Below are positions 1-64,000 of a stretch of DNA of 64,000 nt, piece after piece. Source of the stretch: an uncultured Gemmatimonadales bacterium. GTDB taxonomy: Bacteria; Gemmatimonadota; Gemmatimonadetes; Gemmatimonadales; GWC2-71-9. The translations under genes were made by a program, and so were the position numbers. Positions within the stretch are counted from its first letter, which is position 1. Every line of letters starts with the position of its first letter. The notes under the pieces are model-generated. The model did no database searches. It had not been told where the DNA came from and was given only the letters and a program-made list of their open reading frames with translations. Location: the NCBI GenBank assembly GCA_963739455.1, contig CAVUAK010000001.1:2432001-2496000 (forward strand). The letters run 5' to 3'.

Positions 1-471
1 GACCTCGGTAATGAAGAGGTTGGTGACGCCCTGCGTGGATACGCGACGGGTGGCGTCACTCCCGAACGTGAGCATATAGCCATTGGGATCGAAGTCAGTC
101 CCGGTGGCAATGGTGGTCACCTTCACCCGAGTGCCGGCGCCAGGGCAGGAAACGGCGAAGGTCGCGGTGGCCTTCGCGCCAGCTGTCACCTTCACGGTGA
201 GCGGATTGGTTCCCGTGACAAAGCAGTTGGGCGCCAGGCCCGAGAGCTTTGCTGGGTAGTCCCCGGGCGGGAGCGCGTCGACGGTGATGTCGCCGACGGC
301 GGGGATCGGCTCACCGGGTTCCTGGCCGATGGCGATGAGGTAGCCGTCGGGGTCGGGATTGGTGCCGGTGGTCGTGACCGATACCAGGAGCGAGCCGACG
401 TCAGGTTCATTCGATGCAGTGCAGCTCGCCAGCACGATGGCGAGGAGTGATCCCCAGGTCCTTGTGCTCAT
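1..471 (-). CDS. Lipoprotein with repeated 'TTG-x-D-x-DGY...NC...NP...C' beta-sandwich domains (runs off the window edge)
   Basis: Manual translation from ATG 471: MSTRTWGSLLAIVLASC (lipobox), then VSVTTTGTNPDPDGYLIAI...PGDY...LAPNCFVTGTNP...FAVSC and a second unit VTTIATGTDFDPNGY. ATGA overlap with the upstream gene. Absent from the ORF track because it has no stop in the window. Confidence 0.8.
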   Translation of the reverse strand, partial: MSTRTWGSLLAIVLASCTASNEPDVGSLLVSVTTTGTNPDPDGYLIAIGQEPGEPIPAVGDITVDALPPGDYPAKLSGLAPNCFVTGTNPLTVKVTAGAKATATFAVSCPGAGTRVKVTTIATGTDFDPNGYMLTFGSDATRRVSTQGVTNLFITEV

Positions 472-1370
472 GGGCGCCTCCGTTCAAACAGGACTTGCGA
501 GCAGTCGAGGAATGGCATCGTCACGTCGTTCATGACGCCGACCGCGACGGTGGTGGAAAACGGATTGAGTCCATCGACCGTGCATCCCCACTCGAGGTAT
601 GCGGGGAGGTATTCGATCGAGTGCGCACCCGGCGGAAGCCGATCCAGTGTCAGCCCCGAGGTGCCGAGAGGTGGGTATTCGATGCCGTCGACCAGGACCA
701 TGTATCCCCGATCGTCGTTGGGCAGGACGATTGTCAGGCCGCCAGTAAGCGTCGTGCACTCGAATGCGAGGGCGATCTCGGACACCTCACCGGGTCGCGG
801 TGCGGGCACGCTCGCAGCATTGTGAGGGTCGGCGATGCAGTCCGGTGAGATGTCAGTTACGGTGACGGCGAGCGTGCCGCCCTGGCTCGAGATGAGATTG
901 GTGATCCCGTTCGCAGTGACCCGCTGGCGGGCGTCGGCGCCCTCCACCTCGATGAGATAACCATCCTTGTCATAGTCCCAGCCGGTCGTGGTGGCGCGCA
1001 CCCGGACCACGCCGGGGATGGCGCACTCGACCACAAAGGCGGCGGTCGCATCCGCGCCGCTGCCGAGTTCCACCGTCACCGGGTTGCTGCTGGTCACGGT
1101 GCAGTTCGCGGCGACTTTGGAGAGCTCGATGGTGTAGCGACCCGGGGTGAAGTCGGCCAGGGTTGTCTCTCCGTTGGCAGTCACGTCCTGGGCCTTGTCG
1201 GCGACGGTCACGCTGTACCCGTCGGCATCCAGGCTCGTGCCTGTCGTGGTGACCGTGACGTGGATGGAGCCAGGTTCGTCGTCGGCGCCGCAGCCGGCCG
1301 CGAAGGCGGCCAGAAGGCAGATTCGTCCGATGGATGTGCGGCCCCGAGCTACCGCGTTCAAAGCAGTCAT
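468..1370 (-). CDS. Lipoprotein with three repeated Cys-paired beta-sandwich domains
   Basis: Lipobox FAAGC. Units TTTGTSLDADGY..ANC..NP..C and TTTGWDYDKDGY..PDC..C, plus a degenerate third (DDRGY..GC..NP..C). Confidence 0.8.
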   Translation of the reverse strand: MTALNAVARGRTSIGRICLLAAFAAGCGADDEPGSIHVTVTTTGTSLDADGYSVTVADKAQDVTANGETTLADFTPGRYTIELSKVAANCTVTSSNPVTVELGSGADATAAFVVECAIPGVVRVRATTTGWDYDKDGYLIEVEGADARQRVTANGITNLISSQGGTLAVTVTDISPDCIADPHNAASVPAPRPGEVSEIALAFECTTLTGGLTIVLPNDDRGYMVLVDGIEYPPLGTSGLTLDRLPPGAHSIEYLPAYLEWGCTVDGLNPFSTTVAVGVMNDVTMPFLDCSQVLFERRRP

Positions 1371-1382
1371 TGTGTTGTCCTC

Positions 1383-1838
1383 CTATTTCCTGTCGCGCAG
1401 CGGAGGTCCGGAACGGGCCAGCGGGGCTCGAAGGCAATCGCCAAAGTCGTTGCAGTGCGGACCGGGGTTGCAGGCGACGATGATGCTGACTTTCGCGTCC
1501 TCGCCGGAGGCTACCTGCACCGCGAGGGGATTCTTGCCAGCCACCTGGCATGCCTGGAGTTCGTCCAGGCCAGAGACCAACACGTCGTATTCGCCGGGTG
1601 GGAGGTCGGACAGGCTCAGCTGAGCAAACCGGTCGATGTGCTGGGGCGGCCTGGCACCGACGGTCACGTCGTAGCCATCGGGATCGACGCCCAGACCGAA
1701 CGAGGTGACCGCGACCTGCATGGAGCCGGTAGTGTTGCCAGGGTCCGGGGTCGGGTCCGCCGCCGACGTGCAGCTCGAGAGGACAAGCGCGAGTACCATC
1801 ATTGTGGCGGCCAGAGTGGCACATCGGTTGTGGCGCAT
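1383..1838 (-). CDS. Lipoprotein with a single domain of the same family
   Basis: Lipobox LSSC, then VTSFGLGVDPDGYDVTV..PPGEY..ACQVAGKNP..VAC. Confidence 0.75.
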   Translation of the reverse strand: MRHNRCATLAATMMVLALVLSSCTSAADPTPDPGNTTGSMQVAVTSFGLGVDPDGYDVTVGARPPQHIDRFAQLSLSDLPPGEYDVLVSGLDELQACQVAGKNPLAVQVASGEDAKVSIIVACNPGPHCNDFGDCLRAPLARSGPPLRDRK

Positions 1839-2073
1839 CGGTTATCCCTGAAACGGGTGGATCGACCTTCTGACGGGTCCTTATCCCAGAACGCGCAATG
1901 GGGGGTGGGAAGGGGACAGGGAACAGGGAACGGCTATGGGTCGATTGGCCTATCCTCCATAGAGCGTGCAGGGGGATGCGGGTGGAACGTCTGTTTGCTT
2001 GTTCGCCGGCCGGCGAGCAGCTTTGCTTCAGCTCGACAACGCGCAGCCCAGCGCCAAACCGGGCCACCACTCC

Positions 2074-2655
2074 ATGGACGCATCAGTGAGCGTAACCGAC
2101 CTGCTGCAGCGGGCCGGCGCGGGCGATCCTGCCGCGCCAGACCTGGTGTATCCGCTCGTCTACGATCACCTGCGGCTCATGGCACGACGGCAACTGCGGC
2201 GGGAAGCGAGCGGCCACAGCCTGAGCACGACAGCGCTGGTCCACGAGGCGTACCTCAAGCTGGTGGACCAGCGCCGGTCGCAGTTCAAGGATCGAGCGCA
2301 TTTCTTCGCGATCGCGGCGGTGGCGATGCGGCGGATCCTTGTGGACCATGCACGGCGGCACGGCGCGGTGAAGCGTGGGGCGGGTGCGAAGCGGGTGCCG
2401 CTGGAGACAGTGGAGGGTTTGGCAGCCGACGAGCGGGCGGAACTGCTGGTGGCGCTCGATGCGGCGCTGGTGCGGCTCGCCGCGCACGACCCGCGGCAGG
2501 CGAAGGTGGTGGAGTGCCGCTTCTTCGGGGGCCTCACGGAGGAGGAGACGGCGGAGGCGCTGGGGATGAGTTCCCGCACGGTGAAGCGCGACTGGGCGAA
2601 GGCGCGGAGCTGGCTCTACCAGTCGCTGTATCCCGATGTGGTGGGCCAGGGCTGA
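2074..2655 (+). CDS. ECF-type sigma factor of the kinase-associated class (TIGR02999-like)
   Basis: Motifs VTDLL, LVYDHLR, HSLSTTALVHEAYLKL, RAHFFAIAAVAMRRILVDHAR, VVECRFFGGL, RTVKRDW..AR.WL. ATG 2074 chosen as start. Confidence 0.9.
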   Translation: MDASVSVTDLLQRAGAGDPAAPDLVYPLVYDHLRLMARRQLRREASGHSLSTTALVHEAYLKLVDQRRSQFKDRAHFFAIAAVAMRRILVDHARRHGAVKRGAGAKRVPLETVEGLAADERAELLVALDAALVRLAAHDPRQAKVVECRFFGGLTEEETAEALGMSSRTVKRDWAKARSWLYQSLYPDVVGQG

Positions 2656-5162
2656 TGCTGTCACCGTCTCCAGGGCAATTCCGCCAGGCGGACGCGATCT
2701 TCGACGCGGCGCTCGACCTCGAGCCGGAGGAACGCGCGGCGTTCGTGGAGCGGGCGTGCGAGGGGAACGGGCCGTTGAGGCTGCTGGTGTTGCGGCTGCT
2801 GCGGTCGTTCGAGCGCTCGGGCGGCTTCCTGGCGGAGCCGGCGGTCGACATGGCGCGGCCGCTGCTCGATGCCCCGACCGAGCCCGGCGGCGAGTCGGCG
2901 GTTGCGGTGTTGCCCGACCGGGTGGGGCCATACGTCGTGGCGCGAGAGCTGGGGCGCGGTGGCATGGGAGTGGTGTACCTCGCCGCGCGGGAAGACGACC
3001 CCGCCAGCCGGCCGGTCGCGCTCAAGGTGGTGCGGGGCGGCGCGCTGGTAGCGGGGGCGATGCTGCGGCGCTTCCTCGCCGAGCGGCACATCCTCGGCAC
3101 ACTGGAGCATCCGTTCGTTGCACGCCTGCTCGAGACCGGCATCACCGCCGACGGCACACCCTACTTCGCCATGGAGCACTGCGCGGGAGGCTCGCTGGCC
3201 GACCGCCTGACGCGGCGCCCGCTGTCGGTTCCGGACACGCTGCGCATCGCGCGACAGCTCGCGGAGGCGCTTGCCGCCGCGCACGAACTGGGGATCGTGC
3301 ATCGCGATGTCAAGCCGGCCAACGTGCTCTTCAATGACGAGGGCGACGTCCAGCTCACCGATTTCGGCGTGGCAAAGCTCCTGGACCAGGACTCGACGCT
3401 GTCGGGTGGGCTGCTGGGGACGCCGGCATACCTGGCGCCAGAGCAGCTGCGGGGCACCGGCATTGACCACCGCGCCGATCTCTGGGCGCTCGGCGTCACG
3501 CTCTACCAGATGCTGGCGGGCCGGCGTCCGTTCGAGGGCGGGTCGTATGCGGCGGTGCTGCACGCGGTGGTGACGGTGGAGCCGGAGCCGTTCAATCGCG
3601 CGGGCGGAGTGCCCCCGGCACTGGAGGCGCTGGTGCGTCACCTGCTCCGGAAGGATCCCGAGGCACGGCCGCGAAACGCCGCAAGCGTCGCCGAGGTGCT
3701 CGGGTCGATCGAGACCGATGCTGCGTTCGTGTACGTCGCCAGTGCGCCGGAACTTCCCGACCCCACGTCGACGCCGTCACTCCGCGACCGGGGTGCGTCG
3801 GTGGTGGTGGTTCCCTTCAGCAATACGAGCGGCAACCCCGACGACACGCCGTTCACCGATGGGCTCAGCGACGAACTCATCAGTGCGCTCGGCAAGGTGC
3901 GGGGGCTCCGGGTGACGGCGCGCACGACAGCCTTTGCGCTCCGGGGGAAGGGGCTCGATGCACGGGCGGTGGCGAACATGATCGGCGTGGCGCACCTGCT
4001 GGAGGGGAGCGTGCGACGGGATGGCGACCGCCTCAAGGTGACGGCTCAACTGGTGAGCGCGGCGCAGGGGACGGTGACATGGGCGGAGACGTACGACCGG
4101 GAAGTGCGGGACATCTTCACCGTGCAGGAGGAGCTCGCGCGCGCGATCGTCGACGCGCTGGCGCCCGCGCTCGGCGTCAGCGACGCCCCGGTGGCGCGTC
4201 GCCCCAGGGACGTGGCCACCTACGAACTGTTCCTCAAGGGCCGCTTCTTCTGGGAGAAGCGCACGCCGCCCGACCTCATGCGGGCAGCCGAATACTTCGA
4301 GGAGGCGGTGGCACGCGACCCGGGCTATGCGGAGGCGTATGCGGGGATCGCGGATTCGCTCACGCTGCTGATCGTGTTTGGTGGCCGGCGGCCAGGGGAA
4401 GTGCTGCCGCGACTGCGGACGGCGCTAGCGGAGGCGTTACGCCTTGGGCATGACAGCGCCATGGTGCACGCGGCAAACGCCAATGTGCTCTCGGCGCTGG
4501 AGTGGCGGTGGGCGGAGGCGGAATCGGAGGCGCGGCGCGCGCTCGAGCTGGATCCCGGGCTCGTCAATGCGCGGGTGTACCTCGCCATCGTGCTGCAGCA
4601 CCTGGGGCGATGTGAGGAGGCGATGGAGGTGGCACAGCGCGCGCTTACCGTGGACCCCCTGTCTCCTGCCCTCAACCTGACGCTGGGCCGGGCGTTGCTG
4701 CATGCGCGTCGTCCGGCGGAGGCGCTCGGGCCGCTCCGGACTGCGGTGGAGATATCGCCGGGGTTTGCCTTTGCGCAGTCGCAACTCGGTCATGCCCTGC
4801 TGCAGCTGGACCGGCGTGTCGATGCGCTGGAGACGTTCCGTCGCGCTGCGGCGACTGGTGCACCGAACGAGAAGGGGCACCTGGCGTATGCGCTCGCCAG
4901 CACCGGCGATGCACCGGCTGCACGGCAGTTGCTGGGTGAGTTGCTCGAAGTTGAATCCAAGGCGTACCTCCCCCCAGTCGGGGTTGCGTGCGCCTACGCC
5001 GGCCTGGGCGAACATGACGCGGCGTTCGCGTGGCTGGAGCGGGGATTCTCTGAACGGGCTGCCCAGATGAACACCATCAAGGTGGCGCCAGTGTTCGATG
5101 CGCTCCGCGGCGACCGCCGATGGGGAGACCTGCTGGCCCGAATGGACCTCGGGCCATCGTAG
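2655..5162 (+). CDS. Hanks-type Ser/Thr protein kinase with C-terminal TolB-like and TPR regions
   Basis: LGRGGMGVVY, VALK, HRDVKPAN, DFG, GTPAYLAPEQ; then VVVPF..DGLSDELI..LRVTAR and TPR helices. ATG overlaps the sigma stop (TGATG). Confidence 0.92.
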   Translation: MLSPSPGQFRQADAIFDAALDLEPEERAAFVERACEGNGPLRLLVLRLLRSFERSGGFLAEPAVDMARPLLDAPTEPGGESAVAVLPDRVGPYVVARELGRGGMGVVYLAAREDDPASRPVALKVVRGGALVAGAMLRRFLAERHILGTLEHPFVARLLETGITADGTPYFAMEHCAGGSLADRLTRRPLSVPDTLRIARQLAEALAAAHELGIVHRDVKPANVLFNDEGDVQLTDFGVAKLLDQDSTLSGGLLGTPAYLAPEQLRGTGIDHRADLWALGVTLYQMLAGRRPFEGGSYAAVLHAVVTVEPEPFNRAGGVPPALEALVRHLLRKDPEARPRNAASVAEVLGSIETDAAFVYVASAPELPDPTSTPSLRDRGASVVVVPFSNTSGNPDDTPFTDGLSDELISALGKVRGLRVTARTTAFALRGKGLDARAVANMIGVAHLLEGSVRRDGDRLKVTAQLVSAAQGTVTWAETYDREVRDIFTVQEELARAIVDALAPALGVSDAPVARRPRDVATYELFLKGRFFWEKRTPPDLMRAAEYFEEAVARDPGYAEAYAGIADSLTLLIVFGGRRPGEVLPRLRTALAEALRLGHDSAMVHAANANVLSALEWRWAEAESEARRALELDPGLVNARVYLAIVLQHLGRCEEAMEVAQRALTVDPLSPALNLTLGRALLHARRPAEALGPLRTAVEISPGFAFAQSQLGHALLQLDRRVDALETFRRAAATGAPNEKGHLAYALASTGDAPAARQLLGELLEVESKAYLPPVGVACAYAGLGEHDAAFAWLERGFSERAAQMNTIKVAPVFDALRGDRRWGDLLARMDLGPS

Positions 5163-7533
5163 GGGCGACGCGCAGGCCTCGGCGGCGCAGCGCGTGGCGC
5201 CCTGTCCTGGCGGCGGCAGCAGTGAGTTGCTGCCTGACTCCATCGCTGGCGGCCCAGAGTGCGGTGGTGCGCGGTCGGGTGACGCAGGCCGAGAGTGACA
5301 GCGCCGTGGCGGGGGCTGAGGTCATGGTCAATGCGCGCAGCGTCCGGACGGAGGCTGATTCCGCCGGACGCTTCGTGTTACGCGACGTGCCGCCCGGCGC
5401 GCAAACGATCACGGTGCGCCGGCTGGGGTTCGCGCCGGCAACAGTTCAGTTGACGGTGGCCGCAGGCGATACCGCGGACATCACGGTGCCGCTCACACCG
5501 GGCGTGACGATGCTGGACATCATCACTGCGACGGCCACAGCCGATCCCCGGAGCCTCGCCGACGTGCCGGCAGCGATCTCAGTCGCGGATACGCAGGCGA
5601 TCAGGCAGGGCCGGGCAGTGGGGCTGAACGAGACGTTGCGGATGATGCCGGGCGTGCAGACGGCATCGCGGTTCGGGACGGACGACGTCAACATCGGGAT
5701 CCGTGGCTCGGCGAGCCGGGCACGGCAGGCGATCCGGGGCGTGGCGCTGCTGCTGGATGGCGTTCCGCTTTCGGAACCGGATGGCGTGGCGCGTACAGAC
5801 CTGGTCGAGCTGTTGTCGGCGCAGCGAATCGAGGTGGTACGGGGCCCGGTGTCGGCGCTGTATTTCGGATCGTCGGGCGGCGTGGTCAACGTCATTTCCA
5901 GCACCGGCCTCACCAATCCTGGAGTCGCGGCACTCTGGGAGTACGGGGCCTACGGATTCCAGAAGTACTTCGGTTCGGCCGGCAGCGGGTTCAACGGCGG
6001 ACGCGGTGGCATCCTCGCGTCGGGGTCGTACACGCACTTCGACGGATACCGCGATCACAGCAATGGCGGTATCGGGCGCGGACAGCTGCGGGCCGACTAC
6101 CAGGTGGCGAGCCGGACACAGGTGTCAGTGGACGCCGAGCTGTCGAGCATGAGCACGCGCGTTGCCGGGGCAGCTGACGGAGGCGGAGTTCAATGCTGAT
6201 CCCAACGCCGCGCAGCAGGTTGCGCTGAGGTACGACTTTGGACGAGATGAGGACAGGTTCCGGGTAGGGACACGGGTGCAGCAGGGGCTCAACCGGTCGG
6301 GTTCGACGATCGGCGTCGGCGTACTTCTACTATGGCGGCCGCACCTTCGAGTTTCGGTATCGGCGGGGGCATCCTCAACCTGAACTTTCACCGGCCGCAG
6401 CTGGGCGCCCAGGTGAATGCGGCGCGCGTCGGCGGTGCGCCGTTGAGCCTGGTGGCGGGTGTGGCAGTATGACAAGGTATTCGGACCGGACCAGCGTTGG
6501 CTGAGTGACACAGGCCACAAGGGAGACCTGTACGACAACGGCAGCGACGCGGCGCAGAACCTTGGTGTGTTCGGGCAGGCAGAATGGCAGTTCGGGCACA
6601 GCGTGACGCTTACCGCCGGCCTGCGATACGACGAAGTGGACTTTGCATTCCGCAGCTCGTTTCGCCGGGTTTATTCCGAGGCAGGACCGCACGTACAGCC
6701 AATGGTCGCCGAGGACGACGCTCTCCTGGCGCACGGGGTCACAGAACATGCTCTATGCCTCGGTGTCGCGCGGCTTCGAGGTGCCGGCGTTCGGAGAGAT
6801 CTCGCCCAGTCCCGGCGATACGCTGGTGCAGCTCGAGCCCAAGTCGCTGTGGAACTATGAGGTGGGCGCTCGTGGCCTGGTGGACAAGCGGTTCCTGTTC
6901 GACGCGTCGGTGTTCTTCTCCGATATCGACAACGAGTTCGTTCCGGTGGACAACAACGGCGTCGCCGGCAGTGGAGAACGCCGGCAGCTCGCGCAACTTC
7001 GGCATCGAGTTGTCGCTGCTGACGAACGTGACCCAATGGCTGGACGTGCTGGCTACCTATACGTACTCGGACTTCCGGCTGGTCGAGTACACGCCGCCGT
7101 GCGCGACTCGACGGGGGCCCTCCAGCCGGTAGACATGGCGGGCAACCTGCTGCCGGCGGTGCCGCAGAACCGGCTGACGTTCGGCGTCGATGTCCGGCCG
7201 GTGCGCGGGCTGTCGGTTGGGGTCCGGGTGGAGTGGCAGAGCCAGATGTTCGTGGATTCGGAGAATTCCGAGTCCGGCACCGTGTACTACCTGGGACGGG
7301 ACGGGCTGACTGCCGTTCCCTTCAGTGCGGTGCCGGCGCGGACGCTGGTCGAATTGAATGCGCACTATCAGGCAGGGGTGATCAACATGTTCGGCACCAT
7401 CGAGAACCTGTTCGGCATCACGTATGTGGGCAACGTGGTGGCGAACGCGGTCAATGGCGCGTTTTACGAGGCGGGACCGGGGAGATGGGTGACGCTGGGA
7501 GTGCGGGTCGCGGTGTGGCCGAAGGGGTTGTAA
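5120..7533 (+). CDS. TonB-dependent receptor with N-terminal carboxypeptidase-regulatory-like domain; split by several indels
   Basis: Signal peptide ending LAAQ; VRGRVT..VAGAEV..GRFVLRDVPPG; plug motifs IRG, LLDGVP, RIEVVRGPVSALY; barrel fragments in other frames (LTAGLRYD, YASVSRGFEVP, NYEVG, IENLF, GPGRWVTLGVR). Confidence 0.85.
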
Positions 7534-7578
7534 CAGGGAACAGGGAAGCACAGCGAGAAGAGGGAAGAGGGAGAAGGG

Positions 7579-8085
7579 ATGAGGAGAGGCATGAATCAGC
7601 GGCGGATGGTGGGGACGGTGATCGTTGCGATCGGGCTGGCGGCGGGAAGGCTGTCGGCACAGGGGCCGTCGGAGGCTGACTCGAGTTTCCGGGCGTTCCT
7701 TCCATCGTTCGAGGCGGGCCTGCTCGGCCTGTTGAACGGCGATACGACCCTCTGGTTTGCCAATGCGTCCCATGCGGACGATGTGACGCTGTTCACGCCC
7801 TTTGGGACCCTGGTGCGAGGATGGAACGGTGTCTCGGCGCGCTACCGCTTCGCGGCCAGCCACATGGCGAAGGGGGGGGCCACGCTGACGCTCGAGTACA
7901 TCCGCATCGATGCCAGCGGCGACCTGGCGGTGATGGTGGCTGTGGAGCACTCGATATTCGCGTCGGTTCCTGAACCGGGAACAACGCGGGTGACCAGCGT
8001 GTTCCGGCGAGAGGAGGGCCAGTGGAAACTGGTGCACCGGCACATGGATCACCTCCCGCTGGACGCAACAGCGCCAAGCCAGTGA
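7579..8085 (+). CDS. Secreted NTF2-like (SnoaL/DUF4440/YybH-like) protein
   Basis: Signal peptide ending LSAQ; SHADDVTLFTPFG..GW..V; TRVTSVFRREEGQWKLVHRHMDH. Confidence 0.8.
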   Translation: MRRGMNQRRMVGTVIVAIGLAAGRLSAQGPSEADSSFRAFLPSFEAGLLGLLNGDTTLWFANASHADDVTLFTPFGTLVRGWNGVSARYRFAASHMAKGGATLTLEYIRIDASGDLAVMVAVEHSIFASVPEPGTTRVTSVFRREEGQWKLVHRHMDHLPLDATAPSQ

Positions 8086-8117
8086 ACCAAGGGAACAGCG
8101 GGAACAGGGAACAGGGA

Positions 8118-9108
8118 ATGACGCGTGCCAGGCTGGTTGCCAAGGCATTCATGCTGCTGGTGGGGCTCTTGGTGGGAAGGCTTTCGGCGCAGGAGGCGCC
8201 GACTGTAGCCGACTCCGGTTTCCGTGCGTTCCTGGGCGACTTCAATGCGGGGCTTACCGCGATGGTCAACGGTGATCCCACGCTGTGGATGGCCAGCGTG
8301 TCGCATGCTGATGACGTGACGCTGATGACACCGCTGGGTGCGAACCTGCGAGGCTGGGCGGCCGTGGGCAGGCAGTATGAACAGAACGCACTGAAGTATG
8401 CCGGCGGGTCTACGGTGCATCAGGACTATGTAGCCGCCGAGGCCCTGGACGACCTTGGGTATACCGTGGTCCTGCAGGCGGCGTGTACCGGATGCCCGGC
8501 AGCGATTCGACGCGCCAAGGCTTCACCCGGGCGACGAACGTCTTCCGGGTCGAGAACGGGCAGTGGAAGCTGGTGCACCGGCACATGGATCACATGAAGC
8601 CTGACAGTCCGCGGCCGTCGCCGGGGACGCCGGTGTCGGTGACCACAACGGCAGAAACGCCGCCGAGAGTCCTGCCCTCCGAGCAGGGTGTGCCCGCGAT
8701 AGCAGACTCGAGCTTCCGGACGTTCCTCGCATCGTTCGAGATGGGACAGGTTCGGGCGTTGAATGGGGACGGGAGCCCTGTTCATGGCGAACGCGTCGCA
8801 CGCGGACGATGTCAGCGCTGCTGACGCCGTTCGGCGGCGTGGCGCATGGATGGGATGACGTGTCGAGGTTCTACATGGCGGTCGCGGGCCGGTTTACGCC
8901 AAGCGGTGCGACACTGCGAGTGGAGTACATGGCGCTCGAGGTGCACGGTGACATCGCGTACGACGTGGTGCAGGAGTACGCCACGTACCGGCCACTCAGT
9001 GCCCCGGGATCGATGGCGGGAGCGACCCGCGCGACGAACGTCTTCCGACGAGAAGCGGGAGAGTGGAAGCTGGTGCATCGGCATATGGATCATCTGGAGG
9101 GCGGGTAG
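8118..9108 (+). CDS. Secreted two-domain NTF2-like (SnoaL/DUF4440-like) protein; indels near 8480, 8778, 8813
   Basis: Signal peptide ending LSAQ; two copies of ADS.FR.FL..F..G...NGD / SHADDV / TRATNVFR...WKLVHRHMDH joined in frame by a Pro/Thr linker. Confidence 0.75.
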
Positions 9109-9178
9109 GCGGGAAGGCGGGGAGGGCGGGGAAGGCGGGGAAGGCGGGGAAGGCGGGGAAGGCGGGGAAGTCGGGGAG
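9108..9178 (+). repeat. 9-bp tandem repeat (GGCGGGGAA)n, about 7-8 units
   Basis: Read directly after the TAG stop at 9108. Confidence 0.9.
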
Positions 9179-9282
9179 GAGAGGTGCTGCAGCATCCTGC
9201 ATGATGGTCGTGCGCCGCATTTCAGTACAGCTGTCTCAACTCTGCAACAGATTGCGTACCTCGCCGGTAACTCCTTTAAATA

Positions 9283-9311
9283 CAATTGTTTGTGATCGTC
9301 ACATTCAATTG
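9283..9311. promoter_or_regulatory. 29-bp imperfect palindrome CAATTG-TT-TGTGA-TCG-TCACA-TT-CAATTG; candidate operator upstream of the giant adhesin
   Basis: Dyad symmetry within an AT-rich patch about 110 bp upstream of ATG 9423. Confidence 0.5.
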
Positions 9312-9422
9312 CCAATACGGGCATGCTATTTGACAAGTATACGTGTTCAAGACAGCAGCGCGATCGGGACTTACGACCGATTCCCGCGTTGCTGATTTTC
9401 GGTTCGGAGATCCGAACCGGGT

Positions 9423-12400
9423 GTGGGAAACCGGACACGGAGACGGTATCGAGTGGCGGCACGACACGACAGGCGCTTGGCGACAGCGCGACACACCGGA
9501 CTGCTGTTCGGTGTGGTCGCGTCGTTGTTGCTGTCGGTTGCCGCACCGGTGCACGCGCAGATCGTGCGCACGTTCACCTCGCGCTACAACACCAACGCCA
9601 GCGGCACCGTGCAGATCGTCGGGAACGCGCTGCTCACCTGCACCGCGTCGGCGACGTGCACCGCGGCGCAGGCCGGAACCGGCGCTTCGCTGGACAACAA
9701 CGGCTTCACGATGGTGGACATCGACATCGACGGCGATGCCACCACCCAGAATTCGAGCTCGGCGACCTTCACGGTGCCGCCGAGCGGTACGGTGTTGTTT
9801 GCCGGGCTCTACTGGGGCGCACGATCGAACGCGGCGGCGCGCAACACTGTTCGCTTCCGCACGCCGGCGACCGCCGGGTACACCACGGTTACCGCGACGC
9901 AGCTCGACGCCAACAACCCGGCCTATCAGGGATTCGCCAACGTCACCGCGCTGGTCCAGGCGGGCGGCACAGGCACCTACACTGTCGCCAATGTGCAGCG
10001 CACGCTGGGGACCGACCAGTATGCCGGCTGGGCCCTCGTCATCGTGGTCAGCGATCCCGCCGAATTGCGGCGCAACCTGGTGGTGTTCGACGGCTACGGC
10101 ACGGTGCAGAGCTCCGCCACGACGGTGACGATCCCGGTGAGCGGCTTCCTGACGCCGAGCAATGGTGCGGTGAATGCGCAGCTGGGGGTGGTGGCGTACG
10201 AGGGTGACCTGGGGCAGACGGGCGACGTGCTGCGCCTGAACGCCACCAACCTCAGCGACGCGGCCAACCCGGCGAACAACGTCTTCAACTCGACGATTTC
10301 GCGGCTCGGTTCGCCGATCGGCGCCAAGCTGCCGAACTACGCCAACCAGCTGGGCTTTGACGCCGATGTCATCAGTGCCGCCGGCATCCTGCCCAACGGC
10401 AGCACCACCGCGACCATTACGCTCACCACCGGCGGCGAGACCTATTACCCCGGCGTGGTGACGCTCGCCACCCAGCTCTATGTGCCGGACCTGACCACGA
10501 CCTTCACCAAGACGGTGACGGACGTGAACGGCGGTACGGTGCAGCGCGGTGACACGCTCGAGTATACGATCGCGTTCACCAATACCGGCCAGGATACGGC
10601 GCTCGCCGTGATGGTGACCGACACGGTGCCGACCGGCTCGACCTACGTGCCGGGCTCGATCAGCTACCTCACTTCAGTTCCTGGTGGCCCACCGACCGGC
10701 ACCAAGACGGACCTGCCGGGCGACGACGCCGCCAACTATGAGGCCGGCCCCAACCGGGTGCTGGCGCGACTCGGCATTGGTGCAACCGCGGCGGCGGGCG
10801 GCCGACTTGGGCCAGGGCAGGGGTCGTCGTTCCGCTTCCGTGTCGTGGTCAACCCGGCGCTGGCGGCGGGGATGCTGGTGAGCAACCAGGCAGGGATCGA
10901 CTACACCGGGCAGACGCTGGGCGACGTGTTCAACGGGAAGAGCGACGGGGACGCCGGCACGCCGGGCATCCAGCCGACGGTCGTGACGGTGGCCGCCGGT
11001 GCCGATGTACAGGTGGGGAAGAGCGGTCCGGTGACGGGCAGCATCACGGTACCGCTGACGTACACCCTGACACTGACCAACAACGGACCCGACGCGTCAC
11101 TCAACGTGGTGGCGCGGGATACGCTGCCGGCGAGCTTCACCTTCGTCAGCGCCACTGGCGGCGGCACGGCGGTGGGCAATGTGGTGACGTGGCCGGCGAT
11201 CGCATCGCTGGCGAGCGGGGCGTCGCAGAGCTTCACGGTAACGGCGACGCCGACCACGGCGGGGTCGTTCACCAACATCGCGGCATCGAGTGCCGCGACG
11301 TTCGACCCGACGGTGACCAACAACAACGGCTCGCTGGCGGCGTCGCGGGTGACGACGGTGGTCGCGGCATTCGCCGACGTGGCGATCACCAAGACCGGTG
11401 CGGCGACGGTGAATGCGGGCGGGTCGCTGGTGTACACAATCACGGCGACCAACGCCGGTCCGGCGGTGGCCACAGCGGTGGTGGTGACGCGACACCGTGC
11501 CGGCCGGTGCGACGTTCGTGAGTGCCACCGGCGGCGGTACGCTGAGTGGCAACGTGGTGACGTGGCCGGCGATCGCATCGCTGGCGAATGGCGCATCACA
11601 GGGCTTCACCCTCACGGTGACAGCGCCGGCCACCGGCACCCTGCTCAACATCGCGGCATCGACGGCGACGTCGCCCGATGGCACACCAGCCAACAACAAC
11701 GGATCTGCGCCGGCGAGCCGAGTCACCACGACGGTGGTGGAACAGGCCGACATCGCGGTGACCAAGACGGGGCCGGCCACGATCAACGCCGGCCAGCCGA
11801 TCACCTACACACTCACGGCATCGAACGCGGGACCGAGTGCGGCGGTGGGTGTGATCGTGACCGATACGCTGCCGGCCGGTGTCACCTTCGTCAGCGCCAC
11901 CGGCGGCGGAACGCTGACGGCAACGTGGTGACGTGGCCGGCGATCGCGAGCCTGGCGAGCGGCGCGAGCCAGGGCGTGAGCGTCACGGTGACGGCGCCTG
12001 CCACCGGTGTGCTGCTCGACATCGCTGCGGGAACATCGACGACTGCCGACCCCAACGCCGCCAACAACAACGGATCGCTGCCGGCGGCGCGCGTGACGAC
12101 GACGGTGGTGGCCCAGGCGGATGTGGCGATTGCCAAGGCGGGTCCGGCGACGGCTCTCGCCTCGAGCGCCCAGGTATACGTGGTCACGGCAAGCAACAGT
12201 GGCCCGTCGGCGGCGAGCAACGTGGTGGTGACGGATACCCTGCCGGCCGCGGTGACCTTCGTGAGCGCCAGCGGTGGCGGGACCGTCGCTGGGCGGGTGG
12301 TGACGTGGCCGGCGATTGCGTCGCTGGCTTCGGGCGCGAACCAGGTGTTCACGGTGACGGTGACGATGCCGTCGACGCCGCAGGTGGTGCTGAACATCGC

Positions 12401-15400
12401 CGCGTCCTCGTCGGCAACGGCCGACCCGAACGCCGCCAACAACAACGGCTCGGCGGCCGGGAGCCGAGTGAGCACGAGCGTCACGGCGTCAGCGGATGTG
12501 CGGACGACGAAGACGGGCCCTGCAACGATCAACGCCGGGCAGAACGTCACCTATACGGTATCGGTGAACAACGTCGGCCCATCGGCGGCTGCGACCGTGG
12601 TGCTGACCGACACGCTGCCGGCGGGTGCCACGTTCGTGAGTGCAACGGGTGGCGGAACGCGGGTGGGCAATGTGGTGACCTGGCCAACGATCGCGAGCCT
12701 GGTGAGTGGTGCCACGCAGAGCTTCACCGTGGTGGTGACGGCGCCCGCGACGGGCACGCTGCTCAACCTCGCGGCCTCGACGTCTGCCACGCCTGATCCG
12801 GACCTGACCAACAACAACGGGTCTGATCCGGCGAGCCGAGTGTCGACGCTGGTGGTGGACCAGGCCAACCTGGCGGTTACGAAGACGGGTCCGGCCACGG
12901 TACTGGCGGGCGCCACCTACTCGTACACGGTGACAGCGTCGAACGCGGGCCCAAGCGCGGCGGCAAACGTGGTGGTGACGGATACGCTGCCGGCAACGGT
13001 GACGTTTGTCAGTGCCACGCTCGGCGGGACGGTGAGCGGCAACGTCGTGACCTGGCCGGCGATCCCGAGCCTGGCCAACGGCGCCAACCAGGTGTACACG
13101 GTGACGGTGACGGCACCGGGCGTCGGGCCGTTGCTCAACATCGCGGCGGGCACGAGTACCACGGCTGATCCGGTGCCGGGCAACAACAATGGCTCGGCGG
13201 CGGGCGCCCGGGTGACCACGGCAGTGACGCTGCAGGCCGATGTGCAGATGACGAAGACGGGACCGGCGAGTGTCCTCGCGGGCCAGACGATCACCTATAC
13301 GGTGACGGTGACGAACGCCGGCCCGAGTGCAGCGGCGACGGTGATCGTGCGGGACTCGCTGCCGGCGGCGGGAACGTTCGTGAGCGCGGTACCGGCGGGT
13401 GCGGTGGCGGGACGGCTCATCACCTTCCCCACGATCGCGTCGCTGGCGCCGGGGGCGAGCCAGGTCTACACGGTGACCTGGACGGCACCGGTCAACCCGG
13501 CGGTGCCGCTCACGCTCAAGAACATGGCGTACAGCACCAGCACCACCGCCGACCCGGTGCCGGCCAACAACAGCAATACCAACCCGGCCGCGATCGTGAA
13601 CACCGCGGTGGTTGCGTCGGCGGATGTCGCGACGACGAAGACCGGTCCGGCGACGGTGAACGCCCTGACCAACTACACGTACACGATCACGACCCGGAAC
13701 AACGGGCCGAGCACGGCGACGGGTGTGGTGGTGGTCGACACGCTGCCGGCCGGGGTGACGTTCGTGAGCGCCACGCTCGGCGGCGTCGCGGTGGGCAATA
13801 TCGTGACGTGGCCGGCGGTGTCGATCAACACGGCGACGACCACGACGCGCACTGTGACGGTGACGTCGCCGGCCTTCGGGACGCTGCTCAACATCGCGGC
13901 CAGCAGTGCTACGACGGCTGATCCGAACCCGGGCGACAACAACGGGTCGGCGGCGGGGGCCCGGGTGACGACGGTGGTGAATACCGCTGACGTGGCCACG
14001 ACCAAGACCGGTCCCGCGACGGTGAACGGGGCCACCAACTTCACCTATACGATCACGGTGCGGAACAACGGCGCCGGGGTCGCGACGGGCATCGTGGTGG
14101 TCGATACGCTGCCGGCGACGGTGACGTTCGTGAGCGCCACCAATGGTGGTGTGCTGGGCGCGGGCAACGTGGTGACCTGGCCGGCGATCGCGACACTGGC
14201 AAATGCAGCGACCGCGGCCCGCAGTGTGACGGTGACGTCGCCGGCCTCGGGGACGCTGCTCAACATCGTCGCCAGCACCTCGACGTCGGCGGACCCGGTG
14301 CCGGCCAACAATGACGGCTCGGCGGCGGGTGCCCGGGTGACGACGGTGGTGAACACCGCCGACGTGGTGACGACCAAGACCGGCCCGGCGACCGCCAATG
14401 GTGGGGCGAGCATCACCTATACGCTGACGGTGCGGAACGCCGGTGCGGGTACCGCGACGGGCATCGTGCTGGTGGATACGCTGCCGGCAGCGGTGACGTT
14501 CGTGAGCGCCTCGGCGGGTGGCACGCTGGGCGCGGGCAATGTGGTGACGTGGCCGGTGATCCCGACGCTGGCCAATGCGGCGACCACCACGCGCACGGTG
14601 ACGGTGACGGTACCGGCGAGCGGTACGCTGCTCAACATCGCGGCGAGCACGGCGACCAGCGTCGACCCGACGCCGGCCAACAACGACGGGTCGCTGCCGG
14701 CGGCGCGGGTCACCACGGTGATCCAGGTGGCCGACGTGGTGACCACCAAGACGGGCCCGCCACCGCGAGCGGCGGGGCGAACATCACCTATACCGTGACG
14801 GTGCGGAACGCCGGCCCGAACGCGGCGCCGAACATCGTCGTCGTGGACACGCTGCCGGCGACGGCGACCTTCGTGAGCGCCTCCAACGGCGGCACCCTCG
14901 GCGCGGGCAACGTGGTGACGTGGCCGGTGCTCGCGACGCTGGCGAACGGTGCGACGACGACGCGCACGGTGATCGTGACGACGCCGGCCACCGGGTCCCT
15001 GCTCAACATTGCCGCGAGCACCTCGGGCACCACCGATCCTGACCTGACCAACAACAACGGGTCGCTGCCGGCGGCGCGCGTCACCACGGTGATCAGCGCG
15101 GCCGACCTGGTCACCACCAAGACCGGTCCGGCGACGGTGAGCCCGGGCGGCAGCATCACCTATACGATCACCACCCAGAACCTGGGCCCGAACGCGGCGC
15201 CCGACGGTGGTGATCCGGGACACGCTGCCGGCCACGGTGACGTTCGTGAGCGCGTCCAACGCCGGTGTGCTGGGCGCGGGCAACGTAGTGACCTGGCCGG
15301 CGGTCGCGAGCCTGGCCAACGGCGCCTCCACGGTGCGCACGGTGACGGTGACCGCCCCCGCTATCGGCACGCTGCTCAACATCTCGGCGAGCTCGTCGGC

Positions 15401-18400
15401 CACGACGGACCCCAACCCGAACAACAACAACGGGTCGCTGCCGGCGGCGCGGGTGACGACGACGGTCAACCCGACCGACATCGTGACGACCAAGACCGGT
15501 CCGGCGTCGGCGACCATCGGCAGCAACATCAGCTACACGATCTCGGTGCGGAACGCCGGCCCGGTGAACGCGGTGGGCGTGGTGGTGACGGATACGCTGC
15601 CGGCGGGCCTGACGTTCGTGAGTGCCACCGGCGGCGGCACGGCGGCCGGCAACGTGGTGACCTGGCCCACGATCGCGAACATGGCCAATGGTGTGGTCCA
15701 GAACTTCACCGTGACGGTGGCGGTGCCGTTGGCGGGGTCGTTCACCAACATCGTCGCGAGCACCGCGGCGAGCGGTGACCTGAACCCGAACAACAACAAC
15801 GGATCGCTGCCGGCGTCGCGAGTCACCACGCTGGTGATCGACCAGGCCGATGTGGTGACGACCAAGACCGGTCCCGGCGACGGTGAACGCCGGCGGGGCG
15901 GTGACGTACAGCATCTCGGTGCGGAACAACGGCCCGACGGCGGCGCTGAACGTGGTGGCGAGCGACACACTGCCGGCAACGGTGACGTTCGTGAGCGCCA
16001 CAGGCGGCGGCACGGTGAGCGGCAATGTGGTGACGTGGCCGGCGATCGCGTCGCTGCCCAACGGCACGCTCCAGACGTACAGCGTGACCGTGACGGCGCC
16101 GGCGACGGGAACGCTGCTCGACATCGCGGCGAGCACGTCCACGACGCCCGACCCGACGCCGGCCAACAACAACGGATCGCTGCCGGCGGCGCGCGTCACC
16201 ACCGACAGTGGTGGAGCAGGCCGACGTGGCGACCACCAAGACTGGCCCCGCCTCGGTGAATGCGGGCGCCAACTTCTCCTATTCGCTGAGCGTGAGCAAC
16301 GCCGGCCCGAGCGCGGCGCGCGCGGTCGTGCGTGACGGATACGCTGCCGGCGGGTGTCACGTTCGTGAGCGCCACCGGCGGCGGCACGGTGAGCGGCAAC
16401 GTGGTGACGTGGCCGGCGATCGCGAGTCTCGCGAGCGGCGCCAGCCAGGGCTTCGGCGTGACGGTGACGGCGCCCGCCACGGGTACGCTGCTCAACATCG
16501 CGGCAAGCACCTCGAGCACCGCCGACCCGGTGCCGACCAACAACAACGGGTCGCTCCCGGCAGCGCGGGTCACCACCACGGTGGTGGAGCAGGCTGACGT
16601 GGTGACGACCAAGACCGGTCCCGCGACGGTGAACGCGGGCCAGAACTTCAACTACGCCGTCAACGTCGCCAATGCAGGGCCGAGCGCGGCGGCGGCGGTG
16701 GTGGTGACGGACACGCTCCCGGCTGGCGTGACCTTCGTGAGTGCGACTGCCGGCGGCACGCTGAGCGGCAACGTCGTGACCTGGCCGGCGATCGCGAGCC
16801 TGGCGGGCGGTGCGAGCCAGGGCTACTCGGTGACGGTGACGGCGCCGGCAACCGGCACGCTGCTCAATATCGCGGCGAGCAGGTCGACCACAGCCGATCC
16901 TGATCCATCCAACAACGATGGCTCGCTGCCTGCCTCGCGCGTCACCACGACGGTGGTGGCGCAGGCGGACGTGGCCACGACCAAGACCGGCCCGGCGACG
17001 GTGAACGCCGGGCCAGAGCTTCAGCTACACCCTGGCGGTGGCCAACAACGGGCCGAGCGCCGCGGCGACGGTGGTGGTGACAGATACGCTGCCGGCCGGG
17101 GTGACGTTCGTCAGCGCCACCGCTGGCGGCACGCTGAGCGGCAATGTGGTGACCTGGCCGGTGATCGCGAGCCTCGCGAGTGGCGCCAGCCAGGGCTACG
17201 GCGTGACGGTGACGGCGCCCGCCACGGGCACGCTTGCTCAACATCGCGGCGAGCACGTCGGGCACGGCGGATCCGGTGCCGGCCAACAACAACGGCTCGC
17301 AGCCTGGCTCGCGCGTCACCACGACGGTGGTGGAGCAGGCTGATGTGGTGACGACGAAGACCGGTCCCGCGACGGTGAACGCGTCGCAGAACTTCTCCTA
17401 TGCCGTAGCGGTGGCCAACAGCGGGCCGAGCGCTGCCGCAGCGTCGTGGTGACGGACACGCTGCCGGCGGGCGTCACCTTCGTGAGTGCAACCGGCGGCG
17501 GCACGTTGAGCGGCAACGTCGTGACCTGGCCGACGATCGCATCGCTGGCGAGTGGCGCGAGCCAGGGCTACAGCGTGACGGTGACGGCACCGGCCACCGG
17601 GGTGCTGACCAACATCGTCGCCAGCACCTCCACCACCGGCGATCCCGATCCGTCGAACAACAACGGTTCGGCGCCGGGTGCGCGGGTCACCACCACCGTC
17701 ATCGAGCAGGCAGACGTCGCCACCACCAAGACCGGTCCGGCGACGGTGAACGCGGGCCAGAACTTCACCTACGCGCTGACGGTGTCGAACACCGGCCCGT
17801 CAGCGGCCGCGACCGTGGTGGTGACCGACACCCTCCCGGCGGGCGTCACCTTCGTCTCAGCGACGAACGGCGGCACGCTGAGCGGCAACGTCATCACGTG
17901 GCCCGCCATCGCGAGCCTGGCGAGCGGGGCGAACCAGGCCTACAGCGTGACGGTGACGGCGCCGGCCACAGGCGTCCTCACCAACATCCTGGCGAGCACG
18001 TCGCCGACCGCCGACCCGAACCCGGGCAACAACAACGGGTCGGCGCCGGCGAGCCGAGTGACCACGACGATCATCGAGGTGGCGGATATCGTCACCACGC
18101 AAGACCGGTCCGGCCACGGCGATTGCCGCGACCAACTTCAGCTACGCGATCGGCGTCCAGAACGCCGGTCCGTCGATTGCTGCCAACGTGCAGGTGACCG
18201 ACACGCTGCCGGCGGGTGTCACCTTCGTCTCGGCGACGGGCGGCGGCACGCTGAGCGGGAGTGTCATCACCTGGCCCGCCATCGCGACCATGGCAAACGG
18301 TGCCACGCCAGGCCTACACCGTGACGGTGACGGCTCCGGCCACCGGATCGCTGCTCAACATCGTCGCGAGCACGTCGTCCACGCTCGACTCCGACCCGGC

Positions 18401-21400
18401 CAACAACAACGGCTCGCTGCCGGCGGCACGGGTCACCACGATCGTGCAGGAACGGGCCGATGTCGTCACCACCAAGACCGGTCCTGCCACGGTGCAGGCC
18501 GCGGCCCAGTTCAGCTATACCATTACGACGCGGAACGTGGGCCCGAGCGCCGCAGCGGCAGTGGTGGTGAGCGATACGCTACCGGCGACGGTGACCTTCG
18601 TGAGCGCCACCGGCGGCGGTGTGCGCGTGGGCAACGTGGTGACCTGGCCGGTGATCCCGAGCCTGGCGAGCGGCGCGGCGCAGAACTACGACGTGACGGT
18701 GGCGGCGCCGGCGACCGGATCCTTCACCAACATCGTCGCGAGCACGTCGGCGACGCCCGACCCGGTGCCGGCCAACAACGACGGCAGCGCCCCGGCGAGC
18801 CGAGTCACGACCACCGTGAGTGAGCTCGCGGATGTGGCGACGAGCAAGTCCGGTCCGGCGCGAGTCAACGCGAGCGACCTGGTCAACTACACGATCACCG
18901 TCACCAACATCGGCCCGAGCGCGGCAACGGCCGTGCTGGTGAGCGATCCGATTCCGGCCGGCGCCACCTTCGTGAGCGCCTCCAATGGTGGCGCGCTCAA
19001 TGGGGCGGTGGTGCAGTGGCCGGCGATCGGCTCGCTCGCTGCGGGCCAGACGCAGACGTACGCGCTCCAGGTACGGGCGCCGCTCACCGGCACGCTCACC
19101 AACGTGGTGTCCAGCACCGCGACCACCATCGATCCGGTGCCGGCCAACAACAACGGCTCGCCTGCCGGCGGCCCAGGTGCAGACCACCATCGAACCGGTC
19201 GATCTCGCGGTGACGAAGACGTCGCTGCCCGAGTTCCGCATCGGTACCGTCGGCACGTATACCCTCACCGTGCGCAACGTCGGCAATGCGCCGAGCGTCG
19301 GCACCATCACGGTGGTGGATACGCTGCCGGCGTCGCTGCGCTTCTCGTCGGCGGACGGCCCGGGATGGAGCTGCGGTGCCAGCGGCGCGATTGTCACCTG
19401 TACCGCAGCGAGCCCGCTCGTGGCCGGTGCATCGAGTGCCATCCAGCTCAGCGTGGACGTGCTGCCGGCGGCGGTGCCGTCGGTGACCAACACCGTGGCG
19501 GTGGCGACCCCGGGCGATACGGCGACCGGCGGCAACAACGCCTCGAGCATCGCGACGGTGGTGGTGGCGCAGAGCCCGCTGGTCGCCGAGAAGACGGCGG
19601 GGTCGGCGACCGCTGAGATCGGTGATGTCGTCAACTACACCCTGACGGTGCGGAACCAGTCGGGCCAGCCGGTGCCGGCGGTGGTCTTCAATGACCACCT
19701 GCCGCTCGGCTTCGCGTACCAGGCAGGTACGGCCCGGGTGAACGGTGCGGCGGTGCCCGATCCAACAGGCGCTCCTGGACCGACGCTCGGCTTCCCGATC
19801 GGGACGCTGGCGGGGAACGGTACGGCGACGGTGACGTACCGGGTGTTCCTGAACCCGGGTGCATCGGCGGGTGACGGCCTCAACCGCGCGCAGGCAGTGA
19901 GCACGATCAGCGGTGTCGCATCGAACACCGCGACGGCCAAGGTCGAGGTGACTGGCGGCGTGTTCACCGATCGCGGCATCATCGCCGGCAAGATCTTCAT
20001 CGATTGCGACTGCGATCCCGATCGCGTCCAGGGGCCGCGTGACATCGGCATCCCGGGCGTGCGCATCATGCTCGAGGACGGTACCTCGACCGTCACCGAC
20101 GTCGAGGGCAAGTACAACTTCTACGGCCTCTCGCCGCGGATGCACGTGCTGAAGGTGGATGTGACGACGCTCCCGCCGGGCTCGAGGCTGGCGGCGGTCT
20201 CGTCGCGCAATGCCGGCGACGGCTGGACCCGCTTCGTCGACCTGCGGAACGGCGAGTTCGTCCGCGGTGACTTCGTCGAGGTGAGCAACGACGCCGCGGT
20301 GCTCGCGGCGGTCATTGCGCGACGCCGCCAGGGCGAGATCTATGCGGCGGCGATTCCGGATACCATCCCGATGGTGATGGTGGGCGACTCGCTGACCGCG
20401 AGTGGCGACACGGTGCCCGGCACCGCGTACCAGCCCCTTATCGGCGGCCTTGCCAGCCCGGTGACGGCTGAGGGTGCGGCGTCTCCTGTCTTGCGCCTGC
20501 CGCAGTCGGAGCAGCCGGAGCGGCTCGCGCGTCCCACCGACTCGCGGCTCGAGATGATGGTACCGGCACAGGGCATCCCGGCGGACGGCGTCACCTCGGT
20601 ACCAGTGCGAGTCAAGATCGCCGCCGCAAACGGCGCGGTCATCACCACGCCGGCCACGGTGACGCTCGAGGCGTCGCTGGGCCGCTGGCTGGTGGAGGAT
20701 CTCGACGCCACCCAGCCGGGCGTGCAGACGCAACTCAAGGATGGACAGGGCGAGTTCATGCTCGCGGCGTCGCCGCGCGAAGGTGTGGGCGAGGTGCGCG
20801 TGACGAGCGGCGCCCTGGTGCAGACCGGGCGCGTGGCCTTCCTCCCGGTGGCGCGGCCGCTCACGGCGGTCGGCATCCTCGAGGGACGCATCGACCTGCG
20901 CTCGCTCTCCAAGGGTGCCCTGGTTCCATCGACACCGGACGACGGCTTCGAGCAGGAACTGAAGGACATCTCCATCTCCGGCGACAGCGGGCTCAACCGT
21001 GCCGGTGCGCGCGCCGCCCTCTTCCTGCAGGGCAAGGTGAAGGGGAGCTATCTCCTGACCCTGGCGTTCGACACCGAGCAGGACCCCGGCCGGCAGTTCA
21101 TGCGCGACATCCAGCCGGACGAGTTCTACCCGGTGTACGGTGACGCGTCGGTGAAGGACTTCGGCGCGCAGTCGTACGACCGGTTGTACGTCCGGATCGA
21201 CAAGGACCGGAACTACTTCCTCTACGGCGACTACGTGACGCCGGCGCCTTCGCAGGCGCGCCAGCTGGGTGGCTACCTGCGCAGCCTGACCGGTGCCGTT
21301 CAGCACTTCGAGAACAAGACGGTGCAGGCCAACGCCTTTGCCGCGCACACGCGGATCACCCAGGTGGTGGACGAGCTGCGCGGGATGGGCATCTCCGGCC

Positions 21401-23325
21401 CGTACCAGTTGTCGCAGCCCAACGCGCGCATGAACAGCGAGCGGATCGACATCCTGACGCGCGACCGCAACCAGCCGGAACGCGTGCTCAAGATCGTGCC
21501 GCTGACCCGCTTCTCCGACTACACGCTGGAGCCGTTCACCGGTCGCATCCTGCTGCGGCAGCCGCTGCCGAGTCTCGACGCCGAGTTGAACCCGGTGTCG
21601 ATGCGGGTCACCTACGAAGTGGAGCCGGCCGACGCCCCACAGTCGTGGGTGTACGGTGCGGACGCGCAGGTCCGGGTGAGCTCGTTCGCCGAGGTGGGCG
21701 GCGCGGTGGTGCAGGACGACAACCCGTACAACGGGCGGCAGATCTACACCCTGAACGGCAGCGCGCGGCTCGGCAAGAACACGCAATTGGTCGCGGAAGG
21801 CGCGTTGACCAATACCGACTCACTGGGTGACGGCAGCGCGGGACGCTTCGAGCTGCGGCACCAGGCCGGGAAGTTCAGCGGCAACGTCTTCGGCGCCGTG
21901 AGCGCCACGACCTTCTCCAACCCGTCGGCCACCTTCGGGGCGGGGCAGATGCAGTTCGGCGCCCGCGCCGCGATGCAGATCGACCAGAAGAGCGGCGTCC
22001 GGGCCGAGGCGCTGCTGAGCGAAGACCGGGTGAACGGCGGTCGCCGGAAGGGCGCCCTGATCGCCTACGAGCGCGCGATCTCGCGGCTGTTCCGCGCCGA
22101 GGTCGGCTATCGCTGGGCGGAGGAAACGGTCGCGCCGGTGGATACCGCGACGGCGATCACGCCGGGTGCCACTCCGAACGAGACCAACGCCATCGGCGTG
22201 AAGCTGACTGCGCTCCTGCCGAGCAAGCGAGGCAGCGCGTCGATCGAGTTCGAGCAGGACGTGGTGAACACCGACCAGCGTCGCGCGGCGGTGGCAGCGG
22301 AGTACTGGGTATTCCCCCGGCTCCGTCTCTACGGCCGCTACGAGCTGCTGTCATCCTTCGCCGGCCCGTACGCGCTCAACGGCGCGCAGCGCCTGGCGCA
22401 GGCGGTGGTGGGCTTCGACCTCGCCTACTTCAAGGACGGGCAGTTCTTCAGCGAGTACCGCGCGCGCGACGCCTTCTCCGGTCGCGAGGCCGAGGCGACG
22501 ATCGGTCTCCGGAACCGGTGGCAGGTGGCTCCAGGTGTACGGGTGGACGCCTCATTCGAGCGGGTCAACCCGATCAAGGGCGGCGACGGCGCCGAGGCCA
22601 CGGCGGTGACGGCGGCGGTGGAGTACACCCGCAGCCCGCTGTGGAAGGGCACGCTGCGCGCTGAATACAGGAACGCCATCAGCGGCGACAACTTCCTGGC
22701 GACCCTCGGTTATGCGCGGAAGCTCACGCGCGACTGGACGCTGCTGGGTCGCGGCTTCTGGAGTGCATTGCCGGAGGACCAGCTCCGCACCCGCGGGCAG
22801 CTGGGCCTGGCCTGGCGCGAGACGGACAACAACAAGTGGAACGGACTCGGCCGCGTGGAGCATGGCGTCGATCGCCTCAAGAACGGCGTCAACGGCGAGC
22901 TCACGTCGCGCCAGCTCGATATCGCGATCGCACAGATCAATTACCAGCCGATCCTGCGGCTCACCATCTCGGCGGAGTACGCTGCCAAGTGGATGCGCCA
23001 GGATGACGCCATCCTGTCGAAGACCGCCACGCAGCTCGGCCAGCTACGCGGCATCTACGATCTCGACCACAACTGGGACGTCGGCCTGCAGGGCAGCATG
23101 ATGTGGGGCGGGTCGTTCCGGAGCATCCGCTACGGTGTTGGCGGCGAGCTGGGACGGCGGCTCATCAACAACCTGCGCGTCGCCGCGGGATACAACCTCT
23201 TCGGCTTCCAGGACAAGGATCTCCGCGAGACGGACTACACCATGCAGGGGCCCTACCTGCGGCTCGACTTCAAGTTCGACGAGTCGATCCTGCCGGGGCT
23301 CAAGAAGACGGAGCTGGCCCCATGA
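9423..23325 (+). CDS. Giant surface protein (~4,600 aa): signal peptide, N-terminal tip domain, ~25 DUF11/TIGR01451-type Ig repeats, SdrD-B-like and Ig domains, large C-terminal outer-membrane beta-barrel; about 13 single-base indels
   Basis: Signal peptide ending VHAQ. Repeat consensus ADV.TTKTGP..V..G....Y.I.V.N.GP..A..VVVTDTLP..VTFVSA..GG...GNVVTWP...LA.G.....VTVTAP..G.LLNIAAS.S.T.DP...NNNGS...ARVTT continues through each frame change. C-terminal region has GIPGVRIMLEDG, FLQGKVKG.YLLTL, FYPVYGDAS, LYVRI, YLRLDFKFDE. Confidence 0.8.
11000..19200 (+). repeat. About 22 tandem coding repeats of ~372 bp (124 aa)
   Basis: AD..TKTGP-type unit starts near 11000, 11374, 11745, 12117, 12492, 12864, 13236, 13620, 13986, 14358, 14730, 15101, 15475, 15846, 16220, 16593, 16965, 17339, 17710, 18082, 18456, 18828. 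Confidence 0.9.
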
Positions 23326-24419
23326 GGCGGACGATCATGTTGCTCGCGGGGCTCCTGCTCACGGCGGGATCGCTGTCCGCGCAGAGCCAGGACCAGTTGC
23401 TCCCGGCCAGGAAGCGGATCACCGACGAGGCGCTGGCGCGCGACTGGGCGCTCATCAACAAGTGGCTGGTGCGGGCCGACTCGCTCCCGCGCGACCCCGG
23501 CGACCTGTACGCGAGGGCGCGGGCCATCGCACTGCTCGAGTTCGTGGGGACGGAATACGATCGGGCCAACCGATCGCCGGTGCTCGACACGTCGTTCGTG
23601 CATGCCGTCGCCATTGTGGAGCGGATCGAGGCGGGGCAGACCTGGTACGAGAAGGTCAGTGAGCCGGTGGGCGCGGGCCTGGTGGCTCCCGGCGTCTGGC
23701 AGCGGATCGACTCGCTGCAGGGCGCGGACACCAATCATTGCGCCCAGCCGCAGATCGCGAAGGCGCAGGTGAAGCTGCTGCTCGCGGTGGAAGAGCATCG
23801 CACCGGCGGGCCGGCATGCTCGGAGCCGATCGTGAAGGAAGTTGAGGCGCTGATCGACGACATCAAGCGGCTCATCGCGGCGTGCGAGCCCAAGGTGGCC
23901 GACACACTGCAGGCCCCGCCCACGCCTGAGCCTGATCCGTGGGTCGAGCCGCCGGCACCCGAGGTGGTGAAGATCCCGAGCGCGGTCCACTTTGCGTTCG
24001 ATCACGCGAGGCTGAGCCCCGCCACCAAGGCGGTGCTCGACCAGGTGGCGGCACAGCTGGTGGCGCTGCCTGACGCGATGGTCAAGCTGGATGCGTTCAC
24101 CGATCCGCAGGGCCAGACGAAGTACAACCAGCAGCTGTCGGCGCGGCGCGGCGAGGCGGTGCGGAAGTACCTGGTGGAGAAGGGGGTGAACCCGGCGCGG
24201 ATCAGCGTCGTGCCGCTGGGTGCCACGGCGCCGATCAAGGACCCGGAGCTGCCACGGCTCGAGCGCTACGCCCTCGACCGTCGGGTGGACATCCAGATCC
24301 TGCCGATGAACGACTACGTCATCGAGCGCTACGAGCAGTACGGCGATGTCCAGGCGACGGTGCAGCATCGCCGCGCGCGAGGGCGCGCGAAGCCCTCGGG
24401 CCGCAACTACGGCAACTGA
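23322..24419 (+). CDS. Secreted OmpA-family peptidoglycan-binding protein with helical N-terminal domain
   Basis: ATGA-coupled to the giant gene; signal peptide ending LSAQ; C-terminal VHFAFDHARLS..FTDPQG..YNQQLSARRGEAV..YL..ALDRRVDI. Confidence 0.88.
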   Translation: MRRTIMLLAGLLLTAGSLSAQSQDQLLPARKRITDEALARDWALINKWLVRADSLPRDPGDLYARARAIALLEFVGTEYDRANRSPVLDTSFVHAVAIVERIEAGQTWYEKVSEPVGAGLVAPGVWQRIDSLQGADTNHCAQPQIAKAQVKLLLAVEEHRTGGPACSEPIVKEVEALIDDIKRLIAACEPKVADTLQAPPTPEPDPWVEPPAPEVVKIPSAVHFAFDHARLSPATKAVLDQVAAQLVALPDAMVKLDAFTDPQGQTKYNQQLSARRGEAVRKYLVEKGVNPARISVVPLGATAPIKDPELPRLERYALDRRVDIQILPMNDYVIERYEQYGDVQATVQHRRARGRAKPSGRNYGN

Positions 24420-26710
24420 GATCGTTCGGCGATCGCCTTGAACCGGGCATCGCCGCGCAGGTTGTCGAGCTTCGGTTCCACCTGCAGGTAGAGCATTGCG
24501 GGGTCTCGCTCGGTGAGGCCGCGTTCCAGCTGCGCGAAGGCCGCTGGACGGTCCCCGAGGGCTCCGTACACGAACGCGAGGTTGGTCGGCGCCACGAACT
24601 CGCGCGTCGCCTGGCCCTCCAGCTCGGTGAGGAGCGCTCGCGCTGCGGGCGCCTGCCCGGTGCGCGCCAGTGCGTAGGCGAGCGCCACGCGTGGCAGCCA
24701 GTGTCCCCCCGACTGGGTAACCGCGCGCTCGAGCTCCGCCTTCGCTTCCGCAGGACGACCCTGTTCCAGTAGCGCCAAGCCAAGCCACGTCCGCGCCGGA
24801 AAGAACTCGGGCGACAGGCTGAGCACGCTCTGGGCTGACGCCTCCGCGCCGGAGTAATCGCGCCCGTAATAGGCGACAGCCGCCGCCGCTGCGCCTACCG
24901 TGGGCGCCAGCGGGTCGAGCGCCATGGCGATGCTGATTTCCCGCCTGGCGTCGTCCGCGCGGCGGAGCGTCACGAGGTTGAGTGCCCGCCAGTGATGCGC
25001 CGTCGTGTACTGCGAATCGGCGGCGACCGCCCGCGCGAAACCAGTCTCGGCATCCTGCACATTCCAGTCATACAGTGCCTGCAGGTAGGCGCTCACCGTC
25101 AGCGCCTCGACTACGGTTGAATCGAGTGCGAGGGCTTGCTGCGCCGCGGCGCGCGCCTCGGCGTACGCCTGACGGGGCGGCACGCGACCATAGGTGGGCA
25201 GCAGCATCCAGGTCGATGCGACGCCCGCGGCAGCAGCGGCATACGACGGGTCCAGTGCGAGCGCCGAATCGAACGAAACCATCGCGGAGCGCAGGCCCTC
25301 CTCCGTGCGGCGGTTCCACGCGTAGCGACCGCGCAGGTACTGGTTGTATGCCTGGAGGCTGGTGGTGGCGGCGGCGGGAGAACGCGCCACGTTCGCGACC
25401 GGCGGGCGATGCAGCGCACCCACGAGTGCATCGGCGACTTCATCCTGCAGCTTCATGATCCCGCCCAGTGGCCGGTCGTACGCACCGGTCCAGATCTCGA
25501 ATCCGTCACGCGTGCCCACGAGGCGGGTGGTGACCCGGATCGAGTCTCCCGTCCGCCGGACGCTTCCCTCGATCACCGCATCCACCTTCAGCGCGTTGCC
25601 GATCTCCTCGACGCTGGTGGCCTGCTCACGGATCATGTATGACGACGTGCGCGCCGCCACCCGAAGGCCCTCGAGCGTGCCGAGCCGGGTGATGAGGTCC
25701 TCGGTGAGGCCGTCGCTCAGGTAACTGTCCTCGGCGCTGCTGCCGAGATTGGTGAAGGGAAGCACGGCGACAGCGGAGATCACTCGTGCCGGCGCCGGCG
25801 TGGAGCGGGAGCGCATCCACGCGATGATGAGTGCCAGCGCGATCGCACCAACCAGCACGCCGATCCATCGGCGGCGTGCCGGGCGCACCGATGCCTCGGG
25901 AACGACAGGCGACAGAGGCGGCGCTTCCGGCGGAACCGGGACGGCGCTCTCTGCCTCGAGCGGTGGAGCCTGTCGTCGATCGGCCGCACCGCTCCACGCG
26001 CCGCTCCTGGCGCGGACCCGGTCAATGATGTCGCGCACCTTGCGGTCGGGCGGCGAGTTGAGCTCCTGCTTCACCAGCGTCTCATACTTCTGCGCGAACT
26101 GCATCGCCGATGTGCGACGTCCCGCCGCGAGCAGCGCCTCGAGATAGCCGGCGGCACTGCGCGGGTCGAGCGGATCGAGCTCGGATCGCCGGCGCCAGGC
26201 GTCGGCGGCGGTCGCAGCGTCGCCTGCGGTGGTCGCGGCAGTTGCCAGTGCATCGAGCGCCTTCACGGCGTACTGCCGGAAGCGCTCCCGTTCGCCATCG
26301 AGCCAGTGATCGAAGTCCGGTGCATCAGTGAGGTGAAAGCCGTCGAGGAAGGATCCCTGGTACAGCCCGGCGACGCGGCTGTGATCCCCGGCCTGGACGG
26401 CGCCGAGGAGGTCACCCACATCGCTGGTGAGGGAGGTCGGATCGAGCCGGAGCTGGCTGTCGCCCACCAGGAGTGGCTGCCCGCCGGAACTGCGCCGGAG
26501 GCTGTAGACGAGTTGGGCCAGCGCGTGGCGGGCCCGCTCGGTGTCGCTCTCGGGCCAGAGCGTCGCCAGGACCCGGTCCCGGCTTACGCCCTGGGTGCCA
26601 CCCGACGCCACCATGGCGAGCAGTGTGAGGCGGCGGGGCTGGGACAGCCCGGTGGCTGGCGCGCCATTATCGAGCGCGAGCCAAAGCCCGCCAAATGTGT
26701 GCAAACGCAC
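24407..26710 (-). CDS. SARP/BTAD-type transcriptional activator with TM helix, TolB-like and TPR regions
   Basis: MRLHTFGGL..VSRDRVLATLWPE..ARHALAQ..Y.G.FLDGF..FDHWLDGER; TM RRRWIGVLVGAIALALIIAW; AVAVLPFTNL..YLSDGLTEDLI..LRVAARTSS; TPRs. Confidence 0.85.
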   Translation of the reverse strand: MRLHTFGGLWLALDNGAPATGLSQPRRLTLLAMVASGGTQGVSRDRVLATLWPESDTERARHALAQLVYSLRRSSGGQPLLVGDSQLRLDPTSLTSDVGDLLGAVQAGDHSRVAGLYQGSFLDGFHLTDAPDFDHWLDGERERFRQYAVKALDALATAATTAGDAATAADAWRRRSELDPLDPRSAAGYLEALLAAGRRTSAMQFAQKYETLVKQELNSPPDRKVRDIIDRVRARSGAWSGAADRRQAPPLEAESAVPVPPEAPPLSPVVPEASVRPARRRWIGVLVGAIALALIIAWMRSRSTPAPARVISAVAVLPFTNLGSSAEDSYLSDGLTEDLITRLGTLEGLRVAARTSSYMIREQATSVEEIGNALKVDAVIEGSVRRTGDSIRVTTRLVGTRDGFEIWTGAYDRPLGGIMKLQDEVADALVGALHRPPVANVARSPAAATTSLQAYNQYLRGRYAWNRRTEEGLRSAMVSFDSALALDPSYAAAAAGVASTWMLLPTYGRVPPRQAYAEARAAAQQALALDSTVVEALTVSAYLQALYDWNVQDAETGFARAVAADSQYTTAHHWRALNLVTLRRADDARREISIAMALDPLAPTVGAAAAAVAYYGRDYSGAEASAQSVLSLSPEFFPARTWLGLALLEQGRPAEAKAELERAVTQSGGHWLPRVALAYALARTGQAPAARALLTELEGQATREFVAPTNLAFVYGALGDRPAAFAQLERGLTERDPAMLYLQVEPKLDNLRGDARFKAIAERSQLP

Positions 26711-26839
26711 AGGTTGTCCCGAGGTGATCCAACAATGATCGGAGGCTGATCGACGCCTGACGGCCCGGCCTTAGAGTACCCCCCGCCAGACGCCCCGGCA
26801 AGCAAAATCAGACGGACCGACAGCGAAGGAGCTGCAGCC

Positions 26840-27877
26840 ATGTCACGCCGAAGTGTTGTACCGGTCCTGTTCCTCATGGCCATCGCGTGGCCTGTCTTCG
26901 CGCAGGAGAGCGCCGCGAGTGCCCCTGCCGCTGATTCCGCCGCTCCGGCTCCCAAGAAGAAGGGCATGTTCGGCAAGCTCAAGTCGATCGCGGGCAACAA
27001 GACCGTCCAGAGCGTCGCCAAGGTGGCGGCCTGCACCATGGTTCCCGGGGGACAGTTCGTCGCCGGGGCCATCGATGCGGCGGGGCACCCCGATGCCGGC
27101 GGCGTGGCGGCAGGCGTCGCGGGCGGTGCTACCGGCGCGGCGTGCGGCATGGGCGGCATCGGCACCGGTGTGGGCGGTGCCGCGGTTGCCGGCGCGGGCA
27201 TGACCGGCGTTCCCGGAATGGCCGGCGCCGCGTCGAGCGTTCCGGGTCTTGCGGGTGTGGGCGGGGCGAGCGTCAGCACCGCCGCAGCAGTTGCCTCCGC
27301 GGCGACGATGACCGCCGCGATGTTTGCCAAGCCGGGAGGTGGTGGCGGAGATCCGTCAGGTGCGCCGGGCACGCTGTCGGCGAAGGACGAGAAGAAGATG
27401 CGGTCCATGCTCAAGAAGCAGGGACTGACCGACGAGCAGATCGAGCAGTCGATGGCGGCCCAGAAGCAGAACGGCCAGCCGCAGGCCGTCGCCGTACAGC
27501 AGGGCCCCGCGCCTGTCGCTGCCCCGGTGGCACAGCCGGTCGGGCTCCCCGAGGACTACGACGCCCAGCTCAAGGCAGGGAAGCTCGTCCTCATCGACCT
27601 GCCGTGGAAAGGCGCCACGGCCGACCTCATCGTCGGCACCGAGGATGGCGTAAAGGTGACCTTCCTCAAGATCGTGGAGTCGCTCAGCTACACCCAGGGC
27701 ACCTATCACGTCGACGTCTACGTCACCGAGCCCGACAAGGGTGTGGCCGCGTCGCGCGCCAGCGCCATCGTTGTCTTCCTGACCAACGCCGGCCTGCCCG
27801 CCGAGGAAAAGCTCGGTGGCAAGGCCACAACCGCCGCGCGGAGCAAGCAGGCCCGCGTCGAGCTGGTGAGGAACTGA
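26840..27877 (+). CDS. Secreted Gly/Ala-rich protein with a degenerate OmpA-like C-terminal domain
   Basis: Signal peptide ending VFAQ; long Gly/Ala stretch; C-terminus GKLVL..SRASAIVVFL..AGLP..ARVELVR. Confidence 0.6.
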   Translation: MSRRSVVPVLFLMAIAWPVFAQESAASAPAADSAAPAPKKKGMFGKLKSIAGNKTVQSVAKVAACTMVPGGQFVAGAIDAAGHPDAGGVAAGVAGGATGAACGMGGIGTGVGGAAVAGAGMTGVPGMAGAASSVPGLAGVGGASVSTAAAVASAATMTAAMFAKPGGGGGDPSGAPGTLSAKDEKKMRSMLKKQGLTDEQIEQSMAAQKQNGQPQAVAVQQGPAPVAAPVAQPVGLPEDYDAQLKAGKLVLIDLPWKGATADLIVGTEDGVKVTFLKIVESLSYTQGTYHVDVYVTEPDKGVAASRASAIVVFLTNAGLPAEEKLGGKATTAARSKQARVELVRN

Positions 27878-27879
27878 TC

Positions 27880-28086
27880 ATGGATCGCCTGAATCGCTGG
27901 CTCCCGTGGCTCCTCGCAGCCTTGCTGGTGCTTGCATCGCTCCACGTACCGGCGGCCCATGCTGACGCGGCGTGGCCGGGTAACGCGGCGGACTGCGGTC
28001 TCGTGCCGCTCCCTCCATCGGCGGCGTTCCCGGGACACCAGCCGTCGCCAGGGAAGTGCAGTGGTCACCGGGTCCTCGAGCCGTGA
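27880..28086 (+). CDS. Possible small secreted peptide (68 aa, 2 Cys)
   Basis: ATG 2 nt after the upstream stop; MDRLNRWLPWLLAALLVLASLHVPAAHA resembles a signal peptide. Confidence 0.4.
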   Translation: MDRLNRWLPWLLAALLVLASLHVPAAHADAAWPGNAADCGLVPLPPSAAFPGHQPSPGKCSGHRVLEP

Positions 28087-28217
28087 GGCTCGCTGCCACG
28101 GCTGGACTCAATCTCGGCGGGATCGGGCAGGTAACAACGCAGGGTCTGGCGGGGCTCTACCGTAACTTCCATGTAACATCGATGTAACGACGCCCTGTTT
28201 CTGGGGCCGACAGCCGG

Positions 28218-28706
28218 CTATTTCGCCCGGATGCCGGTTGGCTCGATGACGGTTATCGGGCGACCAAGTGCCCGTCCGAGCGAGTCTGCCAGCCGGCGCG
28301 CCGTCGCCTTGTCGACCATCCCGCTCACCATGACCTTGTTCAGCGAGTCGGTGGCACTCACCGGCGCCACCACACTGACCGGAAAGCCCACTCCCGTCAG
28401 GCGCGACGCGAGCGCCTCCGCGTCCTTCTTGTTGGTGAAGGCAGCGACCTGCAGCAGCCACTCCTTGAGCGGCGGCAACGGCTTGGGCGACCCCGGCCGG
28501 GGATCACCCTTGGGCCACGCCGGTGCCGACACGAACACCGTATCCGCGCTCGGCTTCGGTGCGCGCGCCCGATACGCCACCAGTGCAGCGCCCACTGCCG
28601 CGACGACGAACAGCAGGCCCAGGATGATCACCGCGCCCTTCCGCCGGCGCTGCGACTGGTCCTGCGCCTGCTCTTCCGATTCTGCTGGGACGACGACGCG
28701 AGGCAC
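28218..28706 (-). CDS. Membrane-anchored SPOR-domain protein
   Basis: TM after RRRKG; WLLQVAAF....AEALASRL..GF..KVMV; GGAG RBS before GTG. Confidence 0.8.
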   Translation of the reverse strand: MPRVVVPAESEEQAQDQSQRRRKGAVIILGLLFVVAAVGAALVAYRARAPKPSADTVFVSAPAWPKGDPRPGSPKPLPPLKEWLLQVAAFTNKKDAEALASRLTGVGFPVSVVAPVSATDSLNKVMVSGMVDKATARRLADSLGRALGRPITVIEPTGIRAK

Positions 28707-28714
28707 GATGGCTC

Positions 28715-29368
28715 CTATCGACCGGGCGGTACGACGACTGACTTCACGCCGAGCGTGCGGGCCAGCGAGTCTGATGCCTGCCGCGCCGTCTCGGCGCTGG
28801 TCAGGCCCTGCACTCGCACCAGATACAGCTCCGACGCGCCACGTCGCTGCGGGATCACCGCCGCGGTGTAGCCCAGGTTCGATGCCCGATCGCGAAGCTT
28901 GTTCGCATTCGCCTCGGACCCGAAGGCGCCGATCTGCACCGCGTATCCGCTTCCTGATGCCGCAGCTGGAGCGGGTGTGGTGGGTGATGCCGCGCGCGGT
29001 GTCGTCGTGTCGTTCTTGAGCACCGGCGGCGTCACGTTCGTGACCCGCCGCGTGGGCGTGGCCGCGACTGCGGGTGGCGTGGCGACTAGAGCCGGGGCCG
29101 GAGCTGGAGCCGGGGCGGGGGTACTAGGCGTATCGACAACTGCCGCGGGCTCCGCAGCGGGTGCGGAGTCCGGGGTCACCACTGCCGGTGCCGACTGCGC
29201 CGATGTCGTGTCCGGCTTCAGCACTCCCGCCAGGTCCGACACCTTGGTGTGACCGATGTCGAGCAGCATCCGCGCGACGAAGGCGAGAATGACCAGTCCG
29301 GCTCCCGCCACGATCAACCATCGGTTGGCACTGCTGCCGCCGCTGCTCCGGTGACTCGACTCGAACAT
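28715..29368 (-). CDS. Membrane-anchored SPOR-domain protein (DedD/FtsN-like architecture)
   Basis: N-terminal TM, Pro/Ala linker, YAVQIGAFGSEANANKL..GY..YLVRV. Confidence 0.85.
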   Translation of the reverse strand: MFESSHRSSGGSSANRWLIVAGAGLVILAFVARMLLDIGHTKVSDLAGVLKPDTTSAQSAPAVVTPDSAPAAEPAAVVDTPSTPAPAPAPAPALVATPPAVAATPTRRVTNVTPPVLKNDTTTPRAASPTTPAPAAASGSGYAVQIGAFGSEANANKLRDRASNLGYTAAVIPQRRGASELYLVRVQGLTSAETARQASDSLARTLGVKSVVVPPGR

Positions 29369-29476
29369 CCCGCCTCCTGTGACGTACCGACCCCGGCCGA
29401 CCCCTAGATGCCGGCGGGGCTGCCGCTAAGTTTACGTGGGTGTACCGCCGCGTGTAACGCCGTGCGAGGAGGTCCC

Positions 29477-29839
29477 ATGGGGGTGAAGTTCCTGCTGGTC
29501 CCGGTGGCGCTGGTCATCCCCGCTGCCCTGTCGGCCCAGCAAGCCGGGATTACCGGTACCTGGGTGGCCAAGGTGAAGTCGAAGGACGGTCCGCAGCAGG
29601 TCATCATCCGCTCCGATTCGAGCGCCAGCTGGGGCAAGGAGACGGTGCGCTGGCGCTGGCCGTCGCCCACCGAGATCAAGATCCTGCTCGGCGGCGAGTG
29701 GGAGACCTACAGCATCGAGCTCAAGGGCGACAAGATGAAGCTCTCCGGCGAGGAGCTCGACGAGCCGGTGACGCTCAAGCGCGTGGGCCCGCCCAGTGCC
29801 CGTCCCGACTCGGTGAAGATTCCCGCCGACCCGGGCTGA
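29477..29839 (+). CDS. Small secreted hypothetical protein
   Basis: GAGGAGG RBS; signal peptide ending LSAQ; ITGTW..VTLKRVG. Confidence 0.7.
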   Translation: MGVKFLLVPVALVIPAALSAQQAGITGTWVAKVKSKDGPQQVIIRSDSSASWGKETVRWRWPSPTEIKILLGGEWETYSIELKGDKMKLSGEELDEPVTLKRVGPPSARPDSVKIPADPG

Positions 29840-29856
29840 CCGCCCGTCCTTCGCTC

Positions 29857-30672
29857 CTAGATGGCGAGGGCCATCTGCACCCCGTCAGAGCGCGTCAGCC
29901 GGAGCGGACCCACGGGGTCGTCCTGCCGCGCGACACTCACCACCCCCTTGAAGCCCTTCCGCTTGAGCGCCGTCTCCACCGTCGTCCGAGCCAGTTCCTC
30001 GTTGTTGCAACGCTGGCTCAGGTGCGCCAGCAGCACCGTGCCCAGCCCCGGGTGGAGGGACTCGATCAGGAGATCCGCGGCCGCGCGATTGGAGAGGTGA
30101 CCCGCCGATCCCGCGATCCGCTGCTGCACCGACGGCGGATACCCGCTGGTGCGGAGCAGGATCTCGTCGTGGTTCGCCTCGAGGATCACTGCGGTGAGCT
30201 CGCGCAGCAGCAGTCGCACCGCTGCTGTGGGACGACCCAGGTCGTACGCGATCCCGATCTTCACCCCGTCGAGCGCTTCCACCGCCACCGCGAGCGGTTC
30301 CGTCGCGTCGTGCGCGATGGGACAGCCCCACACCGTGAACGGCCCGACTTCCACGCGCAGCGCGCTCCCGATCGCGCGATGCGCCGCACCCTCAGTCCCC
30401 GACTTGGTGAGCGCGCGCCAGGTGCCCGGTGACGTCAGCACCGGGGCGCCATGCCGCGCCGCAAGACGCAGTGCACCCGACGCATGATCCCCATGCTCGT
30501 GCGTGAGCGCCACGCCCACGAGGCCGGCGAGATCGATCCCGGCACGCTCGGCGCGCTTGGTGATTTCCTTGGCGCTGAACCCGGCATCGATGAGGAGGAC
30601 CGCGCCCTCGCACTCGAGGACAAAGCAATTCCCCCGCGATCCCGATCCGAGCGCAATAAGGCTGGTCGTCAC
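29857..30672 (-). CDS. MBL-fold metallo-hydrolase (YycJ/WalJ-like)
   Basis: LGSGSRGN, LIDAG, THEHGDH, HDA, EANHD, GHLSN, LAHLS. Confidence 0.9.
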   Translation of the reverse strand: MTTSLIALGSGSRGNCFVLECEGAVLLIDAGFSAKEITKRAERAGIDLAGLVGVALTHEHGDHASGALRLAARHGAPVLTSPGTWRALTKSGTEGAAHRAIGSALRVEVGPFTVWGCPIAHDATEPLAVAVEALDGVKIGIAYDLGRPTAAVRLLLRELTAVILEANHDEILLRTSGYPPSVQQRIAGSAGHLSNRAAADLLIESLHPGLGTVLLAHLSQRCNNEELARTTVETALKRKGFKGVVSVARQDDPVGPLRLTRSDGVQMALAI

Positions 30673-31835
30673 CGGACGGAGAGTCGCTGGAAGATGGCGA
30701 CCAGTGACGCGCGACGCTCATCCGTCACCGCGATGTCCCGGCGCGGCATGACCCGCTCCGCGATGCGGAGGAAACCTTCCTCCGTGAGCTTGACGTCGCC
30801 GCTCGCACCCCACGAAAACGGGGGCACATACTTGCCGAGCCCGTCACCAAAGACGTTTGCACCCGCACCTACGACGGTACCCGTCGCCAGCATCGTGCCG
30901 ATCGCGGTCTTCGCGTGGTCGCCGATCAGGCTGCCGAGGAACTGGCGACCGGTATCCACCGTGGTGCCGGCCATCGAGAGACGCACCGTCCCATAGGTGT
31001 TCTTCAGGTTCGACGTCGTGGTGCCGGCACCGAGGTTGACCCAGCGGCCGATCACGCTGTGCCCCACGAATCCGTCGTGCCCCTTGTTTGCATATCCGTG
31101 AAAAATGGTCGAGCTCACCTCGCCGCGAACCACCGATCGCGGTCCGAGGATGGAGGCCCGCACGAAGCCGCCCAGCACCCGCGCGCCGGGCCCCACGTAG
31201 CACGGCCCCTCGAGCCTCGTGCCGCTCCGCACTTCGGCACCGCGGTCGATCACCACCGCGCCATGTCGCACGTCGAAGACGACACCGGGCTCGATGTCCG
31301 CGCCCGACGACCTGACCCGGGCGACGTCGCCCAGCACGATGGTGTTCCCGGGAAGGAGGTCGGCCGGGCCCGTGAGGAAATCGGCGCAGTCATGCTCCAG
31401 CAGCGCTTCCAGCGCCGTGACCAGGTCAAAGGACCCGCGCAGCAGCATCCCGTCGATTTCCTGCGACGCGCCGAGCAGGTCGGCGTGCCACGGCTCTCCC
31501 TCGGGAATGATCCACGCCACCGTCACGCCATTCGACGTCAGCCTTCGCACTTCTGCGCCGAGTGACATGCGGGTGCCGGCCGGCGCAAAGTCGCTGCGCG
31601 CCACGATGACCGGCCCGCGGATGCCCGCGGGCGAGCGCGACTCCGGTGTGTCGATTTCGATGAACCCCAGTGATGACTCGCCCAGGATCGCGCTGGTGGC
31701 GACGCCGAGCACCGCCTCCCAGCGCTCGCGGATGCGCCACAGCCCGGCGCGCAGCTCGCAGATCGGCCGCGCGCCGTGAAACGGTGCCCACGCGATGGCA
31801 TCGTCCGGCTCCAGCAGGACGAGCGGCGAGGTCAT
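30669..31835 (-). CDS. GlmU-related putative sugar nucleotidyltransferase with hexapeptide repeats
   Basis: RPICELRAG; GEV..TIFHGYANKGHDGFVGHS; NLGAGTTTSNLKNTYG; FLGSLIGDHAKT. Confidence 0.82.
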   Translation of the reverse strand: MTSPLVLLEPDDAIAWAPFHGARPICELRAGLWRIRERWEAVLGVATSAILGESSLGFIEIDTPESRSPAGIRGPVIVARSDFAPAGTRMSLGAEVRRLTSNGVTVAWIIPEGEPWHADLLGASQEIDGMLLRGSFDLVTALEALLEHDCADFLTGPADLLPGNTIVLGDVARVRSSGADIEPGVVFDVRHGAVVIDRGAEVRSGTRLEGPCYVGPGARVLGGFVRASILGPRSVVRGEVSSTIFHGYANKGHDGFVGHSVIGRWVNLGAGTTTSNLKNTYGTVRLSMAGTTVDTGRQFLGSLIGDHAKTAIGTMLATGTVVGAGANVFGDGLGKYVPPFSWGASGDVKLTEEGFLRIAERVMPRRDIAVTDERRASLVAIFQRLSVR

Positions 31836-32860
31836 GGCAGGTCGCGAATGGCGGGGGGAAGGGCGTCGAGCAGCTGCTTGAGGTCGGCGGCCCGGCTCCG
31901 GTGCGTCACCAGGATCCGGCCGTTGGCGCGCACCACGATCAGGTCGGTCACGTCACTCACGACGATCGGTTCGCCGTCACTCCACACGATGCAGTCGGAT
32001 GCGTTGTGCAGCGACGCCGGACCCACGGTGACGTTGCCGCGCGCATCGCGTTCGCGGATGCGGCCGATCGCGTCCCACGTCCCCACGTCGTCCCAGCGGA
32101 ACGCGCCGCGAACCATCGCCACTGCCTGGCTCCGCTCGAGCACGCCGACGTCGATGGACACCGGTGTCAGTCCCTTGAAGAACCCTGCGACGTCGCCCTT
32201 CGCGATATGATCGATCCACGGCGCGAGCTCCGGCGTGTGTGCCCTCACTTCTGCCGCGAGACGCTCCGCCGTCCACGCAAACAGCCCGCTGTTCCAGAGG
32301 GCGCCCGCCGCCATCAGGTCGAGTGCCGTAGCGGCGTCGGGCTTCTCCTGGAATCGCGCCACGCGTGTAGCGTCGGCATCGAGCGCGGCGCCCGGCACGA
32401 TGTACCCGTAGCCCGTCTCCGGCCGCGTCGGCACCATGCCCACCGTCACCAGCCGGTCGTGCGTCCGCGCCGTACGCAGCGCCAGGTCGGCCGTCTGCCG
32501 GAACACCTCCGGCTCACCAATCCACCAGTCGGCATGCATCGACAGCACCGCCGCCTCGGCGTCGCGGCGACGCGCTTCGAGCGTGGCCCACACGAGGGCG
32601 GGCGCCGTGGACGCGGCGCGGGGCTCGATCAGGATGTTGGCCTGCGGCAGAGCCAGCCGCTCGCGCAGCGGCTCGGCCAGGGCAGGGCCTGTCACGACCA
32701 GGATCCGCTCCCGGGGGATGAACCCCTCCAGGCGCTCGACCGCCGCCTCCGCGGTGGAGCCGGGACCGGTCAACGGGAGCAGCTGCTTCGGTTGGCTGGG
32801 GGTGCTGAGGGGCCAGAAGCGGGTGCCGGAGCCACCGGCGAGGATGACGCCCCAGTTCAC
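31832..32860 (-). CDS. manC: Mannose-1-phosphate guanylyltransferase
   Basis: VILAGGSGTRFWPLS..PKQLL, EP..STAPA, PTRPETGYGYI, FQEKP, WNSG, SIDVGVLE, WDDVGTW. Confidence 0.88.
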   Translation of the reverse strand: MNWGVILAGGSGTRFWPLSTPSQPKQLLPLTGPGSTAEAAVERLEGFIPRERILVVTGPALAEPLRERLALPQANILIEPRAASTAPALVWATLEARRRDAEAAVLSMHADWWIGEPEVFRQTADLALRTARTHDRLVTVGMVPTRPETGYGYIVPGAALDADATRVARFQEKPDAATALDLMAAGALWNSGLFAWTAERLAAEVRAHTPELAPWIDHIAKGDVAGFFKGLTPVSIDVGVLERSQAVAMVRGAFRWDDVGTWDAIGRIRERDARGNVTVGPASLHNASDCIVWSDGEPIVVSDVTDLIVVRANGRILVTHRSRAADLKQLLDALPPAIRDLP

Positions 32861-33210
32861 AGGAGGGTCGCGAGCGCGGAGCGATGCCGGCGGAGGTCGT
32901 ACAGCACCTGGCCGAAATTCGCGTCCGGCTCCACCAGCACCAGGAGCCAGCTCCCCGGCGCCGCAGGGGTGACGAGCAGTGTACCCTGGTCGCCTTCCAC
33001 CGCGATGGTCTGGACGCTCCCGAGCGCCGAGCCCTCCGCGAGGAGGCTCGCGTGACGGATCGCCGCCGCGGCGAGCGCCGCCATGGCGTCGGGATCGGAC
33101 GATGCCCGCCCTTCATGGGCGATCGGCAGGCCATCCATGGACGCGACGACCACCGCCTCGACCCCAGGTCGGTCGGCCAGTGCGCGAACAACCTCGCTCA
33201 AGCTGCTCAT
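32857..33210 (-). CDS. Roadblock/LC7 (MglB-like) domain protein
   Basis: RPGVEAVVVASMDGLPI..MAAL..LLVLVEPDANFGQVLYDLRR; 117 aa. Confidence 0.8.
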   Translation of the reverse strand: MSSLSEVVRALADRPGVEAVVVASMDGLPIAHEGRASSDPDAMAALAAAAIRHASLLAEGSALGSVQTIAVEGDQGTLLVTPAAPGSWLLVLVEPDANFGQVLYDLRRHRSALATLL

Positions 33211-33247
33211 GCCAGGCTCATTTCGATGCAGGGGGGAAACGCTCGGC

Positions 33248-33276
33248 ATTCTATGAAGCGGAATGGGCGAAGTCAA
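33248..33276 (-). promoter_or_regulatory. Sigma70-type promoter TTGACT-N17-TAGAAT for the roadblock-manC operon
   Basis: Near-consensus hexamers with a 17-nt spacer, read on the minus strand. Confidence 0.7.
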
Positions 33277-33290
33277 GAAAAATCCACGGG

Positions 33291-33319
33291 TTGACCACCC
33301 TCCGGACGAGGCCTAAGCT
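33291..33319 (+). promoter_or_regulatory. Sigma70-type promoter TTGACC-N17-TAAGCT for the lipoprotein-serS operon
   Basis: 17-nt spacer; ATG lies 8 nt after the -10 box. Confidence 0.65.
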
Positions 33320-33327
33320 TCCCCGCC

Positions 33328-33903
33328 ATGCACCGATTCCATAGGGCCATCCCCCTGTTTTGCTCGCTGTTGTTTGCCGCCATTCTGGCTGCCTGCTCCA
33401 ACAACACCGACCTGCCGGAACCGACCGACGCCAACATCATCGACACCACCACGGTGTGGGCGCTGGACGGCACTGCCGTCACCGATCCGAGCGGGTTTTC
33501 CATCCCCGATCGCACCGCCGTGCGCACCGACCAGAGCGCCGCGTTCGATTTTGTCTTCAACATCGACAACTCGGGCAAGGCGGTCTTCCTGCCGATCGAC
33601 CTGCTCGGCCTCGGCTCCGTGTCCGGCCTCAACCCCGGACTGTACATCACGCCGACACCCTTCGACTCGATCAAGTCGGCGGTGACCGGTGACATGTATG
33701 TCTTCGATGATACGGTAGACGTCGTCGTCGGCAGCAGCTACTTCGTGCGCTCGCGCGTCGTGTGTACGACGCTCGCCGTGCCGCAGTATGGCAAGATCGA
33801 GGTCCTTTCAGTCGATCCGGTGGAAAAGTCGATGGTCTTCCGCTACCTGGTCAACAACAACTGCGGGTACCTGAGTCTCGAGCTGGGCTTTCCGAGGAAC
33901 TAG
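33328..33903 (+). CDS. Hypothetical lipoprotein
   Basis: Lipobox LAAC; beta-rich body with C..YGKIEV..NNNCGY. Confidence 0.8.
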   Translation: MHRFHRAIPLFCSLLFAAILAACSNNTDLPEPTDANIIDTTTVWALDGTAVTDPSGFSIPDRTAVRTDQSAAFDFVFNIDNSGKAVFLPIDLLGLGSVSGLNPGLYITPTPFDSIKSAVTGDMYVFDDTVDVVVGSSYFVRSRVVCTTLAVPQYGKIEVLSVDPVEKSMVFRYLVNNNCGYLSLELGFPRN

Positions 33904-33906
33904 GGC

Positions 33907-35190
33907 GTGATCGACATCAAGCGACTCCGCCAGGATCCCGACGGAACCCGGGCCGCGTTGGCGCGCCGCATGGACGCGTCGGCCATCGCGACGCTCGATC
34001 GCATCCTGGCGCTCGACGTGGCGCGCCGCGAGCTGCTCATCGCATCCGAGACCCTCAAGGCGAAGCGGAACGCCGAGACGGAGCAGGTTGCCCAGCTGAA
34101 ACGCACCGGCGCCCCGGCAGACGACCTGCTTGCCGCGCTGAAGGCGTCTTCCGACGAAATCAAGCTGATCGACTCACGACTGCGGACTGTCGACGCGCAG
34201 CTTGAGCCCGAGCTGCTCACCGTCCCCAATCTCCTCCTCGCCGACGTGCCCGACGGTGACGCCACGCAGAATCGCGTCACCCGCACCTGGGGCGAGATCC
34301 CCAAGTTCGACTTCACTCCGAAGCCGCACTGGGACCTCGGCACCGCACTCGGCATCCTCGACCTCGAGAATGGGGCCAAGATCGCCGGCTCCGGTTTCCC
34401 CATCCTGCGCGGCATGGGTGCGAAGCTGGTGCGCGCCCTCGCCAACTTCATGCTCGACCTGCACACGCAGGAGCACGGTTACGAGGAAGTGGCTCCGCCG
34501 TACCTGGTGAACAAGGCGTCGATGCAGGGCACCGGGCAGCTGCCCAAGTTCGGCGACGAGCTCTACACCGTTGGCGCGGATGGGCTCTATCTCATCCCCA
34601 CCAGTGAGGTGCCGCTCACCAACATCTACCGCGACACCATTCTCGACGCAGCATCGTTACCTGTTGCCGTCTGCGCCTGGACGCCCTGCTTTCGTCGTGA
34701 AGCAGGCGCCGCCGGCAAGGACACCCGCGGACTCATTCGCGTGCACCAGTTCGACAAGGTCGAGCTCGTGCGTCTCTGTCGCCCCGAGGACACCGACGCG
34801 CAGCACGAGCTCATCGCGCGCCAGGCGGAGACGGTGCTCGAGCGGCTGGAGCTGCCCTACCGTCGGCTCGCTCTCGCTGCGGGCGACACCGGCTTCCACA
34901 GTGCGCGCACCTGGGATCTCGAGGTCTGGGCTGCCGGTGTCGGCACCTGGCTCGAGGTGTCGAGCGCCAGCACGTTCACTGACTTCCAGGCGCGCCGCGC
35001 CAGCATCCGCTTCCGCCCGTCAGCCGGGGCCAAGCCCGAGTTCGTGCATACGCTGAACGCATCGGGCCTCGCCTTCCCGCGGACGATCATCGCCCTGCTC
35101 GAGAACAACCAGGCAGCGGACGGTTCGGTAAGGATCCCCGGCGCACTCGCGCCGTACCTCGGGACCGACCGGCTCGTCGCCCGTGCCTAG
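33907..35190 (+). CDS. serS: Serine--tRNA ligase
   Basis: MIDIKRLR, KPHWDLG, GTGQLPKF, LIPTSEV, FRREAG..DTRGLIRVHQFDKVE, EVSSAS, HTLNASGLA. Confidence 0.97.
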   Translation: MIDIKRLRQDPDGTRAALARRMDASAIATLDRILALDVARRELLIASETLKAKRNAETEQVAQLKRTGAPADDLLAALKASSDEIKLIDSRLRTVDAQLEPELLTVPNLLLADVPDGDATQNRVTRTWGEIPKFDFTPKPHWDLGTALGILDLENGAKIAGSGFPILRGMGAKLVRALANFMLDLHTQEHGYEEVAPPYLVNKASMQGTGQLPKFGDELYTVGADGLYLIPTSEVPLTNIYRDTILDAASLPVAVCAWTPCFRREAGAAGKDTRGLIRVHQFDKVELVRLCRPEDTDAQHELIARQAETVLERLELPYRRLALAAGDTGFHSARTWDLEVWAAGVGTWLEVSSASTFTDFQARRASIRFRPSAGAKPEFVHTLNASGLAFPRTIIALLENNQAADGSVRIPGALAPYLGTDRLVARA

Positions 35191-36346
35191 GCAGGGGATC
35201 CGGCGCTTCGCGCCCGTGCTGATGGTGGTGCTGGTGACGCTGCTCGTGCTGCTCAGCGTCGCCACCAGTCTCTTCGTGGTGCGCCACTTCCGCCGTGAGG
35301 CCCAGAACGCCAGTAAGCTCTACGCCGGCGTGTTCACCGGGCTCAACGATCCCCGGCCCGGCGCCGAGGCCAGCGCGCTCCTCCGGCTCGGCGAGCACGT
35401 CAAGGAACTCGGCATGCCGCTCGTCGTCACCGACAAGACCGGTCGGGTGACCGCCTTCGACAACGTGCCGTTCCCCGCCACCATCGACGATCCGAAGCTG
35501 CGCGAATACGCTGCCCGCCTCGATGCGCGGAACCCGCCCGTGGTTGATTCCCTCGTCGGCACCATCCACTACGGTGGCATGCCCGCGGGACGCATCATCA
35601 CCACGCTGGTCGTGTTCGAGGCCGTCACCATTGCATTCATCGTCGGCATCGCCATCTTCGCCTATCGCGCCGCCATCGATTCCCAGCGCGATCGCGTCTG
35701 GGTCGCCATGGCCCGCGAGGCCGCACACCAGCTCGGCACGCCGCTCATGAGCCTGCACGGGTGGATCGAGACGCTGCGTTCGCGCCCGACGCCGCCGCCA
35801 GGGCTCGCCGATCACCTCATGGCCGATACCGAGCGTCTCGATCGCGTCGCCCAGCGCTTCGAGCGTATCGGCAATGCGCCTCGCAGTGAGTTGATCGGCC
35901 TCGGCGCCCTCGCCGATCGCGTCGCAGGCTACTTCCGGCCTCGCCTGCCCAAGCACGCCAACGCGATCGAGCTTCGCGTCGAGGCCGCCGGCCCCGGCCC
36001 CTCGGTGAAGGGCGATCCCGTGCTGCTCGAGTGGGCGCTCGAGGCGCTGGTGAAGAACGCCATCGACGCCCTCCAGGGTCGCGGGGGCACCATTACCATC
36101 CATGCGGAGGCCGCGCATGGGTCCGGTGAACTGCGCGTCATTGACGACGGCCCCGGCGTCCCGCGCGAAATCCGGCGCTCGATCTTCGAGCCGGGTATCA
36201 CCACGAAGGAACGCGGCTGGGGCATCGGGCTCGCCCTCGCCCGACGGGTCATTGAGGACGCGCACCACGGCAGGATCGAGCTCGACCCCCTGTCCGACAC
36301 CACGGCGTTCGTGATTCGCATTCCGCTCGCCGATCAGGAGGTCTAG
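35183..36346 (+). CDS. Membrane sensor histidine kinase
   Basis: Two TMs; H-box AAHQLGTPL; LVKNAIDA; DDGPG; IFEPGITTK; GWGIGL. Confidence 0.92.
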   Translation: MPRQGIRRFAPVLMVVLVTLLVLLSVATSLFVVRHFRREAQNASKLYAGVFTGLNDPRPGAEASALLRLGEHVKELGMPLVVTDKTGRVTAFDNVPFPATIDDPKLREYAARLDARNPPVVDSLVGTIHYGGMPAGRIITTLVVFEAVTIAFIVGIAIFAYRAAIDSQRDRVWVAMAREAAHQLGTPLMSLHGWIETLRSRPTPPPGLADHLMADTERLDRVAQRFERIGNAPRSELIGLGALADRVAGYFRPRLPKHANAIELRVEAAGPGPSVKGDPVLLEWALEALVKNAIDALQGRGGTITIHAEAAHGSGELRVIDDGPGVPREIRRSIFEPGITTKERGWGIGLALARRVIEDAHHGRIELDPLSDTTAFVIRIPLADQEV

Positions 36347-36350
36347 CTGG

Positions 36351-38629
36351 ATGGAGTGGCTTGAGGGACTGAATCCCGCACAGCGCGAGGCCGTGGAGCA
36401 CGTCCACGGTCCCATGCTCGTGCTCGCCGGCGCCGGCTCGGGGAAGACGCGCGTGCTCACTTCGCGCATCGTCAACCTCATCGAGCAGCACGGCGTGCCG
36501 GTGCAGCGCATCTTCGCCGTCACCTTCACCAACAAGGCCGCCGGCGAAATGAAGGCGCGCGTCGGTCGCATGCTCGGCCGCGACCCCGCCGGCCTCTGGA
36601 TCGGCACCTTCCACAGCCTCTCTGCCCGGCTGCTTCGGCGCGAGGCCGAGCTGCTCGGATTCACCCGCGCCTTCACCATCTACGACGAGGACGACCGCGA
36701 GGCGCTCGTGCGACGGCTGCTCGAGTCGAAGGGTCATTCGCCCAAGACCTTCACCCCGCGCGCTGTGTCGTCGGTCATTTCCTCGGCGAAGAACAAGATG
36801 CAGTCGCCGGAAGACCTCGCCGCGTCCAACCCGTTCGACCGACTCGCGAAGGTGGCCGCCGACGTCTACACCGCGCTCGGGCCCGCCATGCAGGCGGCCA
36901 ACGCGATGGACTTCGACGATCTCATGCTCCTGCCACTGCGCCTCTTCCGCGAGCATCCCGACCGTCTCGCCGCGTGGCGCGATCGCTTCGCCTTCATCCT
37001 GGTCGACGAGTTCCAGGACACCAACAAGGCGCAGTACGAAATGGTCCGTGCGCTCGGCGGACACGGCAACGTCATGGTGGTGGGTGACGACGACCAGTCC
37101 ATCTACGGCTGGCGCGGCGCCGACGTGAAGAACATGCGCCAGTTCCAGGAAGACTTCCCCGGCACGCAGGTGGTGAAGCTCGAGGAGAACTACCGCTCCT
37201 CGCAGGTGGTGCTCGATGCCGCCAACGCCGTCATCGCCGAGAATCGCGGACGCATGGGGAAGACGCTGGTGACGCGTCGGCGGGGCGGGGAATCGATCAC
37301 CCTCCTCACCGCCGCCGACGAGCGCGACGAGGCCGAGTGGATTGTCCGCGAGCTCCTGCGCCGTCGCCAGGCCAACGATTTCGAGCCCCGCGACATGGCG
37401 GTGCTCTATCGCACCAACTCGCAGTCCCGCGCCATGGAAGAGGCCTTCCGTCGCGCCGGCATGCCCTATCGCCTCATCGGCGCCATCAGCTTCTACGACC
37501 GGCGCGAGGTGAAGGACCTGCTGGCGTACCTGCGCCTCATCGCCAATCCGCGCGACGACGCGGCCTTCCTCCGCGCCATCGCCGTCCCCCGTCGCGGCCT
37601 GGGTGACACCAGCCTCGCCACGCTCACGGAGGTCGCATCGAGCGTGGAACCAGCCGCTGCTCGCCGTCGCCCGCGCCGCCGATCGCGCACCCGAGCTCCG
37701 GCCCAACGTGCGCATCGCATTGCTGGCGTTTGCTCAGCTGGTCGATTCGCTCGCGGCGCAGGCCCAGACCTTGGCGCCCGCCGACGTGCTCGAGCGGCTC
37801 ATCGAGGCGATCAAGTACGAGCAGGTGCTGATGACCGAGGCCGACGGCGCCGATCGCTGGGACAACGTGCGGGAGCTGGTGGCCGCCACCGCGGAGTGGT
37901 CGGAGGTGGCTGGGGAGGAGGACGAACCTTCGACTCCATTGGAGCGGTTCCTCACGGAGGCAGCACTTCTCTCCGGCAACGACAAGCTCGCCGGCAGCGA
38001 GGACGGCGTCACCCTCATGACGCTGCATACCGCCAAGGGTCTCGAGTGGCCCCTTGTCGTCATGTCTGGTCTCGAGCACGGCCTCTTTCCCCTCGCCCGC
38101 TCCGAGGAGACCCCCGGCGGACTCGAGGAGGAGCGTCGCCTCTGCTACGTCGGCCTCACCCGCTCGCGCGACAAGCTCTACCTCACCTGGGCCCAGACTC
38201 GGCGCCGGGGCGGGGAGCTCCGTCACTCCATCCGGTCCAAGTTCGTCGACGCCGTTCCGCCCGAGATAGTGGATGAACAGCGCAGTTCGCTGGTATTCTC
38301 CGTGGGTCGCCAGGGCGGCGGCATGACCGCCGGGCGCTACAGCGGCTGGGGACGCCAGCGCGCAGCGCGACGATGCACCGATGCGTCCTTCATGTCGTCC
38401 GCCGCAGGCGGCCCTGCCGCCTGCCGCCGAGGAGGCGTCACAGGACGCCCCGCGCTATGTAAAGGGTGAACGGGTCCGGCACCGCAGGTTCGGCAGCGGC
38501 AAGATTCAGGGACTTATCGGCACCGGACGCGACCTCAAGGTCTCCGTGGCCTTCGATGACGAAACGATTGGCGTCAAGCAACTCCTCGTTGCCTACGCCG
38601 GTCTCGAACGCGATTGGGAGGGAGCATGA
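36351..38629 (+). CDS. pcrA: UvrD/PcrA DNA helicase (indels near 37640 and 38370-38410)
   Basis: LNPAQ, LAGAGSGKT, TFTNKAA, DEFQD, GDDDQSIY, LEENYRS, LMTLHTAKGLEW, EEERRLCYV, C-terminal GERVRHRRFGSG. Confidence 0.92.
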
Positions 38630-38929
38630 GCGGTATCACGAAGGACGACGTCCTGCACGTGGCCCGGCTGTCGGCACTCGAAGTGCCCGACGCCGAGCTC
38701 GATCACCTGGTGGACCAGCTGCAGCGCATCGTGGCCATGGTCGACCAGCTGGGCGAGGTCACCGTGGCAGGGAAGGCGCCGCCGTTCAACGCCGGCCCCG
38801 CCCAGGTCGAGCTGCGCGCCGACGTCATCGCTCCTGTGCCACTCGCTCACGCTCCGAGCACAGTTCGGCCCCGGCTTCGCCGGAGAGTTCTTCTCGGTGC
38901 CACGCCACACCGCGATGGAGGAAGGATGA
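38626..38929 (+). CDS. gatC: Asp/Glu-tRNA amidotransferase subunit C (indel near 38865)
   Basis: ITKDDVLHVARLSAL..LRAD; position before gatA. Confidence 0.85.
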
Positions 38930-40317
38930 AGGCCGCCGAGATCGCGAAGGTCGTCGCTGCTCGCCTCACCGAGAGCGATGCTTCCGGCCTGAACGCCACT
39001 CTTGACTGGTCACCCGGCCTGCTCGAGCGCGAGGCCGCGCGTGTCGATGCCATGACGGCCACGATGCCGCTCCACGCCATGCCCATCGCGGTGAAGGACA
39101 ACATCGTCACCACCGAGCAGCCCAGCACCTGCGCGTCGAAGATTCTCGAGGGCTACACCAGCCCGTTCAACGCCACTGCCATCGATCGCCTCCGCGCCGC
39201 CGGTGCCATGGTGGCCTGCAAGGCGAACATGGATGAGTTCGCCATGGGCTCCTCCACCGAGAACAGCGCCTTCGGCCGGGTGAAGAACCCGATCGATCAT
39301 TCCCGCGTGCCGGGCGGTTCCAGCGGCGGATCCGCCGCCCTCGTTGCCGCCGGCGTCGTCCCCACCGCACTCGGCTCCGAGACCGGCGGCTCCGTGCGGC
39401 AGCCCGCCAGCTTCTGCGGCATCGTCGGCATCAAGCCCAGCTACGGACGCGTTAGCCGTCATGGCCTCATCGCCTTCGGCTCATCGCTCGACTGCATTTC
39501 CGTCTTCGGCAACAACGTCGCCAACGCTGCCGCCGTGCTCGGCGTCATGAGCGGGCACGATCCCCTCGACGCCACCACCGCGCGCCAGCCCTCGCTCCCG
39601 CTCTCGCCCGGCGATCTCCCCGATCTCAAGAACCTCGTCGTCGGGCTGCCGCGCGAGTACTACCCCGACGATCTCGACCCCGGCGTGCGTGCCGGGCTCG
39701 ATCGCACCATCGCCGCCGTCCGCGCACAGGGCGCCGAGGTTCGCGAAGTGTCGCTGCCGCACTCGAAGTACGCGGTGCCCACCTACTACATCGTGGCTCC
39801 CGCCGAGGCGGCGTCGAACCTGGCGCGGTTCGATGGCGTGCGTTACGGGCTCCGCCGTCTCAAGGATGGAGACGACGTCGCCGACATGTACCGCCGCACC
39901 CGCGGCGAGGGCTTCGGCCCCGAGGTGCGTCGCCGCATCCTCGTCGGCACCTATGTGCTGAGCGCCGGCTACTACGACGCCTACTACGGCAAGGCACAGG
40001 CGGTCCGCGCGCTCATTGCCGAGGATTTTCGCAAGGTGTTTGCGGGTGGGGTGGACCTGCTGCTAACCCCGACAACGCCAACACCCGCCTTCAAGGCTGG
40101 CGAGAAGGCCGACGATCCCGTCGCGATGTACTACGCCGACATCTTCGTCTGCGCCATCAGCCTCGCCGGTCTTCCGGCAATGAGCATTCCCGTCGGCCGG
40201 AGCGCCGGCCTTCCCATCGGCGCCCAGATCATCGCCCCGATGTTCGAGGAACAGCGTATGCTCGCCGCCGCGCAGGTGCTCGAGCGCGTTGTGAGTGCCA
40301 CGGAAGAGGTGCGCTGA
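38926..40317 (+). CDS. gatA: Asp/Glu-tRNA amidotransferase subunit A
   Basis: [63 protein letters not shown]. Confidence 0.96.
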
Positions 40318-41738
40318 TGACCTGGGAATGCGTTATCGGACTCGAAGTCCACGTGCAGCTCGGCACAGCCACCAAGATGTTCTGCGCCGCCGCCAACTCG
40401 TACGGTGAGCCGCCCAACACGCTCATCGACCCCTACACGCTCGGCCTGCCGGGCGCGCTGCCGGTGCCCAACGCCGAAGCGGTGCGCCTCGGTACCCGCG
40501 CGGCGCTCGCCCTCGGCTGCACCGTGCATCCCGTCAGCATCTTTGCGCGCAAGCATTACTTCTATCCCGACCTCCCCAAGGGATACCAGATCTCGCAGTT
40601 CGAGGAGCCGCTGGCGACGAAGGGCGCCGTCACCATCGAGTCGCCCGAGCGCGGGCGCATCAGCATCGGTGTCACCCGACTCCATCTCGAGGAAGATGCC
40701 GGCAAGTCGCTGCACGACCGTCTCCCTGGTCGAACAGCCGTCGATCTCAACCGCGCTGGCGTCCCGCTCGCCGAGATCGTGAGCGAGCCCGACATGCGGA
40801 GCGCCGCAGAGGCGCGCGCCTATCTCACGCTCCTGCGTCAGCTCCTGGTCTACTCCGGCGTATCGGAGTGCAGCATGGAGAAGGGCACCCTCCGCGTCGA
40901 CGCGAACGTCTCTATCCGCAAGGTCGGCGACGAGAAGCTTGGCACCAAGACCGAGGTGAAGAACCTCAACAGCTTCGCCAACGTCGAGCGCGCCATCGAG
41001 GTCGAGCGCGAACGCCAGATCGCGATACTTGAGTCGGGTGGCCGGATTTCCCAGGAGACTCGCCTCTACAACGCGAACACCGGCACCACGAAGGCGTTGC
41101 GCTCCAAGGAAGAGAGCCACGATTACCGCTATTTCCCCGATCCTGATCTCCCGCCGCTCGTGCTGGAGCAAAGCTGGATCGATGAGCAGCGCGCCACGCT
41201 CCCCGAGCTCCCCGAGGCCAAGCGCGAGCGCTTCGCCAGTGAGCATGGCCTGCCGGTGTATCACGCCGCCACATTGACACTCGAGCAACCCGTCGCCGAG
41301 TTCTTCGAGAAGACGGTGCAGGCAGGTGCCGAGCCCAAGGCCGCCGCTGACTGGATCCTGGAGACGGTGCTCACCGTCTACAACGACAGCGGCACCTTTC
41401 CGGTCACCCCCGATCGCCTCGCCGCACTCATCGGCTTGGTGAAGGCCGGCACCGTCAGCAAGCAGGCCGCGAAGACGGTCTACGCCGAACTACTCACCAC
41501 GAGCGACGCGCCGGCCGACATCGCCAACCGCCTTGGCCTCGTGCAGGTCAGCGACTCAGGCCAGGTGGGCAAGTGGGTGGATGAGGTGCTCGCCGCGCAT
41601 CCCGCTGAAGTGGCCCGTTTCAAGGGCGGGGAAGCGAAGCTGATCGGGTTTCTGGTGGGCCAGGTCATGAAGAAGAGCGGAGGCAAGGCCGATCCCAAGG
41701 CTGTACAGCCAGTGTTGCAAGGGAAGCTCTCCGAATGA
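40317..41738 (+). CDS. gatB: Asp/Glu-tRNA amidotransferase subunit B
   Basis: VIGLEVHVQL, YFYPDLPKGYQISQ, HLEEDAGK, DYRYFPDPDL, GFLVGQVMK. Confidence 0.97.
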   Translation: MTWECVIGLEVHVQLGTATKMFCAAANSYGEPPNTLIDPYTLGLPGALPVPNAEAVRLGTRAALALGCTVHPVSIFARKHYFYPDLPKGYQISQFEEPLATKGAVTIESPERGRISIGVTRLHLEEDAGKSLHDRLPGRTAVDLNRAGVPLAEIVSEPDMRSAAEARAYLTLLRQLLVYSGVSECSMEKGTLRVDANVSIRKVGDEKLGTKTEVKNLNSFANVERAIEVERERQIAILESGGRISQETRLYNANTGTTKALRSKEESHDYRYFPDPDLPPLVLEQSWIDEQRATLPELPEAKRERFASEHGLPVYHAATLTLEQPVAEFFEKTVQAGAEPKAAADWILETVLTVYNDSGTFPVTPDRLAALIGLVKAGTVSKQAAKTVYAELLTTSDAPADIANRLGLVQVSDSGQVGKWVDEVLAAHPAEVARFKGGEAKLIGFLVGQVMKKSGGKADPKAVQPVLQGKLSE

Positions 41739-41782
41739 TTTCCAGTTAGGAGGGCACCAGCACCCACAAATTCTCCGTGACA

Positions 41783-41810
41783 CGTCCTGAAGCGTCCCGA
41801 CTTCAGGACG
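41783..41810. terminator. Perfect 10-bp hairpin CGTCCTGAAG-N8-CTTCAGGACG after gatB; possible terminator or operator
   Basis: Inverted repeat read directly; lacks a clear U-tract. Confidence 0.35.
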
Positions 41811-41946
41811 GTTGCACTCGCACCGACCGCATGGGCCGATCGTCCCACCTTGCGGCTCCCATACTCGCAGCCTACCTACCGAGGGATCCCCAACGTCCCT
41901 GAAGATCCGTGCAGATATTGGGATCCGCTCCTTCGAGGAGGTATGC

Positions 41947-43548
41947 GTGATCCGGTTGCTGTCACTGGTCAGGCGGTGCCGTCAGGTGGCGATTTCATTG
42001 CCCTTGTTGGTGCTGCTTGGATGCGGAGGAGGGAGCGAACCGATACAGGGTGGCGTGTTGCCAATACTGGACGCCATCAGTCCCGCCTCGGTCGACGCCG
42101 GTAGTCCGGCGTTCACGTTGGTTCTTACCGGACGCGCCTTCGCGACCGACGCAATAGTGCGCTGGGGTGGAGCTCCCCGAACCACCGTATATGTCAGCGC
42201 CACCGAGGTACGTGCCTCAATCGAGGCAAGCGACGTCGCTGCCATCGGCTCAGTGGACGTTGTCGTGGAGAATCCGGGCGACGGAGGCGGGACTTCGGCC
42301 GGCCGGCCCTTCGACATAGCTGTACCCTCCACGCACGGGGCGCCCGCCATCTCATCCATCGCCCCGGTGCAGGCACCGGTCGGCAGCCCTGGGCTGACGC
42401 TGACCCTGCATGGTACAGGGTTCGGTCCGTTCCCGTATGTGTCGTGGAATGGGTCTCCAAGACCAGCCACATTCGTGAGCTCGACGGTCATTACGATGGC
42501 CGTTACGGCTGAGGATCTCGCGGTCGCCGGCATTGTGACGGTAGCAGCCGAGTCGTCCCCACCGGGCGGTGGAGTGGGTAATATCCTGCTGTTCACGGTC
42601 CTGCCGGCGGGTGCGCTGACCGTGGCCACCCTCGATCTGCCAGCCTACGACTTGATGAATGACCCTGCGAGCGGAGTCCTCTACGCCGCCGTCGCGGGCA
42701 CTGGGGGGACCCGCGCCAACAGCCTCACGAAGATCAGCCCCCACACCGCGACAATTGGCACATCGGTGTTCGTGGGCAGCGAACCGAGGCGGATCTCGCG
42801 CTCCGACGACGGCCACTACTTCTATATCGCTCTCGGCGGCGCCGCGGCTGTGCGCCGGTATGACGTCCCGGCCGATGTCGCCGATCTCCAGTTCCCTCTC
42901 GGAACCGACGCGACCTTCGGTCCGATGTACGCCGAAGACATCGCAGTGTTGCCTGGTCAGCCGCATACGGTGGCGGTCTCCACCATGTATACCTCGATCT
43001 CGCCTCGACATGCCGGAGTGCGGATCTACGACGATGGGGTGGTGCGCCCGGCTGCGACCCCGTCCCACACGGGCAGCAACGAGATAGAGGCCGCTTCAGC
43101 TACGACGCTCTACGGTGCCGACAACGAGGGTTCGGGGGGTGGTTTCTACACGATGAGCATCACTGCCGCTGGCGTAGCAATTACCGATGTCATCGGCAGT
43201 TTCTCAGGCGGCCCGATGACACTTGCCGGGGGAAGGGTCTATACCACTGGGGGAAAGGTCATCGATCCGGAAGCGGGGCTGATTGTTGGCACCTTCGCGG
43301 GCGCCTACGGCGCAATGGCCGTCGACCTGCCCAACGACAGGATCTTCTACTTGTACAACGGCGACATTCTCGTGTATCAGATTTCGAACTTCGCATATGT
43401 CGGTGCCATTGCGCACGTGGCCGGATCCAACACAGGCCAGCTCGTGCGCTGGGGGACAAACGGATTGGCGTTCATCGAAGGCAGGCTTTTCAATAATCCT
43501 GGCAACACGGTGTACCTGGTGACCACGACCTTCCTGCCTTCGCCCTGA
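41947..43548 (+). CDS. Lipoprotein with two IPT/TIG-like domains and a beta-propeller
   Basis: GAGGAGG RBS and GTG; lipobox LLGC; two P.I..ISP....G...TL.L.G..F....W.G..R.T.FVS units; YncE-like blades (FVGSEP, LYGAD). Confidence 0.75.
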   Translation: MIRLLSLVRRCRQVAISLPLLVLLGCGGGSEPIQGGVLPILDAISPASVDAGSPAFTLVLTGRAFATDAIVRWGGAPRTTVYVSATEVRASIEASDVAAIGSVDVVVENPGDGGGTSAGRPFDIAVPSTHGAPAISSIAPVQAPVGSPGLTLTLHGTGFGPFPYVSWNGSPRPATFVSSTVITMAVTAEDLAVAGIVTVAAESSPPGGGVGNILLFTVLPAGALTVATLDLPAYDLMNDPASGVLYAAVAGTGGTRANSLTKISPHTATIGTSVFVGSEPRRISRSDDGHYFYIALGGAAAVRRYDVPADVADLQFPLGTDATFGPMYAEDIAVLPGQPHTVAVSTMYTSISPRHAGVRIYDDGVVRPAATPSHTGSNEIEAASATTLYGADNEGSGGGFYTMSITAAGVAITDVIGSFSGGPMTLAGGRVYTTGGKVIDPEAGLIVGTFAGAYGAMAVDLPNDRIFYLYNGDILVYQISNFAYVGAIAHVAGSNTGQLVRWGTNGLAFIEGRLFNNPGNTVYLVTTTFLPSP

Positions 43549-43549
43549 G

Positions 43550-44140
43550 ATGAGTCCGCGCCATGGCCGGCGTGTCCATGCGTTCTCCGCGGCCGTAGCC
43601 TCCCTCCTCGTGCTGGCCCCATCGGCGAGCGCCGCTCAGTCCTTCAACCTCGCCGCCGTCGTCGGCGCCATGCAGTACGATGCCGGCGGCGACGAGGCGT
43701 ACTTCACCCTCGGCATCCAGGCCCGCTACTTCGTAACCCCGGCATTTCGGATCGGAGTGATGGGAAGCACCTCGCACATCGGTGAGCTGCAACGGGACTG
43801 GATCGCCCCCGGCAGCGATGTGCGATTCTGGCGAATTGGAGTGATGGCGGAGTTCGCGGCCAAGCCCGGGAAGAAGGCCGCGGTCTCGGTGCGCGGCCTG
43901 CTGGGGGTCAATCATGTAAGCGGACTCACCTACCTGGGCCGGCCGCCGGAATTTCCCGAGGAATTCTGGGGAATCACAAACTCACCAACGGGCATCAGCT
44001 ACGGCGGCGGATTGGGACTGGAAGTCGGACCATTCTCGCAGGTCAGGTTCCTGCTGCAGGGCAATATTTGGATGGATAACGCGTACGGTGGGTCCGGCTT
44101 CGATCCTGAATTGCTCTTCGGCGTCGGCGTCGACCTGTAA
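43550..44140 (+). CDS. Small outer-membrane beta-barrel protein
   Basis: Signal peptide; amphipathic strands with YGGGLGLE; C-terminal LLFGVGVDL. Confidence 0.65.
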   Translation: MSPRHGRRVHAFSAAVASLLVLAPSASAAQSFNLAAVVGAMQYDAGGDEAYFTLGIQARYFVTPAFRIGVMGSTSHIGELQRDWIAPGSDVRFWRIGVMAEFAAKPGKKAAVSVRGLLGVNHVSGLTYLGRPPEFPEEFWGITNSPTGISYGGGLGLEVGPFSQVRFLLQGNIWMDNAYGGSGFDPELLFGVGVDL

Positions 44141-44190
44141 CCTAACGCCTAACGCCTAACGCCTAACGCCTAACGCCTCACCCCTCACGC
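44141..44190 (+). repeat. Heptamer microsatellite (CCTAACG)5 plus variants between convergent genes
   Basis: Read directly after the TAA stop at 44140. Confidence 0.9.
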
Positions 44191-45138
44191 CTCCGCCCTT
44201 CGCCTCTCCCTCGCCGGAGCCGGCGTCTTCCACGGCAACGGCCGAACCCGCTCCGGCCAGAACTTCAATTCCGTTCCCGGCAACCCGAAGTGCTCGTCCG
44301 CCGCTGACAACAGCCGCCCCGGACGCGTCCGGATCGGTCCCTGCAGCACCTGACGCCGCACCGTCTTCGCCACATGCAGCGGTTGCTCGCCTGACGGATC
44401 CAGCCGCCGGGGCACCGGCGTCTCGCTCGACAGCAAGTCGACCATGTAATCGTAGGAGAGTCCCAGGTGCCGCTCCACATCCACATCCGTCAGCGACCAC
44501 CGGCTCCGACCCACCGCCGCCTTGAGCCCGCTCTGGAAGCCGCGCGTCTCGGCGAGGTGCACCAGTCCCTTGAACAGTCTCCGGTTCGTGCCCACGCTGA
44601 ACAGCGTCGGTGAGATGATCCGCGCCAGGTGCCCATCCGCCGCACTCGTGTCCATCTGGATCAGGTCCTTCGCCGCCCGCGCATACGCCTGGCCCAGGTG
44701 CGTCTCCACCCGGCTCTCCCAGTACGCATGCCCCACCGACGCGGTGCTCGCTGTCAGCACCAGCTGTCTCGGCACGAAGTAATTGTGTGCGACGGTATCC
44801 GCCGCGAGATGACACAGGTATCCCAGCCCGAACGCGCGCAGCGAATCATTCCGCGCCTCGTCGTGGATCTCCTGGCCCACATGCCAGTAGTGACAATGCC
44901 GCCCCACCGGCGCGTACTTCTTCGCGATGGAGGAGTCAGCCGCAATGTTGCCGTAGAGAAAATCGAAGGGAAAGGCGCGGAGCAGCTCGGCCGTGGCCGC
45001 CGGAAGGAGATGCAGGTTCGCGAGCAGTGATTCGCCGAGATACACATGCGTGCCCGGCGTCCACGCATGCGCCGATTCGGGGAAGCAGACCGCGACGAGC
45101 GCTACGACACCCAGTGCAAGGAGGATCCGGAGCTTCAC
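44185..45138 (-). CDS. Zinc-dependent phospholipase C family protein
   Basis: Signal ending AHA then WTPGTH; YGNIAAD; GYLCHLAADTVAHNYFVP; HAYWE. Confidence 0.85.
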   Translation of the reverse strand: MKLRILLALGVVALVAVCFPESAHAWTPGTHVYLGESLLANLHLLPAATAELLRAFPFDFLYGNIAADSSIAKKYAPVGRHCHYWHVGQEIHDEARNDSLRAFGLGYLCHLAADTVAHNYFVPRQLVLTASTASVGHAYWESRVETHLGQAYARAAKDLIQMDTSAADGHLARIISPTLFSVGTNRRLFKGLVHLAETRGFQSGLKAAVGRSRWSLTDVDVERHLGLSYDYMVDLLSSETPVPRRLDPSGEQPLHVAKTVRRQVLQGPIRTRPGRLLSAADEHFGLPGTELKFWPERVRPLPWKTPAPARERRRAEA

Positions 45139-45597
45139 CTAGCGGCTCAGGAACCGGCGCACCGTGCGCAGGATCGGATTCTTCTTGAAGGTCCGCACCC
45201 CGGCCGCAACGTCGAGCGCCGTGTCGGCCACTTCCTCGTACACCACGTCGTACAGCGCCTCGATGTCCTGCAGCCGCTCCTGCACATGATCGGCGGCGTC
45301 GAGCACCTTCTCGCGCAGTTCCTCGCCCGTGCCGGCGAACGCCGCCACCTGCTCGTGCACCAGCGCCGTTACGCCGCGGATGTCCTTCGCACCCTTCCGC
45401 ACCGATTTCATCGTGCGCTGCAGGTCGTCCTGCACGCCCGCCATCTGCCCCCGCAGGTCTTTGAGCTGTTTGGAGACGGCCAGGCCGAGGACGGCAACCA
45501 CGAAGCCGATGATGGCGAAGGCGAAGGCAATGATGGCGAGCGAGATCGCCATGGTCGGCCCGACCCAGGCCGGCGTGTCCTGCACTTGAAGCAGCAT
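45139..45597 (-). CDS. Membrane-anchored coiled-coil protein (DUF948-like)
   Basis: Long N-terminal TM followed by a heptad-rich helix. Confidence 0.6.
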   Translation of the reverse strand: MLLQVQDTPAWVGPTMAISLAIIAFAFAIIGFVVAVLGLAVSKQLKDLRGQMAGVQDDLQRTMKSVRKGAKDIRGVTALVHEQVAAFAGTGEELREKVLDAADHVQERLQDIEALYDVVYEEVADTALDVAAGVRTFKKNPILRTVRRFLSR

Positions 45598-45643
45598 GAC
45601 TAAACATCGACACCGGGCGCTCAATCGCAAGTGCCGGCTGTGC

Positions 45644-45671
45644 TTGACGCCTTGGAACGCGCTTCTACTCT
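45644..45671 (+). promoter_or_regulatory. Sigma70-type promoter TTGACG-N16-TACTCT immediately before murA
   Basis: -10 box ends 6 nt before the ATG; no SD sequence. Confidence 0.55.
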
Positions 45672-45677
45672 TCCCCC

Positions 45678-46961
45678 ATGCCACTTCGATACAAGGTCCG
45701 CGGCGGCCGCGCCCTCAAGGGCACCATCCGTCCAGCAGGTAACAAGAACGCCGCCCTCCCCATCCTCGCCGCCACGTTGCTCGCCGACGGGCCCTGCGAA
45801 CTCGAGAACGTGCCCCGCATCAAGGATGTGGAGAGCATGCTCGAGCTCCTGGTGCACCTCGGCGCCATGGTCGAGTGGGTGGGACCCAACGCCGTGCGCA
45901 TCGACACCAAGGGCGTCCAGGCCAAGCCGCTCGATCCGAAGCTCTGCGCCCGGATCCGCGCCTCGATCCTCCTGGCCGGCCCCATGCTCGCGCGCTTCGG
46001 GCGCGTCACGCTGCCGCCACCCGGCGGTGACGTCATCGGGCGACGTCGCGTCGATACCCACTTCCTCGCCCTCGAGCACCTGGGCGCCGAGGTGCGCGTG
46101 GGAGACGACTACACCGTCGAGGCCAAGGCGCTCATCGGCACTGACATCTTCCTCGACGAGCCCAGTGTCACCGGCACCGAGAACGCCCTCATGGCCGCAG
46201 TGGCTGCCAAGGGCCGCACCGTCCTCCGCAATGCCGCGGCCGAGCCCCACGTGCAGGACCTCGCCCTCTTCCTCAACGCCCTGGGCGCCAGTATCGAGGG
46301 CATCGGCTCCAACGTCTACACCATCGAGGGTGGCCGCACCCTCACCGGCGCGCGCTACGCCATCGGTCCCGATCACATCGAGATCGGCAGCTTCATCGGC
46401 CTCGCCGCCGTCACCAACGGCGACATCACCATCGAGGGCGTCCGCGGCGACGATCTCCGCGCCACCCTCCTCGGCTTCGAGCGGCTCGGCATTCGCCCTC
46501 GCCTGGATGGTCACACGCTCTATGTGGACCCCAATCAGGAGCGGCGCGTCCGCCCCGATCTCGGCGGGCACGTCCCCAAGCTCGAGGATGGCCCCTGGCC
46601 GGCGTTCCCCGCCGACACCATGTCCACCACCATCGTTGCCGCGACGCAGTGCGAGGGCATGCTCCTCGTCTTCGAGAAGATGTTCGAGTCCCGGCTCTTC
46701 TTTGTCGACAAGCTCATCGGCATGGGCGCCCGTATCGTCCTCTGCGATCCCCACCGCGCCGTCATCTCCGGGCCCTCGCCCCTCAAGGGCGGTACCGTCG
46801 AGTCCCCCGACATCCGCGCCGGCATGGCCATGGTCCTCGCCGCCCTCGCCGCCGAGGGCACCAGCACCATCCACAACGTTGGCCAGATCGAGCGCGGCTA
46901 CGAGAAGATCGACGAGCGCCTCAGGGCCCTGGGCGCCGACATCGAACGCCTGGACGACTGA
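45678..46961 (+). CDS. murA: UDP-N-acetylglucosamine 1-carboxyvinyltransferase
   Basis: GNKNAALPILAA, RASILLAGP, PGGDVIGRRRVDTH, SVTGTEN, EPHVQDL, PDIRAG, IERGYE. Confidence 0.96.
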   Translation: MPLRYKVRGGRALKGTIRPAGNKNAALPILAATLLADGPCELENVPRIKDVESMLELLVHLGAMVEWVGPNAVRIDTKGVQAKPLDPKLCARIRASILLAGPMLARFGRVTLPPPGGDVIGRRRVDTHFLALEHLGAEVRVGDDYTVEAKALIGTDIFLDEPSVTGTENALMAAVAAKGRTVLRNAAAEPHVQDLALFLNALGASIEGIGSNVYTIEGGRTLTGARYAIGPDHIEIGSFIGLAAVTNGDITIEGVRGDDLRATLLGFERLGIRPRLDGHTLYVDPNQERRVRPDLGGHVPKLEDGPWPAFPADTMSTTIVAATQCEGMLLVFEKMFESRLFFVDKLIGMGARIVLCDPHRAVISGPSPLKGGTVESPDIRAGMAMVLAALAAEGTSTIHNVGQIERGYEKIDERLRALGADIERLDD

Positions 46962-46987
46962 ACCCCGAACCCTGAACCCTGAACCCA
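46959..46987 (+). repeat. Heptamer repeat (TGAACCC)n spacer between murA and pgeF
   Basis: TGAACCC CGAACCC TGAACCC TGAACCC, starting at the murA stop. Confidence 0.85.
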
Positions 46988-46994
46988 TAACTCC

Positions 46995-47750
46995 TTGACC
47001 ACCTCTATCCGGGAAACCCCCGTCCCCGGCGACGTCCCCCGCTTCGAAATCCCAACCTGGCGCCAGAAGTACGGCCTCGTCGCCGGCATAACCGGCCGGG
47101 GGACGGGTCCCGTGCCCTACGACCTCGGCCTCTGGTCCCAGCAGCCCGTCGGCGACGCCATGACCCGCTGGAAGGCCCTTCGCTCCGCGGAGGGCTGCCT
47201 CGGTGCCACTGCGCTAGGCCATCAGGTCCACGGTGACCGGGTCGTCTGGCACGACGTCGGCTTCGGCTGGACCATCCTCGACAACGTCGACGGCCACGCC
47301 ACCGACAAGTCCGGACTGATGCTCACTGTCACTGTCGCTGACTGCATACCTGTCTACCTCGCCGCGCCCCGCCACGGCGGCATCGCGCTCCTCCACGCTG
47401 GCTGGCGCGGCACCGCCGCCGGCATCCTCGAGCGCGGTGTGGAAATCTTGTCCAGTCGTGTGCGTTGTGAACCGTTCGACATGATAATGCATTGTGGCGT
47501 AGGCATTTCAGGCGACGAGTATGAAGTAGGTTCTGAGGTCATGGAAGGCCTCGGACTTCCCACAGAAGGGAGGGGCCCATGGCACGCTGACCTGAGGTCT
47601 GTTCTCGCCGAGCAGGGCCGCAAGTTCGGAATTACGGACATCACGGTTTCGGAATGGTGCAGCTCCCGCGATAACGACACCTTCTTCTCCCATCGCAAGT
47701 CCGGCGGCAAGGACGGGCGAATGGTGGCCTACTTGGGAGCCTTGCCCTGA
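46995..47750 (+). CDS. pgeF: YfiH/PgeF (polyphenol oxidase / purine nucleoside phosphorylase family)
   Basis: QVHG, DGHAT, TVADCIPVYL, HAGWRG, YEVG, FFSHR...GRM. Confidence 0.88.
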   Translation: MTTSIRETPVPGDVPRFEIPTWRQKYGLVAGITGRGTGPVPYDLGLWSQQPVGDAMTRWKALRSAEGCLGATALGHQVHGDRVVWHDVGFGWTILDNVDGHATDKSGLMLTVTVADCIPVYLAAPRHGGIALLHAGWRGTAAGILERGVEILSSRVRCEPFDMIMHCGVGISGDEYEVGSEVMEGLGLPTEGRGPWHADLRSVLAEQGRKFGITDITVSEWCSSRDNDTFFSHRKSGGKDGRMVAYLGALP

Positions 47751-48709
47751 GGGACCGGGAGCGGCAACAATGGCGTCATGGACTCGTGGTGGCCATGCTC
47801 GCCTTCAGCGGCTGCACGTCGTCGACGGAATCCGTGGATCCGCGTGAGGCGCTCCTCGCCGCAGTGACGCCCGAGCTGGCTGCCGAGATCGACGTCGATG
47901 GGCGCTTCGTCCTGCCGGAGATCGTCGACACCAATCCGCACGTGAGCCGGGACGACGCCCGCGCTCTGGCTGTCTGGGCGAGTGCCACTCTCGCACCCCA
48001 GCTGCAGGCGTACCTGAACCAGACTGCGCACCGGACCGTGAGTCTCTCCAACCTCACCGTGTGTGGCCAGGTGTGGGCCGAACAGCCCAATGCGGTCATC
48101 CCGGTCACCGTGTTGCCGATCGCCCACTGGGTATGGGGGCCGCAGTGGATCGTCACGTTCTGCCGCGGTCGCACCCCCACGATCGCCATCTCGGTGGCGG
48201 CCTACGCCACCAATCTCTCCCTCGAGAATGCCCCGCTCGTCCTGGGAGCCCCACCGTTCGGCCCCCGCGGCGACGAGTTCCTCTTCCGGGGCCTTCCGCT
48301 CGATTGGCAGAGCGGGGTGTCGGTGACGCCGGAGACGGCGGCGATGCTCATCGCGAAGCAGACCGGCCGCCTGGTGGATCGGGTGCCGCGCTTGGTGGGG
48401 CCGCGCGCGCCACACGGCCTGCCATTTAGCGCCAAGTGGGCCGTGCATCTCGACCGGCCCGTCACCGTGCAGGGCACGGACACCGCGGCCACATGGGCCA
48501 CGGATGAGCTCTATATCGGGAACGAGTCCGTCATCTACGACACCGGCATCACGCGTGCTCTGATGGCGGCCGCTCCGGTGCAGTCCGCCACCGTGCCCAT
48601 TCAAATTCCCACGGCACCCTTCGACAGCATCCCCATCCCCACCACGGAGTACCTGCTGACGGCCCGGCCCGGCATGGCGCTTGAGATTGTTCCGGTCGTC
48701 GTGCCTTAA
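47747..48709 (+). CDS. Hypothetical lipoprotein (start CTG 47747 or GTG 47786)
   Basis: Lipobox FSGC; long open frame; no recognised domain. Confidence 0.6.
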   Translation: MRDRERQQWRHGLVVAMLAFSGCTSSTESVDPREALLAAVTPELAAEIDVDGRFVLPEIVDTNPHVSRDDARALAVWASATLAPQLQAYLNQTAHRTVSLSNLTVCGQVWAEQPNAVIPVTVLPIAHWVWGPQWIVTFCRGRTPTIAISVAAYATNLSLENAPLVLGAPPFGPRGDEFLFRGLPLDWQSGVSVTPETAAMLIAKQTGRLVDRVPRLVGPRAPHGLPFSAKWAVHLDRPVTVQGTDTAATWATDELYIGNESVIYDTGITRALMAAAPVQSATVPIQIPTAPFDSIPIPTTEYLLTARPGMALEIVPVVVP

Positions 48710-48780
48710 CCAGGCAGAGCGCCCCTGCTTCTCCGCCCTTGGCTTCACCGCCGTGGTTCCTCCGCTCCTGGCCGCCATCC

Positions 48781-48972
48781 TTGCTCGCCCCGGTGTCGGG
48801 CTATGTTCAAATCTTGTTTTGGGAAGGGTTGTGTTGCCGGGAGTCGATATTGTTCGCCGACCGACGACGTGGGGGAGGTTCCCCCCCCCCCCCATTTTTT
48901 TTCTACTGCCCGAGGTGCATGGCCCCCGACTCCCTCCTCGATCTCGTGCGCGATCTCGTCGAGGGCGCCGGT
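48781..48972 (+). repeat. Second copy of the rimP promoter, 5' leader and first 18 codons
   Basis: 61-bp exact match 48825-48885 = 51163-51223; MAPDSLLDLVRDLVEGAG versus RimP MTPDQLLALVQPLVEGAG. Confidence 0.88.
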
Positions 48973-49437
48973 CGCCTACCTCGGCGCACTCCCATAGCCA
49001 CTGTGCGCGCTCGGGTCCTGCGCTCCGCTGCCCTGATTGCGCTGATGGGGCTCGGTGTCGGTTGCGGGAATGCTCAGAAGCCCCCTCGCAGTCCGGAGGC
49101 GCCAGCAGACACCATGGGGAATGTCTTGTTTGGGCTCGCCATGGAGCAGCTGACTTCGCCCCGCCCAGCCGCGGTCGAACAGGTCATCAATTGTGAGGTC
49201 ACCCGTCTGCGCCGGGTGCTGGGTCGGGATAGCTCACTGGGGGTAATCCACGGGGTGGACAGGCGTGTGAAGTCTCGGTCCACCAGTGCCCAGAGGGAGC
49301 GCGTCCTCGACTCACTCGCCCTGAAGCAGTTTGTTCGAGGACAGGGCTGCGATACCCTGGCGGTGCAGGGCCGCCTGGGTGGTCCGTTCCCCGCCGACCT
49401 CATTCCCCAGCGTCTCCCCGGCGACACGCTCTGGTAG
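48919..49437 (+). CDS. Chimeric hypothetical ORF: RimP-like N-terminal 18 aa joined to a lipoprotein-like sequence
   Basis: GAGG RBS and ATG 48919; internal hydrophobic stretch ending GVGC. The true start may be internal. Confidence 0.45.
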   Translation: MAPDSLLDLVRDLVEGAGRLPRRTPIATVRARVLRSAALIALMGLGVGCGNAQKPPRSPEAPADTMGNVLFGLAMEQLTSPRPAAVEQVINCEVTRLRRVLGRDSSLGVIHGVDRRVKSRSTSAQRERVLDSLALKQFVRGQGCDTLAVQGRLGGPFPADLIPQRLPGDTLW

Positions 49438-49497
49438 GGAAGTGAGACCTGCGAGGCCGCCTGGTGGGGATGGCGTCGATGGGACCCCCTCCGGTTC

Positions 49498-50928
49498 CTA
49501 GACCTCTTCCGTAACGATCTCCAGTTTTCCCGCCCTCGCCGCCTTCATCAGCGTCGCGTGGTCCGCTTCCGTCTGGTCCGCGTAGAGGAAGGAGAAATCG
49601 GCGACCGCCTCATCGAAGACGTCGCTCTTGCCCAGGTAGCCCGAGATGACCGCGGGCTCGCCCGACCTGGCGTGGGCTCGGGCCAGGCTCCAGGCGCAGA
49701 CCTCGGCGTACTGCGCCATGACCCCTGGCGTGAACAGCTCGACTTGCGCGCTCATTTTCAGGTCCCGGAGCTGGCGCACATAGAAGTGCCGCCCGGCCCT
49801 CCCCGTCGTCCACCCCAGAAAAATGTCGCTGGCCGACTGCATGAGCCGGATCCCGTTCACCACGCGCTGGCCCCGGTTGCCGAAGGTGCTGGCGCCCGCA
49901 TACGGCTCCAGCACCGAGGTGCGCGCCTCCTTCACCTGGAGGAACAGCGGATCCGCCTCGCTGGCCATCAACAGGATGACGGCGCACGTCGTCCCCACGC
50001 TTCCGACGCCGACCACCTTGATCGCGACGTCCTTGAGGTCGAAGCGGTCCAGCAGCACCCGGCGATCCTCCTGCATCGACTCGCGATACTCGGCGTAGGC
50101 GTTCCTGGCGCGTGCCAGCATGTCGTCGCGGGCTTCGTCCCCGGGATGGTAGATCAGTGGTGGATTGTCCCTGATCCGGGGCTCTCCTCCCGACAGCGCC
50201 GCCAGCTTGGGGAAGTTATGCTCCAGCGTACTCCGCTCTCGCGCCCTGGCCAGCGCCTTCTTGGAGCGCTGGCGCGCTTCCCTGTCCTGGATCTTCTCCT
50301 GGAGTAGCTCGAGATCGACACTCGCGTACCACACGTCGAGGGTCTGCATCTCGCTGAATTCCGCGATGCGCTCGCGATACGACCGGACACAGGCCAGGGC
50401 AGCGTCGCGTGCATCGTCCTCGCTGAATCCGTTGCTGCGGCTCGCAACGACGATACTCGCGGCCAGTCGCTTCACGTCCCATTCCCAGGGGGCTGGGAGT
50501 GTCTCGTCCAGGTCGTTGATGTCGAAGACGGCACGTCGCTCCGGGGTGGCAAAAGCGCCGAAATTGCACAGGTGAGCGTCGCCGCACGCCTGAACCCGGA
50601 TGCCGGTGAACGGAGTTTCGGCGAGGTCGGCCGCCATGTTGAGCGCGGCGCCACGATAGAAGGTGAACGGAGAACGGAGCATCCGTCCGTGCCGGATGGG
50701 GACCAGTTCGGGGATGCGTCCTTCGTCGGATGTCTCCATCAGCTCTACGGCATCCCGGCGGTGCGCCGGGGGCGTCCAGTCCGCATGCGAGCGGCGCGGG
50801 CACTTGTCCCTCAGGGCCTTGCCCGCCTCGAGGTGCTCCGCCCGGGTGGGCCCCGGCCCGTATCGCACCGGCGCTGCGGCGCCTGGGCCGTTCGCCCCGT
50901 CCCGCCCTGACTTACCGTTCTTAGCCAC
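49498..50928 (-). CDS. DUF2252 family protein
   Basis: LVPIRHGRML.SPFTFYRGAA, CGDAHLCNFG, FDINDLDE, WEWDVKRL, KVVGVGSVGT, LQVKEA, FYVRQLRD, LARAHARSG. Confidence 0.9.
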   Translation of the reverse strand: MAKNGKSGRDGANGPGAAAPVRYGPGPTRAEHLEAGKALRDKCPRRSHADWTPPAHRRDAVELMETSDEGRIPELVPIRHGRMLRSPFTFYRGAALNMAADLAETPFTGIRVQACGDAHLCNFGAFATPERRAVFDINDLDETLPAPWEWDVKRLAASIVVASRSNGFSEDDARDAALACVRSYRERIAEFSEMQTLDVWYASVDLELLQEKIQDREARQRSKKALARARERSTLEHNFPKLAALSGGEPRIRDNPPLIYHPGDEARDDMLARARNAYAEYRESMQEDRRVLLDRFDLKDVAIKVVGVGSVGTTCAVILLMASEADPLFLQVKEARTSVLEPYAGASTFGNRGQRVVNGIRLMQSASDIFLGWTTGRAGRHFYVRQLRDLKMSAQVELFTPGVMAQYAEVCAWSLARAHARSGEPAVISGYLGKSDVFDEAVADFSFLYADQTEADHATLMKAARAGKLEIVTEEV

Positions 50929-51057
50929 AGGACTTTCCTCCGTGGAGACGGCGGCTACAGTAACCCCCGCAACACAGGCGGGTAAGAATGGCGCCAATGC
51001 CACGGTCCGGGCTTCGGAGGAGCCGCCCCACTGGTCGCGCCCGCGGACGGAGCCGCC

Positions 51058-51103
51058 CGCTGTCGCAGTTCCTCCTTACGCTGTCGCAGTTCCTCCTCAC
51101 GCT
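51058..51103 (+). repeat. 21-bp direct tandem repeat (CGCTGTCGCAGTTCCTCCTYA) x2 just upstream of the rimP -35 box
   Basis: Read directly. Confidence 0.85.
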
Positions 51104-51116
51104 CTACCGCCCCGCC

Positions 51117-51234
51117 TTGCTCCCCCCCGTCTCACGGGCTATCTTCAAGTCCTGTTGTGGGTAGGGTTGTGTTGCCGGGAGTCGATATTGTTCGCCGACC
51201 GACGACGTGGGGGAGGTTCCCCCACGTTTTTTTT
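51117..51234 (+). promoter_or_regulatory. rimP-nusA-infB operon promoter (TTGCTC-N17-TATCTT) and leader with attenuator hairpin ACGTGGGGGA-GGT-TCCCCCACGT plus U-tract
   Basis: Perfect 10-bp stem with T-run just upstream of the rimP RBS; terminator-like leaders ahead of rimP-nusA are a known feature. Confidence 0.75.
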
Positions 51235-51251
51235 CGACTCGCCGGAGACGC

Positions 51252-51743
51252 ATGACCCCCGATCAGCTCCTCGCGCTCGTGCAGCCGCTGGTGGAAGGGG
51301 CAGGGTTCGAGCTCGTTGACCTGCGCCGTACGGGCGAAGCGGCCCGACCGGTCCTCAGTATCCGCGCCGACCGGCCTGATTCGACGCCCGGGCACGGCAT
51401 CTCCACTGAAGAATGTGCTCGCCTCAGCCGCGCCATCGAGGCAGCGCTGGAGACCGCCGAAGCAGTCGGGCCGCGCTATACGCTCGAGGTCTCGTCACCC
51501 GGCGTCGAACGCCCGGTCCGTTTTCCCGGGCACTGGCGACGCTACATCGGTCGCCGCGTCACGCTCCATGTGGCGCGCATGAAGGGCCGGCCCACCGCCG
51601 AGATTCTCGCAGTACCGGCGGATGACACCGTGACCGTGCGCCTCGACACCGGCGACGAAGTCACCCTCCGGCTGGATGACATCAGGAGCGCCACGCTCGT
51701 CTATGACTGGCCGGCGCCCCAGCCCAGGAAGAAGAATCGCTAG
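51252..51743 (+). CDS. rimP: Ribosome maturation factor RimP
   Basis: GFELVDL, ECARLSR, YTLEVSSPGVERP; upstream of nusA. Confidence 0.93.
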   Translation: MTPDQLLALVQPLVEGAGFELVDLRRTGEAARPVLSIRADRPDSTPGHGISTEECARLSRAIEAALETAEAVGPRYTLEVSSPGVERPVRFPGHWRRYIGRRVTLHVARMKGRPTAEILAVPADDTVTVRLDTGDEVTLRLDDIRSATLVYDWPAPQPRKKNR

Positions 51744-51785
51744 CAGCGCGCCAGGCGCGCCGCCACGACATTGGAGATGAAGACA

Positions 51786-53105
51786 ATGGCTGGTTCACCC
51801 GAAGTCCTTGCCGCCTTCCGCGAGCTCACCGCCGCCAAGCAGCTCGATCGCGCGGAGCTGCTCGACATGTTGCGCGACGGAATCCAGGCCGCACTCATCC
51901 GCCGCTATGGCCCGAACGTCAAGTTCGAGCTCAGCGTCGACGAGCTGCAGGGCTCCATTCGCATCGTCCGCCTCCGTCAGGTGGTGGAAACGGTCGAGGA
52001 CGCCTCCTGGCAGATCCCGCTGGAAGAGGCCCGCTACGAGGACGAGGACTTCCAGGTCGGCGACATGCTCGAGGAAGACGTCCCCTTCGAGGCCTTCGGT
52101 CGTCTCGCCGTGCAGGCCGCGAAGCAGCGCATCATCCAGCGCGTCCGCGAGGGCGAGCGCATGCGCATCCGCGACGAGTTCGCCAGCAAGGTCGGCGACC
52201 TCCTGTCGGGCGAAGTCCAGCAGATCGAGCGCGGCAAGCTCGTCATCATGCTCAACAAGTTCCGCGAGGCGGAAGCCATCATCCCGTATCGCGAGCAGAA
52301 TCACCGCGAGCACTTCCATCAGGGCGACACCATTCGCGCCGTGCTGAAGCGCCTCGAGGAGACGCCCAAGGGACCGCGACTCATCCTGTCCCGTGGCGAT
52401 CCGCTCTTCGTGAAGGCGCTCTTCAAGCTCGAGGTGCCTGAGGTCCAGCAGGGCGTCGTCGAAATTCGCGCCATTGCCCGCGAAGTCGGCAGCCGCACCA
52501 AGGTCGCCGTCGTCTCCCGTGACGACGCCATCGATCCCGTCGGCGCCTGCGTCGGCCTCAAGGGCTCGCGCGTGCAGTCCGTCGTCAATGAGCTCGGCGG
52601 TGAGCGCATCGATATCGTGCCCTGGTCGCCCGATCCCGAGCGCTTCGCCCGTCTCGCCCTGGCACCGGCGCGCGTCGCCAAGGTCTTTGCGGTACCCGAG
52701 GCCAAGACCATCCAGGCCGTCGTCGACGAGGATCAGCTTTCCCTCGCCATCGGTCGCAATGGCCAGAACGTGCGCCTCGCGTCCGAGCTGACCGGCTGGA
52801 AAATCGATCTCTACTCCAGCCGCGAGTGGCTGGAGCGTGGTGGTGAGGGCCCGCTGTTCGCCCCGCTGCCGCCCGAAGATGAAGCCGCCACCAAGGTGCC
52901 GCTCACCGAGCTCAAGGGCCTCTCGCCCGATCTCGTCACGGTACTCGGAGCGGCGGGCTACAACACGCTGAGCGACGTCCTGGACCTCGAGCAGGAAGAG
53001 GCCAGCAAGCTCACCGGCATGACGCCCGAGCTCACTGAAATGCTGATGGGCTTCCTCCAGGAGCTCACCGCTGAAGAGAGCGTGGACGAGGCGCCCTCGG
53101 CGTGA
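51786..53105 (+). CDS. nusA: Transcription factor NusA
   Basis: FGRLAVQAAKQ, LFKLEVPE, DPVGACVG..GSRV, LSLAIGRNGQNVRLASELTGWKID. Confidence 0.97.
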   Translation: MAGSPEVLAAFRELTAAKQLDRAELLDMLRDGIQAALIRRYGPNVKFELSVDELQGSIRIVRLRQVVETVEDASWQIPLEEARYEDEDFQVGDMLEEDVPFEAFGRLAVQAAKQRIIQRVREGERMRIRDEFASKVGDLLSGEVQQIERGKLVIMLNKFREAEAIIPYREQNHREHFHQGDTIRAVLKRLEETPKGPRLILSRGDPLFVKALFKLEVPEVQQGVVEIRAIAREVGSRTKVAVVSRDDAIDPVGACVGLKGSRVQSVVNELGGERIDIVPWSPDPERFARLALAPARVAKVFAVPEAKTIQAVVDEDQLSLAIGRNGQNVRLASELTGWKIDLYSSREWLERGGEGPLFAPLPPEDEAATKVPLTELKGLSPDLVTVLGAAGYNTLSDVLDLEQEEASKLTGMTPELTEMLMGFLQELTAEESVDEAPSA

Positions 53106-53407
53106 CCCCGCTCCTGGGCCTCCTCGGCCTGGGGCGTCGGGCGGGGAATCTGATCGTCGGCGTGGACGCGGTGCGTTCCGCCATCAAGGCGGGCAAGTGT
53201 TATCTCGTCGTCATGGCGAGCGACGCCGGCCCGAGGGCAGAGGAAAAGGTCACGCGGTTGGCTCGTGGTAAGAACCTTCCGGTGATCGTGGGACCCGTGG
53301 CCGACGAGATCGGCAGGGCGCTGGGCCGGCCGCCCGTACAGGCGGTGGGTGTAAGTGATCGCGCGTTGGCCAGCGGCGTAATGAACGCCGGGTCGGCGGG
53401 CCAGTAA
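53102..53407 (+). CDS. L7Ae/YlxQ-family RNA-binding protein
   Basis: LLGLLGLGRRAGNLIVGVDAV..LVVMASDA..IGRALGR; located between nusA and infB. Confidence 0.85.
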   Translation: MTPLLGLLGLGRRAGNLIVGVDAVRSAIKAGKCYLVVMASDAGPRAEEKVTRLARGKNLPVIVGPVADEIGRALGRPPVQAVGVSDRALASGVMNAGSAGQ

Positions 53408-53418
53408 TGGAGGAGTGA

Positions 53419-56177
53419 GTGGTCAAGAGTCGAGTACACGATCTCGCCGCTGAGTTCGGCGTCTCATCCGAGCAGTTGCTCGCGATGCTCAAGGACATGA
53501 ACATCTTCGTGCGCAGCCACATGTCCGCGCTCGAGGGTGATCAGGTCTCCGCGGTGCGCGTCCGCTGGGAACGTGAGAAGCGGAAGCAGCACGAAGAGGA
53601 GAAGCCGAAGAAGACGCGCAAGAAGGTGAAGGCCGCCACCGAGGCACCCGCGGTGGTGCCTGCGCCCGTTGCCGATGCCGGCAAGCCGTCCAAGCGACGC
53701 CGCACCGCCGCCGAAGTTGCGGTGGTCGAGGCCGCGCACCAGGCCGAGCGCGAAGAGGAAGAGAAGCGTGTCGCCATGTTCGAGCTCGAGCGCGCAGCCG
53801 CCGAGCCCGAGCCGGTGGTCACGTCGCTCTCGCTCGAGGAGCGCGCTCGCCAGCTCTTCAAGGATCTTCCCCCGGCCGAGCCCGACACCGAGGAAGAGGC
53901 TGCTGCGCCGACACCTGCGCCGCTGTTCCGTCCCTCGGTTCCGCCGACGCCCGTCGCCACCACCGACAGCGCCGCACCGCCGGCGCGTCAGCCGTTCATT
54001 CCACCGCGCGTGCAGCGCCCGGCGCCATCACAGCAGTCCAATGATCGCGGCCCGTCGCGCACCCCCGGCGATCGCCCGCGTGGCCCGAAGCCCGTCTTCA
54101 GCAGCAGCTTCACCTCCGAGCGTCCCGCGCCGAGTCGCGGTGGCAGCGGTGGTCCGCCGGCGGCAACGCCGAGCACCACCGATTCGAGTCAGGGTGGCGC
54201 TGGTGGACGCCCCGGCAAGAAGGGGAAGAAGGGTCGTCGCTCCCAGGTCGATCGTGACGCGGTGCAGGCGAACATCGAGAAGACCCTCCAGGGCCTGAAG
54301 GGCAGCGCCGGCAAGAAGGTCCGCCGCGCCGATGGCCCGAGCTATCAGCAGCTCCGCGCCGGCGAAATGGCCGAGGAGAAGGAGCGCGAGAAGACCATCG
54401 TTCGCGTCAACGAGTTCATCTCGGTGAGCGAGCTCGCGGGACTCATGAAGATCCCCGCCACCCAGATCGTCCAGTTCGCCTTCAAGGAACTGGGCCTCAT
54501 GGTGACGGTGAACCAGCGCCTCGACTTCGACCAGATCGAGCTCATTGCATCCGAGTTCGGCTTCCTGGCCGTGAAGGAAGACGCATACGCTGCCGAGGCC
54601 GGCATCGTCGAGGAAGAGGACAAGGTCGAGGATCGCGTGCCGCGTCCGCCCGTCGTCACCATCATGGGCCACGTCGACCACGGCAAGACCTCGCTGCTCG
54701 ACTACGTCCGCAAGGCCAACGTCGTGGCCGGTGAGGCCGGCGGCATCACCCAGCACATCGGCGCGTATCACGTCGATCTGCCCGATGGCCGCTCCATCAC
54801 CTTCCTCGACACGCCGGGTCACCAGGCCTTTACCGCCATGCGTGCCCGCGGTGCCCAGGTCACCGACATCGTCATCCTCGTGGTGGCGGCCGACGACCAG
54901 GTCATGCCCCAGACCATCGAGGCGATCAGCCACGCCCGGAACGCCGGCGTGCCGATCATCGTGGCCATCAACAAGATCGACCTGCCCGTCGGCGAACGTC
55001 GCCAAGGTGAAGCAGGACCTCCTGCAGCACAACGTCGTGCTCGAGGAGTTCGGCGGCAACACGCTCTCCGCCGAGATCTCGGCGAAGAAGGGCACCGGCG
55101 TCGACCACCTGCTCGAGCAGATCCTCCTGCAGGCGGAAATCCTCGACCTCAAGGCCAACGCCACGGCCAAGGCTCACGGCACCGTGCTCGAGGCCACGCT
55201 CGACCCGGGCAAGGGTCCCCTCGCCACGATCCTGGTGCAGAAGGGCATCGTGCATGTCGGCGACAACTTCATCTGCGGCAAGTTCTCCGGCCGCGTGCGC
55301 GCGCTCTTCGATGAGCGCGGGCGACAGGTGAAGGAAGTGGGTCCGTCCTATCCGGTGCAGATCCTCGGCTTCGAGGGCGTGCCCTCTGCCGGCGATTCGT
55401 TCGGTGTCGTGGCTGATGCCGTCGAGGCGCGTGACATCGCGCAGCGCCGCCAGCGCCTCGAGCGCGAGGCCCAGAGCCGTCGTACGCAGAAGGCCTCGAG
55501 CCTCGAGGACTTCAGCCGGCAGCTCAAGGAAGGCGCCGTCACCCAGCTCCGCATCATCATCAAGGCCGACCAGGGCGGCCCGGCGGAAGCACTCGCCGAC
55601 GCACTGGCCCAGCTCAGCACCAGCGAAGTCCGCGTCGAAGTCATTCACCGCGGTGTCGGTGCCATCACCGAGAGCGACGTCCTGCTCGCCAAGGCGTCGG
55701 GCGCCATCATTCTCGGCTTCCATGTCCGGCCCGACTCGAACGCCCGTACGGCCGCCGAGCGGGAGTCGGTGGACGTGCGCACCTACCGCATCATCTACGA
55801 AGCGGTGGAAGACGTGCGCAACGCCCTCGAGGGACTGCTCAAGCCCGAGGAGAAGGAAACCGTGCTCGGCGAGGCCGAGGTGCTCGACCTGTTCAAGGTC
55901 AGCAAGATCGGCACGGTCGCCGGTTGCATGGTCAAGAGCGGCCTCATCCAGCGCGGCAAGGTTCGCGTCATTCGCGATGGCGTCGTGGTCTACAGCGGCG
56001 TAGCTGGCGAGCCTCAAGCGCTTCAAGGACGACGTCAAGGAAGTGCGCGAGGGTCTCGAGTGCGGCTTGTCCATCGAGAACTTCAACGACCTCAAGGTCG
56101 GCGATCGTATCGAGGCGTACCGCATGGAAGAGGTGAAGCGCACGCTGCAGGCGTCGGCGGCGGCGGGGGCGAGTTGA
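53419..56177 (+). CDS. infB: Translation initiation factor IF-2 (indels near 54990 and 56000)
   Basis: [59 protein letters not shown]; after the shift, [15 protein letters not shown]. Confidence 0.96.
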
Positions 56178-56262
56178 GGGTTGAGGGTTGAGAGTTAAGG
56201 GCTCCGAACCGCGAACCCCGAACCCTGAACCCTGAACCCTGAACCCTGAACCCTGAACCCCT
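56173..56262. repeat. Bipartite heptamer array: (GTTGAGG)n followed by (GAACCCT)n
   Basis: G-rich arm starts at the infB stop; C-rich arm ends at the next GTG. Confidence 0.88.
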
Positions 56263-56541
56263 GTGCACCTGGCCGTCACCACCTGGGACCTCCACTTGGA
56301 GGGATGCCTCTCGCTGAAGGACAAGCGGAGCGTCATCAAGCCCCTGGTAACGGCCCTGCGCCGGGTCAATCTCTCGGTCGCGGAGATCGACCACCAGGAT
56401 CTCTGGCAGCGCGCCGGGCTGGCCTGTGCGGCAGTGGGAAGTGATCGGTCGGTCGTCGAGGGCGAGTTGCGCGCCGCCGATCGCATCATCGAGGAAACGG
56501 ACGGGGTGCGGGTGATTGATTCGGTGACGGTATGGCGTTGA
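56263..56541 (+). CDS. DUF503 (YlxP-like) protein
   Basis: SLKDKRSVIK..NLSVAEIDHQDLWQRA; located between infB and rbfA. Confidence 0.88.
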   Translation: MHLAVTTWDLHLEGCLSLKDKRSVIKPLVTALRRVNLSVAEIDHQDLWQRAGLACAAVGSDRSVVEGELRAADRIIEETDGVRVIDSVTVWR

Positions 56542-56549
56542 AGAGGCGA

Positions 56550-56646
56550 GCAGTCGTCAGTCGACAGTCGTCAGAAAGTCGTCAGCCGCTCCCTGCAGCT
56601 GCCGACTGTCGACTCCCTGCCGACTGCCGACTGCCGACTGCCGACT
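56550..56646. repeat. ~100-bp palindromic element with (NCAGTCG)n / (CTGNCGA)n arms, copy 1
   Basis: Core CAGCCGCTCCCTGCAGCTG; matches the copies at 61491 and 62342. Confidence 0.88.
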
Positions 56647-56658
56647 CGGCGACAGAGC

Positions 56659-57030
56659 ATGAAGTCCTCGCGTCGACCCGAGCAGGTCGGCGAAACCATT
56701 CGCCAGGTGGTCACCGACGCCTTGCTGCGCGAGGTGCGCGACCCGCGGGTCGGGTTCGTGACGGTGACGCACGTGCAGGTCACCAACGAGCTGTCGCACG
56801 CGAAGGTCATGGTGGCAGTGCCTGGCAGCGAGGAAGAGAAGCAGCGCGCACTCGAGGGACTGAAGAGCGCCGCCGGCTTCTTCCGCAGCAAGCTCGCGAA
56901 GGCGCTCACCACCCGCGTGGTGCCCGAGCTCCACTTCGAGCTCGATCGCGGGCTGGAGCATGCGGCGCGCATCAACGAGCTGCTCGAGCAGGTGCGCCGC
57001 GACACACCGCCCGCGGAGGAGCCGAGCTGA
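56659..57030 (+). CDS. rbfA: Ribosome-binding factor A
   Basis: VRDPRVGFVTVTHV..LSHAKV..LKSAAGFFR..RVVPELHF..D. Confidence 0.95.
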   Translation: MKSSRRPEQVGETIRQVVTDALLREVRDPRVGFVTVTHVQVTNELSHAKVMVAVPGSEEEKQRALEGLKSAAGFFRSKLAKALTTRVVPELHFELDRGLEHAARINELLEQVRRDTPPAEEPS

Positions 57031-57931
57031 TCGGCGCGCTGCTGGTGGACAAGCCGGCCGGCGTCACCTCGCACGATGTCGTGGCGCGCCTCCGGCGGGT
57101 CCTGGACACGAGGGCGGTGGGGCACACCGGCACGCTGGATCCGTTCGCGACCGGGTTGCTCGTGGCCCTCGTCGGTCGGGCGACGCGATTGGCCCGCTTC
57201 GTCGAGGGGCAGGCCAAGACGTACCGCGCCACGCTGCGTCTCGGTGTGCAGACCGACACCGACGACCTGACCGGCGCACCGGTGGGCGGCACGGTGCCGG
57301 CGCAGTGGCCCACTGAGTCGGAGGTGCGCTCGGCGCTGGCAGGCATGAAGGGCACGCAGCTGCAGCGGCCGTCCACCTTTTCGGCGAAGCACGTGGACGG
57401 CCAGCGCAGTCATCGCCTGGCACGACGCGGCGGTCGAGGTCACGCTGGAACCGGTCGAGGTCACGGTCCACGCGATGGAGCTGCTCGCGTGGAACGCACC
57501 CGACGCCGAGTTCCGCGTCACCGTGAGCGCCGGCACCTACGTAAGGGCCCTGGCGCGCGACGTTGGTGAGAAGCTGGGCCTGGGTGCGCACCTCGTGGCG
57601 CTGCGGCGCGAAACGATCGGCACGCTGTCGGTGAGCGATGCGCTCCCGCTCGATGCCATCGATGCGGCAGCGGTGCAAGCCGCCACTCGCCGTACTGGGC
57701 CACATGCCGCGAGTGGAACTGGACGACGCAGCCCGCGCCCACGTGGCGCACGGCCGCGCAATCCCAGGGCGCGAGGGCGGGGAGGGCGGGGACGGTTTTC
57801 GGCGCTGGTGCAGGGCGGGGAGTTGGTCGCGGTCGCGGAAGCGGTGGGCGACGAGGTTGCAGCCAGTTGTGGTGCTGGACAGACTCCCGACCCCCAGACC
57901 CTCAACGCCTAACCCTGAACCGCATGGGTGA
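57027..57931 (+). CDS. truB: tRNA pseudouridine(55) synthase (several indels; probable CTG start)
   Basis: LLVDKPAGVTSHDVV, GHTGTLDPFATGLL, TDTDD.TG, FSAKHVDG, SAGTYVRALARDVG, AHLVALRR. Confidence 0.9.
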
Positions 57932-58841
57932 CTTCGCCCTGGGCCCCAACGGCTCCACCGTCACCGTCGGCACCTTCGACGGGGTGCACCGCGCCCATCA
58001 CGCCGTGCTCGGCGAGACGGCGCGACGCGCCGAGGCCGCAGGACGCGCCTGTGTCGTCGTCACCTTCGATCCGCATCCGGTCGAGGTGGTCCGGCCCGAT
58101 CGGGCGCCCCTCCGGCTCACCACCGAGGTGGAGCGCCGGGCGGTCATGGCGGCCTGCGGTGTGGGCCACGCGCTGGTGCTCAAGTTCGACGCGGCGCTGG
58201 CGGCACTGCCGCCCGAGCAGTTCGTCCGCGACATCCTGGTGGCGCGGTGCGGCATGCGGGAACTGGTCATCGGTCATGACCACGGATTCGGTCGCGGCCG
58301 GAGCGGCGATGCCGACACCCTGCGCCGCATCGGACAGGCCGATGGCTTCGAGGTCGCGGTGGTGCCGCAGGTGGAAGTCGATGGCGTGCGCGTCTCCAGC
58401 AGCGCCATCCGCCAGTGCCTGGTGGCAGGAGACCTGGCCGGCGCCGCCAGCATGCTGGGCCGTCGCTACGACGTCATGGCGCAGGTCGGTGAGGGAGCGG
58501 GACGCGGCCGGAAGCTTGGCATTCCGACCATCAACCTCGCGGGAGTCTCGGCCCGGAAGCAGCTCCCGCCCGATGGCGTCTATGCCGTGCGCGTCGAGTG
58601 GCGCGGCGGACAGGCCGGCGGGATGATGAACCAGGGGCCACGCCCCACCTTTGGCGAGCACGACCGTACGCTCGAAGCGCACCTCTTCGGCGTCGATGCA
58701 GACTTGTACGGCGAGTGGGTACGACTGGAGTGGGTGGCGCAACTGCGCGAGGTGCGCCAGTTCGCTTCCCCCGCAGAGCTCACTCGCCAACTCGAACGGG
58801 ATCACGCCGCGGCGCTCGCGGCGCTGGGAAATCCCGCCTGA
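57924..58841 (+). CDS. ribF: Bifunctional riboflavin kinase / FAD synthetase
   Basis: VGTFDGVHRAH, TFDPHP, GHDHGFG, VSSSAIR, GRGRKLGIPTIN, GVYA, GPRPTF, EAHLF. Confidence 0.93.
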   Translation: MGDFALGPNGSTVTVGTFDGVHRAHHAVLGETARRAEAAGRACVVVTFDPHPVEVVRPDRAPLRLTTEVERRAVMAACGVGHALVLKFDAALAALPPEQFVRDILVARCGMRELVIGHDHGFGRGRSGDADTLRRIGQADGFEVAVVPQVEVDGVRVSSSAIRQCLVAGDLAGAASMLGRRYDVMAQVGEGAGRGRKLGIPTINLAGVSARKQLPPDGVYAVRVEWRGGQAGGMMNQGPRPTFGEHDRTLEAHLFGVDADLYGEWVRLEWVAQLREVRQFASPAELTRQLERDHAAALAALGNPA

Positions 58842-58887
58842 TTCACCAGACGCGTGCCCCACGCACGCCCAGCTGCCTGAGTGGACG

Positions 58888-61486
58888 ATGTTCCTGACTC
58901 TTCGAAATCGACTCATCCTTGTCGGCGTCCTCATGGTCGCCGCCATCCTTGCCCTCATTCCCCGGAAGCAGACGGTGCGCGAGCTCGGCGCGGATGGGGT
59001 CATGCACGACGCCTCCGTCCTCCGCCAGCCGATCAAGTACGGTCTCGACCTCCAGGGCGGCATGCACCTCGCCCTCGAGCTCGACCAGTCGAAGCAGGTC
59101 TCGGCCGATCCGAAGAAGGACATCGACCTGGCCCTCACCGTGCTCCGGAAGCGCATCGACGAGTTCGGCGTCACCGAGCCGGTCATCCAGAAGGTCGGCG
59201 ATGACCGCATCGTGGTCGAGCTCGCCGGCGTCGCCGATCCCGAGCGCGCCCGGGCCATCGTCCAGAAGAGCGCCTTCCTCGAGTTCCGCATCACCGACAA
59301 GACCGGCGCCCTCGATCGCGCGCTCCCGGCCATGGACCGCCAGCTCCGCGCGATGGGCGTCTCCAGCGCCGGCGCGGCCCAGGCCGGCCCTTCCGCCGTG
59401 TCGCAGCTCCTGGGCGGCGACTCCGCCAAGAAGGGCGCTGACAGCACCACCGGCGCCGCGATCCTCGCCGGCCTCATCCGGCCGTCGCAGGCCACGCCCG
59501 GCGAGTACCTCGTCGCCGAGACCGCGTTCCCCCGCGTCGACAGCCTGCTCAACCTGCCGGAGGTGAAGCGCCTCCTGCCGCGCGGCGTCGAGATCAAGTG
59601 GTCGGCCAGCAAGGAAAGCATCGGCGGCGATTTCGTCCGCGCCTTCTACGTGGTGGATGACCAGTCGCTCGTCACCGGCGCCAACCTCGTCGACGCGCGC
59701 GCCGAGCTCGATCCGCTCACCAACGGGCCGCAGGTCACCTTCGAGCTCGATCGTGCCGGCGGCCGCAAGTTCGGCGAGGGCACCGGCCGTCACGTCGGTG
59801 ACTTCATGGCCATCGTCCTCGACGGTCGCGTGCAGGGTCGCCCCCCGGTCATCCAGAGCCGCATCGAGCGCAACGGCCGCATCACCCTGGGCGGCAAGAC
59901 GCTGCAGGAAGCCCAGGACCTGGCCCTCACGCTCAAGGCCGGTGCACTCCCGGTTCCGCTCGCAATCGTCGAGTCGGGCGAGGTGGGCGCCAGCCTGGGC
60001 GCAGACTCGATCAAGGGCGGCCTGATCGCCGGCCTCATCGGGACGCTGCTCGTCATCCTGATCATGGTGGGCTACTACGCGCTGAGCGGCGTCCTCGCCG
60101 TGCTGGCGCTCGGGTTCTACCTGCTCTACACCATGGGCGCGCTGGCCATGCTCGACGCCACGCTCACCCTGCCGGGCCTCGCCGGCATCGTGCTCTCCAT
60201 CGGCATCGCCGTGGACGCGAACGTGCTGATCTTCGAGCGCATTCGCGAGGAGCTGCGCCACGGCAAGACGGTGCGCCTCGCCATCGACGAGGGCTTCAAG
60301 CACGCGCTGCCCGCCATCACCGACTCGAGCCTGGCGACGGTCATCACCGCCTTCCTGCTCTTCCAGTTCGGCACCGGCCCGGTGAAGGGCTTCGCCGTCA
60401 CCCTGATCGTCGGCATCCTGGCGTCGCTGTTCACGGCGGTGTTCGTCACCCGCACCTTCTACATGACTCTGGCTGCAGCGTAATCCGGGGATGGATACGC
60501 TGAGCATCGGCAAGGCGACGTTCTTCGCCAACGCGAACTACGACTTCATCGCCATGCGGAAGTGGGCCTACGGCGTCACCGCCGCGGTGCTCATTCCCGG
60601 CCTGCTCTTCCTCGCGGTGAAGGGCTTCGACTACAGCATCGAGTTCACCGGCGGCACCATGGTCCAGATCGCCACCGCGCCCACCACCGAGGCCGGCACC
60701 CTTCGCACCGCGCTCGACGGCGCCGGCATCAAGGGCGCCGAGATCCAGCAGCTCGGCGCGCCGGGCAACTTCGTCATCCGCGCCCGCGTCGGTGAGGGGC
60801 AGGGCAGCACCGAGGCGACCGCCGAGGCGGTGAAGGGTGCGTTGAACAAGGCGCTGGGTGAGGGCAAGTACACCTTCGGTCGCGCTGCGGCCGTGAGCCC
60901 CAAGGTGGGTGGCGAGCTCCGCATGCAGGCCCTGCTCGCGGTGCTGACCTCGTTCATCTTCGTGCTGATCTACCTCGCCGTTCGCTTCGAGTGGCGCTTC
61001 GGTCTCGCCGCCATCATCGCGACCGCCCACGACATCCTGGCGACGCTCGCCTTCATCGCTGTCATGCGGCTCGAGGTGAGCCTTGTGGTGGTGGCGGCAC
61101 TGCTCACCATGGTCGGCTACTCGCTCAATGACACGATCATCATCTTCGACCGTGTCCGCGAGAACCTGAAGAAGTACCAGCGCTCCGGCTTCGTGGAGAT
61201 CCTGAACCGGAGCATCAACGAGACGCTGCCGCGGAGCGTGCTGACCCACCTCACCACCCTGGCGACGCTGCTGGCGCTTGCCATCTTCGGTGGAGAGGTG
61301 ATCCGCCCGTTCTCGCTGGTCATGTTCTTCGGCGTGTTCACCGGTACGTTCTCGTCGGTGTTCATTGCGGCTCCGGTGCTCCTCTGGATCGAGCACAAGT
61401 GGCCCGGCCCCGCGGCTCGCGGTACGAAGGTGTCGGCCGGCGGCCCGGTGCCGCAGGTGGCACCCCGCGCCAAGGCGACGGTCTAG
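58888..61486 (+). CDS. secDF: Protein translocase SecD-SecF, probably a single fused SecDF broken by one inserted base near 60466
   Basis: SecD: GLDLQGG, RIDEFGVTEP, AIVLDG, LKAGALP, VDANVLIFERIREE. SecF: SIEFTGG, HDIL, GYSLNDTIIIFDRVRE, GTFSSVFIA. Removing one base gives continuous ...FYMIWLQRNPGMDTLSIGKATFFANANYDF... Confidence 0.9.
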
Positions 61487-61490
61487 GAGG

Positions 61491-61591
61491 GTCGGCAGTC
61501 GACAGTCGACAGTCGTCAGAGAGTCGCCAGCCGCTCCGCGCAGCTGCCGACTGACGACTTCCTGTCGACTGCCGACTGACGACTGCCGACT
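61491..61591. repeat. Palindromic heptamer-armed element, copy 2
   Basis: Core CAGCCGCTCCGCGCAGCTG; fills the secF-tatD spacer. Confidence 0.88.
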
Positions 61592-61592
61592 A

Positions 61593-62369
61593 GTGATTGA
61601 CACTCACTGTCACCTCGGCTCGGCCGATTACGACGCGGACAGGGCAGAGGTCCTCGCCCGGGCCTGGGAGGCGGGGGTAAAGCATATCGTCGTAATCGGC
61701 GAGTCGGCAGAGGCTGCCTCAAAGGCGCTCCGCCTCGCCGGCACCGATCCGCGACTCTCGGCCACTGCCGGGGTACACCCGCACGACGCGAAGGACTGGT
61801 CCTCCCAGTCGGCCGACTGGTTGGCCAGCGCCCTCGCTGATCCGCGGGTCGTGGCAGCAGGTGAGATGGGCCTCGACTATCACTACGACTATTCACCGCG
61901 TGACGCACAGCATGCCGCCTTCCGGGCGCAGCTGGCGATCGCCGCCGACGCCGCTCGGCCGGTCATCATTCACGCGCGCGAGGCTGACGACGACGTCGCC
62001 GCCGTTCTCCGGAGCGACGCCCGGACCCCGGTAGTGCTGCACTCCTTCTCGAGCGGCCCCGCACTCTTGCGGGCCGGCCTCGATCTGGGGCACTATCTGT
62101 CATTCAGCGGCATGGTCACGTTCCGCAACTGGGCTCTCGACGACGCCGTCCGCGCCGTGCCCCTGGAACGTCTCCTGATCGAGACCGATGGTCCGTACCT
62201 GGCGCCCATCCCGCATCGCGGCAAGCGCAATGAACCGGCCTTCGTGCGCCACACCGCGGAACGCATCGCGGCGGTCCGCGGTATCGACGCAGCGGAACTG
62301 ATCGAAGCTACGACTCGGAATGCTGAGGGACTTTTTGGTCTGCAGTCGTCAGTCGGCAGTCGTCAGTAA
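61593..62369 (+). CDS. tatD: TatD-family hydrolase
   Basis: IDTHCHL, GVHPH, GEMGLDYHY, IHAREA, LHSFS, ETDGPYLAP, RGKRNEP. Confidence 0.93.
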   Translation: MIDTHCHLGSADYDADRAEVLARAWEAGVKHIVVIGESAEAASKALRLAGTDPRLSATAGVHPHDAKDWSSQSADWLASALADPRVVAAGEMGLDYHYDYSPRDAQHAAFRAQLAIAADAARPVIIHAREADDDVAAVLRSDARTPVVLHSFSSGPALLRAGLDLGHYLSFSGMVTFRNWALDDAVRAVPLERLLIETDGPYLAPIPHRGKRNEPAFVRHTAERIAAVRGIDAAELIEATTRNAEGLFGLQSSVGSRQ

Positions 62370-62437
62370 GTCGGCAGTCGACAGCTGCACGGAGCAGCTG
62401 ACCACTCACTGACGACTGTCGACTGCCGACTGACGAC
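62342..62437. repeat. Palindromic heptamer-armed element, copy 3, inverted orientation
   Basis: Core CAGCTGCACGGAGCAGCTG is close to the reverse complement of the copy 1/2 core; overlaps the last codons of tatD. Confidence 0.85.
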
Positions 62438-62461
62438 CACTTTCGACACCGGATCCCAAAC

Positions 62462-64000
62462 ATGCCCGTTCCTTCAGATATCGAAATCGCCCAGGCCGCG
62501 CAGAAGAAGATGCGCCCCATCGCCGACGTGGCCGCCGAAATCGGCCTCACCGCCGACGAGATCCTGCCTTACGGCAAGACCAAGGCGAAGATCACCCCCG
62601 AGGCCATCGCGAAGCGGAAGCCCACCGGCCGACTCGTCCTCGTCACCGGCATCAACCCGACCCCCGCCGGCGAGGGCAAGAGCACCGTCACCATCGGCGT
62701 CGCCCAGGCTCTGCGCCGCCTCGGCAAGAAGGTCGTCGTCTGCATTCGCGAGCCGTCCCTCGGGCCCGTGTTCGGCGTGAAGGGGGGCGCCGCCGGCGGC
62801 GGCTACGCCCAGGTCATCCCCATGGACGAGATCAACCTCCACTTCACCGGGGATTTCCACGCCATCACCTCGGCGCACAACCTCTTGTCCGCGATGCTCG
62901 ACAACCACATGCATCACGGCAACGCGCTCGGCATCGACCCGCGCCGTATCACCTGGCCCCGCACCATCGACATGAACGATCGCGCGCTGCGCTCCATGAT
63001 CGTGAGCCTCGGCGGCATCAACGCCGGCACCCGTGCGCGAGGAGCGCTTCGTCATCGTGCCCGGCAGCGAGATCATGGCGATCCTCTGCCTCTCCACCGA
63101 CCTGCAGGATCTCGAGGCCCGCATCAGTCGCATCGTCGTCGGCCTCACCCGCGACCGGAAGCCCGTCACCGCCGGCGAGCTCAAGGCCGCCGGCGCCATG
63201 ACGCTCCTTCTCAAGGACGCGATACTCCCCAACCTCGTGCAGACCCTCGAGGGTGGCCCCGCACTCGTGCACGGCGGTCCCTTCGGCAACATCGCCCACG
63301 GCTGCAATTCCATCGTGGCGACGAAGCTCGGGCTCTCCCTCGGCGACATCGTGCTCACCGAGGCCGGCTTCGGCTGCCGACCTCGGCGCCGAGAAGTTCT
63401 TCGACATCAAGTGCCGCTTCGGCGGGCTCAACCCCGAGGCCGCCGTCATCGTCGCCACCGTGCGCGCGCTCAAGATGCATGGCGGCGTCAAGAAGGACGC
63501 GCTCGGCACACCCGATGTGGCATCGCTCAAGAAGGGCCTCGTCAACCTCGAGGCCCACGTCAAGAACATCCAGAAGTTTGGCGTCCCTGCTGTCGTGGCA
63601 CTCAACCGCTTCACCTCCGACACCGACGAGGAGCTGCAGACGGTGCTCGATGCCGTGAAGTCCTGGGGTGCGCGTGGTGCCTTGAGCGAGGTCTGGGCGA
63701 AGGGTGGCGAGGGCGGGGAAGCGGTGGGCCGGGAAGTGCTCGCCATCCTCGATGAGAAGAAGGGCGCGTTCAAGCCGTTGTACGACGTGAACCAGCCCAT
63801 CAAGGCCAAGATCGAGGCCATCGCGAAGGGCATTTACGGTGCGGACGGCGTGGACTACTCACCCGCCGCCAGCAAGGCCATCGAGCAGATCGAGGGGATG
63901 GGCTTCGGCAACACTCCGGTCTGCATGGCCAAGACCCAGTATTCGTTCAGTGACGACGCCACCAAGCTCGGGCGACCCTCGGGCTTCCGCATCACCGTCC
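62462..64000 (+). CDS. fhs: Formate--tetrahydrofolate ligase (partial; indels near 63030 and 63375)
   Basis: [83 protein letters not shown]. Confidence 0.96.

Follow-up and report, generated by a model that had tools for sequence, protein, structure and literature searches.

A giant gene joining a DUF11 stalk to a predicted outer-membrane barrel of about 38 strands, a possible single-chain surface fibre exported through its own barrel

In the window, i.e., the whole 64,000-nucleotide stretch of Gemmatimonadales DNA analysed here, one gene encodes in order a signal peptide, a tip, 25 DUF11/CLIPPER repeats, SdrD-like and Ig domains and an 824-aa barrel, and is followed by an OmpA gene (Table 1). 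Traced with a codon model, the chain is approximately 4,600 residues long, with 4,631 codons devoid of in-frame stops. We consider it reasonably probable that the gene encodes a one-chain surface fibre, consisting of tip, DUF11 stalk and ~38-strand barrel, which is exported via its own barrel and is a fused derivative of a multi-gene system.

Table 1. Features of the fibre gene, its upstream region and its partner gene (positions in the window)
Feature	Position	Strand	Basis or remark
Upstream motif with TTGAC, promoter-like, putative function	9323..9350	+	Present in the window and L017-L019; absent in L020
Sec signal peptide	9453..9557	+	Sequence; AxA cleavage before 9558
Tip domain of ~310 aa, putatively adhesive or binding	9558..10490	+	Homologous to the N-terminus of separate tip genes
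25 DUF11/CLIPPER Ig-like repeats (stalk)	10494..19965	+	~124 aa each
SdrD_B/carboxypeptidase-regulatory-like domain	19966..20286	+	Belongs to the conserved core preceding the barrel
Short predicted-helical segment and low-complexity linker	20287..20535	+	Sequence
Ig-like domain just before barrel strand 1	20536..20850	+	Local profile in most homologues
Predicted ~38-stranded outer-membrane beta-barrel, unnamed family	20851..23280	+	7 strands, insert, 31 strands
Conserved ~90-aa beta-sandwich within the barrel, candidate plug	21352..21642	+	Folds alone, pLDDT 87.6
OmpA-partner gene	23322..24419	+	PF00691, E 1.9e-19

An earlier sequence-only reading had started the protein at 9423; however, since relatives begin with MAARHD and the GTG context is kept in L018 and L019, the GTG at 9453 is the likely start codon. 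The single N-terminal signal peptide of that reading was recovered, with an AxA site from which the mature chain starts at 9558, and by eye no internal signal peptide was seen in the frame-traced chain, as it had also stated. A tip of ~350 aa had been proposed; the domain is present but shorter, lacks a Pfam match and is weakly DUF3344-like (Atlas lead 0.91; 16% of members carry DUF3344, and recognition stays below the mark). The expected ~25 Ig-like repeats were counted as 25 DUF11 repeats, and the SdrD-B-like and Ig domains said to follow them are both there, the former under the Pfam cut-offs (SdrD_B and CarboxypepD-like, E 1e-4 and 8e-6) and found in nearly all complete homologues. The helical segment behind it carries a RADFA..R stretch conserved in the consensus and may be a piece spanning the barrel lumen, and strand parity predicts the Ig-like domain to lie on the periplasmic side. 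The assumed C-terminus YLRLDFKFDE is followed by 14 further residues. A palindrome upstream of the gene (9283-9311) was not conserved in four relatives and was discarded.

The strand-rich C-terminus had been taken for a very large barrel, in agreement with an AlphaFold2 model of ~38 strands over 810 aa (pLDDT 78.4, pTM 0.71) built from 44 of 99 chosen sequences, whose strand number, insert position and topology were taken from its secondary structure, with no coordinates given. Raw DSSP gave 39-40 strands; this count was set aside and 38 chosen because only 38 makes loop parity consistent, which is a reading and not a measurement. With 38 strands, the long loops all lie on one face and the 2-residue turns, all but one, on the other, so that loop parity, together with amphipathy, backs the predicted layout, in which both barrel ends would be periplasmic; by formula, the backbone diameter is ~68-70 Å. 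The 824-aa domain matches nothing in Pfam or NCBIfam, a PDB sequence search found no relative of the barrel, and Foldseek returned generic barrels only (best TM-score 0.28, rmsd >17 Å), so that by Pfam/NCBIfam it is neither a TonB receptor nor an autotransporter. Its family is unnamed and comprises 3,027 clusters, in line with the uncharacterised family inferred earlier. The structural list for the barrel is headed by FimD and PapC (Z 13.6), level with porins and TOM (13.0-13.4). The insert has a mean column identity of 66% over 57 rows; the folds closest to it among the 50 matches listed are those of phage tail adaptors (Z 7.2) and SprA (Z 5.5), that list contains no usher plug, and a Foldseek search with the insert gave no match at E<=0.001. 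Homologues occur in Gemmatimonadota, Pseudomonadota, Verrucomicrobiota, Thermodesulfobacteriota, Nitrospirota, cyanobacteria and Deinococcus, where a distant one adjoins DUF11 genes in Deinococcus ficus, and at least 120 of them are 2,423-5,000 aa long, DUF11 or SdrD domains being present in almost every one.

DUF11 is described in a recent preprint as forming a Lys-Asn bond with Asp as catalyst (10.1101/2025.04.25.650565). The Lys/Asp/Asn triad was readable in 21 of our 25 repeats (20/24 by script, plus repeat 24); Asp replaces Asn in two repeats, and in three, including one of these two, a frame break hits a residue of the triad. The 25 stalk domains are likely self-cross-linked, and at ~4.5 nm each we estimate a stalk of ~100 nm. 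A single repeat found no match among PDB sequences, and PDB 9IFR matches the homologue profile (E 3e-8). All 28 DUF11 matches of the genome lie inside the window gene.

DUF11 proteins accompany the barrel in 70 of 80 loci, the remaining 10 being cut at the 5' end. The sequence-only reading had placed the family usually next to separate DUF11 proteins plus OmpA; the DUF11 link holds, whereas OmpA turned out to be common yet optional (36/68 loci). Its view of the gene as a Rosetta-stone fusion is upheld by the mutual exclusivity of fused and split forms and by the tip, which is 45-49% identical to the separate tip genes of L091 and L094 (E 3e-76 and 1e-85). In split loci a DUF11 domain comes in two parts, one subunit ending without the last hairpin and its partner, the barrel protein too, beginning with this hairpin; accordingly, in 26 of 51 separately encoded DUF11 ORFs the match to the 131-position model breaks off at 85-89, at most 5 residues from the stop. 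An acceptor gene was present in 22/22 split and 0/31 fused loci (27 unclassified), although the latter count is weakened since in fused loci the array takes up most of the upstream flank. Lys and Asp were invariant in the acceptor domains chosen (29/29), and the invariance of the donor Asn is circular because donors were chosen by an Asn-containing motif. An N-terminal donor hairpin was found in 85/119 barrel proteins with at most two DUF11 domains vs. 0/88 with at least six, using a profile whose source sequences overlap the tested set, and an independent regex gave 63/119 and 4/88 (shuffle rate 3.3%).

For a Geobacteraceae locus, the modelled complex of acceptor and barrel donor scored 0.84 (best control 0.00), above a mark reached by 116/157 solved and 2/215 mismatched pairs, but, being made of the two halves of one domain, it may reach this mark through its resemblance to intact DUF11. 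The runs agreed in at least 97% of contacts with a partner pLDDT of at least 86, and the list of the 25 best pairs does not include Lys11-Asn11, both residues of which lie in the interface. The split termini predict that the subunits of split loci join head to tail into a pilus that is locked by isopeptides and has its root on the barrel, through a donor-hairpin complementation that the earlier account did not contain. A search of the genome holding the window turned up neither a separate donor nor a separate acceptor gene, and the window gene has whole DUF11 domains without split termini. Since its tip matches acceptor-only tip genes, the fused order equals the order set by donor/acceptor polarity. 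Across fused forms, tips are variable or absent and repeats number about 10 to 28.

In the multi-gene form, tip, shaft and barrel subunits would line up head to tail, each N-terminal hairpin completing the last, truncated DUF11 domain of the subunit before it. The tip identity and the lack of split termini in fused forms make a fibre of fixed length, leaving through its own barrel, the most likely product of the window gene. The chain would be exported by Sec, its C-terminal barrel would be inserted by BAM with both ends periplasmic, and the stalk domains would fold and acquire their Lys-Asn locks in the periplasm. The folded domains may then pass tip-first through the wide lumen, with the inserted domain as a gate, while the base of the fibre would stay covalently bound to the barrel, fixing its length at roughly 100 nm. 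Where present, the OmpA partner would pin the barrel to peptidoglycan.

Alternatively, the barrel could be an anchor only, the stalk crossing during insertion, at a hybrid barrel formed with BamA/TamA, and then folding and cross-linking outside. Type Va passengers indeed cross while their barrel is held by BamA, and the window protein shares with this type a signal peptide, N-terminal passenger, linker (helical, after the SdrD-like domain) and C-terminal barrel in one chain, as well as variable tips and repeat numbers. However, 12 strands and ~300 aa suffice for a type Va barrel, whereas fused forms have kept a barrel of ~820 aa with ~38 predicted strands and a conserved internal insert; they moreover have an isopeptide-type Ig passenger, a periplasmic tail or OmpA after the barrel, and split counterparts, in which separately made subunits joined to the barrel N-terminus must be passed. 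PF03797 did not match the window protein or 13 homologues in the Pfam/NCBIfam search. We therefore regard the anchor-only explanation as unlikely. In intimin/invasin (type Ve), a 12-strand barrel is N-terminal and the Ig passenger C-terminal, in contrast to the C-terminal ~38-strand barrel here.

The predicted periplasmic position of both barrel ends would also suit a DUF11 chain that stays in the periplasm as a scaffold or spacer bridging the outer membrane and the wall, with the barrel as pore or anchor, similar to SlpA, whose 30-stranded barrel connects outer membrane and peptidoglycan (PMC9388160). Some homologues (P0094, P0164, and P0183) carry 7-9 DUF11 domains between barrel and OmpA, where they are necessarily periplasmic. 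The partner encoded behind the window barrel has a signal peptide without lipobox, an N-terminal domain of no known family, a Pro-rich linker and the peptidoglycan-binding OmpA C-terminal domain; its coupling was read correctly before, as an ATGA overlap with the barrel stop at 23322-23325, and an A/GTGA overlap is kept in 6/6 close relatives (L049-L054). In some homologues both partner domains are fused behind the barrel. An obligatory OmpA partner was dismissed, because among loci with room only 19/30 fused and 10/20 split ones have it, leaving 11/30 fused loci without. On the other hand, 25 domains at the estimated length would exceed a normal periplasm, the wall-binding domain sits at or after the C-terminus and not on the N-terminal chain, and the variability of tips and repeats is adhesin-like; a periplasmic scaffold is thus distinctly improbable, and we prefer a fibre exported to the surface.

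The state of this copy has to be considered as well. The sequence-only reading joined array and barrel across one extra C near 19161; instead, the codon-model trace revealed 13 single-base breaks from 11490 to 19158 (10 insertions and 3 deletions), all within the repeat array, at a density 4-fold over background (13 vs. 3.2 expected, P 3e-5). The homologue L052 (G003) also has one break. The window copy could thus be a real pseudogene, or be switched off by slippage in the repeats, in which case the family would be real and this allele without a full-length protein. Among the sequencing runs listed for the stretch (15, best share 0.09) none contains it, and no RNA run containing it was listed. 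However, no in-frame stop interrupts the traced chain, the parts outside the array (tip, base and barrel) and the OmpA gene are free of breaks, and 62 of 178 orthologous genes of the assembly (35%; 0.39 per kb) are likewise frameshifted, repeats being places where consensus polishing fails. Intact single ORFs of 4,276 (G006), 3,294 (G001) and 2,693 (G010) codons, stop to stop, exist in genomes of the same genus. Hence a decayed or silenced copy seems very unlikely, and the breaks are most likely sequencing or assembly errors.

That the barrel is a transporter or receptor for large solutes, with the DUF11 fibre as a fused substrate-capturing appendage and not its cargo, is hardly credible despite the automatic annotation of some distant homologues as 'TonB-dependent receptor' and the TonB receptors and LptD in the top Foldseek rows, as those matches are generic, DUF11 gene linkage is near-invariant, and TonB receptors have 22 strands and an N-terminal Plug (PF07715), whereas the window protein has an internal insert and no Plug or TonB-receptor Pfam match, in a search that detected a true receptor fragment within the window at 1e-16.

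We also compared the self-exported fibre with known surface systems. Like chaperone-usher pili, the split relatives are predicted to have an acceptor-only tip, a donor-plus-acceptor shaft and a donor-only terminator, and the predicted large barrel with its inserted beta-sandwich may be compared with the usher, although FimD and PapC score no differently from porins and TOM. In contrast, the split donor is a two-strand hairpin with the Asn of the isopeptide, the role of terminator falls to the barrel itself, and the fused form needs no polymerisation. The usher has 24 strands; PF00577 was found neither in the window protein nor in the 84%-complete genome, and the PapD chaperone (PF00345) was not found in this genome. 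SprA is a very large single-chain barrel of 36 strands. The insert shows a weak alignment with a segment of SprA (rmsd 2.7, 70 residues) and the whole barrel a poor one with SprA (Z 9.2, rmsd 16.6), the window barrel being one third of its length. The previously noted absence of a T9SS C-terminal signal holds for the protein, which has no TIGR04189 match or T9SS C-terminal sorting domain in Pfam/NCBIfam. The genome does have a SprA-like T9SS translocon gene elsewhere, at C1:557060-560929; the insert profile does not match this gene. The giant adhesin AtaA of Acinetobacter sp. Tol 5 is coupled in its operon to the periplasmic OmpA-domain tether TpgA, but AtaA is an autotransporter of the trimeric type and its barrel is small. 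The window partner resembles TpgA in its OmpA domain, but matches NF047726 (TpgA) far under cut-off and differs in its N-terminal domain.

In CLIPPER/DUF11 adhesins the stalk domain and the Lys/Asp/Asn spacing (Lys 33 before Asp) are shared with our protein, as is the tandem stalk behind signal peptide and tip; in the main text of the preprint, which treats the bond as intramolecular, the words 'barrel' and 'autotransporter' do not occur (10.1101/2025.04.25.650565; PDB 9IFR). Donor strands combined with intermolecular isopeptides are reported for BsaA of Clostridium perfringens (PMC11580942) and for archaeal threads (PMC9715654), which share the 'exchange and lock' logic predicted for the split relatives but have TasA-family folds, occur in monoderm or archaeal cells and lack an outer-membrane barrel. 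Three uncharacterised 38-stranded barrels of Deinococcus radiodurans, mentioned in a single sentence and without a function (PMC9388160), have the same predicted strand number as ours. A literature search on DUF11/CLIPPER, OmpA, barrel, donor strand and isopeptide, covering few subscription papers, found no account of a barrel-DUF11 system; the parts of PMC9210967 and PMC8877628 drawn on mention neither barrel nor OmpA, and the 'DUF11' of PMC11821415 is DUF1102.

Whether the family as a whole forms an undescribed class of diderm secretion and pilus systems we judge to be evenly balanced. In such a class the ~38-strand barrel would serve as export pore and terminal subunit for isopeptide-locked DUF11 fibres, split operons would make a donor-hairpin covalent pilus, and at least two independent fusions would have produced a self-exporting chain whose folded, cross-linked domains are threaded tip-first, unlike in any known autotransporter, with the window gene as the single-chain form. 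If true, this would add a route for protein export and fibre assembly across the outer membrane, the barrel would rank with the largest single-chain barrels, and the split form would constitute a natural covalent coupling pair of the SpyTag kind. The importance of the fused form lies in the fixed order of its parts and in the one or two genes that suffice, without subunits or chaperone; it is the simplest construct for asking if the barrel exports folded, covalently locked domains, and it would bridge the polymer pilus and the single-chain autotransporter designs within one family.

The sequence-only reading had the repeat array joining the barrel ORF across one extra C near 19161. In the assembly this does not hold: the region is broken, motif tracing showed many frame switches along the repeats, and a codon-model frame trace followed the gene through 4,631 codons with 13 single-base breaks and zero stops. 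The breaks are very probably assembly errors in G000, the genome containing the window (3.6 Mb, 4 contigs, 84% complete; nearest named relatives Gemmatimonadota). A comparison of G000 with 219 ORFs, taken from 400 kb of sequence of the relative G006, found an orthologue for 178, of which 62 carried frameshifts (95 in total; lower bound 0.39 per kb), a rate which we consider to be as expected for an unpolished long-read assembly. Findings of a split gene or pseudogene from G000 thus need a frameshift caveat. Counting against the assembly-error reading, 13 breaks fall in the array against an expectation of 3.2 (P 3e-5), although the counting methods differ. None of the 15 sequencing runs listed contains the stretch (best share 0.09). 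The barrel was found at 69-93% identity in six of 11 same-genus genomes, with unbroken single frames in G006, G001 and G010 (4,276, 3,294 and 2,693 codons), one break in G003, and copies cut by contig ends in G004 and G008. A homologue of 4,234 aa, P0004, has the same tip as the window gene and 22 Pfam DUF11 stretches.

The window gene carries 25 DUF11 repeats, and all 28 Pfam DUF11 matches in G000 lie within it, while the last 824 residues of the protein matched no Pfam or NCBIfam family. An OmpA-domain gene follows directly, its start overlapping the barrel-gene stop as ATGA, and an A/GTGA overlap is kept in 6/6 closest relatives.

Features of the window, its genome and homologous loci, with coordinates
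Location	Strand	Feature	Remark
Window 1260-5162 and 24407-26710		Ser/Thr kinase-TPR and BTAD-TPR regulator genes	On either side of the locus; the downstream gene also adjoins the G006 orthologue
Window 5120-6199		TonB-dependent receptor start (CarboxypepD_reg + Plug)	Runs for 359 aa and then stops; a further frameshift is probable
Window 9283-9311		Imperfect palindrome upstream of gene	Not conserved in homologous loci L017-L020
Window 9323-9350		TTGAC-containing motif	Conserved in three of the four loci L017-L020
Window 9423-14798 and 18985-23325	+	Longest ORF pieces of giant gene	
Window 11490-19158		Span of the 13 breaks	
Window 21352-21642		Insert in barrel domain	Candidate plug
G000:C1:557060-560929	-	SprA-like gene (TIGR04189)	Above curated cut-off, Gemmatimonadota genome; frames broken
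L129:7098-20605		Acinetobacter haemolyticus plasmid split operon	Shaft gene annotated in pieces
L073:4658-5380, L091:3089-3634, L094:3086-3664, L122:3030-3632		Small (~170-240 aa) secreted single-DUF11-like genes	5' of shaft gene in split loci; candidate alternative tip, adaptor or chaperone

Among the best 80 of at least 537 confirmed GTDB stretches, DUF11 domains lay in or beside the barrel ORF at 70 loci, the remaining 10 being cut at the 5' end, and 35 had at least three DUF11 domains within the barrel ORF itself. The loci share a DUF11-SdrD-Ig-barrel core, and an OmpA domain was present in 36 of the 68 with at least 1.5 kb downstream (19/30 fused loci, with array and barrel in one gene, and 10/20 split loci, with separate tip, shaft and barrel genes). 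In seven homologues (P0094, P0164, P0183, P0072, P0081, P0082, and P0097) DUF11 arrays flank the barrel on both sides. The first three end in OmpA, the array before it being a periplasmic spacer, and these arrays between barrel and OmpA show that DUF11 alone is no proof of surface exposure; P0072 has MAP3K_TRAF_bd/TPR-S domains at its end. The same bacterial family also has a second, distant barrel subfamily (~25% identity; L023-L027), which adjoins ~410-aa genes opening with a donor-like hairpin; both subfamilies are present in genome G022. The tip of the fused member P0010 starts with a motif that we take to be GDSL-like, without a Pfam hit, a hint that its passenger is an enzyme.

Separate DUF11 genes beside the barrel have complementary termini. 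Of 51 such ORFs, 26 end at model position 85-89 of 131, at most five residues from the stop, and six further shafts have the same terminal motif by eye; the other ORFs comprise frame fragments and small proteins of ~190 aa. Lys and Asp are retained in 29/29 aligned acceptor domains of this truncated kind, which lack the last two strands with Asn. The donor hairpin, GTxIxNxAxA..SNxVxxxV, stands directly after the signal peptide in shaft (~900 aa) and barrel genes and not in tip genes. By a partly circular profile count, it was found at the start of 85/119 barrel proteins with at most two DUF11 domains, 2/7 with three to five and 0/88 with six or more. Acceptor genes occurred in 22/22 split versus 0/31 fused loci. 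Split operons were also found on plasmids of A. haemolyticus and Deinococcus ficus. The CLIPPER structure has a Lys715-Asn806 bond with Asp748 (10.1101/2025.04.25.650565), and the Lys-Asp spacing of the window repeats is the same. For the split locus L091, acceptor and barrel donor were predicted to bind (0.84 versus 0.00 for the best control; contact agreement at least 97%, partner pLDDT at least 86), passing a mark attained by 116/157 solved and 2/215 mismatched pairs, and acceptor Lys11 and Asp63 both contact donor residue 13, two residues from Asn, in the model. Since both chains are halves of one domain, resemblance to intact DUF11 may account for this pass.

Compared with the acceptor-only tip genes of L091 and L094, the window tip shares 45% and 49% identity with their N-termini, hence the fused chain reads tip, stalk, barrel base. 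This is the order predicted by donor/acceptor polarity, with peptide bonds instead of intermolecular joints. On a barrel-domain FastTree of 242 rows (92 unclassified rows left out), the fused/split trait required 3 changes versus 78 with shuffled labels. The largest fused clade has 126 rows, its 30 named rows all Gemmatimonadota; the other fused forms are a group of five rows that includes Lysobacter proteins, and a single Verrucomicrobiota-adjacent protein. A 45-row IQ-TREE subset (LG+G4, quick) also needed 3 changes, two forced by starred branches. In AU tests, monophyly was rejected for the fused forms (p 2e-15) and for the split forms (p 5e-5). With three long-branch paralogues as the root (their loci L023 and L026 carry DUF11-type genes as separate units), fusion appears to be the derived state and to have arisen two or more times; because the outgroup branch is long, this direction is less sure than the repeated switching.

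The barrel is related to 3,027 clusters at 50% identity (1,261 at 1e-30), and its closest Atlas clusters are unnamed. The insert profile matched 39/299 near-complete genomes of the phylum, so the family is patchy. Barrel fold, insert and hairpin complementation are model predictions. The AlphaFold2 barrel (44 sequences; pLDDT 78.4, pTM 0.71) was read from secondary structure, not from coordinates, as 7 strands, the insert (residues 168-264) and 31 strands, 38 in all. On this reading all long loops would lie outside, the 2-residue turns with one exception inside, and both termini on the periplasmic side, in agreement with homologues whose barrel is followed by a fused OmpA domain. The insert alone is predicted to fold (pLDDT 87.6) and resembles small sandwiches (phage tail adaptors Z 7.2, SprA Z 5.5), all within the common-fold range.

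Comparison with known systems drew on SprA strand number, the type Va mechanism, usher anatomy and AtaA-TpgA. The fused gene is laid out like a type Va autotransporter and the split form works like a chaperone-usher pilus, but the window protein fails on the barrel features that define these two classes, as it does on those of TonB receptors and T9SS. Foldseek returned generic barrels only (TM at most 0.28), and in a wide structural search FimD and PapC came top (Z 13.6; rmsd 9.7 and 6.1 over 347 and 309 aligned positions), level with TOM and porins. PMC9388160 mentions three 38-stranded barrels in Deinococcus radiodurans. Our literature searches, in which 10.1101/2025.04.25.650565, PMC9388160, PMC11580942, PMC11821415, PMC9210967, PMC8877628 and PMC9715654 came up, found no account of a DUF11 fibre/giant-barrel system.

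The stalk of about 100 nm and the variable tips suggest that the fibre is at the surface, and the OmpA partner would serve as a tether. The main rival to self-export is that the barrel is a passive anchor and export is BAM-assisted. Folded domains would exit through a pore of ~68-70 Å backbone diameter (by formula), and we lean towards export of the chain through its own barrel. Anatomy, family, linkage, complementary termini and tip homology are established here, and the window gene is real and probably represents an undescribed fibre-export system in its single-chain form.
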